In this document: positions 1-32,000 of the stretch, piece after piece
How the letters are laid out: every line of letters begins with the position of its first letter
How positions within the stretch are numbered: the first letter of the stretch is position 1
From: an uncultured Chloroflexia bacterium
GTDB taxonomy: Bacteria; Chloroflexota; Anaerolineae; Anaerolineales; Anaerolineaceae
DNA length: 32,000 nucleotides
Reading direction: 5' to 3'
Assembly (NCBI GenBank): GCA_963704755.1
Contig: OY969938.1
Location: 1,320,001 to 1,352,000, forward strand
Made by a program: the position numbers and the translations under genes
Notes under the pieces: generated by a model
The model's database searches: none
Seen by the model: only the letters and a program-made list of their open reading frames with translations
What the model was told of the DNA's origin: nothing

Positions 1-1232
1 GTGCAACCCGTTCGGTCGCCAAGATCGTTGACCTGGTCAGCGTGGCCCTCCAGCTCTTGCCCGAAGACCGGCGGCCCGAGATCATTTACGCCGGTAATCA
101 CAACCTGGCCCATAACGTCACCGACCTGTTGAGCAAGTATACCGAAATACAGGAAGCGCCCAACATCCGTCCAAGCATCGAAGTCGAGCATCTCGACCCG
201 GCCCGGGCCGTGCTGGCCGACATCACCCGCCAGATCCGTACCCACCAGTTGGGTGGATTGCAATCCTACGCCTCGATTTGCGCCGTAGAGCCACAGCCGG
301 TCGCGGTGGCCTTGGGCCGTTTGATCCGCTTCCTCTCGGGGATCAACAACTCGAAAAGAGGCGTTTTAGGCGTCAACCTGGGCGGCGGGGATACCATTAT
401 CGCCAGCGCCCGGAATGGCCAGATGAACTTGAGCACCTTACCGGTCGGCCTGGGCGGTGGCCTGAGCAAGGCTTTGAACACCATTACCCTGGAAAACGTC
501 GTCCGCTGGCTGCCCATGCACATTGCCGACGAGGTCGTGCGCGATTACCTCTACCAAAAGGCACTGGTCCCGTCGATTTTGCCGGCCACCCCGGAGACGC
601 TGGCCATCGAACAAGCCGTCTCGCGTGAAATCATTGCGGCAGCTTTACGCAACCACCTCGGCAATTATCCCCAGAGCCCCATCGTATTCGAGCCGATCCT
701 GGCAGCCGGATCGATCCTTTCTCAGGCTACCCCCGGGCAAAGCCTGCTCATCCTTCTGGATGGAATCCAGCCTTACGGGGTAACCACATTCATCCTCGAC
801 CCCTACGGTCTCGCCCCGGCCCTGGGCGCAATAGCACCGGCGAACGCGCTCCTGCCGGTACAGGTGGTTGAATCGAATGCCTTTCTTAACCTGGGCACGG
901 TCTTTAGCCCGATCAGCAACGCCAAATATGGCACGCCTATCCTCAAAGTGCGGGTCGAATACGAGGTCGGCGAAGATGTCAGCCTGGAAGTCCGGCAAGG
1001 GGGTATTACCGTATTACCCATCCAGCCAGGCCAGGCAGCGCGCGTGCACATGCAACCCTTGCGATCGCTGGAGATCGACCCCACTCGCCGGGAGATCCCC
1101 CGCAGCTATAAAATCATCGGCGGAGCCTGTGGGGCGATTATCGATACCCGTGGACGCCCGGTAGTGCTGCCGGCCGATACCCCCCGGCGACGTGATTTGC
1201 TCAAAAAGTGGCTGGCAGCCATGGGAGGCTAG
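1..1232 (+). CDS. MutL (glutamate mutase L)-like / actin-fold ATPase family protein, 5' end outside window
   Basis: The frame of track ORF 42..1232 is open back to base 3 (ATRSVAKIVDLVS precedes the GTG at 42), so the gene enters from upstream. Gly-rich loops GVNLGGGDTIIA and PVGLGGGLSKA recall the MutL/ASKHA family. Recognised by eye only. Confidence 0.45.
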   Translation, partial: ATRSVAKIVDLVSVALQLLPEDRRPEIIYAGNHNLAHNVTDLLSKYTEIQEAPNIRPSIEVEHLDPARAVLADITRQIRTHQLGGLQSYASICAVEPQPVAVALGRLIRFLSGINNSKRGVLGVNLGGGDTIIASARNGQMNLSTLPVGLGGGLSKALNTITLENVVRWLPMHIADEVVRDYLYQKALVPSILPATPETLAIEQAVSREIIAAALRNHLGNYPQSPIVFEPILAAGSILSQATPGQSLLILLDGIQPYGVTTFILDPYGLAPALGAIAPANALLPVQVVESNAFLNLGTVFSPISNAKYGTPILKVRVEYEVGEDVSLEVRQGGITVLPIQPGQAARVHMQPLRSLEIDPTRREIPRSYKIIGGACGAIIDTRGRPVVLPADTPRRRDLLKKWLAAMGG

Positions 1233-1283
1233 CCTTGCGAGACGATGGTATGAATATTGCACCTACGAGCGAAAGGTAATGCG

Positions 1284-2333
1284 ATGATTGCTCCAGTAAC
1301 CCATATCCTGCCACTGACCCAGATCCGCCGTTCGCGGATGCTGCCTGTTAAAGGCCGCGTCCTGGTGCGAGTCGGCCAAAAGGTGAATGCTTCGGACGTG
1401 GTTGCCGAAGCGGATATGCCTGGGGCACACGTCATTATCGACGTACGGCGAATTTTTGGCATCCGCCGTCCGGAGCAATTGGTCCAGGTGATCGAACGCA
1501 AAGCCGGCGACCACGTGGAAATGGGAGATATCCTGGCTCAAACAGGCGGGATCCTTTCCAGAGTAATCCGGGCCCCAGCCAGTGGTAAAGTCATCGCCAT
1601 CCATCGCGGCCAGGTCATCCTGGAAAAAACCGGCAATCGCCTGGAACTCAAAGCCGGCTTGAATGGCGTCATTAGCGAAGTACTGCCGGAACGTGGGGTG
1701 ATCGTCGAGGCTAACGGTGCGCTCATCCAGGGTGCCTGGGGCAACGGCAAAATCAATCTTGGCATGTTGAATTTCATGCTGAAATCACCGGATGAGGAAT
1801 TAACCCGCTCCAACCTGGACGTGACCGCGCGAGGATCGGTCGTCATTGCCGGCTATGTCTCCCAGGCAGATACACTCCAGGCGGCCGATGAGTTAATTTT
1901 GCGTGGGTTGGTTTTGAGCAGTATGTCCTCGAGCCTGGTCGATATGGCGCTCAAAGTCAGCTATCCGATCGTCTTGATCGAGGGGTTTGGGCGGTCTCCA
2001 CTCAATTCGGCTGCCTACCGCCTCCTTTCTGCGCACGACAAGCGGGACGTTTCTATTGACGCTTCCTGGAACCCCAACCGCAGTGAGCGGCCGGAGATCT
2101 TTGTGCCGCTGCCGTCCAACGGTGTTGCGCCTAAAGAAGCCATTGAGTTTGCCATCGGCCAGACCATTCGAGTCATCGCCCCGCCATATACCGGCCAGAT
2201 TGGTTCCATCAGCACATTTCACCCCGGTCAAACCCGTTTACCGAATGGATTACGCACATCCGCGGCAGAGGTCGAACTTGAAACCGGCCAATTCGTGACC
2301 GTTCCACTGGCCAACCTGGATGTGCTAGAATAA
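1284..2333 (+). CDS. hypothetical protein (barrel-sandwich/lipoyl-like N-terminal segment, KOW-like C-terminal segment)
   Basis: The track ORF begins at TTG 1257. ATG 1284 (MIAPVTH) follows AAAGG by 7 nt and lies 52 nt after the upstream stop. Beta-rich repeats (VKGRVLVRVGQKV, SGKVIAIHRGQVILE) and a C-terminal GQTIRVIAPPYTGQIGSI motif are present. No family recognised. Confidence 0.6.
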   Translation: MIAPVTHILPLTQIRRSRMLPVKGRVLVRVGQKVNASDVVAEADMPGAHVIIDVRRIFGIRRPEQLVQVIERKAGDHVEMGDILAQTGGILSRVIRAPASGKVIAIHRGQVILEKTGNRLELKAGLNGVISEVLPERGVIVEANGALIQGAWGNGKINLGMLNFMLKSPDEELTRSNLDVTARGSVVIAGYVSQADTLQAADELILRGLVLSSMSSSLVDMALKVSYPIVLIEGFGRSPLNSAAYRLLSAHDKRDVSIDASWNPNRSERPEIFVPLPSNGVAPKEAIEFAIGQTIRVIAPPYTGQIGSISTFHPGQTRLPNGLRTSAAEVELETGQFVTVPLANLDVLE

Positions 2334-2355
2334 ACTTAAGTGAGGAGAGGCACCC

Positions 2356-2994
2356 ATGAGCGTGGATAATAATTTCGACGATAATCAATTCGAGGAATAC
2401 CGCGATGCCTTCGAGCCGGAGCCCGGCGAAGAAGGCGGAGGAGAGGGCGGTCCTGGCGGCGGACGTAACAACCGGCCTTTTATCGCAGCCGTAGCCGTCA
2501 TCGGCGGAATTTTCCTGGTAGCAATTATCGCTCTAGTGGCATACATTTTGTTGAATGGCGGCAACCGCGCCGCTCAGGTGCAAAACGACACCGCTCAAAT
2601 CGATGCTGAAAATACTGCCATTGCCCAACAAGCCACGCAGCTATTCCAGGGCGAGATTTTGCAGCTTACCGAAAAAGCCATTCCCTCGACTACCCCAACC
2701 CCGACGGCAGTGATTGCCGTACCGACCACCACGCCTGCCCCGACCGAAACCCTGGTCGTGAATGCGATCGGCGATGCGGAACGAACCGCAACGGTCGCAG
2801 CGTTTCTGACTTCGGTCGCGGTGGTCACTTCAACCGCACAGGGAACCCCAGCCTCGGCTGCCGCTACCGCTACTGCGCTGCCAACCACCGGCATTATGGA
2901 TAATGTCGGTCTGCCCGGTATGCTGGCCGCAGCCGTGCTGCTGATCGTGGTGTTGTTTGTCGCCCGCCGCATCCGGCTTTCGACTAACCAGTAG
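2356..2994 (+). CDS. surface protein with N-terminal TM anchor, Thr/Pro/Ala-rich region and C-terminal LPXTG-type sorting signal
   Basis: ATG is preceded by GAGGAGAGG. The protein has an acidic/Gly-rich N-terminus, a TM helix (FIAAVAVIGGIFLVAIIALVAYILL) and a TTPTPT/TTTPAPT linker. The C-terminus is LPTTG (2878..2892), then a hydrophobic stretch, then an RRIR tail. Confidence 0.7.
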   Translation: MSVDNNFDDNQFEEYRDAFEPEPGEEGGGEGGPGGGRNNRPFIAAVAVIGGIFLVAIIALVAYILLNGGNRAAQVQNDTAQIDAENTAIAQQATQLFQGEILQLTEKAIPSTTPTPTAVIAVPTTTPAPTETLVVNAIGDAERTATVAAFLTSVAVVTSTAQGTPASAAATATALPTTGIMDNVGLPGMLAAAVLLIVVLFVARRIRLSTNQ

Positions 2995-3062
2995 AATTAG
3001 TTCATCTGCCAAAAAAAAATCCGGTTATTATCCATGACCGGCCTCTTTCCATCCCCTTTACC

Positions 3063-3096
3063 AAAATCTCCCCGGTGAATACGCCGGGGAGATTTT
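3063..3096. terminator. bidirectional intrinsic terminator (perfect 13-bp stem aaaatctccccgg / ccggggagatttt)
   Basis: Arms at 3063-3075 and 3084-3096 with an 8-nt loop. An A-tract forms the left end of the stem and a T-tract the right end. It lies about 70 nt after the stop of 2356..2994. Confidence 0.7.
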
Positions 3097-3246
3097 GGTA
3101 ACCCTGTCTCAAAATTTGTCCATTCGGTCATGTTTTCAATGCATATGGGTGCTCTTTAAGCATTGCAGAAACACCCTCTCATTTTTAAACAACCTGAGCA
3201 GTTTTGGCATTTGATAATTGCTTCTACCCGGATAGGAATATAAGTG

Positions 3247-3275
3247 TTGAAAAAATAATTGAAGTAATGTAAAAT
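3247..3275 (+). promoter_or_regulatory. sigma70-type promoter of the toxin-antitoxin pair (TTGAAA-N17-TAAAAT)
   Basis: TTGAAA at 3247-3252, an exact 17-nt spacer, and TAAAAT at 3270-3275. It lies about 50 nt upstream of the GTG start at 3326, in an AT-rich tract. Confidence 0.55.
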
Positions 3276-3325
3276 ATATTCGCCAACATACTCCACTGAA
3301 GTACAGCATCATCTCCGGAGGCATC

Positions 3326-3652
3326 GTGGAATTCATTGAAACCCCTCTGTTTTCGAAGCTGCTTTATGATTATTTGTCTGAGGATGAATTTCGTGACCTT
3401 CAAGGAGCACTGATCATCCAACCTGATTTAGGCAATATTATCCCTGGTTCAGGTGGGATTCGGAAACTACGCTGGGCAGTTAAAAATAGAGGTAAAAGAG
3501 GTGGATTACGAATAATATATTACTGGTTTGTCAGTGATGAAGAAATCTATTTCTTATACCTCTATCCCAAGAACAAAGAATCGGATCTTTCTTCTGATCA
3601 ATTAAGAAAGCTGAAGGCCTTAGTGGAATTAGCATTGGTTCAAAAGGATTAG
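3326..3652 (+). CDS. type II toxin, RelE/ParE superfamily (HigB-2-like)
   Basis: GTG start is 4 nt after GGAGG (3317-3321). The 108-aa protein shows the pattern IPGSGGIRKLRW...KRGGLRIIYYW...IYFLYLYPKNKESDL typical of the HigB-2/RelE (DUF1044-type) toxins. The toxin precedes the antitoxin, as in higBA. Confidence 0.8.
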   Translation: MEFIETPLFSKLLYDYLSEDEFRDLQGALIIQPDLGNIIPGSGGIRKLRWAVKNRGKRGGLRIIYYWFVSDEEIYFLYLYPKNKESDLSSDQLRKLKALVELALVQKD

Positions 3653-3654
3653 CC

Positions 3655-3951
3655 ATGGAAGAAAAAATGTTTGCTGAACTTGCCGAAAGTGTGAAGCAAA
3701 TGGGCGCGATCCGGCGCGGAGAATTGGCCCCTGCTCGGGTTACACATATTGAAAGTATCGATGTCAAGCGGATCCGGAAAAAACTCAACTTATCCCAAAG
3801 CGGATTTGCAAATTTAATGGGCATCAGTATCCGCACCTTGCAAAATTGGGAACAAGGCAGCCGTATCCCGGTAGGCCCGAGCCGTAGATTATTGGAGTTA
3901 GCGGACAAGGAACCGGAAGCATTGTTGAGAGCTTTTCAACAACAAAGATAG
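3655..3951 (+). CDS. XRE-family HTH antitoxin (HigA-2/NadS-like)
   Basis: ATG lies 2 nt after the toxin stop. The 98-aa protein has the HTH segment LNLSQSGFANLMGISIRTLQNWEQGSRIPVGPSRRLL, characteristic of the COG2944-type antitoxins paired with HigB-2. Confidence 0.8.
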   Translation: MEEKMFAELAESVKQMGAIRRGELAPARVTHIESIDVKRIRKKLNLSQSGFANLMGISIRTLQNWEQGSRIPVGPSRRLLELADKEPEALLRAFQQQR

Positions 3952-3976
3952 CCGAAATCTCCTCCAAAGGTAAAAT

Positions 3977-4022
3977 AAGGCCCCACAAGTACGATGGTAA
4001 TCATACATGTGGGGCCTTTTAT
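3977..4022 (+). terminator. intrinsic terminator after the antitoxin
   Basis: Perfect 11-bp stem aaggccccaca (3977-3987) / tgtggggcctt (4008-4018), running into TTTT (4017-4020). Confidence 0.7.
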
Positions 4023-4152
4023 ACTTTAAGTGTTACTTCGCAGGCTGCTTTAAAAAAGGAGGGTTATTTGCTTCGCACGCAAAAAATAATCAAAACACTC
4101 CTCTCATTTGCGGTAGCTGAGCATTGGCCTTAAATATTTGATTTAGGAAACG

Positions 4153-5613
4153 TTAGGCGATCGAGGCGGCGATCTTTTCGCCGTAGCCCAACAAACTCTT
4201 CACCATTTCGGACGAACGTCCTTCGGCATATACCCGCAGGACCGGTTCCGTCCCCGATGGGCGGATCAACAGCCAGGAATCATCGGAGGTGATGTACTTG
4301 ACGCCGTCACTGGAACAGACTTCGACAATCTGTTGCCCGCCAATGGCTGACGGCGCTTCTTTACACAACCGGTCGGTCATCTTGTCCTTGGCAACCGGGT
4401 ATTTAAGGCGCATATCCTTGCGTTCATAGAACGCCGGGCCAACCTCTTCCAAAAGATCGGCGACCAACTCGTTCAGGGTGCCGCCATATTTAGCCACCAT
4501 CTCCACAATCAGCAGGCCCATGATCACTCCATCCCCTTCGGGGATATGGCCCTTGAAAGAAATCCCACCGGATTCCTCGCCGCCGATTAATACGTCTTCC
4601 TTGAGCATGCGGTCGGCAATGTGATTGAAGCCTACCGGGGTCTCATAAACTTTCATGCCGTATTTCTTTGCCAGCCGGTCGATCATCCGGGTGGTCGAAA
4701 CCGTCCGTACCACCGAACCACTCCAACCACGCTCCTTGACCAGGTAACGCAGCGCCAGCGACATAATTTTATGCGGGTCCACAAATACCCCCCGCTCATC
4801 CATCGCACCGATCCGGTCGGCATCGCCATCGGTAGCCAGCCCAAAGTGGCCCGAGCCCATCGAAATAGCCCCGGCTAAAGCGCCCAGGTAGCGCGCAATC
4901 GGCTCGGGGTGGACGCCCCCGAAACCTGGGTTCATCTCACCGCGGACTTCGAAGACTTCGCAGCCGGTGCCCTGCAAAATCGAGCGGATAACCCCGCGGC
5001 CAGAGCCGTACATCGAATCGACCACAATATACTGCGGGTTTTCGGCGATGGCATCGAAATCGATTAGCTTGCGGATGTGCTCGCTGTAAGCCGGAATGGG
5101 ATTAAAGCGGCGGATCAGGCCAGCCTCGCGGGCCTGATCGAAGTCCATCAGGTTTGGCCCGCGGGCCTGCGCTTCGTTGTCGTTGAGGTAAACCTCAACC
5201 TGCCGGCACTGTTCCGGCGAAGCTGACCCGCCGAACGCGGCCTTGAGTTTGACCCCATTGTAGCGGGGCGCGTTGTGCGAAGCAGTGATCATGATTCCAC
5301 CGATCGCATTTAAATTACGCACGGCAAACGAAATCGCGGGCGTCGGTGCGTCGGCCTGGGCCAGGTAAACCGTGTACCCATTCGCCGCCAAAACCCGGGC
5401 TGCCTCAGCAGCATAGCGATCGGAAAGGAAGCGGGTATCGAAACCAACCACCATAGTCTTCGGATCCGGGCAACAATCCTTCTCATTACCATTTAGCCAG
5501 GATTCTGACGCAACTGCATCAGCGATAGCCTGGGTCACCAGGCGCAGATTATTGAACGTGAAGGTATCAGAGATAACAGCACGCCAGCCATCGGTGCCAA
5601 AATGGATCGTCAT
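4153..5613 (-). CDS. phosphoglucomutase/phosphomannomutase (alpha-D-phosphohexomutase superfamily)
   Basis: Contains the catalytic Ser loop TASHNAPRYNGVK, the Mg loop ATDGDADR and the sugar loop GGEESGG. The ORF is 486 aa with ATG at 5613. Confidence 0.88.
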   Translation of the reverse strand: MTIHFGTDGWRAVISDTFTFNNLRLVTQAIADAVASESWLNGNEKDCCPDPKTMVVGFDTRFLSDRYAAEAARVLAANGYTVYLAQADAPTPAISFAVRNLNAIGGIMITASHNAPRYNGVKLKAAFGGSASPEQCRQVEVYLNDNEAQARGPNLMDFDQAREAGLIRRFNPIPAYSEHIRKLIDFDAIAENPQYIVVDSMYGSGRGVIRSILQGTGCEVFEVRGEMNPGFGGVHPEPIARYLGALAGAISMGSGHFGLATDGDADRIGAMDERGVFVDPHKIMSLALRYLVKERGWSGSVVRTVSTTRMIDRLAKKYGMKVYETPVGFNHIADRMLKEDVLIGGEESGGISFKGHIPEGDGVIMGLLIVEMVAKYGGTLNELVADLLEEVGPAFYERKDMRLKYPVAKDKMTDRLCKEAPSAIGGQQIVEVCSSDGVKYITSDDSWLLIRPSGTEPVLRVYAEGRSSEMVKSLLGYGEKIAASIA

Positions 5614-5670
5614 ATAGTGCTCCTGTGTAAAGGAATTTCAAAACAAACTAAAGATTTTCGACCTTGTGAA

Positions 5671-5760
5671 GAAGTTCCCGAATTTGAGGTGTTTTCCGGG
5701 GCTTCGCCCCGGAAAACACCTCAAATTCGGGGTTCTTACCCATTCAGTCGAGCAATTTCA
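5671..5760. repeat. palindromic intergenic repeat, copy A (family with 9430, 21637, 31017)
   Basis: gaagttcc + cccgaatttgaggtgttttccgggg / ccccggaaaacacctcaaattcggg (about 25-bp stem, 5677-5731) + tail ttcttacccattcagtcgagcaattt. Confidence 0.85.
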
Positions 5761-5773
5761 ACGTATTTTATCA

Positions 5774-6970
5774 CTACGGCGACGGAGTCGCCGTAGCTAA
5801 AAGGGATTGAACGATCCAACCTTCCAACCCGGTTTCAGTGTGAATTTGCACCCAGGTGACTCCACCTACCCCACGGGTCGGCTCGGAAATCACCTGGACG
5901 ATATTTCCATTCAGCAGTGAGGTCAGAATTTTACCATCCGGTTCATCGCGGACAACTGCTCCATTTCCCGTAGGAGCCGCGATTAGAGCCCATACCGGTG
6001 TGGGCTCCGGCGTTACGGTCAACGTAGGCGTCGTGGTAGGGATGATGCTGGGTGTCGCGGATGCCGTTGGTTCCAATGGAATGATTTGTTCGGGTGTCAG
6101 CACGGGCGGTGCGGTGGGTTCAATGGTGTTGGTCGCCAGCGGTGTGGCGGTTTCTTCAATAACGGCGACCTGGACCGGGCCAGAGAGGTTCAGGCTCAAT
6201 ACCACTCCGGTTGCGACCAGGCCTAACAAGATCACCGAAACGGCCAGGGTATGCCCAAACAGGTTGGCCGGACGCAGCCCCATGAAATATTGGACCGCCA
6301 CGCCCACCAGGGCTGCCCAGGCCAGGTGAACCAGGAATACCAGCAGCCCATCGATCCACAGGCCGGGTACGTGGCTGGTCAGGCCAAAGCCGGCCACGCC
6401 CAGCGGCAGGACCAGCTCGTAAGCCAGGGCCACGTTGGCAACCAGCGGCTTCTGGCGCGGCGAACGGATAAGCATGTAGCTGGCCAGTCCGGCCCCAACG
6501 GCCAGGACCACAAAATCGGGCCAGGCGAACAGCGCGTGCAGTGTGGCCTGATCGTAAACCAGACCGGCCGGCAAGAGCCGGTTGATCAGCCCGGCCGCTG
6601 CGCACAACCCAAACAACACCAGCCCGGACAAGGCGAAGCTGCCCAACTCGCGTAAAAAGAATTTTCCGGATCCGATCAAGGCTCCCAAAGAAAAGGCAAA
6701 CAGCGGCCCGAGAAAAGGCGAGAGCAAGACCGCCAGCAAATACAGCGCAGGCGAGTCCAGCAAAATGCCGGCACAAAGGATCAGGCCGCCAATGAGCGTG
6801 AACAGGAAGAAATCAAAGCCCGGGGAAATCTGGCGGCGGAGCTGTTCCAGAAAGGCATCCCGCTCTTCACCGGCATGGTGCTGCCACGACCGCTGTGGTC
6901 GTGACCGGCGGGCGGATTTATTGGGATGATCTTCTTCCGAGAAAATAGGTTCGCTGGTAGGAATGCTCAT
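5774..6970 (-). CDS. DUF389-like polytopic membrane protein with C-terminal SH3b-like domain
   Basis: ATG 6970 overlaps the upstream stop (ATGA). The core LLSPFLGPLFAFSLGALIG resembles the DUF389 hallmark. A Thr/Pro-rich linker follows, then the C-terminal module GNGAVVRDEPDGKIL...GWIVQSLL, which is SH3b-like. Confidence 0.6.
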   Translation of the reverse strand: MSIPTSEPIFSEEDHPNKSARRSRPQRSWQHHAGEERDAFLEQLRRQISPGFDFFLFTLIGGLILCAGILLDSPALYLLAVLLSPFLGPLFAFSLGALIGSGKFFLRELGSFALSGLVLFGLCAAAGLINRLLPAGLVYDQATLHALFAWPDFVVLAVGAGLASYMLIRSPRQKPLVANVALAYELVLPLGVAGFGLTSHVPGLWIDGLLVFLVHLAWAALVGVAVQYFMGLRPANLFGHTLAVSVILLGLVATGVVLSLNLSGPVQVAVIEETATPLATNTIEPTAPPVLTPEQIIPLEPTASATPSIIPTTTPTLTVTPEPTPVWALIAAPTGNGAVVRDEPDGKILTSLLNGNIVQVISEPTRGVGGVTWVQIHTETGLEGWIVQSLLATATPSP

Positions 6971-7437
6971 TGTCGCAACGAAGCAATCAGACGGGTTGGC
7001 CTTTCCAGTAGATCCAGAGCTGCCAGGATATCCGGAACAAACAGATCAGCCGCCTGCAACGTAGAAACTGCGCTGCCCTCTTGGGAAAGGACACAAATAC
7101 CGATGGCTGCTTCCCGCAGCATGCCGGCGTCATTGGCCCCCTGCCCGATGGCGATAACCTGGTCAGAACCCAGGCTGCGTACAAAAGCGGACTTTTGAGC
7201 GGGCTCTTGTCCGGGGGTGAGCCGGTGGGCCTGCAAACCGAGTTGCTGGTCGATAACCGCCTGGCGCCCATGCGTATCCGCGGTAATGAGGTGGATCGCC
7301 AGGTGTTCGCGCAATTTGGCCAGGCGTTCCGTTACCCCGTCCAACAGCTCACCATCGACGGCCAGGGTACCATTGACATCGCTCACCAGGTACGCTAATT
7401 TAATTTTTCCCCGCCCAGGGACGTCGATTTCGATCAT
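6967..7437 (-). CDS. HAD-superfamily hydrolase (soluble P-type-ATPase-like, COG4087-type)
   Basis: Motif I-like SDVNGT and motif IV GQGANDAGML in a 156-aa protein. It is translationally coupled to the downstream membrane protein. Confidence 0.65.
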   Translation of the reverse strand: MIEIDVPGRGKIKLAYLVSDVNGTLAVDGELLDGVTERLAKLREHLAIHLITADTHGRQAVIDQQLGLQAHRLTPGQEPAQKSAFVRSLGSDQVIAIGQGANDAGMLREAAIGICVLSQEGSAVSTLQAADLFVPDILAALDLLERPTRLIASLRQ

Positions 7438-7579
7438 AGCGTAATTATAACATTGCCGGGCCGGCTGTGCCCACGCGGCTGCCCTGGATCAGGATGATTG
7501 CGTCCGCCTGTATCGATCTCGAGCAAACCCACCAAAATCCTCCCGCCTTAAAACCGGGTTAGCGGTTAAAATAAATACC

Positions 7580-8611
7580 ATGTCTGTAACCAAAAAAACG
7601 GCCTTAATCGCTTTCATCCTGATCGCAGCTTTCGCAGCAAATGTTCTGGCAGGCTGCAATGGCGCTGCTTCAACTCCCACGCCCACACCAGTCCCGGTGC
7701 AGGCTTCCCCAACGGCCCTCCCGACCGCAACCACTGATCCAGGCGCTGTATGGTTCATCGCCCCTGCCCAGGCCGATCCCAGCCTGAGCCAGGCCATAGC
7801 GGCCTATTTGCAGCAAGCGGCCAGCCAGGCCGGGTTGAGCTATGCCACTTACCCCGAATTCCGCCAGAGCGAATTGCCCAAAAACCTGAAAGTTGCCGTC
7901 CTGCTGGACCCGGCCAGCGAGCCGGATCCGGCCTCACTCGCGACCAGTTTGCCGGACACCCAGTTCATCCTGATTGGCGATGGGCTGCCCCAGGCCAGTG
8001 GCAATTTGAGCGTGGTCGATACCCAATTGGACCAGCGGGTGTTCGTGGCCGGTTATATCGCCACCCTGGTAGCCGACGATTTCCGCTCGGGCGGTCTTTT
8101 TTCTGAGGGCGATCCGCTGCTGGCCAGTAAACAAGACAGTTTCATGAACGGCGGACAGTACCTGTGCGGCCGCTGTGTCCCCGTTTATCCGCCCCTGGTT
8201 ACTTTTCCTCAAATCGTCACCATCCCCGCCCAGGCAGATGCCGGTGGGATGCAAACAGCTTTTGACCAGCTCAACCAGGACACGATTCAAACCCTGTACC
8301 TGCCCGCAGAGGCCTACAACACTGACTTTTTAACCTACCTGGCCGGCCAGAACGTGGCCATGTTAGGCCTTCAAACTCCGCCGGACGGATTTAGCAACAA
8401 CTGGATCACCACCGTCCAGGTGGACGCAGTCACGGCTCTCGACCAGGTCTGGTCCGCGGTGCTCGCCGGCCAGGGCGGCCAGCAAGCTGCAGCGGTGGTC
8501 AGCCTGGCGGATACCAACGCGAATTTGCTCTCCCCCGGCCGCCAGGAAATGGTCAAAGACCTCATCAGCGAACTTGCCGGCGGTTGGGTCGTCCCCGGCA
8601 GCGTCGAATAA
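7580..8611 (+). CDS. secreted lipoprotein, fold unassigned (periplasmic-binding-protein/BMP-like possible)
   Basis: Signal peptide with lipobox LAGC, a TPTPTPVP linker, and a 343-aa ORF with clean coding appearance. Confidence 0.55.
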   Translation: MSVTKKTALIAFILIAAFAANVLAGCNGAASTPTPTPVPVQASPTALPTATTDPGAVWFIAPAQADPSLSQAIAAYLQQAASQAGLSYATYPEFRQSELPKNLKVAVLLDPASEPDPASLATSLPDTQFILIGDGLPQASGNLSVVDTQLDQRVFVAGYIATLVADDFRSGGLFSEGDPLLASKQDSFMNGGQYLCGRCVPVYPPLVTFPQIVTIPAQADAGGMQTAFDQLNQDTIQTLYLPAEAYNTDFLTYLAGQNVAMLGLQTPPDGFSNNWITTVQVDAVTALDQVWSAVLAGQGGQQAAAVVSLADTNANLLSPGRQEMVKDLISELAGGWVVPGSVE

Positions 8612-8627
8612 TTTTTTGCCTAAACGG

Positions 8628-8685
8628 TTCAGGTTTGATTTTTGGCGGTTTCACCACCAAAAATCAAACCTGAATTATTCTTTTT
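8628..8685. terminator. terminator hairpin between convergent genes (perfect 18-bp stem)
   Basis: ttcaggtttgatttttgg (8628-8645) / ccaaaaatcaaacctgaa (8657-8674), followed by ttattcttttt. The T-tract is good only for the plus strand. Confidence 0.7.
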
Positions 8686-9313
8686 AGCTATGGCTGCCAC
8701 GAAACTCATCCATGATGACCTGTTTCGAGGCATTGATTCCTTCCCGGCGGGCTACTTTCCAAACCGTTAGAAAAAGGATCTTCGCGTCCAGCCAAAACGA
8801 CCAGTGATCTACATACCACACATCCAGGGCAAACTTTTCTTCCCAGGTGAGTGCGTTGCGGCCATTGATCTGGGCCCAACCGGTGATACCGGGCAAAACA
8901 TCGTGCCGGCGGGCCTGTTCCGGCGAATAGCGCTCCAGGTATTCCACCAACAGCGGCCGCGGGCCAACCAGGCTCATTTCGCCGCGTAAGACATTGACCA
9001 ATTCGGGCAGCTCATCCAGGCTGGTTGCCCGCAAAAAACGGCCTAACCCTGTCAGGCGCTGCGCATCCGGCAGTGGCCGGCCTTTGCGATCGACAGTCAG
9101 GCGCATCGTTCGAAATTTAAACAGAGTAAATATGGTTCCCCCCAGGCCGGGACGCTTTTGGGCAAAAATAATCGGGCGGCCTTCAGTTAAATATACCATC
9201 CCGGCCACAACCAACATGGCCGGGATGGCCACGACAAGGCTGGGGATACAAACGGCCAGGTCCAACGCGCGCTTGATGATGGGCACTTTCCGGTGGAAAT
9301 CCTGTTTATTCAC
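8684..9313 (-). CDS. polyprenyl-phosphate sugar-1-phosphate transferase (small monotopic PGT, PglC/WbaP C-terminal type)
   Basis: GTG start at 9313. One N-terminal hydrophobic helix, then the bacterial sugar transferase core including KFRTM and DELPELVNVLRGEMSLVGPRP. Confidence 0.85.
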   Translation of the reverse strand: MNKQDFHRKVPIIKRALDLAVCIPSLVVAIPAMLVVAGMVYLTEGRPIIFAQKRPGLGGTIFTLFKFRTMRLTVDRKGRPLPDAQRLTGLGRFLRATSLDELPELVNVLRGEMSLVGPRPLLVEYLERYSPEQARRHDVLPGITGWAQINGRNALTWEEKFALDVWYVDHWSFWLDAKILFLTVWKVARREGINASKQVIMDEFRGSHS

Positions 9314-9429
9314 ACAGGCATTTTACCAAATTAAGTCTGAGCCTGGTTTATAATCTTACAGGGTCCCTAAAAAATTCAGATGCCCCTATGGTTCATGCAA
9401 AGTAACTACTCATGCTCCTGTTTAAAAAT

Positions 9430-9473
9430 CCCCGAATTTGAGGTGTTCTTCCCAGTTAGGCTGAGCAGTTACC
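9430..9473. repeat. palindromic repeat family, half copy B (left arm + tail only)
   Basis: ccccgaatttgaggtgtt is joined directly to the tail cttcccagttaggctgagcagttac. The right arm is missing. Confidence 0.7.
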
Positions 9474-9546
9474 ATGCAAAAATATTTGCACCGCTCCGGG
9501 TACATTACCGGATGGATCAATTTCAAGCGAGGAAGGTTACCCTTTT

Positions 9547-10539
9547 ATGACTGTAAAAAAAGGACGTGTTTTTTCGGGCGCTCGCCCTACCGGACGCCAA
9601 CACCTGGGCAATTACCTGGGCGCCATGCGCAATTACGTCGCACTTCAGGAAGAATATGACTGCGTGTACTGCATCGTCGACGTACATGCCTTGACCACCA
9701 TGGATACCACCCTGGACCTGCGCCAGAACACATACGATATGGCTCTGGATTGGCTGGCAGCCGGGATACGTCCCGAAGAAGCGATCGTTTTCGTTCAATC
9801 GCATGTGCCGGAGGTAATGGAGCTGCATACCTACCTCTCCATGGTTACCCCGCTTGGCAAACTAACCGACCTGCCAACATTCAAAGAAAAAGCGCGCGAA
9901 CAGCCCCATAACGTCAATTACGGGCTGGTGGGCTACCCGGTGTTGATGACCGCTGACATCGTCCTGTACAAGGCCGACCTGGTACCGGTAGGCGTCGACC
10001 AGGCTCCGCACATAGAATTTGCCCGCGAAACGGTTCGCTCCTTCAACTTCCGCTACAATACCCAGGTGCTGGTCGAGCCGCAGATGAAGGCCACCGAAAC
10101 GCCCAAGGTGATCGGTATCGATGGGGTCCAAAAGATGGGCAAGAGCCTCAACAACCACATCGAGCTGGCTTCCACCCCCCAAGAAACTCAGCAGCGGGTA
10201 ATGCAAATGGTCACCGACCCGCAGCGTATCCGCCGCAGCGACCCGGGCAACCCGGACGTGTGCAACGTATTCAGCATGCACAAGGTCTTTTCGCCGCAGA
10301 GCGACGTGGATATGGTCAACATCGAGTGCCGCCGGGCCGGGATCGGCTGCGTGGACTGCAAGAAACTGTATGCCAAAAACCTCAACGCTCACCTGGAACC
10401 TTTCCGCACGCGCCGGGCGGAGATCGACCAGAACCCTAACCAGGTCTGGGAGATCCTCCACGACGGCGACAGGCGGGCCCGCCAGATCGCCCAGGCAACT
10501 ATGGCGGAGGTCCACCAGGCGATTGGACTGTCGGAATGA
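9547..10539 (+). CDS. trpS: tryptophan--tRNA ligase
   Basis: HIGH-region TGRQHLGNYLGA and KMSKS-type KMGKS in a 330-aa protein. The SD GAGGAAGG lies upstream of ATG 9547. Confidence 0.93.
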   Translation: MTVKKGRVFSGARPTGRQHLGNYLGAMRNYVALQEEYDCVYCIVDVHALTTMDTTLDLRQNTYDMALDWLAAGIRPEEAIVFVQSHVPEVMELHTYLSMVTPLGKLTDLPTFKEKAREQPHNVNYGLVGYPVLMTADIVLYKADLVPVGVDQAPHIEFARETVRSFNFRYNTQVLVEPQMKATETPKVIGIDGVQKMGKSLNNHIELASTPQETQQRVMQMVTDPQRIRRSDPGNPDVCNVFSMHKVFSPQSDVDMVNIECRRAGIGCVDCKKLYAKNLNAHLEPFRTRRAEIDQNPNQVWEILHDGDRRARQIAQATMAEVHQAIGLSE

Positions 10540-10973
10540 AAGCGGTCGTCCAACGCGTCCGGCGCGGAGCCGTCAGCGTGGACGGCCAAACCCTGGGTGC
10601 AGTCGATAAGGGCTACGTGATCCTGTTGGGCATTGGTCCTGAAGACAACGAAGAGAAAGCCGCTGCCCTGGCCCGCAAGATCGCCTTGCTGCGCGTGTTC
10701 GAGGACGAGCAGGGCAAGATGAACCTATCGATCCAGGATGTACATGGCGCGGCCCTGGTGATTTCTCAGTTCACCCTGTATGCCGATACACGCAAAGGCA
10801 ACCGGCCTTCCTTCGTCTTTGCCGCCGCACCCGACCTGGCCCGTCCGCTGGTTGATCGATTTGCCGAGCTGCTGCGCGAGCAGGGTGTGCCGGTAGAGAC
10901 CGGCGAATTTGGCGCCCACATGCTGGTCGAGATCGAGAACGACGGCCCGGTCACGATTTTGTTCGAAATATAG
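10536..10973 (+). CDS. dtd: D-aminoacyl-tRNA deacylase
   Basis: MKAVVQRV N-terminus with the SQFTLYAD and NDGPVT motifs, 145 aa. ATGA overlap with the trpS stop. Confidence 0.92.
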   Translation: MKAVVQRVRRGAVSVDGQTLGAVDKGYVILLGIGPEDNEEKAAALARKIALLRVFEDEQGKMNLSIQDVHGAALVISQFTLYADTRKGNRPSFVFAAAPDLARPLVDRFAELLREQGVPVETGEFGAHMLVEIENDGPVTILFEI

Positions 10974-10980
10974 AACATCT

Positions 10981-11280
10981 TAAGTTTAGCTGCACCTGCC
11001 GGGGTTTGTAGGGTGCTGTTGCGGGCTGGTGATTTACCAACTGGTCAAATCACCAGGCGTGACTCGCCTCCCGGCATGCCCGCAACGCACCATGAGTTTG
11101 TTCGGTAAATATTTCAGGTTACATGCAGGGCCTGGAATGTGCTGTGTTTTTAGATGCCAGCATAATAATCGAACCCTAACCCAACCTATTTGCTAACCGA
11201 AATATGCAAATAGCCGGCGCTTTTGGTGCGTTACCAACGCACCCTACATCTGGCTTACAAAGCTCCCCTGGCCGGGAGAG
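10981..11280. repeat. degenerate remnants of the 223-bp unit plus GTAGGGTGC...GCACC hairpin modules
   Basis: agtttagctgcacctgcc and gttgcgggctggtgatttaccaac resemble the start and end of the downstream unit. There is a long imperfect hairpin gtagggtgctgttgcgggc (11008-11026) / gcccgcaacgcacc (about 11078-11091). There is also a short hairpin ggtgcgttaccaacgcaccctac near 11225-11247. Confidence 0.4.
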
Positions 11281-11945
11281 CAGCTAAAGCTGCACCTACA
11301 GATACACAAAGACCCACCTGCGTGGGTCTCTCTTTTGGCAGAGCCTGATCCCCTCGCCGGATTTTTGCCTGGCAAGCTGGAGAAGTGTCCTCACCCCCTT
11401 CTTGCTAAAGCGGTAGCGCATCCCGCATTTTGTAGAAAGAGACTCACGCAGGTGGGTCTTCGTGTTTTTGTTGCGGTGATTTCAATCTCCAACGCATAAA
11501 CCGGCAGCTAAAGCTGCACCTACAGATACACAAAGACCCACCTGCGTGGGTCTCTCTTTTGGCTGGGCCTGATCCCCTCGCCGGATTTTTGCCTGGCAAG
11601 CTGGAGAAGTGCCCTCACCCTACCTGTAAAATAGGTAGCACATCCCACATTTTGTTAAAGGAGACCCACGCAGGTGGGTCTTCGTGTTTTTGTTGCGGTG
11701 ATTTCAATCGCCAACGTATAAACCGGCAGCTAAAGCTGCACCTACTGATACACAAAGACCCACCTGCGTGGGTCTCTCTTTTGGCAAAGCCTAATCCCAT
11801 AGCCGGGTTTTTGCCTGGCAAGCTGGAGAAGTGCCCTCACCCCCTTCTTGCTAAAGCGGTAGCGCATCCCGCATTTTGTAGAAAGAGACCCACGCAGGTG
11901 GGTCTTTGTGTTTTTGTTGCGGTGATTTCAATCGCCAACGCGCCA
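11281..11945. repeat. tandem array, 3 units of 224/222/~219 bp, each carrying two mirrored terminator-like hairpins
   Basis: Units start at 11281, 11505 and 11727 (cagctaaagctgcacctac...). Each contains gacccac-ctgc-gtgggtc + tctcttttgg, and about 130 nt later its reverse complement gacccac-gcag-gtgggtc + ttcgtgtttttgttg. Confidence 0.9.
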
Positions 11946-11993
11946 GCTTTTTAAGCCACCCCTAAAAAACCATGATTAAAATACGCTGAATAG

Positions 11994-12023
11994 TTGACGT
12001 TACAAATGAAGATGTGGTAATAT
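11994..12023 (+). promoter_or_regulatory. candidate infC promoter (TTGACG-N18-TAATAT with TGn extended -10)
   Basis: TTGACG at 11994-11999, TGG at 12015-12017 and TAATAT at 12018-12023, about 85 nt upstream of the ATT start. Confidence 0.5.
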
Positions 12024-12034
12024 CAATTATGTCA

Positions 12035-12070
12035 CCGGTCCGTTGAAATCGAACGGACTGGTTTATATAT
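12035..12070 (+). promoter_or_regulatory. leader hairpin in the infC 5' UTR (terminator/attenuator-like)
   Basis: ccggtccgtt (12035-12044) / aacggactgg (12052-12061) forms a 10-bp stem with one G-U pair, followed by tttatatat. Confidence 0.4.
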
Positions 12071-12106
12071 GGACCTCGCTGAAAGATAAAAGGAAGGAGA
12101 AAGCCC

Positions 12107-12700
12107 ATTAGTACAACAAATTATCGGGTAAATGAGGCAATCCGTGTTCCCGAAGTCCGCGTGATTGGACCTGAGGGTGAAAACATGGGGGTAATTCCTA
12201 CTGAAAAAGCCTTACGCGTCGCACGCGAAGCTGAACTGGATCTGGTAGAGGTGGCTCCCGGAGCCGACCCGCCTGTGTGCCGGATTATGGACTTTGGCAA
12301 GTTCCTGTACGAGCGTACCAAAAAGGAACGCGAAGCGCGCAAGGCTCAAACCAAAGTCGAAATCAAAGAGATTCAGTTACGCCCCAAAACCAATGAACAC
12401 CACCGTGGTTTCAAAACCCGGGATGCACGCCGCTGGCTGTTGGATGGGATGAAAGTCCGGGTGACTATTCGCTTCCGTGGACGGGAAATTACCTACCCCG
12501 AAATCGCGCTCGAAGACCTGAAAGAAATCGCCGAAGAACTCGCTGATGTATCAACCATCGAGCAAACCGCGGGGCTGGAAGGCCGCACCATGACCATGAT
12601 GTTGGCCCCCGTAAAGGCTCCGCATAAGAAAGCCGCCAAAGGCGACGACAAGTCTGCCATGGTTAAATCCGATGTCATCGAGGAAGAAGTCGAAGAATAG
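12107..12700 (+). CDS. infC: translation initiation factor IF-3, ATT start codon
   Basis: The track ORF starts at GTG 12161, but the conserved N-terminus (YRVNEAIRVPEVRVIGPEGENMGVI) lies upstream in frame. An in-frame TGA sits at 12080, and the only plausible start is ATT 12107, 6 nt after GGAGA. A non-canonical AUU start is the classic infC autoregulatory feature. Confidence 0.9.
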   Translation: MSTTNYRVNEAIRVPEVRVIGPEGENMGVIPTEKALRVAREAELDLVEVAPGADPPVCRIMDFGKFLYERTKKEREARKAQTKVEIKEIQLRPKTNEHHRGFKTRDARRWLLDGMKVRVTIRFRGREITYPEIALEDLKEIAEELADVSTIEQTAGLEGRTMTMMLAPVKAPHKKAAKGDDKSAMVKSDVIEEEVEE

Positions 12701-12816
12701 CCTGCGAACGAATCCGTTCACAGAAAAAGCCTTTCTTCGCCCGGCACAAAATTTTCGTCACGTATAACAGCGAAAAAGCCTGGGTATAGATCCAGAATCG
12801 ATGTTGTTTAAAACAA

Positions 12817-12870
12817 AGAGAAGGTCTCCCTGAGAAAAGAATTCGGGGAAAACCTTCTCTTTATTGTTTC
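12817..12870 (+). terminator. probable infC terminator
   Basis: agagaaggt (12817-12825) / accttctct (12852-12860) with an inner tccc/ggga extension, followed by ttattgtttc. Confidence 0.45.
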
Positions 12871-12972
12871 AATTGTACTTTTTTGCAATTACCCAGTTTT
12901 ATACAGAAACTCCTGGGGGCTTTCCATAACTGAGTAATTCGTGTTTTTTACGGAACGGTAACGGCGAAAGCC

Positions 12973-13197
12973 TTATTTCTTGAACGGATCATATTGCGGA
13001 TTGGTGCCGGCCCATACACAGGTCATATGGTCCCACATATTACATTCCAACCCACGCGAGCAGCGTTGTGATACGAGACGCGGAGGTTGGTCCGGTAAGA
13101 ACTCTGCCGGATAGACGGCTTCTACTTCCAAAACGACGTCGCAGCCGGCATGGTCACAGTATTGAACTTGCAATGGTTCCCATTTTTTTTCAGCCAT
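12973..13197 (-). CDS. small Cys-rich hypothetical protein (74 aa)
   Basis: GGAGG lies 6 nt upstream of ATG 13197 (the track ORF starts one codon earlier at TTG). There are five Cys, including CDHAGC and CSRGLEC. No family recognised. Confidence 0.55.
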   Translation of the reverse strand: MAEKKWEPLQVQYCDHAGCDVVLEVEAVYPAEFLPDQPPRLVSQRCSRGLECNMWDHMTCVWAGTNPQYDPFKK

Positions 13198-13324
13198 CAA
13201 AAACCTCCAATTTCACCTTCAATATCCTTTATTATACAACTTTCCTGTTTGAGGGTGTTGAAAAAACGCCCTCCCGTTTTAGAAATTTGGGTAAGTGTGG
13301 CGGAGCGGCTATTTCAACATTCTC

Positions 13325-14650
13325 CTATCCCTTACGTGAAAGTTTCAGCACGGCGCCTTTGTTTAAATCCAGCATATAAATCTCACCGGAGGCGTCCTGG
13401 CCAAACGAGCTGATATTACCCTGGCTGGGGAACAACAGCGCGGACTGCCAGTCGCCGCTGCCTGATTTGAGCAATCCCCAAACATTCCCAGTGCAGTAAT
13501 CGCTGAACAGGTAAACTCCGTAGAATTCTGGCAGCGTCCCACCACGGTAAACGTATCCGCCGGTCACCGCACAGCCCTGTGAATGGTCGTATTCGAAGAT
13601 CGGGTCGGTGAAATTTGCGCTGCTGCTGCCGTCTTTGTACGGATGCAACCCTTCGCGCACACTCCAGCCAAAATTCGTTCCCGCGCCGGTGCCGGCCGGC
13701 AGATAATCGATTTCCTCATACTTATCCTGGCCTACATCGCCGATGTACAGGTCGCCGGTCAGTCGATCGAATGAGAATCGCCAGGGATTGCGCAATCCCA
13801 GCGCCCATACTTCCGGAGCCCCGCTGGCATTCTGAGCGTAGGGGTTATCCGCCGGAATGGTGTAGGTATCCTGCCCGCGCACATCGATGCGCAAGATCTT
13901 GCCCAATTTATTGGCCGGATCCTGGGCAGTATTGTTAGGGTCGCCTTCCGAGCCGCCGTCGCCCGTCCCGATGTACAGGTAACCATCCGGGCCAAATGCC
14001 AGTTGGCCGCCGTTGTGATTGGGGAACGGCTGCACGATCTTCATCAAGACCTGTTCCGAGGCCGGGTCGGCTGAAAGGCCGTCGTCAGCGGCTTTAAAGC
14101 GCGAGACGGTCGTGTTGCCCTGCGCGTCGGTATAGTCCAGGTAAAAGGTATGGTTATTCGGGTAGTCCGGGTCAAGGGCAATTCCAAGCAGACCCTGCTC
14201 GTTGCCGCTGCTGTCCACCCGGTCGCTGATATCCATAAATGGGTCGGTGAGCAAGCGCCCGCCCTGGATGCCGCGAATGCGCCCGGGCTGTTCCAGCACC
14301 AACAGCAGGCCATTATCATCGTTAGAATCAACCAGCGCGGTTGGCCGTTTCAGGCCGTCCACCACCTGGACCCATTGGAAACCGGATGGATCCGGCAGGC
14401 TGGCCACCACCCCGATTGTCGGTGCCGGGGTATGGGTAGCCGTTGCGGTAGAAACTGTAGTCGCCGTAAGTGCCAGTGGGCTGGGGGATGGTACGATCGT
14501 GGGGGTATCCGTGCCGGCCGGCTCGAAGGCCGTTGGGACGGCCGGCGACGTGCTATAAGGCGTTTCCAGAGGCGGCGAGCAGGACACCAATACCAAGACA
14601 CAGGCTGCCAGTATTACCGGTAACCGCATGCGCGCGTGAAATGGGTTCAT
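13325..14650 (-). CDS. PQQ-dependent sugar (glucose/sorbosone-type) dehydrogenase, lipoprotein
   Basis: Signal peptide with lipobox LVSC, then a TP-rich linker. Beta-propeller motifs PNHNGGQLAFGPDGYLYIGTGDGG and GLRNPWRFSFD are present. Confidence 0.85.
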   Translation of the reverse strand: MNPFHARMRLPVILAACVLVLVSCSPPLETPYSTSPAVPTAFEPAGTDTPTIVPSPSPLALTATTVSTATATHTPAPTIGVVASLPDPSGFQWVQVVDGLKRPTALVDSNDDNGLLLVLEQPGRIRGIQGGRLLTDPFMDISDRVDSSGNEQGLLGIALDPDYPNNHTFYLDYTDAQGNTTVSRFKAADDGLSADPASEQVLMKIVQPFPNHNGGQLAFGPDGYLYIGTGDGGSEGDPNNTAQDPANKLGKILRIDVRGQDTYTIPADNPYAQNASGAPEVWALGLRNPWRFSFDRLTGDLYIGDVGQDKYEEIDYLPAGTGAGTNFGWSVREGLHPYKDGSSSANFTDPIFEYDHSQGCAVTGGYVYRGGTLPEFYGVYLFSDYCTGNVWGLLKSGSGDWQSALLFPSQGNISSFGQDASGEIYMLDLNKGAVLKLSRKG

Positions 14651-14653
14651 TTT

Positions 14654-15034
14654 TTAATTCTCCCGATCGGCCCTGGCCCCATCCTTTTCGGGACTTACTT
14701 CGTAGAACTCTCCGTCGATCACGTTCTCGTCAATTCTTCGCAATGGAGCGCGTCCGCTAACATCTTGATTCTTCAGTTGCTTCATGTGCTCTGCAACCAC
14801 TTTTGGCGGGCACATTTCTACGAAAAGGACCATTCCGATCACTAAGACTGTCAAATCGTCCACCGGTCCGAAGAATTCTTCCGGTATGAATAAATAGCCG
14901 ACCGCCAAAACGGGGATCAATTTCAAATAAAAACTCACCCGGCGGTCGAGCATCAAACGCCCAATCAACTTGATCCTTATTGCCAGGCTTGTGAATAAAT
15001 CGCCCGAGGCCGGGCGAGAACCATCGTTTGCCAA
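14654..15034 (-). CDS. small membrane protein, DUF1232 (YkvA)-like
   Basis: LMLDRRVSFYLKLIPVLAVGYLFIPEEFFGPVDDLTVLV fits the DUF1232 pattern (K...Y..P.D..P....DD). Its stop is 3 nt from the downstream start. Confidence 0.5.
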   Translation of the reverse strand: MANDGSRPASGDLFTSLAIRIKLIGRLMLDRRVSFYLKLIPVLAVGYLFIPEEFFGPVDDLTVLVIGMVLFVEMCPPKVVAEHMKQLKNQDVSGRAPLRRIDENVIDGEFYEVSPEKDGARADREN

Positions 15035-15064
15035 CCAGCACCTCCGTAAAAGCTTACCCGACCA

Positions 15065-15829
15065 TTATAGACGGAATAAGCGCCGCCGTTTCCAGTTGAT
15101 GTAGGGAGCGGCCAGTTTTCTAATCCAATACTTAAATACGATGGGGGCAAAAGGTGTGCCGCCGTCGCGGTAATGTACCTGCAGCATCTCCGGCCAGCAG
15201 CGATCGTCGGCCGAGATGGTTTTGGCGTCCGAATGCAATCGGAAATTCGCCCACAACGCCGGGTGGTAGTCCAGAGGGGCCAGCCTGGCCAGGCGTACCC
15301 ACAAATCGTAGTCCATGGCGAAGTAAAAGCTGGGGTCCAGGGGTCCCACCTGGCGCCACAAACCTGCCCGAAAGAAAGAGGACTGCTGGGGGATATGCAC
15401 ATAGCCGGTGCGCAGGCGCCGGTAATCGGTCTGGGCGGCCGGGAAACGCCCGATCACCCGCCCGCGCTCGTCGATGTAGCTGGCGTCGCCATAGACCATG
15501 CCGGCTTGCGGGTGGGCCTGCAAATATTCCACTGCCTGGCGGACCGCGCCGGGGTTGAAGGTGTCGTCCGAATTAATCCAGGCCAGAATATCGCCGTGGG
15601 CATGGCTGAAGCCTTTATTGAGGGCATCCGTCTGCCCGCGGTCTTTCTCCGAAACCCACCAGGCCAACCGGCCAGCGTATTTTTGAATGATCTCCTGGCT
15701 GCCATCGTTCGAGCCGCCGTCCACCAGGATATATTCGATTTGCGGGTAATCCTGGTCGAGCACCGAGCGAATGGTTTCCTCGAGGAAGCGCGCCTGGTTA
15801 TAAGAAGGGGTCACAATCGAAACCAGCAT
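15065..15829 (-). CDS. glycosyltransferase family 2
   Basis: VSIVTPSYNQARFLEETIRSVLDQDYPQIEYILVDGGSNDGS plus INSDD (DxD-type). AGGAGAG SD upstream. Paralogue of 18851..19807. Confidence 0.88.
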   Translation of the reverse strand: MLVSIVTPSYNQARFLEETIRSVLDQDYPQIEYILVDGGSNDGSQEIIQKYAGRLAWWVSEKDRGQTDALNKGFSHAHGDILAWINSDDTFNPGAVRQAVEYLQAHPQAGMVYGDASYIDERGRVIGRFPAAQTDYRRLRTGYVHIPQQSSFFRAGLWRQVGPLDPSFYFAMDYDLWVRLARLAPLDYHPALWANFRLHSDAKTISADDRCWPEMLQVHYRDGGTPFAPIVFKYWIRKLAAPYINWKRRRLFRL

Positions 15830-15838
15830 GTATCTCTC

Positions 15839-17275
15839 CTAAGGCAGAGCCGTGATCGAAGCGACCCCATAATAACCCGCCGCGCAGGTATTGACCCAAT
15901 TGGTAGCAATTGGGCCCATGTCTTCCAGCCCGGAAACCACGTCCACCTCCGGGACAACCAGGTCGCGCTGGCCGTTGGCACGATCGGCCAGGATTTCAGC
16001 GTTGCGGCTGTCCCAACGGGCAGCTTTGGTCTGCAAAACCTGGATCTCCGGCCGCATCAGGCTGACGGCCCGCAACGGATAGAGCGCCAGTACCACCAGG
16101 GCCAGCAAGGCCGCCGCCCGCACCAATCCGCTGATCGCCCGGTCAGCCAGCCAGGCGGAAACGGCCATGCCCAGGCAAACAGCCGCGGCGCCCAGGCCGG
16201 ACAACAGGGCAAAGCGGGCCACCATTAAAGCCCGCCCGGCCGGGTAGAGCAGGCCGCCGTACACACTGGGGGCAATGGCGCAAATCACCAGGGCAAAACC
16301 AGCTGCCAGGGCGCCGGCTGCACCCCACAACAGCCCCTTGATTTTCGGCTTCATCTTAATCGAACCCGCCAGCAGGCCACAGCCGCCGGCTAAAAGCAGG
16401 TAAACCGCCAGGGGTAAGGGCACCGTGCGGAATAAATCGACCACAAAATCGACCGAATAGCGCAGGCTGTAGGGAATCAGGTCGATCAAGTGGGCCGGTG
16501 GGGGCATGACGGCCTGCCGCCAGGCGTTGGCCGGTGAAAGGGCCATGAGCAGCATGGCCAGCAGGGTGACCGCCAGCGGCGGCCACACCAGGGCAATCCC
16601 GCGGCTTATCTGCCGCCGCCAGCGCAGCACGATTACCAGGATCAGCGCCAGGATAAACGCGCCGGCCTGGAAGGCGGCGTAGGTCTCGGAAAGTCCGGCA
16701 GCCAGGAAAGCCAGGGGGGTAGTCAGCCATAGCACGCCCAGGCCCCGATGCGCCTCGAAGCCGCGGAACCAGGCCCGCAAACTCAACCAGACGATCAACA
16801 GGAACAGAACCAGGGGCAGGCTGTAATGGAGAGTGCCCATGCGCCAATAAATCGACTGGAGCCGGTCTGGAGCGGCGTAGGCGGCCGTGAAAACCAGCCC
16901 GGTGGAAAGAACCAGCCAGAGCCCGGCTGGATGCCGGGTGTTCAAGCGGTTCGCAGCCGCCCGCAGAGCCAACCAGGCGGCGGCCAGCCAGCCAAACAGT
17001 ACGACCGCCGGCTGCCAGCGCACGGCATTGGGCCCGAACAAATCGCCCAGGGCCACCATCCACACGGCCGAAAAACGATTTCCGCCGGTCTGGTACCAGT
17101 CCAGCGTGCCATTGAACAGCCCGCGATCCTGGACCTCATTGGAATAGCAATAATCGTCCGCCCACAGGCGCGAACTATTGCCCGCGTAGGCAATCGCCGC
17201 CACCCCGGCCAGAAAGCCCAGCAGGGCCAGGCCAATCAATAACGGTGTAATCCAACGGAATTTCGTCAGGGACAT
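15839..17275 (-). CDS. polytopic membrane protein, possible GT-C-fold glycosyltransferase or glycan polymerase
   Basis: 478 aa with at least 10 hydrophobic helices. An acidic motif (LWADDYCY) sits in the first predicted external loop, as in GT-C enzymes. Its start is 1 nt after the upstream stop. Confidence 0.45.
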   Translation of the reverse strand: MSLTKFRWITPLLIGLALLGFLAGVAAIAYAGNSSRLWADDYCYSNEVQDRGLFNGTLDWYQTGGNRFSAVWMVALGDLFGPNAVRWQPAVVLFGWLAAAWLALRAAANRLNTRHPAGLWLVLSTGLVFTAAYAAPDRLQSIYWRMGTLHYSLPLVLFLLIVWLSLRAWFRGFEAHRGLGVLWLTTPLAFLAAGLSETYAAFQAGAFILALILVIVLRWRRQISRGIALVWPPLAVTLLAMLLMALSPANAWRQAVMPPPAHLIDLIPYSLRYSVDFVVDLFRTVPLPLAVYLLLAGGCGLLAGSIKMKPKIKGLLWGAAGALAAGFALVICAIAPSVYGGLLYPAGRALMVARFALLSGLGAAAVCLGMAVSAWLADRAISGLVRAAALLALVVLALYPLRAVSLMRPEIQVLQTKAARWDSRNAEILADRANGQRDLVVPEVDVVSGLEDMGPIATNWVNTCAAGYYGVASITALP

Positions 17276-17276
17276 T

Positions 17277-18782
17277 TTATGATTTCGGGCTCCTCAGGTC
17301 ATAGACCAGGTAACCATCCCCCTGGCGATAGACCGGGTAATTATCGGCCAACAATTGCTTGACCTGCGGCTGTTTGTTCAATTCGTCAAAATCGGTGATC
17401 AAGAAAAAGTCTTTCCCGCCGGTCTCCTGCTTGAAATAGGAGCCCAGGTCAAAACTCTGGCCGGCCATCTCGCGCAGGTTGATATCCGCCGTGCTGAACC
17501 AGTTGGTTACGTCCAGCCAGCCCCAATAGGTAAACGCCGTGCTGTATTCTGGAGCAATCGCCACAATTTTATCATCCGGGGTGAATATCGCGCTGATCTG
17601 CTCCACCTGGGCCACCGCCTGGTTCTCGTTCACCGATTTGAGCGTATCGCGGGCAGCATAGATCTGCGACAGGCCAAACACGGCCAGGGCGGCGGCGACG
17701 GCCAGGGTTGCCAGCCAGCGCGGGCCCTGCAAGGACGAGAGCACCCTTTGCAAACCTGCCCCCGCACCCAGCGCGACCAGGGGCAGCAGCGGCAACTGGT
17801 AGTAATCGTGAGTAGAAATGTAATACGAAAACAGGACGCCGTACAGCAGGTACGCCGCCCCGGCCCCCAGCAGCAGCCCGCGCTTGGATCTGCCGGGCAG
17901 GCTGAAGATCCCCAGTGCTGCCAGCAGCACCCAGGGCAGCGGTGTGACCGTATCGACCTTCAACATCCACTGTAAGTAGAAGACTGGGTCCGACCACATC
18001 TGCGGGAAGAAGCGTAAACTAAACTGGCCCTGCATCAGGCCCAACCCCAGGGTAGTATAGGCCAGGTAAGCCCCGTAAGGCAGCACCGCCAGCACATTGA
18101 CCAGCCACCACTGCTTGCTGCGCAAGGCGTTTTTCAGGCCCAGGCCCCCCAGCGTCAGGCCGACCCAGGCGCCGGCCACAAAAAAAGCGGCTGTCGATTT
18201 GACATACACTGCCAGGCCGGTCAGCAGCCCGGCGGAAACCGCCCTGCCCCAACCAGGCTGCTGCTGCCAGCGCAGCATGCCCCACCACGACCAGACAATC
18301 ATGGCGACCATCAACGGATCCGGCTGGAAGGAGCGTGAAGCCAGGATGCCGTACTGCAGCAGCATATACAACAACAGGGCCACCAGCGCCCCCCAGCGGC
18401 CGATCAGCCTGCGCCCCAGCAAGTACAGACCAACACCGCCCAACGTCCAGAAAAAAATGGTGTACAGGCGTGGGATCCGCAGGTCGGCCGCGCCGGCCAG
18501 GCGATAGCCCCAGGCAGCCAACGTTTCCATAATCTGCGGCTCGATCAGCCCTTCGGCCTGCTGCTGGTGGATGGCGCGCTGCTGCTGCCATTGCGAAACG
18601 TCATCCAGGGTGCTGTAATACATCCCACGCGCGATCAGCGCCGAATGCAACTGGCGGGTAGCGTGAAAATCCAGCGGGGCGTCGCCCAAATCGTACAGCC
18701 GGATGGCCAGCCCGGCCACCAGGATCAGTAAAACGGCCGCCCAGTTGGCCAGGTTGGACCAGCGCAGCGGTTTAGCAGCCAA
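17277..18782 (-). CDS. GT-C glycosyltransferase, PMT_2/ArnT (GT39/GT83-like) family
   Basis: TTG start at 18782, with an in-frame TAG 5 codons upstream and GAGGG 8 nt upstream. The N-terminus LLILVAGLAIRLYDLGDAPLDFH is typical of PMT/ArnT-like enzymes. The protein is 501 aa and polytopic, with a soluble C-terminal domain. Confidence 0.65.
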   Translation of the reverse strand: MAAKPLRWSNLANWAAVLLILVAGLAIRLYDLGDAPLDFHATRQLHSALIARGMYYSTLDDVSQWQQQRAIHQQQAEGLIEPQIMETLAAWGYRLAGAADLRIPRLYTIFFWTLGGVGLYLLGRRLIGRWGALVALLLYMLLQYGILASRSFQPDPLMVAMIVWSWWGMLRWQQQPGWGRAVSAGLLTGLAVYVKSTAAFFVAGAWVGLTLGGLGLKNALRSKQWWLVNVLAVLPYGAYLAYTTLGLGLMQGQFSLRFFPQMWSDPVFYLQWMLKVDTVTPLPWVLLAALGIFSLPGRSKRGLLLGAGAAYLLYGVLFSYYISTHDYYQLPLLPLVALGAGAGLQRVLSSLQGPRWLATLAVAAALAVFGLSQIYAARDTLKSVNENQAVAQVEQISAIFTPDDKIVAIAPEYSTAFTYWGWLDVTNWFSTADINLREMAGQSFDLGSYFKQETGGKDFFLITDFDELNKQPQVKQLLADNYPVYRQGDGYLVYDLRSPKS

Positions 18783-18850
18783 GTCGGTATCCCTCTAGGA
18801 CCGCTTCGGAAACGAAAAAGGCAATGGCCATGGACAAATTGATCAAAGTC

Positions 18851-19807
18851 TCATTTCTCGGAAGTTGCCCGTCCGGCCAGGCGCTGCTTGCGCCGTTCCA
18901 GGTAAGCCGTACGCAGGCCTTCCAGGCCCAGCGGGCTGAACAAGGCATATAAAATCCGGCGCCAGTCCGCCAGCGCCACGCCAGGCGACTGCCAGGCCGC
19001 TTTCCAGTAGTCCTGCAAGGCTTTGCCGGGTAACCCCGCATCCAGGGCATAGAACGCATTGAGCCGGTGCGCCCCTGCCCACATTTTACGCCGGTTCGAG
19101 CGGGCAACGGCCGCAAAATCCGGATCCGATTCGAGCCAGCACGCAATGCGGTAGGCCTCTTCGCCAAAACGAGCCCCCAGGGCCATATTCTTGGCTTGCG
19201 GGTGAAAACGGGCGGCCGCCCAACGGACCCCGCGGGCGTGCTCCATAGGCGCAAGATTGGCTATACGCAGCCATAACTGGTGGTCGAGCAGGTACTGGTA
19301 GGAAAGGTCCAGCAGTCCGGCCTGTTCCAGTACCTCCCGGCGCATGAAGACCCCCGGTTGGCCGATGATCTTGAAATGCAGCAGGTCTTCCAGGCCCCAA
19401 TCGCCGTAACGCATAATGTTGATCCGTTCGCCAGCCGCGTCGATTGATTCGACGTCCGAATAGGCCAGCCCGATCGACGGGTTGACCCGGAAGAACTCGA
19501 CCGCCTGGGCAATCGCGCCCGGCCGGTACAGGTCGTCCGAATTTAACCAGGCCACGATCTCGCCCTGGGCACGCTGCAGGCCCTTGTTGATCCCGTCCGC
19601 CTGGCCGCGGTCGGGCTCCGAGACCCACCAGGCCAGCCGGTCCGCGTACCTGCGAATGATCTCCAGACTGCCATCGTTCGAGCCGCCGTCCGCCACCAGG
19701 TACTCGATGCGCGGGTAGGACTGCTCCAGCACCGAGCGCAGGGTCTGCTCCAGGTACGCTGCCTGGTTATAGGACGGGGTGATGATCGAGACGAGGGGGA
19801 AAATCAT
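18851..19807 (-). CDS. glycosyltransferase family 2 with C-terminal extension
   Basis: VSIITPSYNQAAYLEQTLRSVLEQSYPRIEYLVADGGSNDGS plus LNSDD. By eye, the first ~130 aa are about 60% identical to 15065..15829. Confidence 0.88.
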   Translation of the reverse strand: MIFPLVSIITPSYNQAAYLEQTLRSVLEQSYPRIEYLVADGGSNDGSLEIIRRYADRLAWWVSEPDRGQADGINKGLQRAQGEIVAWLNSDDLYRPGAIAQAVEFFRVNPSIGLAYSDVESIDAAGERINIMRYGDWGLEDLLHFKIIGQPGVFMRREVLEQAGLLDLSYQYLLDHQLWLRIANLAPMEHARGVRWAAARFHPQAKNMALGARFGEEAYRIACWLESDPDFAAVARSNRRKMWAGAHRLNAFYALDAGLPGKALQDYWKAAWQSPGVALADWRRILYALFSPLGLEGLRTAYLERRKQRLAGRATSEK

Positions 19808-19841
19808 ATGTTTTTTGGAACCATGAGGTGCGGATTTTCAA

Positions 19842-19983
19842 GTGTCATGTGTCAAGTGTCGGGTGTCACGGACGTGCTTCAGTTTTACGGTGTTTCCGTG
19901 TCTCAGTGCTGGCAGGGATACCCACCTGGCGTCCCAAGTGAAATTGTCAACCCAGAACTGAATCACTGAAACACTGAAGCACT
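19842..19983. repeat. spacer built of phased short direct repeats (gtgtca x4; cactgaa x3) with an inverted partner
   Basis: gtgtcatgtgtcaagtgtcgggtgtcacgg; gtgcttcagtttt...gtgtctcagtgct lies opposite gaactgaatcactgaaacactgaagcac. Confidence 0.6.
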
Positions 19984-19997
19984 CCCCTTACACATTT

Positions 19998-20729
19998 TTA
20001 AAACAAACTATCGTAGATTACCTTCGGGAACACGGTCAGTTTTCCATCCAGGGTCGCGTCCAGCACCTGGCGGCCGGCCTGGTGATAGGCCAGGCGGGCC
20101 GTGCGATAGGCCTGCTCGGAGGTTTCCAGGTCGGGCAATTGCCAGCGGAAACCCTTGCCAAAATAACCGGGATTGAAGTGGTTGGGATCATCCCCGGCGG
20201 ACACGACCGTGGTATTGGGCTTGCCCTTGGTGGCAAAATTATGGTCCACCCCGATCAGGATGACCGTCTCGAAGCCCAGGTAAAAGGCCACCTGCAGGGC
20301 CATATAGGTCACCGTGGCGCCTTCCCACATCCGCCCGGCGATATTGTGGGCAAAGGTCGGGCCGGTATAGGTGGAATAGAGGAAATACAGGTTATCCTGC
20401 GGCTGGAGCCAGTTGTGCGCTCGCCAGGAGACGAAGCGCGGCATCTTTAGCCCGAGGATATCCTCGGCGCACTGCTCGATCACCAGGTCGTTGACCGAAA
20501 GGTAGTAGCTGGTCTGAAAGCCCATGTCGGCAAAGGCCAGGTAGATCCGGTTCAAGCCGATGGTGTACTCATCCCGCAGGCGGGTCAAATCGGTGCGCGC
20601 CAGGCTGGGGCCGTTGCCCAGGATAAAGCAGCGCTCGCCGCGATGAATGTCTTTCAGCGCCGGCAGCTTGCGGATCGTGTCCTGCCGCCAGGGGTGAAAA
20701 GTCGCCTGAGGCCAATCTTTGGCTCGCAC
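19998..20729 (-). CDS. DUF115 / Maf (motility accessory factor)-like protein, candidate nonulosonic-acid transferase
   Basis: GTG start. The pattern CFILGNGPSL...GLNRIY...ALQVAFYLGFETVILIGVDHNF matches the GNGPSL + G(V/I)D core shared by DUF115/Maf and CstII-type sialyltransferases. Confidence 0.55.
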   Translation of the reverse strand: MRAKDWPQATFHPWRQDTIRKLPALKDIHRGERCFILGNGPSLARTDLTRLRDEYTIGLNRIYLAFADMGFQTSYYLSVNDLVIEQCAEDILGLKMPRFVSWRAHNWLQPQDNLYFLYSTYTGPTFAHNIAGRMWEGATVTYMALQVAFYLGFETVILIGVDHNFATKGKPNTTVVSAGDDPNHFNPGYFGKGFRWQLPDLETSEQAYRTARLAYHQAGRQVLDATLDGKLTVFPKVIYDSLF

Positions 20730-20807
20730 CAGGCCGTCCCGGGTTTCGCGCAGCGAATTTCAACCACGGGTCGGGCAGAGCTCCTTTAAGTGTCTCGCGT
20801 AATGAAC

Positions 20808-21560
20808 TCATTCGGTGCTCAACCTGGCCGTCGCGCCGCCGTCCACCACCAACGCCTGGCCGGTCATGAAGGAAGATTGGTCGTGGTCCGCCAGGAAATA
20901 GATGACCTTGGCGATCTCTTCCGAAGTACCCACCCGCCCGTTGACCGTTTTCCGGGCCAGGTTTTCCAGCCGTTCGGGAATGGTGCCGGTACCGCCCAGG
21001 TGGGCCCGCAGCATGGGCGTATCGACCGCACCCGGCAGCACGGCATTCACACGGATATTATCCGGCGCAAACTCGATCGCCATGGCGCGGGTCAAAGCCA
21101 GGATGCCGCCTTTGCTGGCCGCATAAGCGGCGATATTGGCCGATGTGGCAATGGCGTGCACGGACGACGTGTTGACTATCGCACCCCCACCCCCGGCGGC
21201 CAACAGCGGATGAGCCAGTTTGGCGCCCAGGAAGACCGAGCGCAGGTTGGAGGCCATGACTGCGTCCCACTCCTCGACGCTGGTCTCCAGGATCGGTTTG
21301 ACGATCTGGTAGGCGGCGTTGTTGATCAACGCGTCGAGGGTATCGGTATAGTCGCGCGCTTTTTGGTAAATCGCATCGAAATTCTTTACATCCGCCAGGT
21401 CAGCCTGAATGAACAGGCCTGGCTGCGGGAAGGGTTCACCGAAATCGTTGCGGTCCACGCCGATAACCCGCCAGCCTTTTTCAACGAAATAGACCACGGT
21501 GGCGCGGCCAATCCCCCCCGCCGCCCCGGTAATCAACATCACACGGTTTTCTGGATTCAT
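20808..21560 (-). CDS. SDR-family oxidoreductase (classical short-chain dehydrogenase)
   Basis: ITGAAGGIGRA (TGxxxGxG), NNAA, and S...YAASK catalytic residues. ATG 21560 (MNPENRVMLITG) is preferred over the track start 21620, which would add 20 non-conserved residues. Confidence 0.85.
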   Translation of the reverse strand: MNPENRVMLITGAAGGIGRATVVYFVEKGWRVIGVDRNDFGEPFPQPGLFIQADLADVKNFDAIYQKARDYTDTLDALINNAAYQIVKPILETSVEEWDAVMASNLRSVFLGAKLAHPLLAAGGGGAIVNTSSVHAIATSANIAAYAASKGGILALTRAMAIEFAPDNIRVNAVLPGAVDTPMLRAHLGGTGTIPERLENLARKTVNGRVGTSEEIAKVIYFLADHDQSSFMTGQALVVDGGATARLSTE

Positions 21561-21636
21561 TGTAAGTAACCAACCTGTTCTTCGAAGGATGCCCGGCTTG
21601 CCAACCATTTGCTCTAGCAACTACTCAAGCCAATGA

Positions 21637-21729
21637 ATGAAGTTCCTAAATTTGAGGTGTTTGCGGGGGCGATGCACCCGCAAACACCTCAAATTTAGGG
21701 CTTTTCCCATTGGATTGGGCAGTTACTTA
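21637..21729. repeat. palindromic intergenic repeat, copy C
   Basis: gaagttcc + cctaaatttgaggtgtttgcggg (21645-21667) / cccgcaaacacctcaaatttagg (21677-21699) + tail gcttttcccattggattgggcagttactt. Confidence 0.85.
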
Positions 21730-21773
21730 TTTTAAACCATCTCAGGGGATTTTCGGGCGAGGAATTTTTATTT

Positions 21774-21930
21774 CACCGCAGAGGCGCAGAGAGCGCGGAG
21801 AAGAAAAAAGATAACCACGGAGCACGGAGAGCACGGAGAAAAGAAAGAAAAGGGGAGAAGAGAAATTACTATTTACAAGAATGATAGCCTAAAGTGGATC
21901 GGCCCGGTCTCCAGACCGAGGCCGCTCTTC
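21774..21930. repeat. short relative of the 331-bp unit (two triple-heptamer modules + ggcccggtctccagaccgaggccg box)
   Basis: caccgcagaggcgcagagagcgcggagaag, aaccacggagcacggagagcacggag, agagaaattact...gtggatcggcccggtctccagaccgaggccgctctt match modules of 24278..25300 in permuted order. Confidence 0.75.
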
Positions 21931-22018
21931 GGCGTCGGACTACCAGCCCATAGACTGATAGTCCGGTGCTATTTACCCACCACTGCACCGGCCGAACCAT
22001 GCGTGGGCAGCCAGAACT

Positions 22019-22050
22019 CCCCTTCCCCCCGCGAAGCGTGGGGGAAGGGG
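22019..22050. repeat. GC hairpin ccccttcccc / ggggaagggg
   Basis: 10-bp stem (22019-22028 / 22041-22050), about 55 nt downstream of the stop of the minus-strand gene 22106..24169. There is no T-tract on either side. Confidence 0.5.
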
Positions 22051-22105
22051 CCGGGGGATGAGGGCGAAGCGCCGGACCCTCTCCTCGTTGCCTCATTCCT
22101 TCTTA

Positions 22106-24169
22106 CTATTTACTTCCCACAAACGCCGCGCACAAGGTGGTCTTGAAGAATGCGATCTCTGCGGATGTCAACGTCGGGTCACTGGCGGCATCCGGCGCCA
22201 GGAAGCGTTGGCAGACCAGGTAGCGCTGGCGATCATCCTTGTTGAGCTGGTCCAGGATCGGCTGGGCATCCTGCTCGCGATTGGCCCGCACCAGGCCTTC
22301 CAAAAACGGCATCCATTCGGATAGGTCCTGCGGGGCCAGGCCCAATGACTGCACCTGGTCGGCCAGGGAAGTGACCGTGTTCCAATCGCCGGCCTGGCGG
22401 GCCAGGCTGGCCTTTTGATAGTAATAGCACCAGGTATGGGCCGGTTCAGCCCCAAAAATCGAAGCGGGCACCACCGGCGGCTGGGCGGTCACGTCGATGC
22501 GATCCGCTTTCGAATACGGCGCTACTTCATCGACGACCGGGTCTTCCAATTCTGAAAGCTCCAGCCGGCTGCCGTCCTGGACATGGACGCACGAGCCGTT
22601 CCCCGGCCAGGTGATGATCAGCGACTGGTCAAAGTGACGGGTGAAGTCAAACGTGCGCACCGAGCGGTCCGAAGTCGAACCCATGCGCACTTCGTCGGCC
22701 GTGTCCGAGTTGAGCACTTCTGCCACCAGGGTGGTGTTGGCTACCCCGGGATAATAGATCAGGTTGGCCGGTGAGAAGGCCTCATAGTCCTCGGCCAGGC
22801 GGTAGCCGCTCGGCAGGTAGGCCATCAGCACCGTGTCTGGCTCGATCTGCGGGATGCGCCAGGAGACCTGCCACCAGAATTCCTGCTGATAGCTCCAGGC
22901 ATGCTTCCAGAAATCGATATTGTGGTACTGGGTCATGATCGAGATCACGATCAGGCCGGCCAGCAGCGGCGTGCGCCAGCGGGAGCGCACCGCCAGGAAG
23001 ATCAACCCGCCCAGCAGCATGACCACGCCCACCGTGGCCTGCAAGGTGTAGCGGTCGAACTGGTCCTTGAAATAAACGGTCCGGTCCGAGAGCAGCACCG
23101 GGATGAGCGTCACCAGGACGCCCAGGCCGCCGATGATGATGGCTGCCAGTTTCCAGCGGGCTGCCTGTGGATCCGCCTCTTCGGCGTCTTCTTCTTTCGC
23201 TACCCGGCGCCGTACCCAGCGGCGGTAACCCAAAAAGATCGCCGCGCCGGCCAGTCCCAGCGCCAGCGAGGCAAACCACAATCCGTAAGCCGAGAAGGTC
23301 GTGAGCTGGTAAAAGGGCACAAACCAGGCCAGCACGGTGGTTTCGAAAAAGTCCTTGATGGTTTCGGCTGCCAGTTGGACCGTCATGGCGAAAGGCGCAG
23401 CCAGATATTTGTGCGCCAATACCCCGGTGCTGGTGGCATAACGGGTGCTCTTGTAAATAAACACCCGCCAGAAGACGAACCCACCCACCACGGCCAGGTA
23501 AGGCAGCCAGATGAGGACCACTTTCTTGACCTGTTTCCAGAAGGGCAGCGGCTCTTCGCGCCAGGTCAGGTACCAGATCAGAAACAGGCGGATTCCTTCC
23601 AGGCCGATCATGTATTCGTAGATCAACGCGCACAGCAGCATCAAGGCCATCGACAGGCCGGTCAAGGCTGCTCGCAGTCCCTTGCGGGAGGTCTGCAAGG
23701 CCAGCACGGTCAGCAGCAGCGATAGAATCCCGGCGCTGTAGCCGACGAAATGGTTCTGGAAGGTGGCCGCATTGGGCTGCTGCATAAACCCCGGATAGAC
23801 GGCGAACAAAGCCGACATGGCCGTGGTCGCATAGACCTGCTTCGGCCACAGCTTGCGCAGCAGCCAGAACAGCCCGACCACGCCGGCCAGGCGGGCAAAG
23901 AAGGCAAACCAGGCCCAGGCGTGCGGGCTGTCGCCCAAGATATCGAAGGTGAACGCGTTGACGACCCCCATGAACGGTCGGTCGATCGAGAATTCCTCGA
24001 CGATCTTCTGCGGGCCGTAGGAATCACCGGCAAAGATCATATGCCAGTCGTCTTTGTAGAACCCCAGGCTTTGAATGTGCGGCAGGTTGCTGATCGAATA
24101 GAGCACCACAACCAGCAGGAGCGAAATAATCCATTCCCGGCGGGGAAGGCTGAGTTTTTGAGAAGTCAT
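22106..24169 (-). CDS. large polytopic membrane protein, GT-C-like N-terminal domain + soluble C-terminal domain
   Basis: 687 aa. It has an N-terminal TM, then GFYKDDWHMIF (an acidic first-loop motif), then about 12 further helices and a ~270-aa non-membrane C-terminus. ATG at 24169. Confidence 0.5.
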   Translation of the reverse strand: MTSQKLSLPRREWIISLLLVVVLYSISNLPHIQSLGFYKDDWHMIFAGDSYGPQKIVEEFSIDRPFMGVVNAFTFDILGDSPHAWAWFAFFARLAGVVGLFWLLRKLWPKQVYATTAMSALFAVYPGFMQQPNAATFQNHFVGYSAGILSLLLTVLALQTSRKGLRAALTGLSMALMLLCALIYEYMIGLEGIRLFLIWYLTWREEPLPFWKQVKKVVLIWLPYLAVVGGFVFWRVFIYKSTRYATSTGVLAHKYLAAPFAMTVQLAAETIKDFFETTVLAWFVPFYQLTTFSAYGLWFASLALGLAGAAIFLGYRRWVRRRVAKEEDAEEADPQAARWKLAAIIIGGLGVLVTLIPVLLSDRTVYFKDQFDRYTLQATVGVVMLLGGLIFLAVRSRWRTPLLAGLIVISIMTQYHNIDFWKHAWSYQQEFWWQVSWRIPQIEPDTVLMAYLPSGYRLAEDYEAFSPANLIYYPGVANTTLVAEVLNSDTADEVRMGSTSDRSVRTFDFTRHFDQSLIITWPGNGSCVHVQDGSRLELSELEDPVVDEVAPYSKADRIDVTAQPPVVPASIFGAEPAHTWCYYYQKASLARQAGDWNTVTSLADQVQSLGLAPQDLSEWMPFLEGLVRANREQDAQPILDQLNKDDRQRYLVCQRFLAPDAASDPTLTSAEIAFFKTTLCAAFVGSK

Positions 24170-24277
24170 TGATTTGATCCCAAGGGTGTGAGTAGGTACA
24201 GCACGCCTTATTGTAACGTGAGTTTGGAAAATTTCGTAGGCGCAGGAAAATCACCAAAGTGTGGGGAGAAGAGATTA

Positions 24278-25300
24278 ACCACGGAGGCACGGAGGACACG
24301 GAGAGGAAAAAAGATTTTAACCACAGAGGACACTGAGTTCACTGAGAAAAAAAAGAAGAGAAATTACTGTTTAAAATGACGATGGCATCAGGTGGATCGG
24401 CCCGGTCTCCAGACCGAGGCCGTTCTTATGCACCGATCAAGAGATTGCACCGCAGAGGCGCTGAGAGCGCGGAGAAGATTTTTTAGAAAGAACGCCGGCG
24501 TAGGGTGCGTTTTAGGGCTGAATTCTCTGACATCGGCGGACCACCAGGCCATTCGCCCACATCGGCGTGCCCGGAACGCACCATTACGGCGCAGATCTTA
24601 TAAATAAAACCACGGAGGCACGGAGGACACGGAGAGGAAAAAAGATTTTAACCACAGAGGACACTGAGTTCACTGAAAAAAGAAAGAAGAGAAATTACTG
24701 TTTAAAATGACGATGGCATCAGGTGGATCGGCCCGGTCTCCAGACCGAGGCCGCTCTTATACGCCGGCCAAGAGATTACACCGCAGAGGCGCTGAGAGCG
24801 CGGAGAAGATTTTTTAGAAAGAACGCCGGCGTAGGGTGCGTTTTAGGGCTGAATTCTCTGACATCGGCGGACCACCAGGCCATTCGCCCACATCGGCGTG
24901 CCCGGAACGCACCATTACGGCGCAGATCTTATAAATAAAACCACGGAGGCACGGAGGACACGGAGAGGAAAAAAGATTTTAACCACAGAGGACACTGAGT
25001 TCACTGAGAAAAGAAAGAAGAGAAATTACTGTTTAAAATGACGATGGCATCAGGTGGATCGGCCCGGTCTCCAGACCGAGGCCGTTCTTATGCACCGATC
25101 AAGAGATTGCACCGCAGAGGCGCTGAGAGCGCGGAGAAGATTTTTTAGAAAGAACGCCGGCGTAGGGTGCGTTTGAGGGCTGAATTCTCTGACATCGGCG
25201 GACCACCAGGCCATTCGCCCACATCGGCGTGCCCGGAACGCACCATTGCGGCGCAGATCTTATAAATAAAACCACGGAGGCACGGATGTCACGGAGAAAA
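24278..25300. repeat. tandem array, 3 full units of exactly 331 bp plus a partial fourth
   Basis: The unit start accacggaggcacgga recurs at 24278, 24609, 24940 and 25271. The duplicated 71-aa track ORFs at 24392 and 24723 are 331 nt apart. Confidence 0.92.
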
Positions 25301-25440
25301 ACGAAGAAAGAAATTAGGAAAGAGAATTTGTTAAACGCAGATCCGCCCGGCCCCTCGCAACCCTCGGCCGAGGCCGCTCTTCTGCACCAAGCCAAGAACC
25401 CGGCTTAGAAAGCCGGGCTACCCTCGCGCTCTTCTGCGCC

Positions 25441-25472
25441 AAACGAAAAGCCCGGCTTAGAAAGCCGGGCTA
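25441..25472 (-). terminator. intrinsic terminator of the 2-hydroxyacid dehydrogenase operon end
   Basis: The minus strand reads agcccggctt-tct-aagccgggct followed by tttcgttt. A second copy of the hairpin at 25398-25419 lacks a T-tract. Confidence 0.6.
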
Positions 25473-25475
25473 CAA

Positions 25476-25556
25476 CTAATCGCTAACAGCTAATTGCTAA
25501 TCGCTAACAGCTAATCGCTAAAAGCCAACCGCTAATCGCTACCCGCTATCCGCTCC
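25476..25556. repeat. microsatellite-like ctaatcgcta(a/c)cag repeats overlapping the 3' end of the CDS 25532..26503
   Basis: ctaatcgcta occurs 4 times, plus the variant ctaattgcta. On the minus strand it reads tagcgattag..., giving TAG in multiple frames. Confidence 0.75.
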
Positions 25557-26503
25557 AAATCTCTCGCATCGATGCCCAGACCCTCCAGCATGTTGCGGAT
25601 GGTGCTCCAGTGCACCCGCTCCCAGGCGGACGGGCTGGAATTGGTGTTGTGCGGGGCCAGCATGACGTTATCCATCTTCAGCAGGGGCGAATTGGCCGAC
25701 AGGGGTTCCACCTCGAACACGTCCAGGGCCGCTCCGGCGATCTGGCCCTGCTGCAGGGCCGCGACCAGGGCGGGCTCGTCCACCAGCGGACCGCGGGCCG
25801 TGTTGATCAAAATGGCTTCTTTCTTCATCCGGGCCAGGGTTTCGGCCCGCATAATGTGCAAGCTGCTCGGGTTCAAGTCGCAGTTCAGGCTGACAAAGTC
25901 GGCCCGGGCCAACAACTCGTCCAGCGGCAGCATGGTGACGCCGTTCTCGATCACAAAATCCGGTGCAATGCGGATAATATCGTTGCCCAGCAGGTCCATA
26001 CCAAAGGCCCGCGCCCGGCGGATGACGGCCTTGCCGATATTGCCCAGCCCGATCACCCCCAGGGTGCACTCGGAAAGCGAACGTCCGGGCAATTTGGTCC
26101 AGGCGCCGGTCCGCATGGCCCGGTCCATCCAGGGCTGGCGGCGGGCGAAGGCCAGCATGTAGGCCATTACACTGTCCGCAACCGGTAAGGTGAAGGCGTT
26201 CGGCGTGTTGCGCACCTGGATCCCCAGCCGGGCAGCCGCCTGCTGGTCGATTGAATCGATCCCGGTGCCCCACTTGGAGATCACCTTCAGGCGCGGCAGG
26301 CAGGCCTGCTGGACCCGCTCGCTGAAACGGTCATCGCCGCACAGGGCCGCGTCGAACTGGCCGGCGAAACGTAAAATTTCTTCTTCCGAAAGGCGTTCGT
26401 TGACCTCCGGGACGATCAAATCCAGGTTGTAATGGGCAAAGACCGGGCGAAATCGGTCCAGAAAAGGCAGTAAATAGGGTGCAGATACCAAAACGGTTGG
26501 CAT
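25532..26503 (-). CDS. D-isomer-specific 2-hydroxyacid dehydrogenase (PGDH/GhrB-like), NAD-binding
   Basis: GLGNIGKAV (GxGxxG), NTARGPLVDE, and the ALDVFEVEP...LAPH catalytic His region, in a 323-aa protein. Confidence 0.85.
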   Translation of the reverse strand: MPTVLVSAPYLLPFLDRFRPVFAHYNLDLIVPEVNERLSEEEILRFAGQFDAALCGDDRFSERVQQACLPRLKVISKWGTGIDSIDQQAAARLGIQVRNTPNAFTLPVADSVMAYMLAFARRQPWMDRAMRTGAWTKLPGRSLSECTLGVIGLGNIGKAVIRRARAFGMDLLGNDIIRIAPDFVIENGVTMLPLDELLARADFVSLNCDLNPSSLHIMRAETLARMKKEAILINTARGPLVDEPALVAALQQGQIAGAALDVFEVEPLSANSPLLKMDNVMLAPHNTNSSPSAWERVHWSTIRNMLEGLGIDARDLERIAGSD

Positions 26504-26517
26504 GGATGGATGGGCTC

Positions 26518-27216
26518 CTATGATTTTGTTTCCTCGCCTGATTCCAGGCGCCTGCTCATCAGCGTGTCCGCGACCAGGAAATCCAGTTCCTCGTCGATGT
26601 CCCAGGCTTCGGCTGCGTCGATTTGGTACAGGTACGGCCGTTCGCCGATGCGGTTACGGCGCTGTTCCAGCGTCCGCCTGCTGAACATATATATACACGA
26701 GTTTTCTTCATACACCGGAGGCAGGTCCTGGGTGCGCAGCAAAATAGCCGGGTTATGGTTGATCGGCCGGGCCAGGCCGTCCCACAAGCGGGATTGCAGG
26801 CGGGTGACCGAAAAGAGCGAATCGTAAGCGGGGTAATTTTGAGAGAATACATCGATTGTGCGAGAAATCGTCTCTGCTTTCAAAAGCGGGTTAGTCGAAT
26901 GGGTTTGCAGGTAGAAATCGGCCTGAAACTGGGAGGTATCGTACATCAAAATCTCGTTCATCGGCACGGTATCCGCGGTCAGCTCGACCGGCCGGCGCAG
27001 CACCTGCACCTGGGGGAACGCCTGGGCAATCCCTTCGATTAGCACGTCCGAATCGGTATCCACCACCACCCGGCTGATCTGGGGCACTTGCAGCAAAGTC
27101 GCCAGGATGTGCTGGTAGAGCGGCTTGCCTGCCAGGGGCCGGTAATTTTTCCCCTGCACCCGGACCGAATTGTGCCGCATGGGCACCAGAGCGCAAATAC
27201 TGAACGAATTATTCAT
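26518..27216 (-). CDS. NeuA/KdsB-family cytidylyltransferase (CMP-nonulosonate/ulosonate synthetase-like)
   Basis: The N-terminus ALVPMRHNSVRVQGKNYRPLAGKPLYQHIL matches the acylneuraminate cytidylyltransferase P-loop pattern (IPAR.GSK....KN...L.GKPL). 232 aa. Confidence 0.75.
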   Translation of the reverse strand: MNNSFSICALVPMRHNSVRVQGKNYRPLAGKPLYQHILATLLQVPQISRVVVDTDSDVLIEGIAQAFPQVQVLRRPVELTADTVPMNEILMYDTSQFQADFYLQTHSTNPLLKAETISRTIDVFSQNYPAYDSLFSVTRLQSRLWDGLARPINHNPAILLRTQDLPPVYEENSCIYMFSRRTLEQRRNRIGERPYLYQIDAAEAWDIDEELDFLVADTLMSRRLESGEETKS

Positions 27217-27246
27217 AGATATCCCAAAATCTCAAAAGATTATTGG

Positions 27247-27454
27247 CCACGGATGGACACAGATGGACACAGATTTATTTAATAAAATCGTCTCAAACTC
27301 ATCATCGTTTAATCATTTGAGCCGGTTTTAAATTCGGTTCTACAGGCCCTTCTCCTCGCTCAATCTGACAACATTTTATTGCAATGGATATTTCCACAAA
27401 AAAACTCTTGAGCATTTTACAAAAAAATCTGTGTGTATCTGTGTCCATCTGTGG
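27247..27454. repeat. MITE-like element: 30-nt inverted triple-heptamer modules flanking ~150 nt of AT-rich DNA
   Basis: ccacggatggacacagatggacacagattt (27247-27276) versus aaatctgtgtgtatctgtgtccatctgtgg (27425-27454). The reverse complements match at about 26/30 positions. Confidence 0.7.
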
Positions 27455-27487
27455 TTCAATCCACATTTATTATAAGCAAATAAACTC

Positions 27488-28453
27488 TTAACCCTCGTAT
27501 TTGATCGGCGCGACCTCACGCCGGTCGGGTTCGCCGGCCAGGCCGGCATCGGCCCGCGGATAATAAAAGGTCTGCTTCAGCTTCCAGGTCAGCGGGCCGG
27601 ACTGCTGGTAGCCCTTGTAGGTACCCCAGAACTGCATCAGGCGGAAGCGGGCGATATTGAGCCACTCGCGGCCGAGCGCTTTCTCTTGCCCGGCGGCGCG
27701 CCAGTCCGTACGCACGTTGGTCCACCACAGGCGCAGGAAATCGTTCAGGCCAAACCGTTCCTGCGGGTAAATCTGCTTGAAGGCCATGCCCTCACGACGG
27801 TAGCGGTTAAGAATACCTTGCCAGGTCTCGTTGTGCACGTGGATAATCTCGGCCTCGGCCACATAAGCAATGGCCTGGCCCTGTTCCTGGGCCCAGCGAG
27901 CCCAACCCAGGTCTTCCAGGCCGGGCAGCAGCTCATCGTAGGGATGCTTCTGCCACAGCCCCCGGCGGATGGCGGCGTTGGCGTTGTTGCAGAAGGGCGT
28001 CGGCTGGTGGGCCAGCGACTGATCGGGGAACCAGGTACAAAAGATCTGGTGCTCGGAATATTTCGAACTCTGCGCCCCGCGCTGCTTGCCGTAGCTGACC
28101 GCCACCTGCGGGTCGTCGAACGGCTCCAGCAGGCGCTCGAGCCAATCGGGATAGACCGGGTACACGTGGGCCGAGGCCATCACCACCAGGTCACTGCGCG
28201 CCTGGGCCACGCCCAGGTTGAGCGAACGTCCAAAGGTGAACTCCTGCGGATGAATGTGCACCACTTCGACCGGGAAGCGCGAAGCGATGCTCACGGTGGC
28301 GTCCTGCGAACCCGAATCGACCAGGATGATTTGCACGTCCTTGACCGTCTGCTCGAGAATGCCGGTCAGCAGGCGGCCGATATGTTTCTCCTCGTTGTAG
28401 GCCCGGATCACAATCGAGCAGCGCGGTTTGGCCGTGTTGGCGTCCTCAGTCAC
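27488..28453 (-). CDS. glycosyltransferase family 2
   Basis: CSIVIRAYNEEKHIGRLLTGILEQT...ILVDSGSQD. GTG 28453 gives a GTGACTGA overlap with the upstream stop (28446-28448). The track start at 28513 would overlap the upstream gene by 68 nt. Confidence 0.82.
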   Translation of the reverse strand: MTEDANTAKPRCSIVIRAYNEEKHIGRLLTGILEQTVKDVQIILVDSGSQDATVSIASRFPVEVVHIHPQEFTFGRSLNLGVAQARSDLVVMASAHVYPVYPDWLERLLEPFDDPQVAVSYGKQRGAQSSKYSEHQIFCTWFPDQSLAHQPTPFCNNANAAIRRGLWQKHPYDELLPGLEDLGWARWAQEQGQAIAYVAEAEIIHVHNETWQGILNRYRREGMAFKQIYPQERFGLNDFLRLWWTNVRTDWRAAGQEKALGREWLNIARFRLMQFWGTYKGYQQSGPLTWKLKQTFYYPRADAGLAGEPDRREVAPIKYEG

Positions 28454-30077
28454 CGGAGCCCTCCTCCCCGTCCGGGAGCAGGAACGGCCCGTTCTGTAAG
28501 ATCCCTTCGACAATGGCCCGCATGCTGGCCGAGTTCTCAGGCAGCAGGTCGGACCAGCTCAACTTACCCTTAAGGAGCACGAAACCGGGGGTCATGTCCG
28601 GCTCAAGGAATGCCTGCAAAGGCAGCGAGGTCTTGAACAACTGGTAATATAAGAAGCGCCGGGCATTTTGGGCAAATTCAGCCGGCAGGGGTACTTTGTC
28701 CAGGGCCAGAAAATCCTCAGCCATCTGCAAGTAAGCCGCCGGTGAGGCCGGGAAATAAACCGTGGGGAGCTGGGTAAAACGGGCCCGCCCGGCGCACAGC
28801 ACCGCCGCGCCCAGGATGGCCGCTTCCAGCCCGATGGTCGAGTTATAGATCATCACAAACTTGGAACGCTGGATCAGCTCGTAGGAGCTGAGGTATTCGC
28901 GCGGGGGCACGAACCACACGTTGGGCAGTTCAGTCACCCGGTTGTGCGCGACCCAGGCCGCCACACTTGCGCGGGCCTGCTTGCCCGGCCGGTCTTCATC
29001 CGGGTGGGCGCGGATCACGAACAAGGTCTCCGGGTGGGCCTTGATCAGGCCCAAAACTGCATCCAGCCAGGCGAACATATCCGTAAACACGGTGTTGGCG
29101 TGGACCTGGCTGGTATCGAAGATCACGTTGGTGAACACCGGCACGATTTGCCTGAACCCGGCTGCCTTCCGGTCGAAATCCTCTCCCAGGCCGCGCATCT
29201 CCGGCCAAAACTGCACCCCGGCCATGCTGAACTTGCCCTGGATGCGTTTTTCCAGGTAAGCGTTCAGGCGCTCCTGCTGGCTATCGGAAAGCTGAAAATC
29301 GTCCGGGATATCGATCGGGTAAGCCGTGGCCTGGCCGTGGGTGAAATAGGCGGTCATGGGCTGCAAACCCACCTCGTGGGTGACCACCCACAGCCCATTT
29401 TCGAGCGCAATCCGCCGCGCGACGGCTTCCGGGAAGGCAATGCCGTTGAACACCACCAATCCACGCGGGTGCTGCTCGCTCAGAAAGCGGCGGAACTCGC
29501 CCGCTACCCGCCAGGCCGATAGGATGTACTGGCGTAACAGAAAACGGGTGCCTTCATCGTCCGGCAGGTCGTGGCAGCGCAGGGCCCACCGCAGCGAGGG
29601 CAGCACCAGCTCGCCCAAAGGCAGTTCCTGCCAGGTGAAGTCCTGCAACTTCGCCAGCGGCAATCCATGCAAGGCCCGCTCCAGGTCGGGATCGGCCTGA
29701 TAGCTGAACCCGTGCACCTGCCCGCCCGTGTAAAGGTGATCCGATTGGGCCACACAGGCATCACAGGGCGGGGCCTGGTTCGGGTCGTCCTTGTTGGTGC
29801 CGAGCTGGCAGCGGCTCATCCCGGCCCGGCAAACGAAATGAATCACCGGTGTCCCGGCCAGGCGCACCCCCCAGGAAGCCAACAGGGTAAAGGCGGCGTT
29901 CTGGCTCATCCAGGCCAGGCGGCTGGAAGCATTGAAAAAAGCTACCGGCCGTTCATCCGGCTTTAGGCCGGCCCGGCGCTCTACTTCGGCGGCCAGGGCC
30001 GCGATCCGGCGGTTATTGCGCGCTTGCAGTCCCCGGCGTTGGATGCCCTGGGACAGGTAAAAGTAAGACCACTTCAT
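28446..30077 (-). CDS. KpsC/KpsS-like (Capsule_synth-type) glycosyltransferase candidate with N-terminal Cys cluster
   Basis: FVIRAHPDE (HP motif) and VMIYNSTIGLEAAILGAAVLCAG resemble the Capsule_synth / beta-Kdo-transferase signature. CRAGMSRC...CDAC forms a 4-Cys cluster. ATG lies 9 nt after the NeuB-like stop. Confidence 0.5.
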   Translation of the reverse strand: MKWSYFYLSQGIQRRGLQARNNRRIAALAAEVERRAGLKPDERPVAFFNASSRLAWMSQNAAFTLLASWGVRLAGTPVIHFVCRAGMSRCQLGTNKDDPNQAPPCDACVAQSDHLYTGGQVHGFSYQADPDLERALHGLPLAKLQDFTWQELPLGELVLPSLRWALRCHDLPDDEGTRFLLRQYILSAWRVAGEFRRFLSEQHPRGLVVFNGIAFPEAVARRIALENGLWVVTHEVGLQPMTAYFTHGQATAYPIDIPDDFQLSDSQQERLNAYLEKRIQGKFSMAGVQFWPEMRGLGEDFDRKAAGFRQIVPVFTNVIFDTSQVHANTVFTDMFAWLDAVLGLIKAHPETLFVIRAHPDEDRPGKQARASVAAWVAHNRVTELPNVWFVPPREYLSSYELIQRSKFVMIYNSTIGLEAAILGAAVLCAGRARFTQLPTVYFPASPAAYLQMAEDFLALDKVPLPAEFAQNARRFLYYQLFKTSLPLQAFLEPDMTPGFVLLKGKLSWSDLLPENSASMRAIVEGILQNGPFLLPDGEEGSGD

Positions 30078-30086
30078 GCGCTAGGG

Positions 30087-30962
30087 TCAGTCGGTCACCC
30101 GGCGTAACTTTTTCAGCGAAGATAACTCGCTGTCATAGACCTTTTTGACGCCGTCGCCCAGGGCCTGTTCGGTCACGCGGATGTATTTGACCAGGCGTTC
30201 GAAGCCGCCCGGTTCGACTGAGGCAGCCTGGTCTGAGCCCCACATGGCCCGGTCGAGGGTAATATGGCGTTCTACCAGGCAGGCGCCTAACCCGACCGCC
30301 ACCACACTGGGGATCAGGCCCACTTCGTGGCCTGAATAGCCGATCGGGCAGTCGTATTCGCCCTTGAGCGTCTGTACCATGCGCAGGTTCAGGTCTTCCG
30401 GCGGGCAGGGATAGGCGCTGGTGGTGTGGCAAATCACCAGCCGGCCAGTGTCCAGGTATTGGATCGCCTGCTTGATCTGGTCCTGGGTGGACATGCCGGT
30501 GGAACAAATGACCGTCCGGCCGGTGCTGGTGAGCTTTTTCAGCAGGTCGTGATCGGTCAAGGCCGCCGAGGGCACCTTATAGGCTACCGGGTCGAAAGCC
30601 TCCATGAAATCCACCGAGGGTTCATCCCAGACCGAAGCGAACCAGGTGACGCCGATCTTTTTGGCGTAAGCATCGATCTCGCGGTACTGCTTCTCATCAA
30701 ATTCCACTTTATAGCGGTAATCCAGATAGGTGATGTATCCCCAGGGGGTTTCACGCATCACGTTGCGCTGGTCAACCGGCGTACACAGCTCCGGCGTGCG
30801 TTTCTGGAATTTGACCGCATCGATACCGGTTTGTTTGGCCACGTCCATCAACCTTTTGGCAATTTCCACATCGCCGTTGTGGTTGATTCCGATCTCCGCC
30901 ACAATGTAGGTCGGTTGACCTTCGCCGATCAACCGGTCCCCAATTTTTACTGTCTTCGCCAT
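30087..30962 (-). CDS. NeuB-family sialic-acid-type (nonulosonate) synthase, short form without C-terminal SAF domain
   Basis: YIVAEIGINHNGDVEIAKRLMDVAKQTGIDAVKFQKR and the HxV/GYSGHE region. It is 291 aa, versus about 346-350 aa for canonical bacterial NeuB. Confidence 0.85.
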   Translation of the reverse strand: MAKTVKIGDRLIGEGQPTYIVAEIGINHNGDVEIAKRLMDVAKQTGIDAVKFQKRTPELCTPVDQRNVMRETPWGYITYLDYRYKVEFDEKQYREIDAYAKKIGVTWFASVWDEPSVDFMEAFDPVAYKVPSAALTDHDLLKKLTSTGRTVICSTGMSTQDQIKQAIQYLDTGRLVICHTTSAYPCPPEDLNLRMVQTLKGEYDCPIGYSGHEVGLIPSVVAVGLGACLVERHITLDRAMWGSDQAASVEPGGFERLVKYIRVTEQALGDGVKKVYDSELSSLKKLRRVTD

Positions 30963-31016
30963 AGGTTCTCCATTTGGTTTATGCAGGAATAATGTAACCG
31001 TTCAGCCTTACCAACT

Positions 31017-31110
31017 AAAACCCCGAATTTGAGATGTTTACACGGACGAAGCCCGCACAAACATCTCAAATTCGAAAATTCTTTACCAGCCTGTCCGGTT
31101 ACGAAATAAT
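31017..31110. repeat. palindromic intergenic repeat, copy D
   Basis: ccccgaatttgagatgttt ... aaacatctcaaattcg (31021-31075) + tail aaaattctttaccagcctgtccggttacg. Confidence 0.8.
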
Positions 31111-31131
31111 TTGCTCAAAAGCATACTTCCT

Positions 31132-32000
31132 CTATCCAGCCTGGCGCTCTACCAGCAAGTCGCACAGTTCGCGCACCGCACCGTGGCCGCCCGGCCGCGA
31201 AAGGACCACGTCGGCCGCCCGGCGAGCTTCCGGCTGGGCATCCGCTACCACTACCCCACACCCGACCAGCGGGAAGCAGGGCACATCGTTGATATCGTTC
31301 CCCAGGTAAATCGCTTCCTGCGGATCGATTTGTTGTTCCCTTAAGTAATTCTTTAACACTCCGGTCTTGTCGGCCACACCCTGGATATAGGGCAAGCCGA
31401 TTTTCTCACAGCGGGCCTGGACGACTTTGTTCGTCTCGGCCGAGATCACCACCACTTTGACGCCGGTATGCATCAGCCTGGCCAGCCCGAGGCTATCGGA
31501 GCGATATACAGCCACGTATTCGTGCGCCTGGTCATCCACCCAGGCGCGATTATCGGTCATGACCCCGTCGAAATCGAAGACCACCAGCTTGACCTGCTCT
31601 GGCAGCGGGCGGCGCGCTTGCCCGGGCGTGACCATTTCCAGACCCGATTCGCGCACCAACCGCTCGGCATTGATCCAATCACCCGGGTTGTCGATATCCA
31701 CCGTGTAGCGCGGGTCCACCATCACCGGAAAAATTACCCTGCCGCTCATCGAACCCTGCTCCAGGATGGTGGTGGAGCGGATGGCATCGATATGGCCGGT
31801 CTGCCAGTAAACCGGTGGCAGGACCTGGCGCGGGGCGTTGTAAGGCTCGGCAATGCCGGCTACGTCGATCAGGTTCTTCATGTAACCGGTCTGGGGATCC
31901 ACTCGCCACATTTTGTGCGGGTTTTGCCCGGATGGCACGATCCCGCGGACCGAATCGACCTCCGGGTGATCGATCAGGGTTTGCACGGCCTGATCGACCA
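31132..32000 (-). CDS. bifunctional NeuA-type cytidylyltransferase / KdsC (YrbI)-type HAD phosphatase, 5' end outside window
   Basis: The frame is open to the window edge (VDQAVQTLIDHPEV...). The N-terminal part resembles the C-terminal half of CMP-NeuAc synthetases. The C-terminal ~165 aa carry FDFDGVMTDN (motif I) and YLGNDINDVP (motif IV), as in KdsC/KDN-9-P phosphatases. Confidence 0.8.
   Translation of the reverse strand, partial: VDQAVQTLIDHPEVDSVRGIVPSGQNPHKMWRVDPQTGYMKNLIDVAGIAEPYNAPRQVLPPVYWQTGHIDAIRSTTILEQGSMSGRVIFPVMVDPRYTVDIDNPGDWINAERLVRESGLEMVTPGQARRPLPEQVKLVVFDFDGVMTDNRAWVDDQAHEYVAVYRSDSLGLARLMHTGVKVVVISAETNKVVQARCEKIGLPYIQGVADKTGVLKNYLREQQIDPQEAIYLGNDINDVPCFPLVGCGVVVADAQPEARRAADVVLSRPGGHGAVRELCDLLVERQAG

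Follow-up and report, generated by a model that had tools for sequence, protein, structure and literature searches.

The window, which is the whole 32-kb stretch of DNA analysed here, comes from a member of the Anaerolineaceae (Chloroflexota). It carries a tandem array of hairpin-bearing units between dtd and infC, within a spacer that also holds GTAG-tagged palindromes. The features of the locus are listed below.

10536..10973, + strand: dtd (D-Tyr-tRNA deacylase), which closes the trpS-dtd unit upstream and reads towards the array (Pfam PF02580, E = 4e-55).
11008..11093, + strand: E2, a GTAG-tagged palindrome with a long loop, GTAGGGTGC...GGGCTG...CACCAGGC...TGCCCGCAACGCACCAT (~70% identity, E = 2e-6; folds).
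11009..11965, unstranded: lineage-specific segment of 957 bp that holds the array (blastn of the nearest relative, L041, against the window).
11225..11247, - strand: minimal E2 copy, GTAG-GGTGCGTT-GGT-AACGCACC (sequence comparison).
11280..11299, - strand: small GTAG palindrome, GTAG-GT-GCAGC-TTTA-GCTGC, recurring at 11504-11523 and 11726-11745 (pattern search, folds).
11280..11945, unstranded: tandem array of three units (Tandem Repeats Finder and unit alignment).
11280-11503: unit 1, 224 bp.
11298..11331, + strand: unit 1 arm 1, hairpin AGACCCAC-CTGC-GTGGGTCT followed by CTCTTTTGG, ~340 nt past the dtd stop (inverted repeat, terminator scan, ~-15 kcal/mol).
11438..11471, + strand: unit 1 arm 2, the hairpin in mirror image, its stem mismatched once (GACTCAC), then CGTGTTTTTG (inverted repeat, terminator scan).
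11471..11503, + strand: linker at the unit 1/2 junction, with a weak promoter-like string, TTGCGG-N18-CATAAA, and the hairpin GGTGAT-TTCA-ATC(T/G)CC (sequence).
11504-11725: unit 2, 222 bp.
11522..11555, + strand: unit 2 arm 1, hairpin and T-tract (inverted repeat, terminator scan).
11661..11693, + strand: unit 2 arm 2, mirrored hairpin and T-tract (inverted repeat, terminator scan, -18.6 kcal/mol).
11693-11725: linker at the unit 2/3 junction, equivalent of 11471..11503, with TATAAA.
11726-11945: unit 3, 220 bp.
11750..11777, + strand: unit 3 arm 1, 28 nt, 100% complementary to 11884-11911 (inverted repeat, terminator scan).
11884..11917, + strand: unit 3 arm 2, mirrored hairpin followed by GTGTTTTTGT (inverted repeat, terminator scan).
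11994..12062, + strand: promoter of infC, TTGACG-N18-TAATAT preceded by a TG, together with the hairpin of its leader (promoter and terminator scan).
12107..12700, + strand: infC (IF3), with an ATT start (Pfam IF3_N and IF3_C).

Tandem Repeats Finder placed the array at 11280-11941, with a period of 222, 3.0 copies and 90% matches (score 1131), and alignment of the three units gave a mean column identity of 95%, in agreement with the original prediction of three highly similar tandem units between dtd and infC. Each unit carries one hairpin, GACCCAC-CTGC/GCAG-GTGGGTC, twice in mirrored orientation, with a stem of 8-10 bp and a tetraloop, inside inverted-repeat arms of 28-34 nt that are 88-100% complementary. 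The second hairpin had been described as an exact reverse complement and the terminal inverted repeat as ~26 nt long; the mirrored pairs and the repeat were both recovered, but the arms are longer than stated and exactness is lost to the single mismatch in unit 1. The gap from arm to arm is 106 nt inside a unit and 50-62 nt over the unit junctions, and the six hairpins alternate in orientation (+,-,+,-,+,-). The repetition covers the whole 222-bp module, linker included, and not only the part that the inverted repeats enclose. Repeat sequences of the array include the 34-nt arm ACAGATACACAAAGACCCACCTGCGTGGGTCTCT and GTAGGTGCAGCTTTAGCTGC. A search of the 32-kb window with the 18-mer GACCCACCTGCGTGGGTC, allowing up to 3 mismatches, returned six occurrences, at 11311, 11535 and 11757 on the + strand and at 11441, 11663 and 11887 on the - strand, against an expectation of 0.05 and with 0 of 100 shuffles reaching six. 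None of these lies beyond the array, and an nhmmer profile built from the array units likewise detected no further copy in the 32-kb window.

Divergence among the units is unevenly distributed. In the three-unit alignment, 4 of 113 columns are variable in the arms and linker, which form a contiguous block of hairpin 2, linker and hairpin 1, compared with 21 of 102 in the interior (Fisher p = 9e-5); divergence is 0-2% in the arms and linker and reaches 27% (13/49 columns) within the unit 2 interior. The units are mosaic, the pattern expected of recombination or conversion inside the array. The array is not an assembly artefact: two short-read contigs (L001 and L011) from an independent run, ERR11571143, match both flanks and break within the first and last unit.

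The terminator scan called all six hairpins as intrinsic-terminator-like sites on the + strand, two per unit, as had been proposed, and their free energies range from -14 to -19 kcal/mol. Across 10500-12700, 13 terminator-like sites were found versus 3.1 +/- 1.6 in shuffles. The promoter scan, a consensus test, made no call within the array on either strand, while the same scan called the infC promoter. The promoter-like string TTGCGG-N18-TATAAA predicted at 11693-11722 is present, with a counterpart, TTGCGG-N18-CATAAA, at 11471-11500, but the scan calls neither. The match at -35 is 3/6, the -10 hexamer lacks the final T, and the string precedes two of the three units, with none ahead of unit 1. 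A sigma-54 reading of TGGCAAGCTGG was rejected for its wrong spacing, judged by eye.

Further palindromes lie in and near the array. A pattern search for the small GTAG palindrome gave three exact copies and two with one mismatch, against 0.53 expected, and a degenerate half-copy, GCAGGTGCAGC, lies at 10989-10999, directly past the dtd stop, where the unit-start sequence AGCTGCACCT is also found. The ends of E2 are GTAGGGTGCGTT / AACGCACC, and its minimal copy is inverted with respect to 11008-11093, with the GTAG ends facing outward. A second tandem array, at 24277-25297 and 12 kb from the infC-side array, has one E2 copy per unit; in and beside it, E2 occurs three times and GTAGCCCGGCTTTCTAAGCCGGG twice. 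The GTAG palindromes of the dtd-infC spacer and of this second array are typical of REP elements. A GTAG head stands directly at the palindrome end in the small hairpin of every unit, in E2 and in the minimal E2, but not in the six main hairpins, which by eye have no flanking GTAG or CGTC, the nearest GTAG being 10 nt off and part of the small hairpin.

Three relatives (L012, L013 and L041) have the order trpS-dtd-infC-rpmI-rplT with a short dtd-infC spacer, and the array is absent from all three. The nearest, L041, has 190 unrelated bp in place of 11009-11965, and its blastn homology to the window is limited to 9932-11008 (84%) and 11966-12648 (86%). In at least one of them, L013, the infC promoter follows immediately behind dtd. 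The infC promoter and leader hairpin, both downstream of the array, are kept in all three relatives. The infC locus had been flagged as unusual in lacking rpmI-rplT, and this holds: infC was identified by Pfam, and tblastn gave no convincing L35 or L20 match in the window (one L35 match, E 0.79). The infC locus without rpmI-rplT is a synteny breakpoint, at which infC has lost these two genes.

Searches for copies elsewhere were carried out with several probes. The exact hairpin 20-mer matched five times in GTDB representative genomes and four times in JGI metagenomes, in every case as an isolated terminator in an unrelated taxon, with similarity limited to 20-29 nt around the hairpin. The source chromosome is not among the 20-mer matches in these public collections, and within the source genome the search covered the 32-kb window. 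In IMG/VR, neither the exact hairpin 20-mer nor a conserved internal 26-mer of the unit had a match. The E2 3' arm gave 27 IMG/VR matches, about the chance estimate, none of which convincingly reaches into E2; most end at 16-24 nt, and two longer ones (L018 and L020, 55-57 nt at 73%) are not E2 on inspection. When plasmids and phages were searched by blastn with the spacer region of ~1 kb (10974-11990), nothing was returned, and no Y1 transposase or RAYT was found among 19 window ORFs scanned with Pfam. A protein search with a spurious 131-aa ORF, aimed at mis-called genes over related arrays, found no homologue among 5.8 billion proteins, and a literature search on tandem repeats in Anaerolineae found nothing relevant. 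The check for dispersed copies put forward in the original prediction thus returned none in the window (profile HMM), in the fetched loci or in exact-word searches of public collections.

Rfam returned zero matches at gathering thresholds for the whole window. In permissive E-value mode, all that came up for the two repeat regions was matches to generic hairpins, well under the cut-offs, the best of them for the array being generic long-hairpin miRNA models at 24-28 bits versus cut-offs of 55-100. A tRNA/tmRNA scan found none. The fold-back of the units is strong, with z-scores of -7.5 to -9.8 on the + strand; on the - strand, unit 2 scores -8.1. RNAalifold on the three units found 0 of 74 pairs changed on both sides, with an unfavourable covariation term of +0.69, and so no compensatory base-pair change among them. 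The sequence differences described in the original prediction are real: the unit alignment contains the substitution block of unit 2 as described, and the change from gatcc/ggatt to aatcc/gggtt in unit 3. However, the unit 3 changes are one-sided G<->A wobble transitions rather than pairing-preserving covariation, and the variant interior of unit 2, which does still fold locally, forms a helix differing from that of units 1 and 3 and is not covariation either.

These results were weighed against several explanations of the array. The reading favoured in the original prediction, in which the units would be small structured RNAs and every one would be bounded by a terminator of its own, found little support here, with no Rfam match, promoter call, covariation or copy in relatives. 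In its most specific form, which we regard as unlikely, the array would consist of NsiR1-like sRNA genes, the junction promoters driving ~58-nt RNAs and hairpin 2 insulating each gene from the upstream one. The predicted product would begin with the hairpin GCAGCUAAAGCUGC, continue through 17 single-stranded nt, ACCUACAGAUACACAAA, and end in hairpin 1 as its terminator; the fold predicted for the 58-nt RNA has a stem-loop at the 5' end, then an open stretch and then a terminator. Conservation within the unit falls on the contiguous block of hairpin 2, linker and hairpin 1, which holds TTGCGG-N18-(C/T)ATAAA ~7 nt upstream of the unit start; the one-sided changes in the 58-90 hairpin exchange G and A opposite a U, which would be tolerated in a + strand RNA; and there is precedent in tandem sRNA arrays with a terminator per repeat, for example NsiR1 (PMC9045159). 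Like NsiR1, the array is an intergenic set of direct repeats with a Rho-independent terminator per repeat and a potential RNA of ~60 nt, here a predicted one. In the NsiR1 array of Nostoc/Anabaena, however, the repeats have a promoter that is defined and regulated, their transcripts have been detected, and they are conserved across related cyanobacteria (Ionescu et al. 2010; PMC9045159), whereas here a weak, uncalled promoter-like string occurs in two of three units and is missing upstream of unit 1, each unit has two mirrored hairpins, and the array is absent in all relatives examined. The lack of an Rfam family and of any compensatory change also argues against sRNA genes, as do the short, interrupted U-tract past hairpin 1 (CUCUUUUGG) and the pairing of the open stretch with translation-initiation regions of the window, which was no better than that of shuffled seeds. 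In a variant that we consider quite unlikely, each of the two junctions would carry a terminator-insulated mini-gene of a lineage-specific sRNA family, made up of hairpin 2, a promoter that is weak or depends on an activator, a ~58-nt RNA and hairpin 1 as terminator, and the unusually strong conservation of exactly this block would reflect selection on an RNA regulator arisen de novo from a REP-like cluster beside the rearranged infC locus.

The remaining alternatives invoke DNA-level or coding processes. A one-off local duplication with no mobile or dispersed family, in which the dtd terminator was inverted and duplicated (e.g. by template switching) and a ~222-bp piece was then amplified by slippage or unequal crossing-over and left to neutral drift, would agree with the lack of a copy beyond the array anywhere searched and with the occurrence of the same hairpin 20-mer as an independent, ordinary terminator in unrelated bacteria. 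The presence of AGCTGCACCT both at the unit starts and past the dtd stop is consistent with hairpin 1 deriving from the original dtd terminator. Neutral drift of equal-age copies nevertheless fails to explain the contrast between the near-invariant arms and linker and the divergent interior of unit 2, and the GTAG palindromes nearby, together with the REP-containing second array, point to a general repeat-driven process in the genome; we find this explanation quite doubtful. A tandemly amplified MITE, the other proposal of the original prediction, comes closer in spirit as selfish or structural repeat DNA, but appears very unlikely as a foldback of ~166-174 nt mobilised in trans by a DDE transposase. 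The long, highly complementary terminal inverted repeats, a size inside the MITE range and the strong fold-back all fit, and 100-200 bp size, long terminal inverted repeats, strong fold-back and the ability to carry terminators are shared with Correia/NEMIS, ERIC and RUP. Unlike those MITEs, the array shows no target-site duplication, the inverted-repeat flanks (...GCACCT / ACAGATAC...GTTTTTGT / TGCGGTG...) having by eye no direct repeat, and neither the window nor exact-seed searches of public collections yielded a dispersed copy. The unit also extends past the inverted repeats, and because the repeated module includes the 50-62-nt linker, the three copies represent one duplication and not three insertions. 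Moreover, each apparent terminal inverted repeat is itself a self-complementary terminator-type hairpin, typical of REP/REPIN elements and not of DDE-type MITEs. A type I toxin-antitoxin array (E. coli LDR or QUAD/Sib-like) or a protein-coding repeat is effectively refuted: the array is intergenic, its tandem repeats span a few hundred bp and both strands carry hairpins, and the unit 2-3 period of 222 (3 x 74) leaves a 131-codon ORF open at 11559-11954, but no conserved hydrophobic ORF of at least 12 codons with an SD was found on either strand, the conserved 41-42-aa ORF on the - strand is highly basic with every between-unit difference altering an amino acid, the 131-aa ORF has neither a Pfam match nor a homologue, and the unit 1-2 period of 224 breaks the frame.

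The reading that we find most likely, at roughly even odds, is that of a lineage-specific, non-coding palindromic cluster of REP/REPIN/BIME type, which would form a stack of terminators separating dtd from infC. This reading draws on the six alternating hairpins with their two spacings, repeated with their linkers, which match published clusters; on the GTAG palindromes in the same spacer, in the second array and at each unit start; on the absence of 11009-11965 from three relatives and its place upstream of the infC promoter and leader, which they keep; on the far greater conservation of arms and linker than interior in mosaic units; on the terminator-like character and stability of all six hairpins on the + strand; and on the absence of an Rfam match, a called promoter or covariation. 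Each 222-bp module, tripled in tandem, contains two opposed copies of a ~34-nt palindrome of bidirectional-terminator type, a small GTAG-tagged hairpin and two linkers of ~106 and 50-62 nt. The tandem copies were probably generated by slippage during replication or by unequal recombination, in either case between repeated hairpins, within a ~1-kb insertion that also bears classical GTAG-tagged REP-like palindromes, and a link to a RAYT-type transposase may be envisaged. Because the trpS-dtd transcription unit ends ahead of the cluster and the conserved promoter of infC itself follows it, the six predicted Rho-independent terminators would most likely serve as a stack and as 3'-end stabilisers, insulating infC from read-through.

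REP and REPIN elements are imperfect palindromes of ~20-40 nt with GT[AG]G or CGTC at one end, arranged as alternating, regularly spaced copies (REPIN doublets or BIMEs) that often recur in tandem together with their flanks. They occur as tens to hundreds of dispersed extragenic copies, high copy number being their hallmark, and the associated RAYT (a Y1 HUH transposase) is flanked by cognate REPs. Against this background, the REP/REPIN reading has to accommodate a main hairpin with no GTAG/CGTC flank and no copy of hairpin or unit outside the array in 32 kb, an exact 20-mer that appears elsewhere only as isolated, unrelated terminators, no RAYT gene among the scanned window ORFs, and a 222-bp unit that is large for a BIME. 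The conserved block of hairpin 2, linker and hairpin 1 would equally fit a terminator, promoter, ~58-nt sRNA and terminator.

Among the closest known systems are the tandem REPIN/REP clusters of Pseudomonas fluorescens SBW25, with spacings of 112 and 72 bp (Bertels & Rainey 2011, PMC3116915). Alternating palindromic hairpins with two regular spacings are common to both, as are tandem repetition of the whole module with its flanks, a total of ~700 bp and an extragenic position downstream of a gene. In contrast to the SBW25 clusters, no GTAG head adjoins the main hairpin of this array, neither a dispersed copy in the 32-kb window nor a RAYT gene among its scanned ORFs was found, and the host is an Anaerolineaceae (Chloroflexota) and not a proteobacterium. 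In published clusters of GTAG-tagged REPs, dimers occur in tandem along with the DNA that flanks them, and GTAG repeats have been reported in Chloroflexi (Di Nocera et al. 2013, PMC3733652). The spacer and the second array share with these the combination of GTAG and palindromes with 8-bp stems, whose loops are either short or long, complex and closed by GGGC/GCCC, and the GTAG, dinucleotide and 5-bp stem of the unit follow the GTAG-1/2 format. The six prominent hairpins differ from GTAG REPs and from E. coli BIMEs in having no GTAG or CGTC tag, and the unit is longer than that of classical BIMEs.

Most likely, the array is a rather unremarkable feature of a phylum that has been little studied, and not a new kind of system. 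We know of no detailed description of REP/REPIN-style elements in Anaerolineae, and the array, if correctly read, would be a well-resolved palindromic cluster of this style in that class of Chloroflexota. It is also a candidate VNTR for strain typing, and it cautions against calling hairpin-rich tandem repeats sRNA genes from sequence alone. If the REP/REPIN reading is true, such clusters can remodel even a highly conserved translation-factor locus, here through a ~1-kb terminator-rich insertion that parts dtd from the infC promoter.

Tandem Repeats Finder called a single array at 11280-11941 (period 222, 3.0 copies, 90% matches, score 1131), and alignment of the units resolved three copies totaling 666 bp, with a mean column identity of 95%. 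The tandem repeat that the original prediction placed before infC is thus borne out:

11280-11503, unit 1, 224 nt (unit alignment)
11504-11725, unit 2, 222 nt (unit alignment)
11726-11945, unit 3, 220 nt (unit alignment)

Each unit of this array (array 1) carries two mirrored hairpins, hairpin 1 and hairpin 2. Their core, GACCCACCTGCGTGGGTC, occurs in six copies in the 32-kb window, three per strand and all inside the array, against 0.05 expected from shuffles (0 of 100 shuffles reached six). The mirrored pairs had been described as exact reverse complements, a slight overstatement since one copy, unit 1 hairpin 2, has a stem mismatch; the terminal inverted repeat is likewise present but somewhat longer than the proposed ~26 nt, with arms of 28-34 nt and 88-100% complementarity in a repeat search. 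The arms are spaced 106 nt apart inside a unit and 50-62 nt over unit junctions. The terminator-like nature of the hairpins is real: all six were scored as intrinsic-terminator-like on the + strand, with 13 such sites over 10500-12700 versus 3.1 ± 1.6 in shuffles. Predicted folding energies of the stems are -14 to -19 kcal/mol.

An assembly artefact is excluded as the origin of the array. Independent short-read data (run ERR11571143) gave two contigs that carry dtd and infC as in the window and match the array on both flanks, ending 28 nt into unit 1 and beginning within the tail of unit 3. These breaks, at both array edges, are as expected from a repeat.

The genes bordering the array were assigned with Pfam:

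9547-10539, class-I W/Y tRNA synthetase, here called trpS
10536-10973, dtd
12107-12700, infC, ATT start

By its IF3 homologues, the organism belongs to Anaerolineaceae, close to Bellilinea, Thermanaerothrix and Levilinea; its contig is 4.87 Mb long. The locus was compared with those of three relatives: L012 (GCA_900174595.1), L013 (Bellilinea sp.) and L041, the closest (an IF3 cluster mate at 90% identity or more, with flank DNA 84-86% identical). The gene order PGM-DUF389-x-x-Bac_transf-Rdx-trpS-dtd-infC-rpmI-rplT is complete in L012 and L013, and the 3.2-kb L041 contig spans trpS(partial)-dtd-infC-rpmI-rplT. Spacers between the called dtd and infC genes are about 90-450 bp in these relatives. 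Homology of L041 to the window (blastn) is confined to 9932-11008 and 11966-12648; 11009-11965 stands where L041 has 190 unrelated bp, and these 957 bp are therefore lineage-specific. A promoter scan placed the infC promoter at 11994-12023, leaving the array upstream of it and outside the infC leader. By these limits, the trpS-dtd unit ends before the array, and the promoter of infC itself follows it.

The infC control region is common to all three relatives (window 11994-12106, L012 5850-5950, L013 5920-6030, L041 1285-1400), comprising the promoter TTGACG-N17/18-TGGTAATAT, of the extended -10 type, a leader hairpin CGGTCCGTTG...CGAACGGACTG and the ATT start. The conserved hairpin is 11 bp long (ACCGGTCCGTT...AACGGACTGGT), with TTATATAT after it and then the start codon. 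It was scored terminator-like, has no match to an Rfam family, and may be an attenuator or autoregulatory site. The relatives all have infC-rpmI-rplT, followed by Macro-SpoU-DUF711 in L012 and L013. The window contains neither rpmI nor rplT; 3' of infC are a 75-aa ORF (-), a GSDH-family (glucose/sorbosone dehydrogenase) gene (-) and a glycosyltransferase/polysaccharide cluster (~10 kb, glycosyltransferase/PMT_2/DUF6056). Judged by gene order, the infC locus is a synteny breakpoint against L012, L013 and L041 (window 12700-13325 onward), so the remark that a position before an infC lacking rpmI-rplT is unusual was correct.

Variation among the units is uneven, with 21 of 102 columns variable in the interior between hairpins 1 and 2 and 4 of 113 in the arms plus linker (Fisher p = 9e-5). 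The units also form a mosaic: over the first half, units 1 and 2 hardly differ; at columns 111-159 unit 3 is identical to unit 1, and unit 2 departs from the two at 13 of 49 columns. Neutral copies of equal age would not give this pattern, which implies that conversion or recombination within the array, selection acting on the hairpin-linker-hairpin block, or the two together have shaped it. The block admits two readings: a REPIN-like doublet, or a terminator, a promoter, a small RNA and a second terminator. Because it can be read both ways, an array of small RNA genes keeps a low but appreciable probability.

Support for the array as RNA genes is weak. The hairpins and terminators of the proposed structured RNA array are real, but the promoter and covariation arguments fail. 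Within the array no promoter was called on either strand by the scan that calls the infC promoter. The promoter-like strings at unit junctions (TTGCGG-N18-CATAAA and TTGCGG-N18-TATAAA) match the -35 consensus at 3 of 6 positions, and their -10 hexamer is missing its last T; none lies upstream of unit 1. The whole window gave zero Rfam matches at gathering score; in permissive mode, the best were eukaryotic miRNA-precursor models (24-28 bits versus cut-offs of 55-100), which simply detect a long hairpin. In whole-unit folds the two arms pair as a ~30-bp stem on either strand (z-scores -7.5 to -9.8), a direct consequence of their being an inverted repeat. The predicted interior of unit 2, a CUACCUGU-AAA-AUAGGUAG helix, is unlike that of units 1 and 3, where UGGCAAG pairs with CUUGCUA and GCGG with CCGC. 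The unit-3 differences do tolerate pairing, as proposed, but they are G<->A transitions on one side only, facing U, at columns 68/84 and 70/82, and we estimate that they would often occur by chance. RNAalifold found two-sided changes at 0 of 74 pairs, with an unfavourable covariation term of +0.69, and a covariation claim is impossible from three sequences. Pairing of the 17-nt open stretch of a putative 58-nt RNA with the window's translation-initiation regions was no better than in shuffles.

Among the other explanations, a coding repeat or toxin-antitoxin system is hardly credible and is in effect ruled out by the ORF tests. A 131-codon ORF stays open owing to the 222-bp (3 x 74) period; Pfam does not match it, a search of 5.8 billion proteins gave no homologue, and the 224 period from unit 1 to unit 2 disrupts the frame. 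Small hydrophobic ORFs that are conserved and have a ribosome-binding site are absent from the array. A conserved 41-42-aa ORF on the - strand is basic, and all between-unit differences in it alter the amino acid. A tandemly amplified MITE, also suggested originally, is a kindred idea, but a target-site duplication is not evident and a classical MITE is improbable. The dispersed copies that the original prediction had proposed searching for did not appear: a unit profile HMM found no additional copy in the window or any fetched locus, and searches of IMG/VR with exact words and of plasmid and phage records with blastn found none. The exact hairpin 20-mer turned up only in lone terminators of unrelated MAGs and metagenome contigs, where the resemblance around the hairpin covers no more than 20-29 nt; the source chromosome was not among the genomes hit. 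We give a small probability to a single local event that duplicated the dtd terminator region.

The explanation to which we give about even chances is a lineage-specific palindromic repeat cluster of REPIN/BIME-like type, repeated in three units. In Pseudomonas fluorescens SBW25, ordered REP arrays whose spacings alternate between 112 bp and 72 bp have been described, and the largest tandem REP/REPIN cluster exceeds 700 bp (PMC3116915). Array 1 has the same design, with hairpins of alternating orientation, 106-nt and 50-62-nt gaps, repetition with linkers and a length of 666 bp. On the - strand, each unit starts with GTAG-GT-GCAGC-TTTA-GCTGC (three exact copies), sharing the format of GTAG, dinucleotide and short stem with the GTAG-1/2 families (PMC3733652). 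Besides these three, the 11-mer GTAGGTGCAGC has two matches with one mismatch, one of them a half-copy directly 3' of the dtd stop; shuffles lead one to expect 0.53. The GTAG super-family of REP elements is characterised by GTAG and then a stem of 6-13 bp; in some of its families the loops are long and self-complementary, with GC-rich termini closing them, and GTAG repeats are reported in Chloroflexi (PMC3733652).

The neighbourhood contains a further GTAG-tagged palindrome, E2 (GTAGGGTGC...GGGCTG...CACCAGGC...TGCCCG(C/G)AACGCACCAT):

11008-11093, E2, ~86 nt, coinciding exactly with the start of the lineage-specific segment
11225-11247, minimal 23-nt E2, GTAG-GGTGCGTT-GGT-AACGCACC, inverted relative to the first
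24500-24584, E2
24831-24915, E2
25162-25246, E2

The first two form a dimer with GTAG ends outward. The others lie one per unit in a second tandem array 12 kb from array 1 (24277-25297; 331 bp x 3.1 copies, 97% identical); E2 copies are ~70% identical (E = 2e-6 within the window). E2 is a dispersed element with a GTAG head. No Rfam family matches it, and it looks like a REP family of GTAG type in this genome. Its conserved closing stem is GGTGCGTT/AACGCACC plus GGGC/GCCC, around a loop that is either 3 nt or ~60 nt and variable. The ERR11571143 sample contains the same species, with a lone C/T difference within E2 (position 826 of one of its contigs versus window 11066).

The second array sits between genes for a 687-aa membrane protein (-) and a 2-hydroxyacid dehydrogenase (-), and its units also carry several purine-rich CAC(G/T)GAG(G/A)-type sub-repeats. 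Beside it, at 25375-25554, two 52-bp tandem copies each contain GTAG-CCCGGCTT-TCT-AAGCCGGG on the - strand, a classical REP-like GTAG-tagged hairpin. The heptamer CTAA(T/C)CG then recurs about 11 times, and a similar string, gctaaccg, lies near 11200, upstream of array 1. Elsewhere, a low-GC island (window ~3300-3950; 42% GC versus about 58%) has terminator-like hairpins on either side and two small + strand ORFs, by eye RelE/HigB-type toxin-like and HTH antitoxin-like; it may be a mobile toxin-antitoxin cassette.

As a REPIN/BIME-like cluster, array 1 would set six hairpins of terminator type after dtd and ahead of the infC promoter.

Follow-up and report, generated by a model that had tools for sequence, protein, structure and literature searches.

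The window analyzed here, 32,000 nucleotides of an Anaerolineaceae genome, encodes three large polytopic membrane proteins on its minus strand, raising the question of what these proteins build and onto which acceptor. A preliminary description proposed a protein O-glycosylation system, in which GT-C enzymes transfer a glycan, possibly capped with a nonulosonate (NulO), onto Thr/Pro-rich linkers. The genes concerned are as follows.

15065-15829, minus strand: GT2a, cytoplasmic family-2 glycosyltransferase (254 aa; Pfam Glycos_transf_2, E 5.5e-31)
15839-17275, minus strand: DUF6056 polytopic protein (478 aa; Pfam DUF6056, E 1.5e-13, above cut-off)
17277-18782, minus strand: PMT_2 (GT39/GT83-like) GT-C glycosyltransferase (501 aa; Pfam PMT_2, E 1.4e-10, 42.1 bits, cut-off 26.1)
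18851-19807, minus strand: GT2b, cytoplasmic family-2 glycosyltransferase (318 aa; Glycos_transf_2, E 1e-26)
19998-20729, minus strand: MptE-like protein (PF01973/DUF115, Maf/CstII-like; 243 aa; Pfam MptE-like, E 5e-11)
20808-21620, minus strand: short-chain dehydrogenase (SDR; 270 aa; Pfam adh_short_C2, E 3e-56)
22106-24169, minus strand: BIG687, predicted GT-C-fold glycosyltransferase, core cluster member (687 aa)
25532-26503, minus strand: D-2-hydroxyacid dehydrogenase (323 aa; Pfam 2-Hacid_dh_C, E 1.6e-59)
26518-27216, minus strand: stand-alone CMP-nonulosonate synthetase, NeuA-like (232 aa; Pfam CTP_transf_3, E 3.5e-29)
27488-28513, minus strand: GT2c, cytoplasmic family-2 glycosyltransferase (341 aa; Glycos_transf_2, E 2.6e-24; true start probably further in, because of an overlap between the listed start and the upstream gene)
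28446-30077, minus strand: KpsC/KpsS-like protein (543 aa; Pfam Capsule_synth, E 5.6e-6, above cut-off)
30087-30962, minus strand: NeuB-family nonulosonate synthase (291 aa; Pfam NeuB, E 2.5e-73)
31132-32000, minus strand: C-terminal part of a CMP-nonulosonate synthetase/HAD phosphatase fusion (HAD domains; cut by the window end)

Three polytopic membrane proteins

The three polytopic proteins, including the PMT_2/ArnT-like one, lie where they had been described, and the Pfam-assigned GT2a and GT2b genes are interleaved with them. All three have a positively charged N terminus, an acidic first loop, and conserved Asp residues just past TM1. The two acidic motifs pointed out earlier are present and conserved. 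LWADDYCY occupies residues 37-44 of the DUF6056 protein, just past TM1; among 65 homologs, R67, E197, and R348 are invariant, and conservation reaches at least 90% at W38, A39, D40, and D41. FYKDDW occupies residues 37-42 of BIG687; across 72 homologs, D41 and W42 never vary, and Y38 and D40 are conserved to 90% or more (other invariant residues are G36, D63, R64, P65, E185, E191, R235, R363, C527, and C581).

In BIG687, about 12-13 TM helices are combined with a C-terminal outside domain that contains TPR-like helices; residues 592-641 match designed PPR/TPR-like repeats. This domain, with its TPR/PPR-like helices and conserved cysteines, was counted for a protein acceptor. Searches of Pfam and NCBIfam gave no family match for BIG687, and no Pfam match recurs among its 72 members. 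Its AlphaFold model (pLDDT 94.2, pTM 0.93) best matches STT3B, AglB, yeast STT3, PglB, ArnT, DPY19, and AftD in Foldseek (probability 0.96-1.0), whereas transporters stay below 0.3 and WaaL, Wzy, and SEDS are absent from the matches; the GT-C calls come with low TM-scores (0.28-0.45) and modest E-values (6.5e-5 to 1.3e-3). Because the model is closest to STT3/AglB/PglB and then to ArnT, BIG687 is predicted to be a GT-C enzyme rather than a transporter or a Wzy/WaaL-type protein. Although oligosaccharyltransferase catalytic subunits are its nearest structural relatives, it lacks their WWDxG motif. BIG687 founds a large, previously unrecognized GT-C family without a Pfam model, which has been seen almost exclusively in Anaerolineae; species-representative genomes contain at least 535 of its loci, and it comprises 4203 representative clusters at 50% identity.

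The DUF6056 model (pLDDT 94.2) has a single Foldseek match at probability 1.0 (STT3A, TM-score 0.45), followed by AglB (0.92 and 0.84) and AftA (0.72), with transporters again below 0.3. This fold match is weaker than that of BIG687, and the gene occurs in just 5 of about 20 syntenic clusters; the protein is a probable GT-C glycosyltransferase that is accessory to the cluster. Thus, the models of both previously unassigned proteins match GT-C enzymes and not transporters or Wzy/O-antigen-ligase-like polymerases.

Homologs of the PMT_2 protein, present in one or two copies in 20 syntenic loci, carry names such as "glycosyltransferase family 39," "ArnT-like," and "RgtA/B/C/D-like." Its first outside loop contains the invariant residues D34, P36, F39, R43, Q44, E81, and P82, and a profile comparison with BIG687 aligns the first loop through TM3 (E 2.3e-4). 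It is not orthologous to actinobacterial Pmt, since it matches neither PF02366 nor PMT_4TMC in Pfam, and its sequence does not match those of solved Pmt1/2 or ArnT. Taken together, a GT-C glycosyltransferase is the best reading for each of the three membrane proteins.

Gene order and the nonulosonate branch

Positions 15065-24169 form the distal half, with the membrane enzymes, of an approximately 22-kb cluster, which covers approximately 15.0-32.0 kb of the window and 4.8 kb past its end; a terminator-like hairpin (15017-15000) lies directly 3' of GT2a, the last cluster gene. The gene order is TagF-like, GFO/IDH/MocA oxidoreductase, two Thr/Pro-linker lipoproteins, SDR, CMP-synthetase/HAD fusion, NeuB, KpsC/S-like, GT2, NeuA-like, D-2-hydroxyacid dehydrogenase, BIG687, SDR, Maf/CstII-like, GT2, PMT_2, DUF6056, and GT2. 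Because this order is repeated in about 20 other Anaerolineae genomes or loci, the clustering is not due to chance. The recurring content is NeuB, two CMP-nonulosonate synthetases, KpsC/S-like and Maf/CstII-like transferases, and three GT2 enzymes, with one to three extra GT-C enzymes per cluster. BIG687 adjoins NeuB or a CMP-synthetase in 36 of 60 long loci, in two different arrangements, and the trio of cytidylyltransferase, BIG687, and dehydrogenase is retained even without the other cluster genes; about 40% of the long loci are paralogues with mixed and unrelated neighborhoods. The proposed link between the GT-C cluster and NulO synthesis is thus real and conserved.

The NulO genes noted at 30-32 kb are present. 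The full CMP-synthetase/HAD fusion gene, about 410 aa (409-412; CTP_transf_3 and Hydrolase_3), is found on L084, a locus that overlaps window positions 28871-32000 at 99.9% identity. The NeuA-like protein matches solved NeuA enzymes over its full length (E 2.5e-16). No NeuC, aminotransferase, or dehydratase gene was found in the window and the 4.8 kb past its end, so the sugar acid is likely Kdn-like. In Maf nonulosonate transferases, PF01973 forms the GT42-like catalytic domain (10.1101/2020.06.03.131540). Judging from sequence, the MptE-like protein is a probable CMP-ulosonic-acid transferase; it weakly matches the Kdo transferase WaaZ and PseD, and the match of its N-terminal GNGPS stretch to the sialyltransferase CstII reaches only E 0.9. 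The KpsC/S-like protein (no TM segments; syntenic, 49-62% identity) is a candidate CMP-ulosonic-acid transferase or polymerase. The SDR at 20808-21620 is a conserved, syntenic neighbor of BIG687 (64-76% identity).

Among solved proteins, GT2a (60-77% identity across syntenic loci) is closest to chondroitin synthase K4CP, whose C-terminal domain matches GT2a residues 2-205 at E 4.7e-23, whereas ArnC and DPM synthase match at about 1e-5 only, confined to the N terminus. GT2b adjoins the MptE-like gene, as is conserved in syntenic loci, and GT2c is closest to solved polysaccharide synthases. By their sequences, the GT2 enzymes resemble standard Leloir enzymes that extend glycans and not polyprenyl-phosphate sugar synthases, which leaves the lipid-linked donors of the GT-C enzymes without a visible source; no polyprenyl-phosphate sugar synthase occurs in the window. 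The family search of the scanned window open reading frames (ORFs) likewise bore out the reported absence of Wzx, Wzy, and ABC exporters, and detected no flippase. One enzyme outside the conserved cluster, which has no homolog in the cluster's vicinity among 80 related loci, could prime a lipid carrier.

8684-9313, minus strand: small PglC-like phosphoglycosyl transferase (Pfam Bac_transf, E 2.5e-62)

Thr/Pro-rich linkers and the acceptor

Four exported proteins of the window had been singled out for their Thr/Pro-rich tracts.

2356-2994, plus strand: membrane-anchored protein with Thr/Pro-rich tract and LPXTG-like C-terminal sorting signal (212 aa; C terminus ALPTTG, hydrophobic stretch, RRIR)
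5774-6970, minus strand: DUF389 membrane protein with Thr/Pro-rich linker before an outside SH3 domain (Pfam DUF389, SH3_3)
7580-8611, plus strand: lipoprotein with Thr/Pro-rich linker directly after the lipobox (343 aa; no Pfam family; begins ...LAGCNGAASTPTPTPVPV)
13325-14650, minus strand: lipoprotein, PQQ-type glucose/sorbosone dehydrogenase with Thr/Pro-rich linker (Pfam GSDH, E 3e-45)

The best 16-residue windows of these proteins contain 11, 12, 9, and 9 Thr plus Pro residues, respectively. Since only 0 to 11 of 500 shuffles within each protein score as high (0/500 for 2356-2994 and 5774-6970, 11/500 for 13325-14650) and the remaining 21 window proteins do not exceed 5, the tracts are not due to chance. 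The statement that nearly every secreted protein carries such a tract holds for the four non-enzyme exported proteins of the window but not for related loci, where tracts occur in 7.7% of ORFs with a hydrophobic N terminus versus 1.3% of the others (about 900 ORFs). The 13325-14650 lipoprotein flanks the cluster, has counterparts beside GT2a in two other loci (L040 and L060), and is a possible glycosylation target.

Just beyond the window end, the cluster itself encodes two lipoproteins with Thr/Pro-rich linkers of 60-90 residues, and genes for Thr/Pro-linker lipoproteins occupy this position in all seven testable genomes. (i) In the first family, a lipobox is followed by 60-90 residues rich in T/P/S/A and a Cys-rich domain; two or three tandem copies lie between the GFO oxidoreductase and SDR genes (window organism, L083, L002, and L033), and at least 16 of 26 metagenome loci with this family's domain have it immediately upstream of SDR, CMP-synthetase, and NeuB. 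(ii) A second family, also with a Thr/Pro linker, takes the same position in L022, L072, and L074. These lipoproteins were counted as circumstantial evidence for a protein acceptor; they could also serve as accessory factors and not as substrates.

A precedent is actinobacterial Pmt, which modifies lipoproteins in this way at their Thr-rich N-terminal regions (PMC5673659). Glycosylation of the Thr/Pro linkers is plausible. About equally likely, the product is a wall-bound glycopolymer and not a glycoprotein. The cluster encodes polymer-type enzymes (KpsC/S-like and TagF-like), to which relatives add PAPS synthase and sulfotransferases, all usual in wall and capsule polymer pathways. Moreover, having several GT-C enzymes in one cluster is typical of mycobacterial arabinan and LAM synthesis rather than of protein O-mannosylation. 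However, the in-cluster lipoproteins with long Thr/Pro linkers favor a protein acceptor, and we place these linkers slightly ahead of a wall-bound polymer as the acceptor; further Thr/Pro linkers, among them the four of the window, are possibly acceptors as well.

Proposed pathway

In the mechanism that we propose, NeuB, the HAD phosphatase, and the two cytidylyltransferases would yield one or two CMP-activated nonulosonic acids. The soluble GT2 enzymes, with the KpsC/S-like and Maf/CstII-like proteins, would build up an acidic glycan, carried on polyprenyl phosphate, at the inner membrane face, and a flippase encoded elsewhere would move it outward. At the outer face, the always present BIG687 would carry out the conserved transfer step, while the variable PMT_2 and DUF6056 enzymes may add lineage-specific sugars from polyprenyl-phosphate-sugar donors. 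There is good support for a NulO glycan that GT-C enzymes complete on the outer side of the membrane; its acceptor, the donors, and which sugar acid is made are what we infer, and the explanation as a whole (cluster, mechanism, and acceptor) is put forward tentatively, at slightly under an even chance. The original interpretation is thus supported in part: the three GT-C enzymes and the NulO link stand, and Thr/Pro linker glycosylation is plausible. The cluster, common to many Anaerolineae, probably makes a sialic-acid-like sugar and builds a surface glycan, which the cluster's own lipoproteins possibly carry.

Membrane proteins of the cluster

Three large polytopic proteins are encoded on the minus strand of the cluster, and we refer to the longest of them as BIG687.

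22106-24169, minus strand: BIG687, 687 aa, FYKDDW at residues 37 to 42, no Pfam or NCBIfam match
17277-18782, minus strand: PMT_2 protein, 501 aa, Pfam PF13231 (CAZy GT39/GT83-like) above the gathering score
15839-17275, minus strand: DUF6056 protein, 478 aa, LWADDYCY at residues 37 to 44, Pfam family of unknown function

BIG687 represents a large protein family. Its homologues are full length (about 670 aa), are annotated as "hypothetical," and, where they carry a taxon label, come almost exclusively from Anaerolineae. A scan of one genome per species gave at least 535 loci encoding such proteins, and an exhaustive profile search collected 4203 clusters at 50% identity with E values of 1e-3 or lower, including 1575 with E values of 1e-30 or lower. 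No Pfam family recurs when 72 homologues are scanned with E values up to 1; at most two members share one. In the first outside loop, G36, D41, W42, D63, R64, and P65 are invariant among the 72 homologues, and D40 is at least 90% conserved. Other invariant residues are E185 and E191 at the outer end of TM5/6, the arginines R235, R243, and R363, and C527 and C581 in the C-terminal domain.

All three membrane proteins begin alike, with a short positive N terminus and a first TM helix followed by a long acidic loop. In BIG687, residues 1 to 13 include three Lys or Arg residues, and the loop (residues 33 to 85) contains eight Asp or Glu and three Lys or Arg residues. Eight TM segments of BIG687 are clear in a hydropathy scan, and about 12 to 13 are present in its AlphaFold model.

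The AlphaFold2 model of BIG687, built on the homologue alignment, has a pLDDT of 94.2 and a pTM of 0.93. When it was compared with the PDB by Foldseek, ranks 1 to 11 were all occupied by GT-C enzymes (STT3B, AglB, yeast and canine STT3, PglB, ArnT, and DPY19) with probabilities of 0.99 to 1.0; AftD followed at rank 20 (0.96), and non-GT-C matches, transporters included, had probabilities of 0.3 or less. The TM-scores against GT-C structures are low (0.26 to 0.35), which we attribute to differing outside domains. Both the model and sequence searches indicate that the outside C-terminal end of BIG687 contains TPR/PPR-like helices, with no carbohydrate-binding module. Single-sequence and profile searches with BIG687, DUF6056, and PMT_2 proteins matched no solved GT-C structure, the sole match being to the TPR/PPR-like stretch of BIG687. 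The WWDxG motif is absent from BIG687: residues 429 to 439 read EFWWQVSWRIP (family consensus LWWQLSWRAP), with no Asp. The conserved LWWQLSWRAP closes the last TM helix where the outside domain starts, a place that we equate with that of the oligosaccharyltransferase WWDYG motif; the two are alike in position only. Judging from the structural model, BIG687 is a new family of the GT-C fold and a predicted glycosyltransferase, which may use polyprenyl-phosphate or polyprenyl-diphosphate sugar donors at the outer membrane face.

The AlphaFold model of the DUF6056 protein is as confident as that of BIG687, and its residues W38, A39, D40, and D41 are at least 90% conserved among homologues. Foldseek matched it to STT3A (E value of 1.3e-3, probability of 1.0, TM-score of 0.45), AglB (0.92 and 0.84), and AftA (0.72), with all other probabilities below 0.3. 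The matches are fewer, and the predicted GT-C fold is a weaker assignment for DUF6056 than for BIG687. DUF6056 homologues occur in Anaerolinea thermophila and Bellilinea caldifistulae. Full-text literature searches returned nothing on the function of DUF6056.

The same comparisons bear on the possibility that BIG687 and DUF6056 are transporters, flippases, or Wzy/WaaL-type polymerases or ligases rather than glycosyltransferases. The TM-scores with GT-C enzymes are low for both proteins (0.26 to 0.45), many transporters appear lower in the match lists, the cluster is otherwise devoid of an exporter, and BIG687 has a weak match to CopD. However, the transporters reach probabilities of at most 0.3 with TM-scores of about 0.1, versus probabilities of 0.72 to 1.0 for GT-C enzymes, and both proteins show hallmarks of GT-C enzymes, namely, a first outside loop that is long and a pair of conserved Asp residues that directly follows TM1. 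No WaaL, Wzy, RodA, FtsW, or other SEDS structure is among the listed Foldseek matches of either protein, nor does a Wzy_C/O-antigen ligase domain have a Pfam match in the BIG687 family or the membrane proteins of the window. CopD was rejected as the family of BIG687, since the single match, in the window protein, lies below the Pfam cut-off and is absent from the other 71 members. We therefore consider a transporter or polymerase function very improbable. A transporter or a Wzy/ligase fold was also the outcome named in the preliminary description as contradicting its proposal, and Foldseek places GT-C enzymes first for both proteins instead.

The PMT_2 protein matches its Pfam model over residues 88 to 234 (E value of 1.4e-10, 42.1 bits versus a cut-off of 26.1). 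Only this broad model is matched, with neither PF02366 nor PMT_4TMC present, and the solved Pmt1/2 and ArnT proteins in the PDB were matched neither by phmmer nor by a 51-sequence profile; some homologues of the protein carry a PF02366 annotation, and one homologue is encoded by Ornatilinea apprima. Comparison of the PMT_2 and BIG687 profiles gave a marginal similarity from the first loop to TM3 (probability of 44%, E value of 2.3e-4), and the other two pairs among the three families showed no similarity. Given this near absence of profile similarity, the three families are not recent paralogues. All three membrane proteins are predicted GT-C-type enzymes.

Conservation and enzymes of the nonulosonate cluster

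For the analysis of synteny, the window proteins were searched by tblastn against 80 loci encoding BIG687 relatives; genes in these loci were called crudely, as the longest nonoverlapping ORFs, and the related genomes are nonindependent samples. In about 20 genomes a common gene order is kept: CMP-synthetase/HAD, NeuB, Capsule_synth-like, (GT2), NeuA-like, D-2-hydroxyacid dehydrogenase, and BIG687, followed by SDR, MptE-like, GT2, PMT_2 (one or two copies) and/or DUF6056, and GT2. BIG687 is linked to cluster genes in 36 of the 60 loci of at least 12 kb, and in 31 of these 36 it is linked to three or more. A second arrangement consists of NeuB, CMP-synthetase/HAD, SDR, PMT, PAPS synthase, PMT_2, BIG687, a GFO oxidoreductase, a sulfotransferase, a small EamA-like protein, a TagF-like protein, and GT2.

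The smallest constant unit comprises the NeuA-like gene, BIG687, and the D-2-hydroxyacid dehydrogenase gene, in either order (window positions 22106 to 27216). The three genes are adjacent in all cluster loci and even in loci lacking the rest of the cluster (L007, L010, L034, L035, and L047). We know of no GT-C enzyme that uses CMP-activated donors. The number of GT-C genes per cluster ranges from 2 to 4: DUF6056 is an accessory gene found in 5 of about 20 clusters, PMT_2 varies in copy number, and BIG687 is the constant member and is often tandemly duplicated. Identity between genomes is 57 to 77% for the cytoplasmic enzymes and 31 to 49% for the GT-C enzymes. About 40% of the long loci contain BIG687 paralogues in mixed neighborhoods; for 20 paralogues outside the cluster, the neighbors were uninformative (ABC_tran, 6; GT2, 6; MoeA, 4 to 5; and WbqC, 4, among 127 ORFs).

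One related locus with the second arrangement, L037, encodes two further membrane proteins. A 493-aa polytopic protein (L037 positions 17677 to 19158) has no Pfam match and shows MPLDFFDW behind TM helix 1, and could belong to another GT-C-like family. A 149-aa EamA-like protein with four TM helices (L037 positions 14686 to 15135) might supply the flippase activity that is otherwise missing for a lipid-linked sugar.

Repeats are present in the 1.36-kb noncoding gap between BIG687 and the 2-hydroxyacid dehydrogenase gene (24277 to 25297 and 25375 to 25554): a 331-bp unit occurs 3.1 times at 97% identity and is followed by two 52-bp hairpin units and about 11 heptamers, CTAA(T/C)CG. The repeat units each have small terminator-like hairpins, and a strong hairpin (25471 to 25449) lies just after the dehydrogenase stop codon. 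The same gap measures only about 30 bp in the closest relative, L083. Short pieces resembling the 331-bp array are also found at about 21815 to 22096, and another tandem array (222-bp unit, 3.0 copies, 90% identity) occupies 11280 to 11941 between the D-Tyr-tRNA deacylase and IF-3 genes. These arrays and pieces point to a repeat family that is dispersed over intergenic regions of the genome. Neither Rfam families nor tRNA genes were detected in the window, the gap repeats included. Elsewhere in the window, a RelE-family toxin gene (3326 to 3652) lies in a low-GC stretch (about 48 to 50% GC) around 2 to 5 kb, and the small ORF at 14654 to 15034 belongs to no family.

The soluble enzymes of the cluster point to nonulosonic acid (NulO) synthesis. 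NeuB (E value of 2.5e-73), a CTP_transf_3/HAD fusion, and a second, NeuA-like cytidylyltransferase are encoded, the last with full-length similarity to solved NeuA enzymes. By their family assignments, NeuB and the cytidylyltransferases indicate one or two CMP-activated nonulosonic acids. Over the window and the adjoining 4.8 kb, the sugar-modifying enzymes are restricted to GFO/IDH/MocA, SDR, and HAD proteins, and no NeuC, PseB/C, LegB/C, aminotransferase, or dehydratase was found. From this lack of sugar-type precursor enzymes, we infer a Kdn-like route that would start from a sugar phosphate.

The other soluble proteins would act in glycan assembly. Maf nonulosonate transferases have PF01973 as their catalytic core, which is similar to GT42 sialyltransferases (10.1101/2020.06.03.131540); the MptE-like (PF01973) protein of the window is 243 aa long and consists of this core without the flanking Maf domains. 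A 543-aa soluble protein belongs to the Capsule_synth family (KpsC/KpsS-like). The GT2 enzymes, of which three are interleaved with the cluster genes (15065-15829, 18851-19807, and 27488-28513, all on the minus strand), are nearest to chondroitin and heparosan synthase domains, and their matches to DPM synthase and ArnC are limited to the N terminus and to E values of about 1e-5. A role as Ppm1/GtrB/ArnC-like lipid-sugar synthases is thus unsupported, as the best relatives are polysaccharide synthases, and the similarities suggest that the GT2 enzymes probably extend the glycan rather than charge polyprenyl phosphate. The 4.87-Mb genome could encode a polyprenyl-phosphate mannose synthase at another location.

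A small PglC-like phosphoglycosyl transferase (8684 to 9313; Bac_transf, E value of 2.5e-62) is encoded 6 kb away from the cluster and could act as the priming enzyme for a lipid-linked glycan. It is syntenic with the cluster in no relative, and we retain it as cluster initiator only as a possibility.

Several of these genes are of the polymer type and would fit a different product, namely, an acidic, NulO-containing wall or sheath glycopolymer or lipoglycan that the GT-C enzymes extend or decorate outside, in the manner of arabinan/LAM synthesis or Gtr-type side-chain addition, with no relation to Thr/Pro linkers. The KpsC/S-like Capsule_synth protein in the window and a TagF-like Glyphos_transf protein just upstream are consistent with such a polymer, as are the PAPS synthase, sulfotransferase, and acetyltransferases in relatives. 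The varying number of GT-C genes and the presence of several GT-C enzymes, as in arabinan synthesis, agree with it as well, and the EamA-like protein of the second arrangement is a candidate polyprenyl-phosphate-sugar flippase. A precedent in a single-membrane bacterium is the Kdn-galactose teichulosonic acid specified by SCO4873-4882 (PMC11481543; PMC13011467). However, no flippase, Wzx/Wzy, or ABC exporter was found in any scanned ORF of the window, as the preliminary description had also noted for Wzx, Wzy, and ABC exporters, and an LCP ligase, Wzx/Wzy, and an ABC exporter are all missing from both the window and the conserved core of the cluster. The TPR-like helices, instead of a carbohydrate-binding module, at the outside end of BIG687 likewise argue against this product.

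Thr/Pro linkers and lipoproteins of the cluster

The ORFs, motifs, GT2 interleaving, and Thr/Pro tracts listed in the preliminary description are all present. Each of the four exported non-enzyme proteins in the window (2356-2994, 5774-6970, 7580-8611, and 13325-14650) has a Thr/Pro tract. Their best 16-residue windows contain 9 to 12 Thr and Pro residues, values matched by 0 to 11 of 500 within-protein shuffles, and the maximum in the other 21 window proteins is 5 per 16 residues. All tracts are predicted to lie outside: those of 7580-8611 and 13325-14650 follow the lipobox, that of 5774-6970 precedes an outside SH3 domain, and that of 2356-2994 lies between two membrane anchors. The claim of TP-rich tracts in nearly every secreted protein holds for these four proteins of the window. 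In the clade, such tracts are six-fold enriched in exported ORFs, and the background is about 3% of ORFs. The 212-aa product of 2356-2994 ends in ALPTTG, a hydrophobic stretch, and RRIR, an LPXTG-type sorting signal whose sequence suggests sortase-mediated anchoring in this Anaerolineae organism.

Proteins with such linkers are also encoded within the cluster itself. The contig L084 overlaps window positions 28871 to 32000 at 99.9% identity and runs 4.8 kb further. At L084 positions 1913 to 3557 (1.2 to 2.8 kb past window position 32000), two paralogous lipoproteins are encoded between the GFO/IDH/MocA gene and the SDR gene that precedes the CMP-synthetase gene. Each has a lipobox, a T/P/S/A linker of 60 to 90 residues, and a roughly 150-residue domain that contains the core CETECRIAPDGNPCIVATCTDACG and 10 or more conserved cysteines. 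Two or three tandem copies of the same family occur at this position in three relatives (L083, L002, and L033), and in three others (L022, L072, and L074) the slot is filled by a different lipoprotein family with a long Thr/Pro/Ala linker; neither family has a Pfam model. Thr/Pro-linker lipoproteins therefore occupy the slot in 7 of the 7 loci with enough upstream DNA, compared with the ORF background of about 3%, a result that represents at least two independent families and not seven independent events. A metagenome scan with the Cys-rich domain yielded 26 full-domain loci (L085 to L110), at least 16 of which have the gene directly between the GFO gene and the SDR, CMP-synthetase, and NeuB genes; five lie elsewhere.

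Flagellins, pilins, and serine-rich adhesins are familiar examples of substrates whose genes lie inside glycosylation loci. The cluster lipoproteins could be candidate substrates, and a role as accessory factors is also possible. The mycobacterial Pmt enzyme glycosylates regions just after the lipobox (PMC5673659). We tentatively propose that the glycan is accepted by Thr/Pro linkers, above all by those in the lipoproteins that the cluster encodes, an assignment that is plausible though somewhat below what we would call probable. The acidic glycopolymer leaves the occurrence of two different Thr/Pro-linker lipoprotein families at one cluster position unexplained, whereas the general presence of Thr/Pro linkers among exported Anaerolineae proteins is in its favor; we regard such a polymer as a realistic possibility, nearly as likely as the linkers, without considering it probable. 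The two acceptors could also be combined if a polysaccharide-like chain were moved as a block onto the linkers.

Read literally, the preliminary description would imply a general PMT-type system in which the PMT_2 protein O-mannosylates most secreted Thr/Pro linkers in the actinobacterial manner, chain extension falls to the remaining GT-C enzymes, and a nonulosonate forms the cap. The PMT_2 family match, the linkers in the exported window proteins together with their enrichment in the clade, and the actinobacterial precedent (PMC5673659) are in line with this model. However, the PMT_2 protein is no orthologue of Pmt and has no detectable similarity to solved Pmt1/2, and no Ppm1-like polyprenyl-phosphate mannose synthase is evident. 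Furthermore, CMP-dependent NulO transferases are cytoplasmic, so that capping of a glycan growing outside would be topologically awkward, and it is BIG687 rather than the copy-number-variable PMT_2 gene that is constant in the cluster. We therefore consider general O-mannosylation of this type quite unlikely.

Proposed pathway and relation to known systems

The pathway that we favor would involve four steps; steps i and iii are drawn from family assignments, and the donors, the acceptor, and the order are conjectural. (i) One or more CMP-nonulosonates would be made in the cytoplasm. (ii) An acidic glycan would be assembled on a lipid carrier by Leloir enzymes. (iii) The carrier would be flipped by a transporter encoded outside the window. 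(iv) At the outer face, the GT-C enzymes would complete the glycan or transfer it, with BIG687 performing the conserved step and the PMT_2 and DUF6056 proteins adding lineage-specific decoration. In the most novel version, BIG687 would be a new GT-C class, almost confined to Anaerolineae, that either puts the NulO glycan on the Thr/Pro linkers of the cluster lipoproteins, as an O-linking counterpart of STT3/PglB, or uses a lipid-phosphate-linked ulosonic acid donor. The latter is suggested by the location of BIG687, which is always wedged between the genes for CMP-nonulosonate synthetase and 2-hydroxyacid dehydrogenase. To our knowledge, such a donor class has not been described. We judge this specific proposal to be unlikely as it stands.

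Oligosaccharyltransferases (STT3/AglB/PglB) and ArnT, members of GT-C(A), are the best structural matches of BIG687, as STT3A and AglB are of DUF6056. They share with BIG687 an N terminus inside, a long first loop with Asp, about 12 to 13 TM helices, and a C-terminal outside domain. In contrast, BIG687 has no detectable sequence similarity to them, has WWQ in place of WWDxG, and carries TPR-like outside helices. We know of no oligosaccharyltransferase or ArnT gene that is flanked by genes for a CMP-nonulosonate synthetase and a 2-hydroxyacid dehydrogenase. Several GT-C enzymes likewise act on one envelope glycan in mycobacterial arabinan/LAM synthesis (AftA, AftD, and Emb), and AftA and AftD are among the Foldseek matches, but decaprenyl-phosphate-arabinose genes are missing here and the E values are weaker than those for oligosaccharyltransferases.

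The actinobacterial Ppm1/Pmt system resembles the cluster in having a PMT_2-family GT-C enzyme and lipoproteins with Thr/Pro regions straight after the lipobox (PMC5673659). It differs in that the window enzyme is not of the PF02366/PMT_4TMC type, no Ppm1-like synthase is seen, and three GT-C enzymes are combined with a nonulosonate pathway in one cluster that also encodes candidate substrates. The three-component Gtr (GtrA/GtrB/Gtr*) and GT136 pentofuranose systems similarly place GT-C genes of lineage-variable number and type in a glycan cluster (PMC11127046). However, the window does not combine GT-C enzymes with a polyprenyl-phosphate sugar synthase and a small flippase: the GT-C enzymes are the only component present, a flippase and a donor synthase of the GtrB-like or phosphoribosyl type being absent, and an EamA-like candidate occurs only in relatives with the second arrangement.

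Nonulosonates are the common element with two other systems. By its description, the Streptomyces Kdn teichulosonic acid cluster (SCO4873-SCO4882) is comparable in that a NeuB-type pathway supplies an acidic NulO wall glycopolymer in a single-membrane organism (PMC11481543; PMC13011467). Maf flagellin islands also unite a PF01973 protein, NulO synthesis genes, and a substrate gene in one locus (10.1101/2020.06.03.131540). In the window, however, the PF01973 protein has the 243-aa core only and flagellin genes are absent; a cytoplasmic Maf-type enzyme would have difficulty reaching the candidate substrates, which are lipoproteins exported by Sec. The proposed system resembles known GT-C envelope glycosylation and departs from it in four points: a GT-C family without a sequence model, its fixed CMP-nonulosonate synthetase and 2-hydroxyacid dehydrogenase partners, the presence of up to three or four GT-C enzymes beside a nonulosonate pathway, and candidate substrate lipoproteins in the cluster.

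Anaerobic digesters, activated sludge, and sediments harbor abundant Anaerolineae. In granular sludge, the nonulosonic acids of extracellular polymers have been a subject of study (10.1101/2023.03.24.534144), but full-text literature searches for nonulosonate genes or glycoconjugates, or for GT-C glycosylation, in Anaerolineae returned nothing relevant. Our analysis defines a conserved class-wide cluster, a large GT-C family now annotated as "hypothetical," and concrete candidate substrate lipoproteins. Whether the Thr/Pro linkers of Chloroflexota are glycosylated, and by what, has thus become a testable question. If BIG687 turns out to be a relative of oligosaccharyltransferases that forms O-linkages, it would be of interest for glycoengineering.

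Follow-up and report, generated by a model that had tools for sequence, protein, structure and literature searches.

A near-palindromic MITE family of Anaerolineaceae with probable IS66/ISBst12-type ends and a hairpin core that stays paired

The palindromic repeats described here, four of which lie in the window (the whole 32,000-nucleotide stretch of DNA that was analysed), are very probably copies of a MITE of about 111 bp; it would be mobilised in trans by an IS66/ISBst12-type transposase, and its mirrored changes would arise at the DNA level. The family is abundant in Anaerolineaceae, and its unusual trait is that the core of the element stays paired while the rest of the copy decays. The initial annotation of this DNA had read the repeats as the possible mark of a glycan-biosynthesis regulon and had offered hairpin-templated repair in a REP/MITE family as the null explanation; that null is upheld and refined, in that the repeats are MITEs that bear signs of homogenisation at the DNA level, and not REPs.

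Structure, abundance and copies in the window

Two sets of loci were assembled. For the first, genomes (one per species) were scanned with the pattern ATTTGAGRTGTT-N(6-36)-AACAYCTCAAAT, which returned at least 83 loci; among the matches listed, nearly all were in MAGs of Anaerolineaceae or Chloroflexota, with the single MAG DAIQPZ01 contributing more than 55 loci. A profile HMM recovered 130 copies in 602 kb of loci, almost all of them from Anaerolineaceae MAGs. For the second set, a metagenome scan constrained one half of the element only (GTAACTGCTCAG-N16-22-GAATTTGAGGTG) and produced 96 contig stretches (477 kb) with 150 unique copies. Overall, the family is represented by more than 280 occurrences in approximately 1.1 Mb of DNA from Anaerolineaceae MAGs and metagenomes. 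The pattern used for the first set demands both mid-stem arms and thereby inflates conservation at positions 34-45 and 67-78; the controls for this ascertainment were the bystander copies, that is, copies not selected by the search pattern, and the second set, which was ascertained on one half only. Genes in the loci were called with a simple longest-ORF heuristic. MITE copies were often situated at contig ends in the MAG assemblies.

The boundaries of the element emerged when 76 copies were aligned together with their 50-nt flanks: conservation falls steeply beyond GTAAC...GTTAC. The resulting consensus of about 111 bp is near-palindromic (GTAACTGCTCAGCCATGAGAAGAAAGTTGCCGAATTTGAGGTGTTTGCGGGTGCTTCGCACCCGCAAACACCTCAAATTCGGGTCTTTTTCACATGAGCCTGAGCAGTTAC) and is bounded by terminal inverted repeats (TIRs) of 12-14 bp (GTAACTGCTCAGCC), with the ends GTAACTGCTCAG...CTGAGCAGTTAC and with G and A as alternatives at position 7 of the TIR (GTAACTGCTCAG and GTAACTACTCAG). 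At its centre is a hairpin with a 25-bp stem and a 3-nt loop. No ORF is contained within the element, and the overlaps with called ORFs come only from over-extended 5' ends of neighbouring reading frames.

The copies are flanked by target-site duplications (TSDs) of 8 bp. At offset 0, the 8-bp flanks were identical in 22 of the 74 full copies of the first set and agreed at 7/8 positions in 18 more, and in the second set they were perfect in 51 of 102 full copies and agreed at 7/8 in 18, as compared with a mean of 2.6 matches, and 8/8 in 0.4%, for shuffled flank pairings. The duplicated sequences vary between copies and are rich in A+T (74%, where intergenic DNA has 53% and coding DNA 45%); this preference for A+T-rich 8-mer targets partly explains the intergenic location of the copies. 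On insertion, the element targets A+T-rich 8-mers, mostly between genes in this DNA, and duplicates 8 bp. Small size, lack of coding capacity, TIRs, a TSD of fixed length and variable sequence, and many dispersed copies together characterise a MITE, and it is the combination of 8-bp TSDs with terminal inverted repeats that identifies the family as a MITE and not as a REP.

A search of the window with the profile HMM returned exactly four copies and no further ones, and these coincide with all four locations at which the palindromes had first been noted. The repeat sequences recorded there are present, but the true element is larger than had been supposed, being the near-palindrome of about 111 bp with inverted-repeat ends; what had been described as a separate "left flank" and "tail" are in fact its two outer arms. 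Copy 3 (21617-21726, plus strand; nhmmer 83 bits, profile positions 2-110) is a full element of 110 bp and is the copy at the coordinates of the original finding. Its hairpin core spans 21645-21699, with arms at 21645-21670/21674-21699 that are 26 nt long and 96% complementary according to the repeat finder; its RNA fold has a free energy of -64.4 kcal/mol (z -11.4), and its flanking 8-mers, ttgctcta/ttatttta, agree at 5/8 positions. Copy 1 (5650-5760, plus strand; 72 bits, profile positions 9-109) has a hairpin core at 5677-5731, with 26-nt arms (5677-5702/5706-5731) that are 100% complementary by the same tool, and folds at -62.5 kcal/mol (z -10.9); it is old, its termini are degenerate, and its flanking 8-mers agree at 3/8 only. 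Copy 4 (30994-31102, minus strand; 58 bits, profile positions 3-110) lies in the opposite orientation, has its hairpin core at approximately 31021-31078, folds at -52 kcal/mol (z -8.6), and is flanked by GGAATAAT on the left (30986-30993) and GAAATAAT on the right (31103-31110), a match of 7/8.

Copy 2 (9402-9472, minus strand; 25 bits, profile positions 67-111) had been taken for a half copy at 9430-9473. A repeat is indeed present there, but it is no half: this 71-bp derivative keeps both termini (GTAACTACTCAT...CTGAGCAGTTAC) and a TSD that is identical at 8/8 positions (CATGCAAA at 9394-9401, repeated at 9473-9480), and it has undergone an internal deletion of the core in which about 41 bp, comprising the loop and one core arm, are missing, with a GTT microhomology at the deletion junction. 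The TSD matches of 8/8, 7/8, 5/8 and 3/8 among the window copies indicate that the insertions differ in age. The repeat finder placed 5671-5740, 21639-21708 and 31016-31085 in one family. When up to 3 mismatches were allowed, the core motif AATTTGAGGTGTTT was present 11 times against 2.3 expected, a count that 0 of 100 shuffles reached.

Derivatives lacking the core were also found elsewhere, at 695-764 in locus L014, from 3837 in L044, at 4438-4505 in L039 (with a perfect TSD), and in L005, L087 and L177. Long palindromes are unstable, and such recurrent core deletion is as expected. The scaffold of the element additionally occurs with another core hairpin (L087/L173) and without a core (L177 and window copy 2).

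Terminal repeats and transposase lineage

The ends of the element resemble those of a characterised insertion sequence. In Deinococcus geothermalis, ISDge4, a member of the ISBst12 group within the IS66 family, encodes a single transposase of 449 aa and has the TIRs GTGACTACTCAGCA and GTAACTGCTCAGCA with direct repeats of 8 bp (PMC12898284); inverted repeats of the IS66 family as a whole measure 20-30 bp and begin with GTAAGCG, again with direct repeats of 8 bp (PMC11946415). When the consensus end of the MITE, GTAACTGCTCAGCC, is compared with the ISDge4 TIR, 13 of 14 positions are identical, including the same G/A variant at position 7. On the strength of this TIR identity and the shared TSD length, we assign the ends of the element putatively to the ISBst12 group within IS66. 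The match of both the termini and the length of the duplication to that group suggests mobilisation in trans, for which the enzyme would be an IS66-family DDE transposase of the ISBst12 group. The two elements are alike in having near-identical TIRs, 8-bp direct repeats and the GTAA start typical of IS66-family ends (PMC11946415). They differ in that ISDge4 is autonomous through its 449-aa transposase, whereas the MITE is a 111-bp sequence of Chloroflexota with no ORF and an internal perfect hairpin.

Pfam searches of all large ORFs of the window returned no transposase. Likewise, no TIR-bounded transposase was present in the 83 MAG and 96 metagenome loci (1.08 Mb), where only core-deleted or variant MITEs were found, and no cognate IS for the MITE was located in the Anaerolineae loci that we examined. 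Eight candidate ORFs were considered, most of them between TIR-like ends; six are ordinary genes (two HpcH aldolases and one each of a cytidylate-kinase-like protein, a metallo-beta-lactamase fold, a PhyH and an enolase-like protein) and two have no Pfam match, and most of the candidates between TIR-like ends proved to be ordinary genes flanked by two MITE copies. MAG assemblies are prone to losing IS copies. A BLAST search of the consensus against the plasmids of PLSDB gave chance matches only, and our literature search retrieved no paper naming MITEs together with Anaerolineae, or ISBst12 together with MITEs.

Comparable elements are known from other bacteria. The Correia elements (NEMIS) of Neisseria, the RUP elements of Streptococcus pneumoniae and the ERIC elements of enterobacteria are non-coding, near-palindromic intergenic elements of approximately 100-150 bp that occur in high copy number, have terminal inverted repeats and form long hairpins when co-transcribed; Correia and RUP elements duplicate TA and stem from other IS families, and ERIC has no known transposase. 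The present family shares with them the size of about 100-150 bp, the near-palindromic form, the TIRs and the high-copy intergenic distribution, and is set apart by its 8-bp TSD, its IS66-type ends, and a self-homogenising core with a flipping loop.

A kinship with REP/REPIN elements, which are mobilised by RAYT (an IS200/IS605-like Y1 transposase) through recognition of a single-stranded hairpin, would account for an extragenic palindrome of high copy number whose stem is maintained, and RAYT systems select for hairpin integrity. The likeness extends to the hundreds of copies and to compensatory variation in the stem. We nevertheless consider a REP/REPIN origin very improbable. REPs are units of 20-40 nt that are linked to Y1 transposases, carry no TSD and are headed by GTAG or CGTC, tags that have been described in PMC3733652, whereas the element studied here measures 111 bp, ends in GTAAC with no GTAG or CGTC head, and has DDE-type TIRs matching those of an IS66-family element. 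It is also flanked by 8-bp TSDs, and to our knowledge Y1 transposition yields no target-site duplications. Among the large ORFs of the window, Pfam searches gave no Y1 transposase.

Gene neighbourhood and regulatory readings

The genes downstream of the four window copies, all on the minus strand, encode PGM/PMM (4153-5613), Bac_transf (8684-9313), SDR (20808-21620) and NeuB (30087-30962) according to Pfam, which upholds their earlier annotation as a phosphohexomutase, a sugar-phosphate transferase, an SDR protein and a NeuB-like synthase. The gaps that contain the copies are short. Copy 1 lies between the stop codon of a DUF389/SH3 gene, 13 nt before it, and the ATG of PGM/PMM, 36 nt away, and has left the AGGAG ribosome-binding site of pgm intact. 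Copy 2 occupies the gap from which the sugar transferase gene and trpS diverge. The likely ATG of SDR (21560) is 56 nt downstream of copy 3; the TTG start of the SDR ORF at 21620 falls within that copy and is an artefact. Copy 4 follows the stop codon of a HAD-like gene by 29 nt and precedes the NeuB ATG by 31 nt. No tRNA genes were found in the window, which shares approximately 70% nucleotide identity, and synteny, with the MAG DAIQPZ01; this likeness and the distribution of the element place the window in the Anaerolineae, and no record matched its TrpRS sequence exactly. One promoter-like call was made at copy 4, but an outward hybrid promoter (a -35 box in the MITE end and a -10 box in the A+T-rich flank) was set aside, as the copies are not biased in orientation towards downstream genes.

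That the repeats always lie upstream of minus-strand sugar-metabolism genes is true of the window, where the four copies are 31-88 nt upstream of the starts of glycan-related genes, but it is uninformative. Nearly all genes from 13 to 32 kb form a minus-strand glycan cluster (GT2s, PMT_2, CTP_transf_3, Capsule_synth and HAD by Pfam), so that any intergenic element in that interval sits upstream of such a gene, and the gap that holds copy 2 also faces trpS. The four copies are independent insertions of different ages in gaps of this cluster, and they do not constitute a regulon.

The wider sample bears directly on the proposal that the palindrome is a cis-regulatory signal of a glycan regulon, acting either as the operator of a dimeric regulator or as an oriented RNA leader or attenuator. 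Apart from the position of the four window copies, which is expected in a window made up mostly of a glycan cluster, nothing in the larger set singles out glycan genes or one orientation. Hundreds of copies stand beside unrelated genes, and 117 genes that have their 5' end towards a copy distribute over 172 Pfam families, each represented at most 3 times and with no glycan enrichment; they include genes for sigma-70, SRP54, ABC transporters, glutamine synthetase and an amidase. The orientation of nearly every copy can be read from its asymmetric outer arms, and between co-directional genes it is unbiased, with 46 copies in the same and 54 in the opposite direction (100 copies; 26 : 27 in the first set and 20 : 27 in the second). 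Copies of the first set were found in 56 tandem, 26 divergent and 9 convergent gaps, for which the available intergenic lengths were 39.2, 19.4 and 10.8 kb, respectively; the copies are thus spread roughly in proportion to the intergenic DNA available. As the copies also carry TSDs, a regulatory signal of this kind is hardly credible, and the regulon, the symmetric operator and the oriented RNA all fall with the absence of orientation or functional bias.

Searches for known RNA elements pointed the same way, as Rfam 15 produced 0 matches in the whole window at the gathering threshold, and the sub-threshold matches of a permissive search were to generic long hairpins, chiefly miRNA precursors, and scored 13-30 bits where the gathering thresholds are 56-270 bits. 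An oriented RNA element was rejected, there being neither an orientation bias nor an excess of G·U on the sense strand. An intrinsic terminator was likewise rejected, as what comes after the core stem on either strand is AAACACCTC, with no U-tract, and no terminator-like call was made at any of the four window copies. Since the element is palindromic, its unbiased orientation leaves a structural role of the RNA or DNA in either orientation compatible with the data. If the gaps are transcribed, the mRNA is predicted to fold into hairpins of -52 to -64 kcal/mol, and by analogy with Correia, ERIC and REP elements effects on processing or polarity of the neighbouring genes are possible, as a by-product.

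Mirrored substitutions in the hairpin core

The initial annotation had drawn attention to substitutions that are mirrored on both arms of the stem, and these are well above chance: across 85 copies, 45 of 48 pairs were two-sided, versus 27.1 ± 2.5 in column shuffles (0 of 500), and two-sided cells numbered 273, versus 89 in the shuffles and 81-129 in controls with a slid register. The mirroring is concentrated in the core, where it accounts for 57% of changes in the first set and 61% in the second, as against 14% and 6% in the outer arms. This is not just a matter of the core being spared mutation or of how the copies were chosen: in bystander copies the divergence from the consensus was 0.20 per site in the inner stem versus 0.235 in the outer arms, and pairing was 87% versus 65%. 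Mirrored core cells comprised 84 transitions and 82 transversions (17 and 24 distinct types, respectively), and one-sided changes, with 69 transitions and 54 transversions, had about the same spectrum.

Pairing of the core does not follow the age of the copy. Core pairing was uncorrelated with the decay of the outer arms (Spearman -0.03 and +0.11), whereas the pairing of the outer arms themselves fell with their decay (-0.85 and -0.91), and copies with decayed TSDs still had 92-94% of the core paired. This independence of core pairing from the decay of outer arms and TSDs means that something keeps the core paired after insertion. The loop is free to turn. When copies were oriented by their outer arms alone, GAA and TTC occurred in a ratio of 27 : 25 in the first set and 19 : 28 in the second, and the further loop pairs CAG/CTG and CAA/TTG were seen in both forms, which implies repeated inversion of the loop with respect to the remainder of the element. 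On one strand, GCGAAGC was the most frequent loop context; this sequence is a notably stable DNA mini-hairpin and would favour fold-back.

We lean towards arm-to-arm template switching at the DNA level as the process that maintains the core, and regard it as somewhat probable. A perfect core palindrome would fold back during replication, template switching would then copy one arm from the other, so erasing or mirroring a mutation, and the loop would occasionally be inverted when copying runs through it, the last step being our own extension and not part of the published model. Template switching at quasipalindromes, in which the nascent strand templates itself and the repeat becomes more perfect, is an established mechanism (PMC7202029). 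The model of Ripley, as studied by the Lovett laboratory (PMC7202029), predicts mirrored changes that include transversions, and inverted loops fit it; that work demonstrated the process at individual reporter loci of E. coli, yeast and phage T4, whereas the case of the MITE is drawn from the pattern across approximately 190 copies. A process acting on DNA is favoured over selection on RNA by the mirrored transversions, the lack of a G·T excess, the flipped loops and the recurrent deletion of the core. In particular, transversions cannot pass through G·U intermediates, so that their being as frequent as transitions counts against RNA selection.

The chief alternative is that the host keeps the core paired, the MITE having been domesticated as an RNA hairpin or as DNA bound by a nucleoid protein, in either orientation. 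It would agree with the stems that remain paired in old copies despite decayed outer arms and TSDs, with the extreme stability of the hairpins, and with the position of the copies close behind stop codons (median 23 nt); REP, ERIC and Correia elements, moreover, have documented side effects of this hairpin kind. Wobble pairs give it little purchase. On the mRNA-sense strand the core mismatches lean slightly to G·T over A·C (24:14 and 14:13, 38:27 in total), with 65 informative cells only and hence low power, and the excess is not significant; the outer arms gave 110:101 and 103:97 (213:198 in total), and there is no depletion of non-wobble mismatches compared with G·T. Mirrored transversions as frequent as transitions, a loop that flips freely, a core that is repeatedly deleted while the copy is retained, the lack of a U-tract or terminator-like call at the window copies, and the scaling of copy number with gap length in divergent, convergent and tandem gaps alike all speak against host selection, which we therefore consider unlikely, and the same low probability attaches to the specific RNA roles that might be proposed, namely a barrier to 3'-exonucleases, an RNase III site or an attenuator in polycistronic transcripts.

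It is also conceivable that the mirrored changes were inherited from different master copies, with no upkeep of the stem after insertion. Stem subfamilies are indeed clear (GCGGGTGC, GCGCTTACC, GTGGGTAC and ATGGGGGC, each common to many copies), and 26 of the 41 distinct mirrored core types recur in at least 2 copies. The other 15 are singletons, however, the core remains steadily paired as the outer arms and TSDs degrade, several stem subfamilies contain the loop in both orientations (GAA/TTC, CAG/CTG and CAA/TTG), and the origin of the mirrored changes in the master copies themselves would be left unexplained; inheritance from masters is, in our estimation, quite improbable. A more speculative reading, to which we give only a small chance, treats the core hairpin as a self-maintaining, exchangeable module on an IS66-type MITE scaffold, kept up by dedicated or efficient copying or by use to the host. 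Hairpin-directed copying may keep the core perfect while the loop flips like a tiny invertible switch, or the hairpin may serve as an orientation-independent structural element of RNA or DNA behind stop codons. The scaffolds with another core (L087/L173) and with none (L177 and copy 2) would fit a modular gain and loss of hairpin cargo.

With template switching as the favoured account of the core and a trans-mobilised MITE as that of the whole, the value of the finding lies mainly in annotation and in a natural data set on palindrome template switching. The elements should be masked as MITEs in genome annotation, as they give rise to spurious start codons upstream of genes (for instance, the TTG of SDR at 21620 in copy 3), break MAG assemblies and can be mistaken for regulatory motifs. 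The family would extend IS66/ISBst12-type non-autonomous elements to the Chloroflexota. Its approximately 190 aligned, near-full-length natural copies afford a rare, population-scale view of palindrome homogenisation, in which mirrored transversions, flipped loops and age-independent pairing appear as predicted by laboratory models of template switching that have mostly been tested at single reporter loci.

Coding and promoter-like sequence at the MITE copies

The longest ORF of the short-chain dehydrogenase/reductase (SDR) gene (20808-21620, minus strand) opens with a TTG at 21620 that lies within copy 3 of the MITE, the ~111-bp near-palindromic non-coding element with a central hairpin core. 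The Pfam domain of this ORF starts only at residue 27, and the true start is likely the ATG at 21560. In the retrieved loci, 17 of the ORFs called by the longest-ORF rule share more than 30 nt with a MITE copy, in most cases through their 5' ends; these overlaps are probably over-extension artefacts, as for the SDR gene.

A promoter-like site on the plus strand (31082-31110) consists of a -35-like TTTACC, a 17-nt spacer and AATAAT, of which TTTACC belongs to the MITE itself (copy 4, right end) and AATAAT to the adjoining target-site duplication; the site is directed antisense into the HAD-like gene. The end of the MITE consensus carries TTCACA, 17 nt from the element's edge, and could make comparable hybrid promoters at other copies.

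Other repeats, palindromes and a toxin-like ORF in the window

Three tandem units of 331 bp (24277-25238; mutual identity 97-99%) lie between the gene for a 687-aa membrane protein and a 2-hydroxyacid dehydrogenase gene, and a partial fourth unit related to them (21770-21938) directly adjoins MITE copy 3. Inside the units, short repeats of the CACGGAG/CACTGAG type occur in runs, together with a small hairpin (GGCCCGGTCTCCAGACCGAGGCC). Compared with the 83 listed MAG loci, the 331-bp units gave no significant match, the two hits returned being short (E~3e-4). Three further tandem units, each of ~222 bp and containing 28-34-nt inverted repeats (ACACAAAGACCCACCTGCGTGGGTCTCT), occupy the gap between dtd and infC (11280-11941) and bear no relation to the MITE. 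Two 47-nt direct repeats (25375-25555), each bearing the hairpin CCCGGCTT-AGAA-AGCCGGG, are followed by a run of GCTAATC/GCTAACA-like 7-nt units that extends into the dehydrogenase gene at its 5' end (the ATG being given as 26503 and the stop side as 25532).

In the gap separating the cytidylyltransferase gene from the GT2 gene, 140 nt of A+T-rich intergenic DNA is bracketed by an inverted repeat of 34 nt (CCACGGATGGACACAGATGGACACAGATTTATTT; 27247-27280 and 27421-27454) with 88% complementary arms; this structure may represent another small mobile element, distinct from the MITE, or else a palindrome with a regulatory role. The gap of the convergent genes at 7580-8611 (plus strand) and 8684-9313 (minus strand) holds a hairpin whose 22-bp arms are joined by a loop of 3 nt (TTCAGGTTTGATTTTTGGCGGT / ACCACCAAAAATCAAACCTGAA; 8628-8674) and which is a candidate bidirectional terminator. 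The low-G+C stretch at 3000-4000 contains a RelE-like toxin ORF (3326-3652, plus strand; Pfam PF06296, E 1.9e-8), the neighbours of which are pgm and a 212-aa ORF (2356-2994) with no match in Pfam.

Core variants and taxonomic range of the MITE

Two hairpin-pattern matches were found on contig CAVPIV010000008.1 (607 kb), from a MAG labelled Thermoleophilia (Actinomycetota): locus L062 carries the complete element between perfectly duplicated target sites, and locus L011, which scored poorly against the consensus, was excluded from the MITE alignment. The element's presence on this contig reflects either horizontal spread beyond Chloroflexota or a mislabelled bin.

At two other retrieved loci, the MITE termini surround a different core hairpin (CTAAATGCCTGGCCACTTGCCAGGCATTTAG; L087, ~1560-1633, and L173, 1655-1730), and at a third they form a 57-bp element without any core (L177, 10800-10856), which suggests a modular build in which the core hairpin can be separated from the MITE scaffold.

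Follow-up and report, generated by a model that had tools for sequence, protein, structure and literature searches.

A SAF-less NeuB-family synthase and a cytidylyltransferase-phosphatase fusion in Anaerolineae: a probable route to a CMP-activated Kdn-type acid

A Kdn-type route by way of a 9-phosphate has previously been described in Bacteroides, algae and animals, so that the annotation presented here is sound but fairly ordinary and does not describe a new kind of pathway. In Bacteroides thetaiotaomicron the Kdn-9-P phosphatase BT1713, the Kdn-9-P synthase BT1714 and the cytidylyltransferase BT1715 are encoded side by side (L085). The same three activities are predicted for the locus studied here, but in Bacteroides they reside in three separate proteins, the gene order is different, and BT1715 is a different, SpsF-like cytidylyltransferase without a BLASTP match to either cytidylyltransferase of the locus. 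Vertebrate CMAS has an N-terminal cytidylyltransferase followed by a KdsC-like domain, and this C-terminal domain is catalytically inactive; in animals the 9-phosphate is removed by NANP, a HAD protein unrelated to the HAD domain considered below. The canonical bacterial NeuB/NeuA/NeuC, PseI and LegI systems share the TIM-barrel synthase family and the CTP_transf_3 activation step, but their synthases use unphosphorylated sugars, carry a SAF domain, lack the KFQKR and WG..TY motifs, and depend on a hydrolysing epimerase of the NeuC type but on no phosphatase. The Kdn-9-P synthetase of the eukaryote Prymnesium parvum consists of a NeuB domain only (312 aa, without SAF) and accepts only mannose 6-phosphate (Man-6-P), and not ManNAc-6-P, Ara-5-P, Man or ManNAc (PMC6200933, Table 1); human NANS takes both ManNAc-6-P and Man-6-P (PMC6200933, Table 2). 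No KdsC-type phosphatase was found in P. parvum, in which a separate protein anchored in the membrane serves as CMP-Kdn synthetase (PMC6200933).

In Streptomyces, the same cytidylyltransferase-HAD fusion lies directly upstream of a SAF-less NeuB gene whose product is 60-62% identical to the synthase studied here. The layout GT2/GT/CT-HAD/NeuB-only matches SCO4878-SCO4881, and the SCO4879-SCO4881-type operon (NeuE-like GT, NeuA and NeuB) is tied by context to Kdn teichulosonic acid; Ostash et al. reportedly linked SCO4879-4881 to Kdn synthesis in 2014. The genes SCO4878-SCO4881 are activated by PhoP and form a cluster for a wall polymer free of phosphate (PMC3479208), and the main wall polymer of Streptomyces is Kdn teichulosonic acid (PMC11481543, PMC7831098). 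The Streptomyces loci differ from the one described here in having a DUF6716 glycosyltransferase in the place of the Capsule_synth protein, and in showing no match to the SDR, the GFO-type oxidoreductase, the second cytidylyltransferase or the 2-hydroxyacid dehydrogenase.

The following features were located in the window, which is the whole stretch of 32,000 nucleotides analysed.

31600..32000, minus strand: C-terminal part of a CMP-sugar synthetase (CTP_transf_3) domain; the fusion gene extends about 360 bp past the window end.
31135..31599, minus strand: KdsC-type (C0) HAD domain of the fusion, a predicted Kdn-9-P phosphatase from NCBIfam models and PDB matches.
30087..30962, minus strand: SAF-less NeuB-family synthase, 291 aa, Pfam NeuB only, a predicted Kdn-9-phosphate-type synthase (PEP + hexose 6-phosphate).
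28446..30077, minus strand: 543-aa glycosyltransferase with a GT-B fold, Capsule_synth (KpsC/KpsS) family, which is predicted to transfer the CMP-activated sugar acid.
27488..28513, minus strand: family-2 glycosyltransferase (Pfam Glycos_transf_2, 86.5 bits); ORF as listed, the true start being probably further downstream.
26518..27216, minus strand: second, stand-alone cytidylyltransferase, 232 aa, weakly PseF-like (CTP_transf_3, 102.6 bits).
25532..26503, minus strand: D-isomer-specific 2-hydroxyacid dehydrogenase, 323 aa (Pfam 2-Hacid_dh_C, 200.7 bits).
15065..24169, minus strand: downstream continuation of the glycan locus, with a 687-aa membrane protein, an SDR, an MptE/Maf-like protein, GT2, PMT_2, DUF6056 and GT2 (Pfam).

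An earlier note on this DNA had described the 291-aa protein as a NeuB-type synthase without a SAF domain, and this description holds. The Pfam scan gave NeuB (PF03102) as the sole match (247 bits, profile positions 1-241 of 241) and no SAF, and both the full-length TIM-barrel profile and the conserved metal- and PEP-binding residues place the protein in PF03102. The NeuB model TIGR03569 was matched only over positions 1-275 of 329, with 246 bits against a cut-off of 399.65, and the PseI model TIGR03586 gave 201 bits against 340.25, so that with these sub-cut-off scores and no SAF the synthase falls outside canonical NeuB and PseI. Its BLASTP alignment with human NANS stops at NANS residue 291 of 359, and the NANS SAF domain starts at residue 294. 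A frameshift concealing a SAF domain was ruled out, since the next gene begins at 30077, 9 bp past the synthase stop, and the 119 closest cluster representatives are likewise NeuB-only, with lengths of 280-293 aa, nearly all 291-292. The missing SAF domain cannot serve as a sign of the phosphate route, because both BT1714 (346 aa) and NANS possess the domain; its absence is also the majority form among the nearest cluster representatives (110 of 125). All the near-invariant positions of the clade alignment are found in the synthase (E23, K51, Q53, R55, K129, H212, E231 and H233), and D244 is likewise conserved. Arg287, located in a C-terminal Leu-Arg (KLR) tail, occurs in 80 of the 98 SAF-less members, and SAF-bearing members mostly have Ala, Gly or Ser there. 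The synthase is about 80% identical between Anaerolineae genera.

Comparison with characterised enzymes by phmmer ranked human NANS (206.7 bits; the sequence was exactly NP_061819.2), the P. parvum Kdn-9-P synthetase (145.5) and BT1714 (141.8) above PseI (132.4), 6NCS (124.8), SpsE (114.3) and Neisseria meningitidis NeuB (95.0), the margin of BT1714 over PseI being small. Identity was 40% to NANS (208 bits) and 35% to both the P. parvum enzyme and BT1714. In a neighbour-joining tree, the only type computed, the synthase grouped with NANS, BT1714 and the P. parvum enzyme and apart from PseI, N. meningitidis NeuB and SpsE, with a moderate bootstrap of 74/100 and with characterised LegI and E. 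coli and C. jejuni NeuB left out. This group shares the pattern K-F/M-Q/T-K-R/S together with [W/F/Y]G..TY..[H/Y][K/R]..[L/V]E[F/L], which reads KFQKR and TPWG..TY..Y....EF in the synthase, KFQKR and YG.TYG.HR.FLEF in the P. parvum enzyme, and includes the FG/WG..TY loop in BT1714; both motifs were absent from the PseI, N. meningitidis NeuB, SpsE and 6NCS chains compared. Score ranking, tree and motifs thus argue, with moderate support, for a place among the synthases that use sugar 6-phosphates. The 290-residue chain of PDB 6NCS was considered as the same SAF-less NeuB type and rejected because it lacks KFQKR and WG..TY, and it represents a different SAF-less type.

The gene immediately upstream runs from 31132 to beyond 32000 on the minus strand, carries the motifs FDFDGVMTDN and GNDINDVP, and was proposed in the earlier note to fuse a CMP-nonulosonate synthetase to a KdsC-type HAD domain. 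Pfam did not detect the cytidylyltransferase in the in-window portion, which holds only the C-terminal part of this domain. A second contig, L001, which is 99.9% identical over positions 28871-32000, supplied the full 409-aa protein (L001:4397-5626), in which CTP_transf_3 (PF02348) matched with 74.3 bits in addition to the HAD domain. Membership of PF02348 follows from this profile match and from the N-terminal PARGGSKG.P.KN loop, seen as IIPARGGSKGIPHKNI. The PDB matches of this half were NeuA 9FTB (92 bits), 6IFD, 1EYR and mouse CMAS 1QWJ. The two halves of mouse CMAS fall on residues 8-240 (1QWJ) and 255-401 (3EWI) of the fusion, in the same order. Such a fusion is not unusual: it is widespread, and vertebrate CMAS has the same architecture.

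The HAD half scored below the cut-offs of the KDO-8-P phosphatase models PRK09484 (112.9 bits versus 208) and TIGR01670 (89.6 versus 106.95) and also of the KDN-9-P phosphatase equivalog NF058599 (89.3 versus 180), a model built on the Bacteroides type. The best PDB match was 3MMZ from S. avermitilis (135 bits), with which the domain shares the GND.ND and S.E.N variants; BT1713 scored 75 bits at 31% identity. The equivalents of BT1713 D10, D12, E56, R64, K67 and K80 are invariant in all 75 HAD domains neighbouring SAF-less NeuB genes, and the S/T54 equivalent is also present. The KDO-8-P phosphatases 3MN1 and 1J8D have Arg56 and Ser/Asp67 where the fusion has Glu56 and Lys67, and the domain therefore falls outside KdsC itself, by its sub-cut-off scores and by Glu at the position of this Arg. 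It fits the residue pattern of BT1713-type Kdn-9-P phosphatases (C0 HAD, '8KDOP' subfamily) in its catalytic motifs, Glu56, Arg64 and Lys67, with Asn at the equivalent of Asp103, a residue that is a Mg2+ ligand in BT1713; the same Asn occurs in 69 of the 75 neighbouring domains. Since PDB entries 4HGQ and 4HGR are the E56A and E56A/K67A mutants of BT1713, E56 and K67 were evidently probed by the depositors, and Lu et al. reportedly described in 2009 a role for both residues in phosphatases of this type. The HAD domain is accordingly a predicted sugar-acid phosphatase of the KdsC family (C0 type), and not a non-sugar phosphatase. None of the three refuting conditions named in the note, which were a non-sugar phosphatase, a synthase lying within NeuB, LegI or PseI clades and a frameshift concealing a SAF domain, was thus borne out.

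In a genome scan for relatives of the synthase, based on a 20-sequence alignment, about 73 of 80 GTDB loci, as read by eye from the table, have the HAD domain either directly upstream of the synthase or elsewhere in its locus, in most cases as part of the fusion with the cytidylyltransferase. A stricter automatic adjacency rule placed it next to the synthase in 62 of 78 loci, a count that is too low because stop-to-stop ORFs overlap. These loci belong to Anaerolineae, Streptomyces, Acidimicrobiia, Myxococcota, Gemmatimonadaceae and Kiritimatiellales. The cytidylyltransferase-HAD fusion is present in most of the 80 loci, in many phyla, and other arrangements include HAD+NeuB (P0243), CT+HAD+NeuB (P0244) and CT+NeuB (P0257, P0271, P0278) fusions, stand-alone HAD genes adjoining the synthase in several phyla, and, in some Anaerolineae, a locus with a pair of SAF-less NeuB paralogues. 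A literature search on 3MMZ, the phosphatase domain of CMP-Kdn synthetase and Anaerolineae nonulosonic acids yielded nothing useful.

The 543-aa protein encoded 9 bp after the synthase stop, whose gene is kept downstream of the synthase in Anaerolineae, belongs to the KpsC/KpsS type (PF05159) by its Pfam Capsule_synth score (26.5 bits versus a cut-off of 20), GT-B fold and HP motif (RAHPDE, invariant). In a Foldseek search with its AF2 model (mean pLDDT 87.9) the top TM-scores were those of the KpsC beta-Kdo transferases 6MGC, 8FUX and 6MGB (TMt 0.50). The QxxxKD motif is typical of KpsC, and was not found as such in the 543-aa protein; a PDB sequence search with this protein gave no match. 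Its identity as a NeuC-like UDP-GlcNAc 2-epimerase was considered and is unlikely: epimerases came first by Foldseek E-value with TM values of only 0.21-0.34, and Epimerase_2 reached merely 13 bits (E 0.036), versus a Capsule_synth score over its cut-off and a TMt of 0.50 to KpsC.

Further downstream, the family-2 glycosyltransferase gene is syntenic in Bellilinea and many other Anaerolineae. The 232-aa cytidylyltransferase (62 bits with the PseF model, below cut-off) and the dehydrogenase encoded 14 bp downstream of it are conserved partners, the latter kept in the block across Anaerolineae, and the gene order of 15065..24169 is matched in Bellilinea caldifistulae (L003). On the other side, the start of the fusion gene (L001 4397) falls within an SDR gene (L001 3579-4403), and a GFO/IDH/MocA oxidoreductase gene lies nearby. 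The SDR, which resembles KduD, gluconate-5-dehydrogenase and sorbitol-6-P dehydrogenase models with sub-cut-off scores, is encoded upstream in most Anaerolineae loci and also accompanies HAD and NeuB in Ignavibacteria and other phyla. In agreement with the note, no NeuC-type (Epimerase_2) or NanE gene was found among about 25 larger ORFs of the window (mostly of at least 150 aa) or in the 4.7 kb past its end, and no such supply gene for ManNAc or ManNAc-6-P was found in L001.

These genes form the core of a conserved glycan locus of Anaerolineae (Chloroflexota), which probably produces, as the note had suggested, a CMP-activated, Kdn-type 3-deoxy-non-2-ulosonic acid through a phosphorylated intermediate. 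The observations behind this reading are the domains present, the intact residues for catalysis and substrate binding, the families in which the proteins are placed and the linkage of the genes in several phyla. The SAF-less synthase would condense PEP with a hexose 6-phosphate, in the simplest case Man-6-P, to Kdn 9-phosphate; the C-terminal KdsC-type HAD domain of the fusion would remove the 9-phosphate, and the N-terminal cytidylyltransferase of the same polypeptide would convert the free acid and CTP into the CMP-sugar. The KpsC/KpsS-like GT-B enzyme encoded immediately downstream may then pass the sugar to an acceptor. The SDR and GFO/IDH/MocA oxidoreductases may tailor substrate or product, and the final sugar may therefore be a derivative or isomer of Kdn. 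A bolder version, to which only tentative weight can be given, is that Anaerolineae make an undescribed oxidoreductase-tailored Kdn-type acid via its 9-phosphate, as a part of the envelope or of glycoproteins that the about 80% identity of the synthase across genera would mark as conserved, with the Leu-Arg tail of the SAF-less synthases standing in for the active-site arginine that canonical NeuB receives from its SAF domain (Arg314 in N. meningitidis NeuB).

The oxidoreductases are also the starting point of an alternative that appears unlikely, in which they make an unusual sugar phosphate for condensation with PEP by the synthase, or oxidise or epimerise the Kdn formed; the outcome would be either an isomer or derivative of Kdn or a Kdo-like acid with eight carbons. 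These conserved enzymes have no role in a plain route from Man-6-P to CMP-Kdn and are missing from the Streptomyces loci, and the overlap of the SDR gene with the fusion, its distribution across phyla, its likeness to sugar dehydrogenase models, the paired SAF-less NeuB paralogues, the higher scoring of the HAD domain by KdsC models compared with the KDN-9-P phosphatase model and the KpsC-like fold of the adjoining transferase are all consistent with such a product. However, Glu56 and Lys67 fit the Kdn-9-P phosphatase pattern and not that of KDO-8-P phosphatases, no arabinose-5-P isomerase gene was seen, and the oxidoreductases may act in the synthesis of other sugars of this large locus. An animal-like pathway, in which ManNAc-6-phosphate is converted into Neu5Ac-9-P, dephosphorylated by the HAD domain and activated to CMP-Neu5Ac, is quite improbable: NANS, which scores best among the characterised relatives of the synthase, prefers ManNAc-6-P, and the fusion matches both halves of mouse CMAS, but no NeuC, NanE, NanK or GNE-type gene was found in the window, in L001 or in the Pfam lists of the Bellilinea block, the HAD domain is of the BT1713 and not of the NANP type, the closely related Streptomyces orthologues occur in a genus with a wall polymer of Kdn and not Neu5Ac, and the SAF-less P. 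parvum enzyme refuses ManNAc-6-P. The probability is very low that the synthase uses a free sugar and that the HAD domain serves for oligomerisation without catalysis, a role reported for this part of vertebrate CMAS. The CMAS architecture of the fusion and the frequent replacement of Asp103 by Asn would agree with an inactive domain, but the aspartates acting as nucleophile and general acid have been retained without exception, as have Lys80 and the residues that bind the sugar (Glu56, Arg64 and Lys67), the synthase lies outside the free-sugar-using PseI and N. meningitidis NeuB references, and HAD genes also stand alone beside the synthase; in P0243-type HAD+NeuB fusions the domain cannot be a scaffold for a cytidylyltransferase, because this is absent there.

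The Kdn-type route thus preferred gives a defensible function, synthesis of a Kdn-type acid rather than Neu5Ac, to two genes that hundreds of Anaerolineae genomes carry under the database labels 'N-acetylneuraminate synthase' and 'acylneuraminate cytidylyltransferase', and KFQKR, the WG..TY loop and the HAD residues Glu56/Lys67 could serve as sequence markers to sort NeuB homologues by route. Anaerolineae are abundant filamentous bacteria in anaerobic digesters and granular sludge, and measurements on the extracellular polymers of sludge of this kind have shown Kdn without a known producer (PMC10483923); the locus is a candidate source of this Kdn. The 169-bp spacer between fusion and synthase contains a 16-nt perfect inverted repeat (31024..31074, no strand assigned), and in Bellilinea the corresponding spacer measures just 38 bp; an Rfam scan of the window gave no match.

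Two genes at the end of the window carry the pathway reading:

30087-30962, minus strand: SAF-less NeuB-family synthase, 291 aa, Pfam NeuB only
31132 to beyond 32000, minus strand: fusion of a cytidylyltransferase and a HAD domain (CT-HAD), upstream of the synthase and cut by the window end

NeuB was the sole Pfam match of the 291-aa synthase (247 bits, entire profile covered) and Pfam detected no SAF domain, as the earlier note had described. In NCBIfam, the equivalog models for NeuB and PseI were matched only over their first ~275 of ~329 positions, with scores far below the cut-offs. The DNA comes from an Anaerolineae bacterium that has Bellilinea and Longilinea among its relatives. A frameshift hiding a SAF domain was ruled out, and the short length taken as genuine, because the ORF of a 543-aa protein (28446-30077, minus strand) begins 9 bp past the synthase stop and the 119 nearest cluster representatives from a collection of 5.8 billion proteins are equally short (280-293 aa, mostly 291-292) and contain NeuB only.

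Sequence comparison places the synthase with the enzymes that act on phosphorylated sugars. Three characterised references were used: human NANS (verified as exactly NP_061819.2), Bacteroides thetaiotaomicron Kdn-9-phosphate synthase BT1714, taken from the contig where it adjoins the phosphatase BT1713 (verified against PDB 3E81), and the P. parvum Kdn-9-P synthetase.

Phmmer scores of the window synthase against reference sequences
Human NANS: 206.7 bits
P. parvum Kdn-9-P synthetase: 145.5 bits
BT1714: 141.8 bits
C. jejuni PseI (8H2C): 132.4 bits
6NCS: 124.8 bits
SpsE (1VLI): 114.3 bits
N. meningitidis NeuB (NmNeuB): 95.0 bits

The BLASTP alignment with NANS (40% identity) ends at NANS residue 291, just ahead of its SAF domain. 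When a tree of 132 sequences was built by neighbour joining, the synthase and the three references formed one clade, with PseI, 6NCS, SpsE and NmNeuB outside it, and the bootstrap for this clade was 74/100 in a 38-sequence subset. A K-F/M-Q/T-K-R/S motif and the loop [W/F/Y]G..TY..[H/Y][K/R]..[L/V]E[F/L] are common to the clade and both are absent from the four outgroup enzymes. The NANS/Kdn-9-P type proposed in the earlier note is moderately supported by ranking, tree and motifs. Man-6-P is the only substrate accepted by the P. parvum enzyme and is also used by BT1714, whereas NANS uses both Man-6-P and ManNAc-6-P (PMC6200933 Tables 1, 2).

When 1.84 billion cluster representatives were searched exhaustively with phmmer, the synthase had 19,691 matches, and a SAF domain was present in only 15 of the 125 nearest representatives examined. 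SAF is carried by BT1714 (346 aa) and NANS (359 aa) and absent from the P. parvum enzyme, so that it was lost or gained inside the phosphate-sugar group. Judged from these sequences, absence of SAF is common and not diagnostic of the phosphate route, and its use as a sign of that route had to be abandoned. In N. meningitidis NeuB, Arg314 of the SAF domain reaches into the active site of the partner subunit. A Lys-Leu-Arg C-terminal end, whose Arg is position 287 of the window protein, is conserved in 80 of 98 SAF-less members, and the same position is mostly Ala, Gly or Ser in members that carry SAF; as a hypothesis only, Arg287 could stand in for the SAF-donated arginine.

The part of the fusion gene inside the window encodes FDFDGVMTDN and GNDINDVP, and its HAD part is KdsC-family by score. 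The rest was obtained from a Logan contig (L001) that is 99.9% identical across window 28871-32000, where the complete protein has 409 aa, with N-terminal CTP_transf_3 and C-terminal HAD; the cytidylyltransferase-KdsC phosphatase fusion noticed earlier is therefore real. The top PDB match of the HAD domain was 3MMZ (135 bits), a putative HAD hydrolase presumably from Streptomyces avermitilis, which has the same unusual S-x-E-x-N and GND.ND variants; BT1713 scored 75 bits. Glu56 and Lys67 of BT1713, with Arg64, were reportedly named as sugar-binding and marker residues by Lu et al. in 2009, a role with which the choice of mutants in PDB 4HGQ (E56A) and 4HGR (E56A/K67A) agrees. When BT1713 was aligned with 75 HAD domains encoded beside SAF-less NeuB genes, the equivalents of D10, D12, E56, R64, K67 and K80 were invariant (75/75), whereas in the KDO-8-P phosphatases 3MN1 and 1J8D position 56 is occupied by Arg and position 67 by Ser or Asp. 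By this alignment the domain bears the residues of a Kdn-9-P phosphatase, with the caveat that Asn takes the place of Asp103 in 69 of the 75 domains, as in 3MMZ. The domain scored below the curated cut-offs of both NCBIfam models, KdsC and KDN-9-P phosphatase.

Linkage of synthase, phosphatase and cytidylyltransferase is strong across phyla. Eighty loci were collected by scanning one genome per GTDB species, and their ORFs were searched with the window proteins. Nearly all Anaerolineae loci, and likewise the window and Bellilinea caldifistulae, have the order GFO-type oxidoreductase, SDR, CT-HAD fusion, SAF-less NeuB, Capsule_synth protein, GT2, second cytidylyltransferase, 2-hydroxyacid dehydrogenase, SDR and MptE-like protein. 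The minimal pair of fusion followed by SAF-less NeuB was also found in Streptomyces (seven loci), Acidimicrobiia, Myxococcota, Gemmatimonadaceae and Kiritimatiellales, and the order SDR, stand-alone HAD, NeuB in Ignavibacteria and others. The HAD lies beside or close to the synthase in ~73 of 80 loci when the table was read by eye, and in 62 of 78 by a strict automatic rule. Other proteins are single-chain fusions (HAD+NeuB, CT+HAD+NeuB, CT+NeuB, NeuB+MptE-like).

Some Anaerolineae (L021, L026, L040, L050) have two SAF-less NeuB paralogues per locus, with ~55% and ~68% identity to the window protein, and CT-HAD adjoins the more distant copy. In B. caldifistulae (L003, 1-2005) the same extended locus additionally encodes a canonical NeuB with a SAF domain (357 aa) and a third cytidylyltransferase, which is KdsB-like (261 aa), so Bellilinea may produce CMP-activated acid sugars of more than one kind.

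The logic of the locus is that of B. thetaiotaomicron BT1713-1715 (BT1715 being the cytidylyltransferase) and of animal NANS/NANP/CMAS, the two systems with which the earlier note had compared it, and whose synthases fall in the same clade. Vertebrate CMAS has the same architecture as the fusion, its structures 1QWJ and 3EWI matching the two halves, and Daughtry et al. (2013) reportedly noted already in their abstract that orthologues of Kdn-9-P phosphatase can be fused to the nucleotidyltransferase of the pathway. The outcome is a correct and useful functional annotation of modest interest, the pathway logic being already known from other organisms.

The window protein shares 60-62% identity with the Streptomyces synthases, and Ostash et al. 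(2014) reportedly tied the S. coelicolor cluster SCO4878-SCO4881 to Kdn teichulosonic acid. S. coffeae has a divergent GT2, followed by a DUF6716 glycosyltransferase, the CT-HAD fusion and a NeuB-only protein, in agreement with the published SCO4878-SCO4881 (glycosyltransferase, NeuE-like, NeuA, NeuB), a PhoP-activated cluster implicated in making a wall polymer that lacks phosphate (PMC3479208). Galactose and Kdn make up the teichulosonic acid that is the main wall polymer of Streptomyces (PMC11481543, PMC7831098). Among the papers searched, none linked nonulosonic acids to Anaerolineae; polymers of anaerobic granular sludge have been found to contain Kdn (PMC10483923).

Comparison of sequences established the family placement, the domains and the intact catalytic and binding residues of synthase and HAD; the chemistry that follows is inferred. 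Man-6-P would be the favoured substrate, given the Streptomyces parallel, the P. parvum precedent and the lack of any ManNAc or ManNAc-6-P supply gene among the larger ORFs scanned in the window or in L001; the earlier note, too, had seen no NeuC-type epimerase in the window. The Asn-variant HAD domain would be active as a phosphatase, dephosphorylation would be coupled to activation within the fusion, and Kdn would be the product. Room is left for a modified Kdn or a second activated acid, because the SDR (whose gene overlaps the start of the fusion gene), the GFO-type oxidoreductase and the pair of second cytidylyltransferase and D-2-hydroxyacid dehydrogenase are not accounted for by this scheme. 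The members of that pair (window 25532-27216, minus strand), the stand-alone 232-aa cytidylyltransferase lying 14 bp upstream of the dehydrogenase, stay together across Anaerolineae loci.

The 543-aa protein scored above the Pfam Capsule_synth gathering threshold and had no sequence match in PDB. Its confident AlphaFold2 model (mean pLDDT 87.9) was assigned a GT-B fold by Foldseek. A NeuC-like role would be suggested by UDP-GlcNAc 2-epimerases, which gave better Foldseek E-values, but it is unlikely, since their TM-scores (0.21-0.34) were far lower than those of the KpsC beta-Kdo transferases 6MGC, 8FUX and 6MGB (TMt 0.50), the highest obtained. The motif RAHPDE is invariant across 37 homologues, and in sialyl- and Kdo-transferases an HP motif touches the CMP phosphate. 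The protein is read as a predicted transferase for the CMP-sugar. The 941-aa protein P0291, a SAF-less NeuB fused to an MptE-like domain, together with the MptE/Maf-like gene of the conserved block (window 19998-20729, minus strand), hints that a Maf-type enzyme may act as a second transferase for the sugar.

Paralogous secreted or lipoprotein-like proteins, each with a long Thr/Pro-rich linker and a Cys-rich C-terminal domain, are encoded between the GFO and SDR genes (L001 1970-2710 and 3102-3557; L003 6365-7906). Neither Pfam nor NCBIfam gave a match for them; their conservation is confined to L001, L002, L003 and L035, and they may be glycosylation targets of the locus. Genes for a phosphoglucomutase/phosphomannomutase (4153-5613, minus strand) and a Bac_transf initiating sugar transferase (8684-9313, minus strand) lie 20-25 kb from the synthase locus.

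No Rfam family matched anywhere in the window, which contains several repeats. The gap between the 2-hydroxyacid dehydrogenase and a 687-aa membrane protein gene holds a tandem array (24277-25307) in which a 331-bp unit occurs three times in full and a fourth time in part, the copies being 97-99% identical, each unit with a 71-aa GTG ORF on the plus strand. The stretch 25375-25555 has a 47-nt sequence in two direct copies, both containing a GC-rich hairpin (CCCGGCTT..AGCCGGG), and after them short 7/14/21-nt periodic CTAATCG-like repeats overlapping the 3' end of the dehydrogenase gene. The 169-bp spacer between fusion and synthase genes, only 38 bp in Bellilinea, includes a perfect 16-nt inverted repeat with a 19-nt loop (31024-31074).
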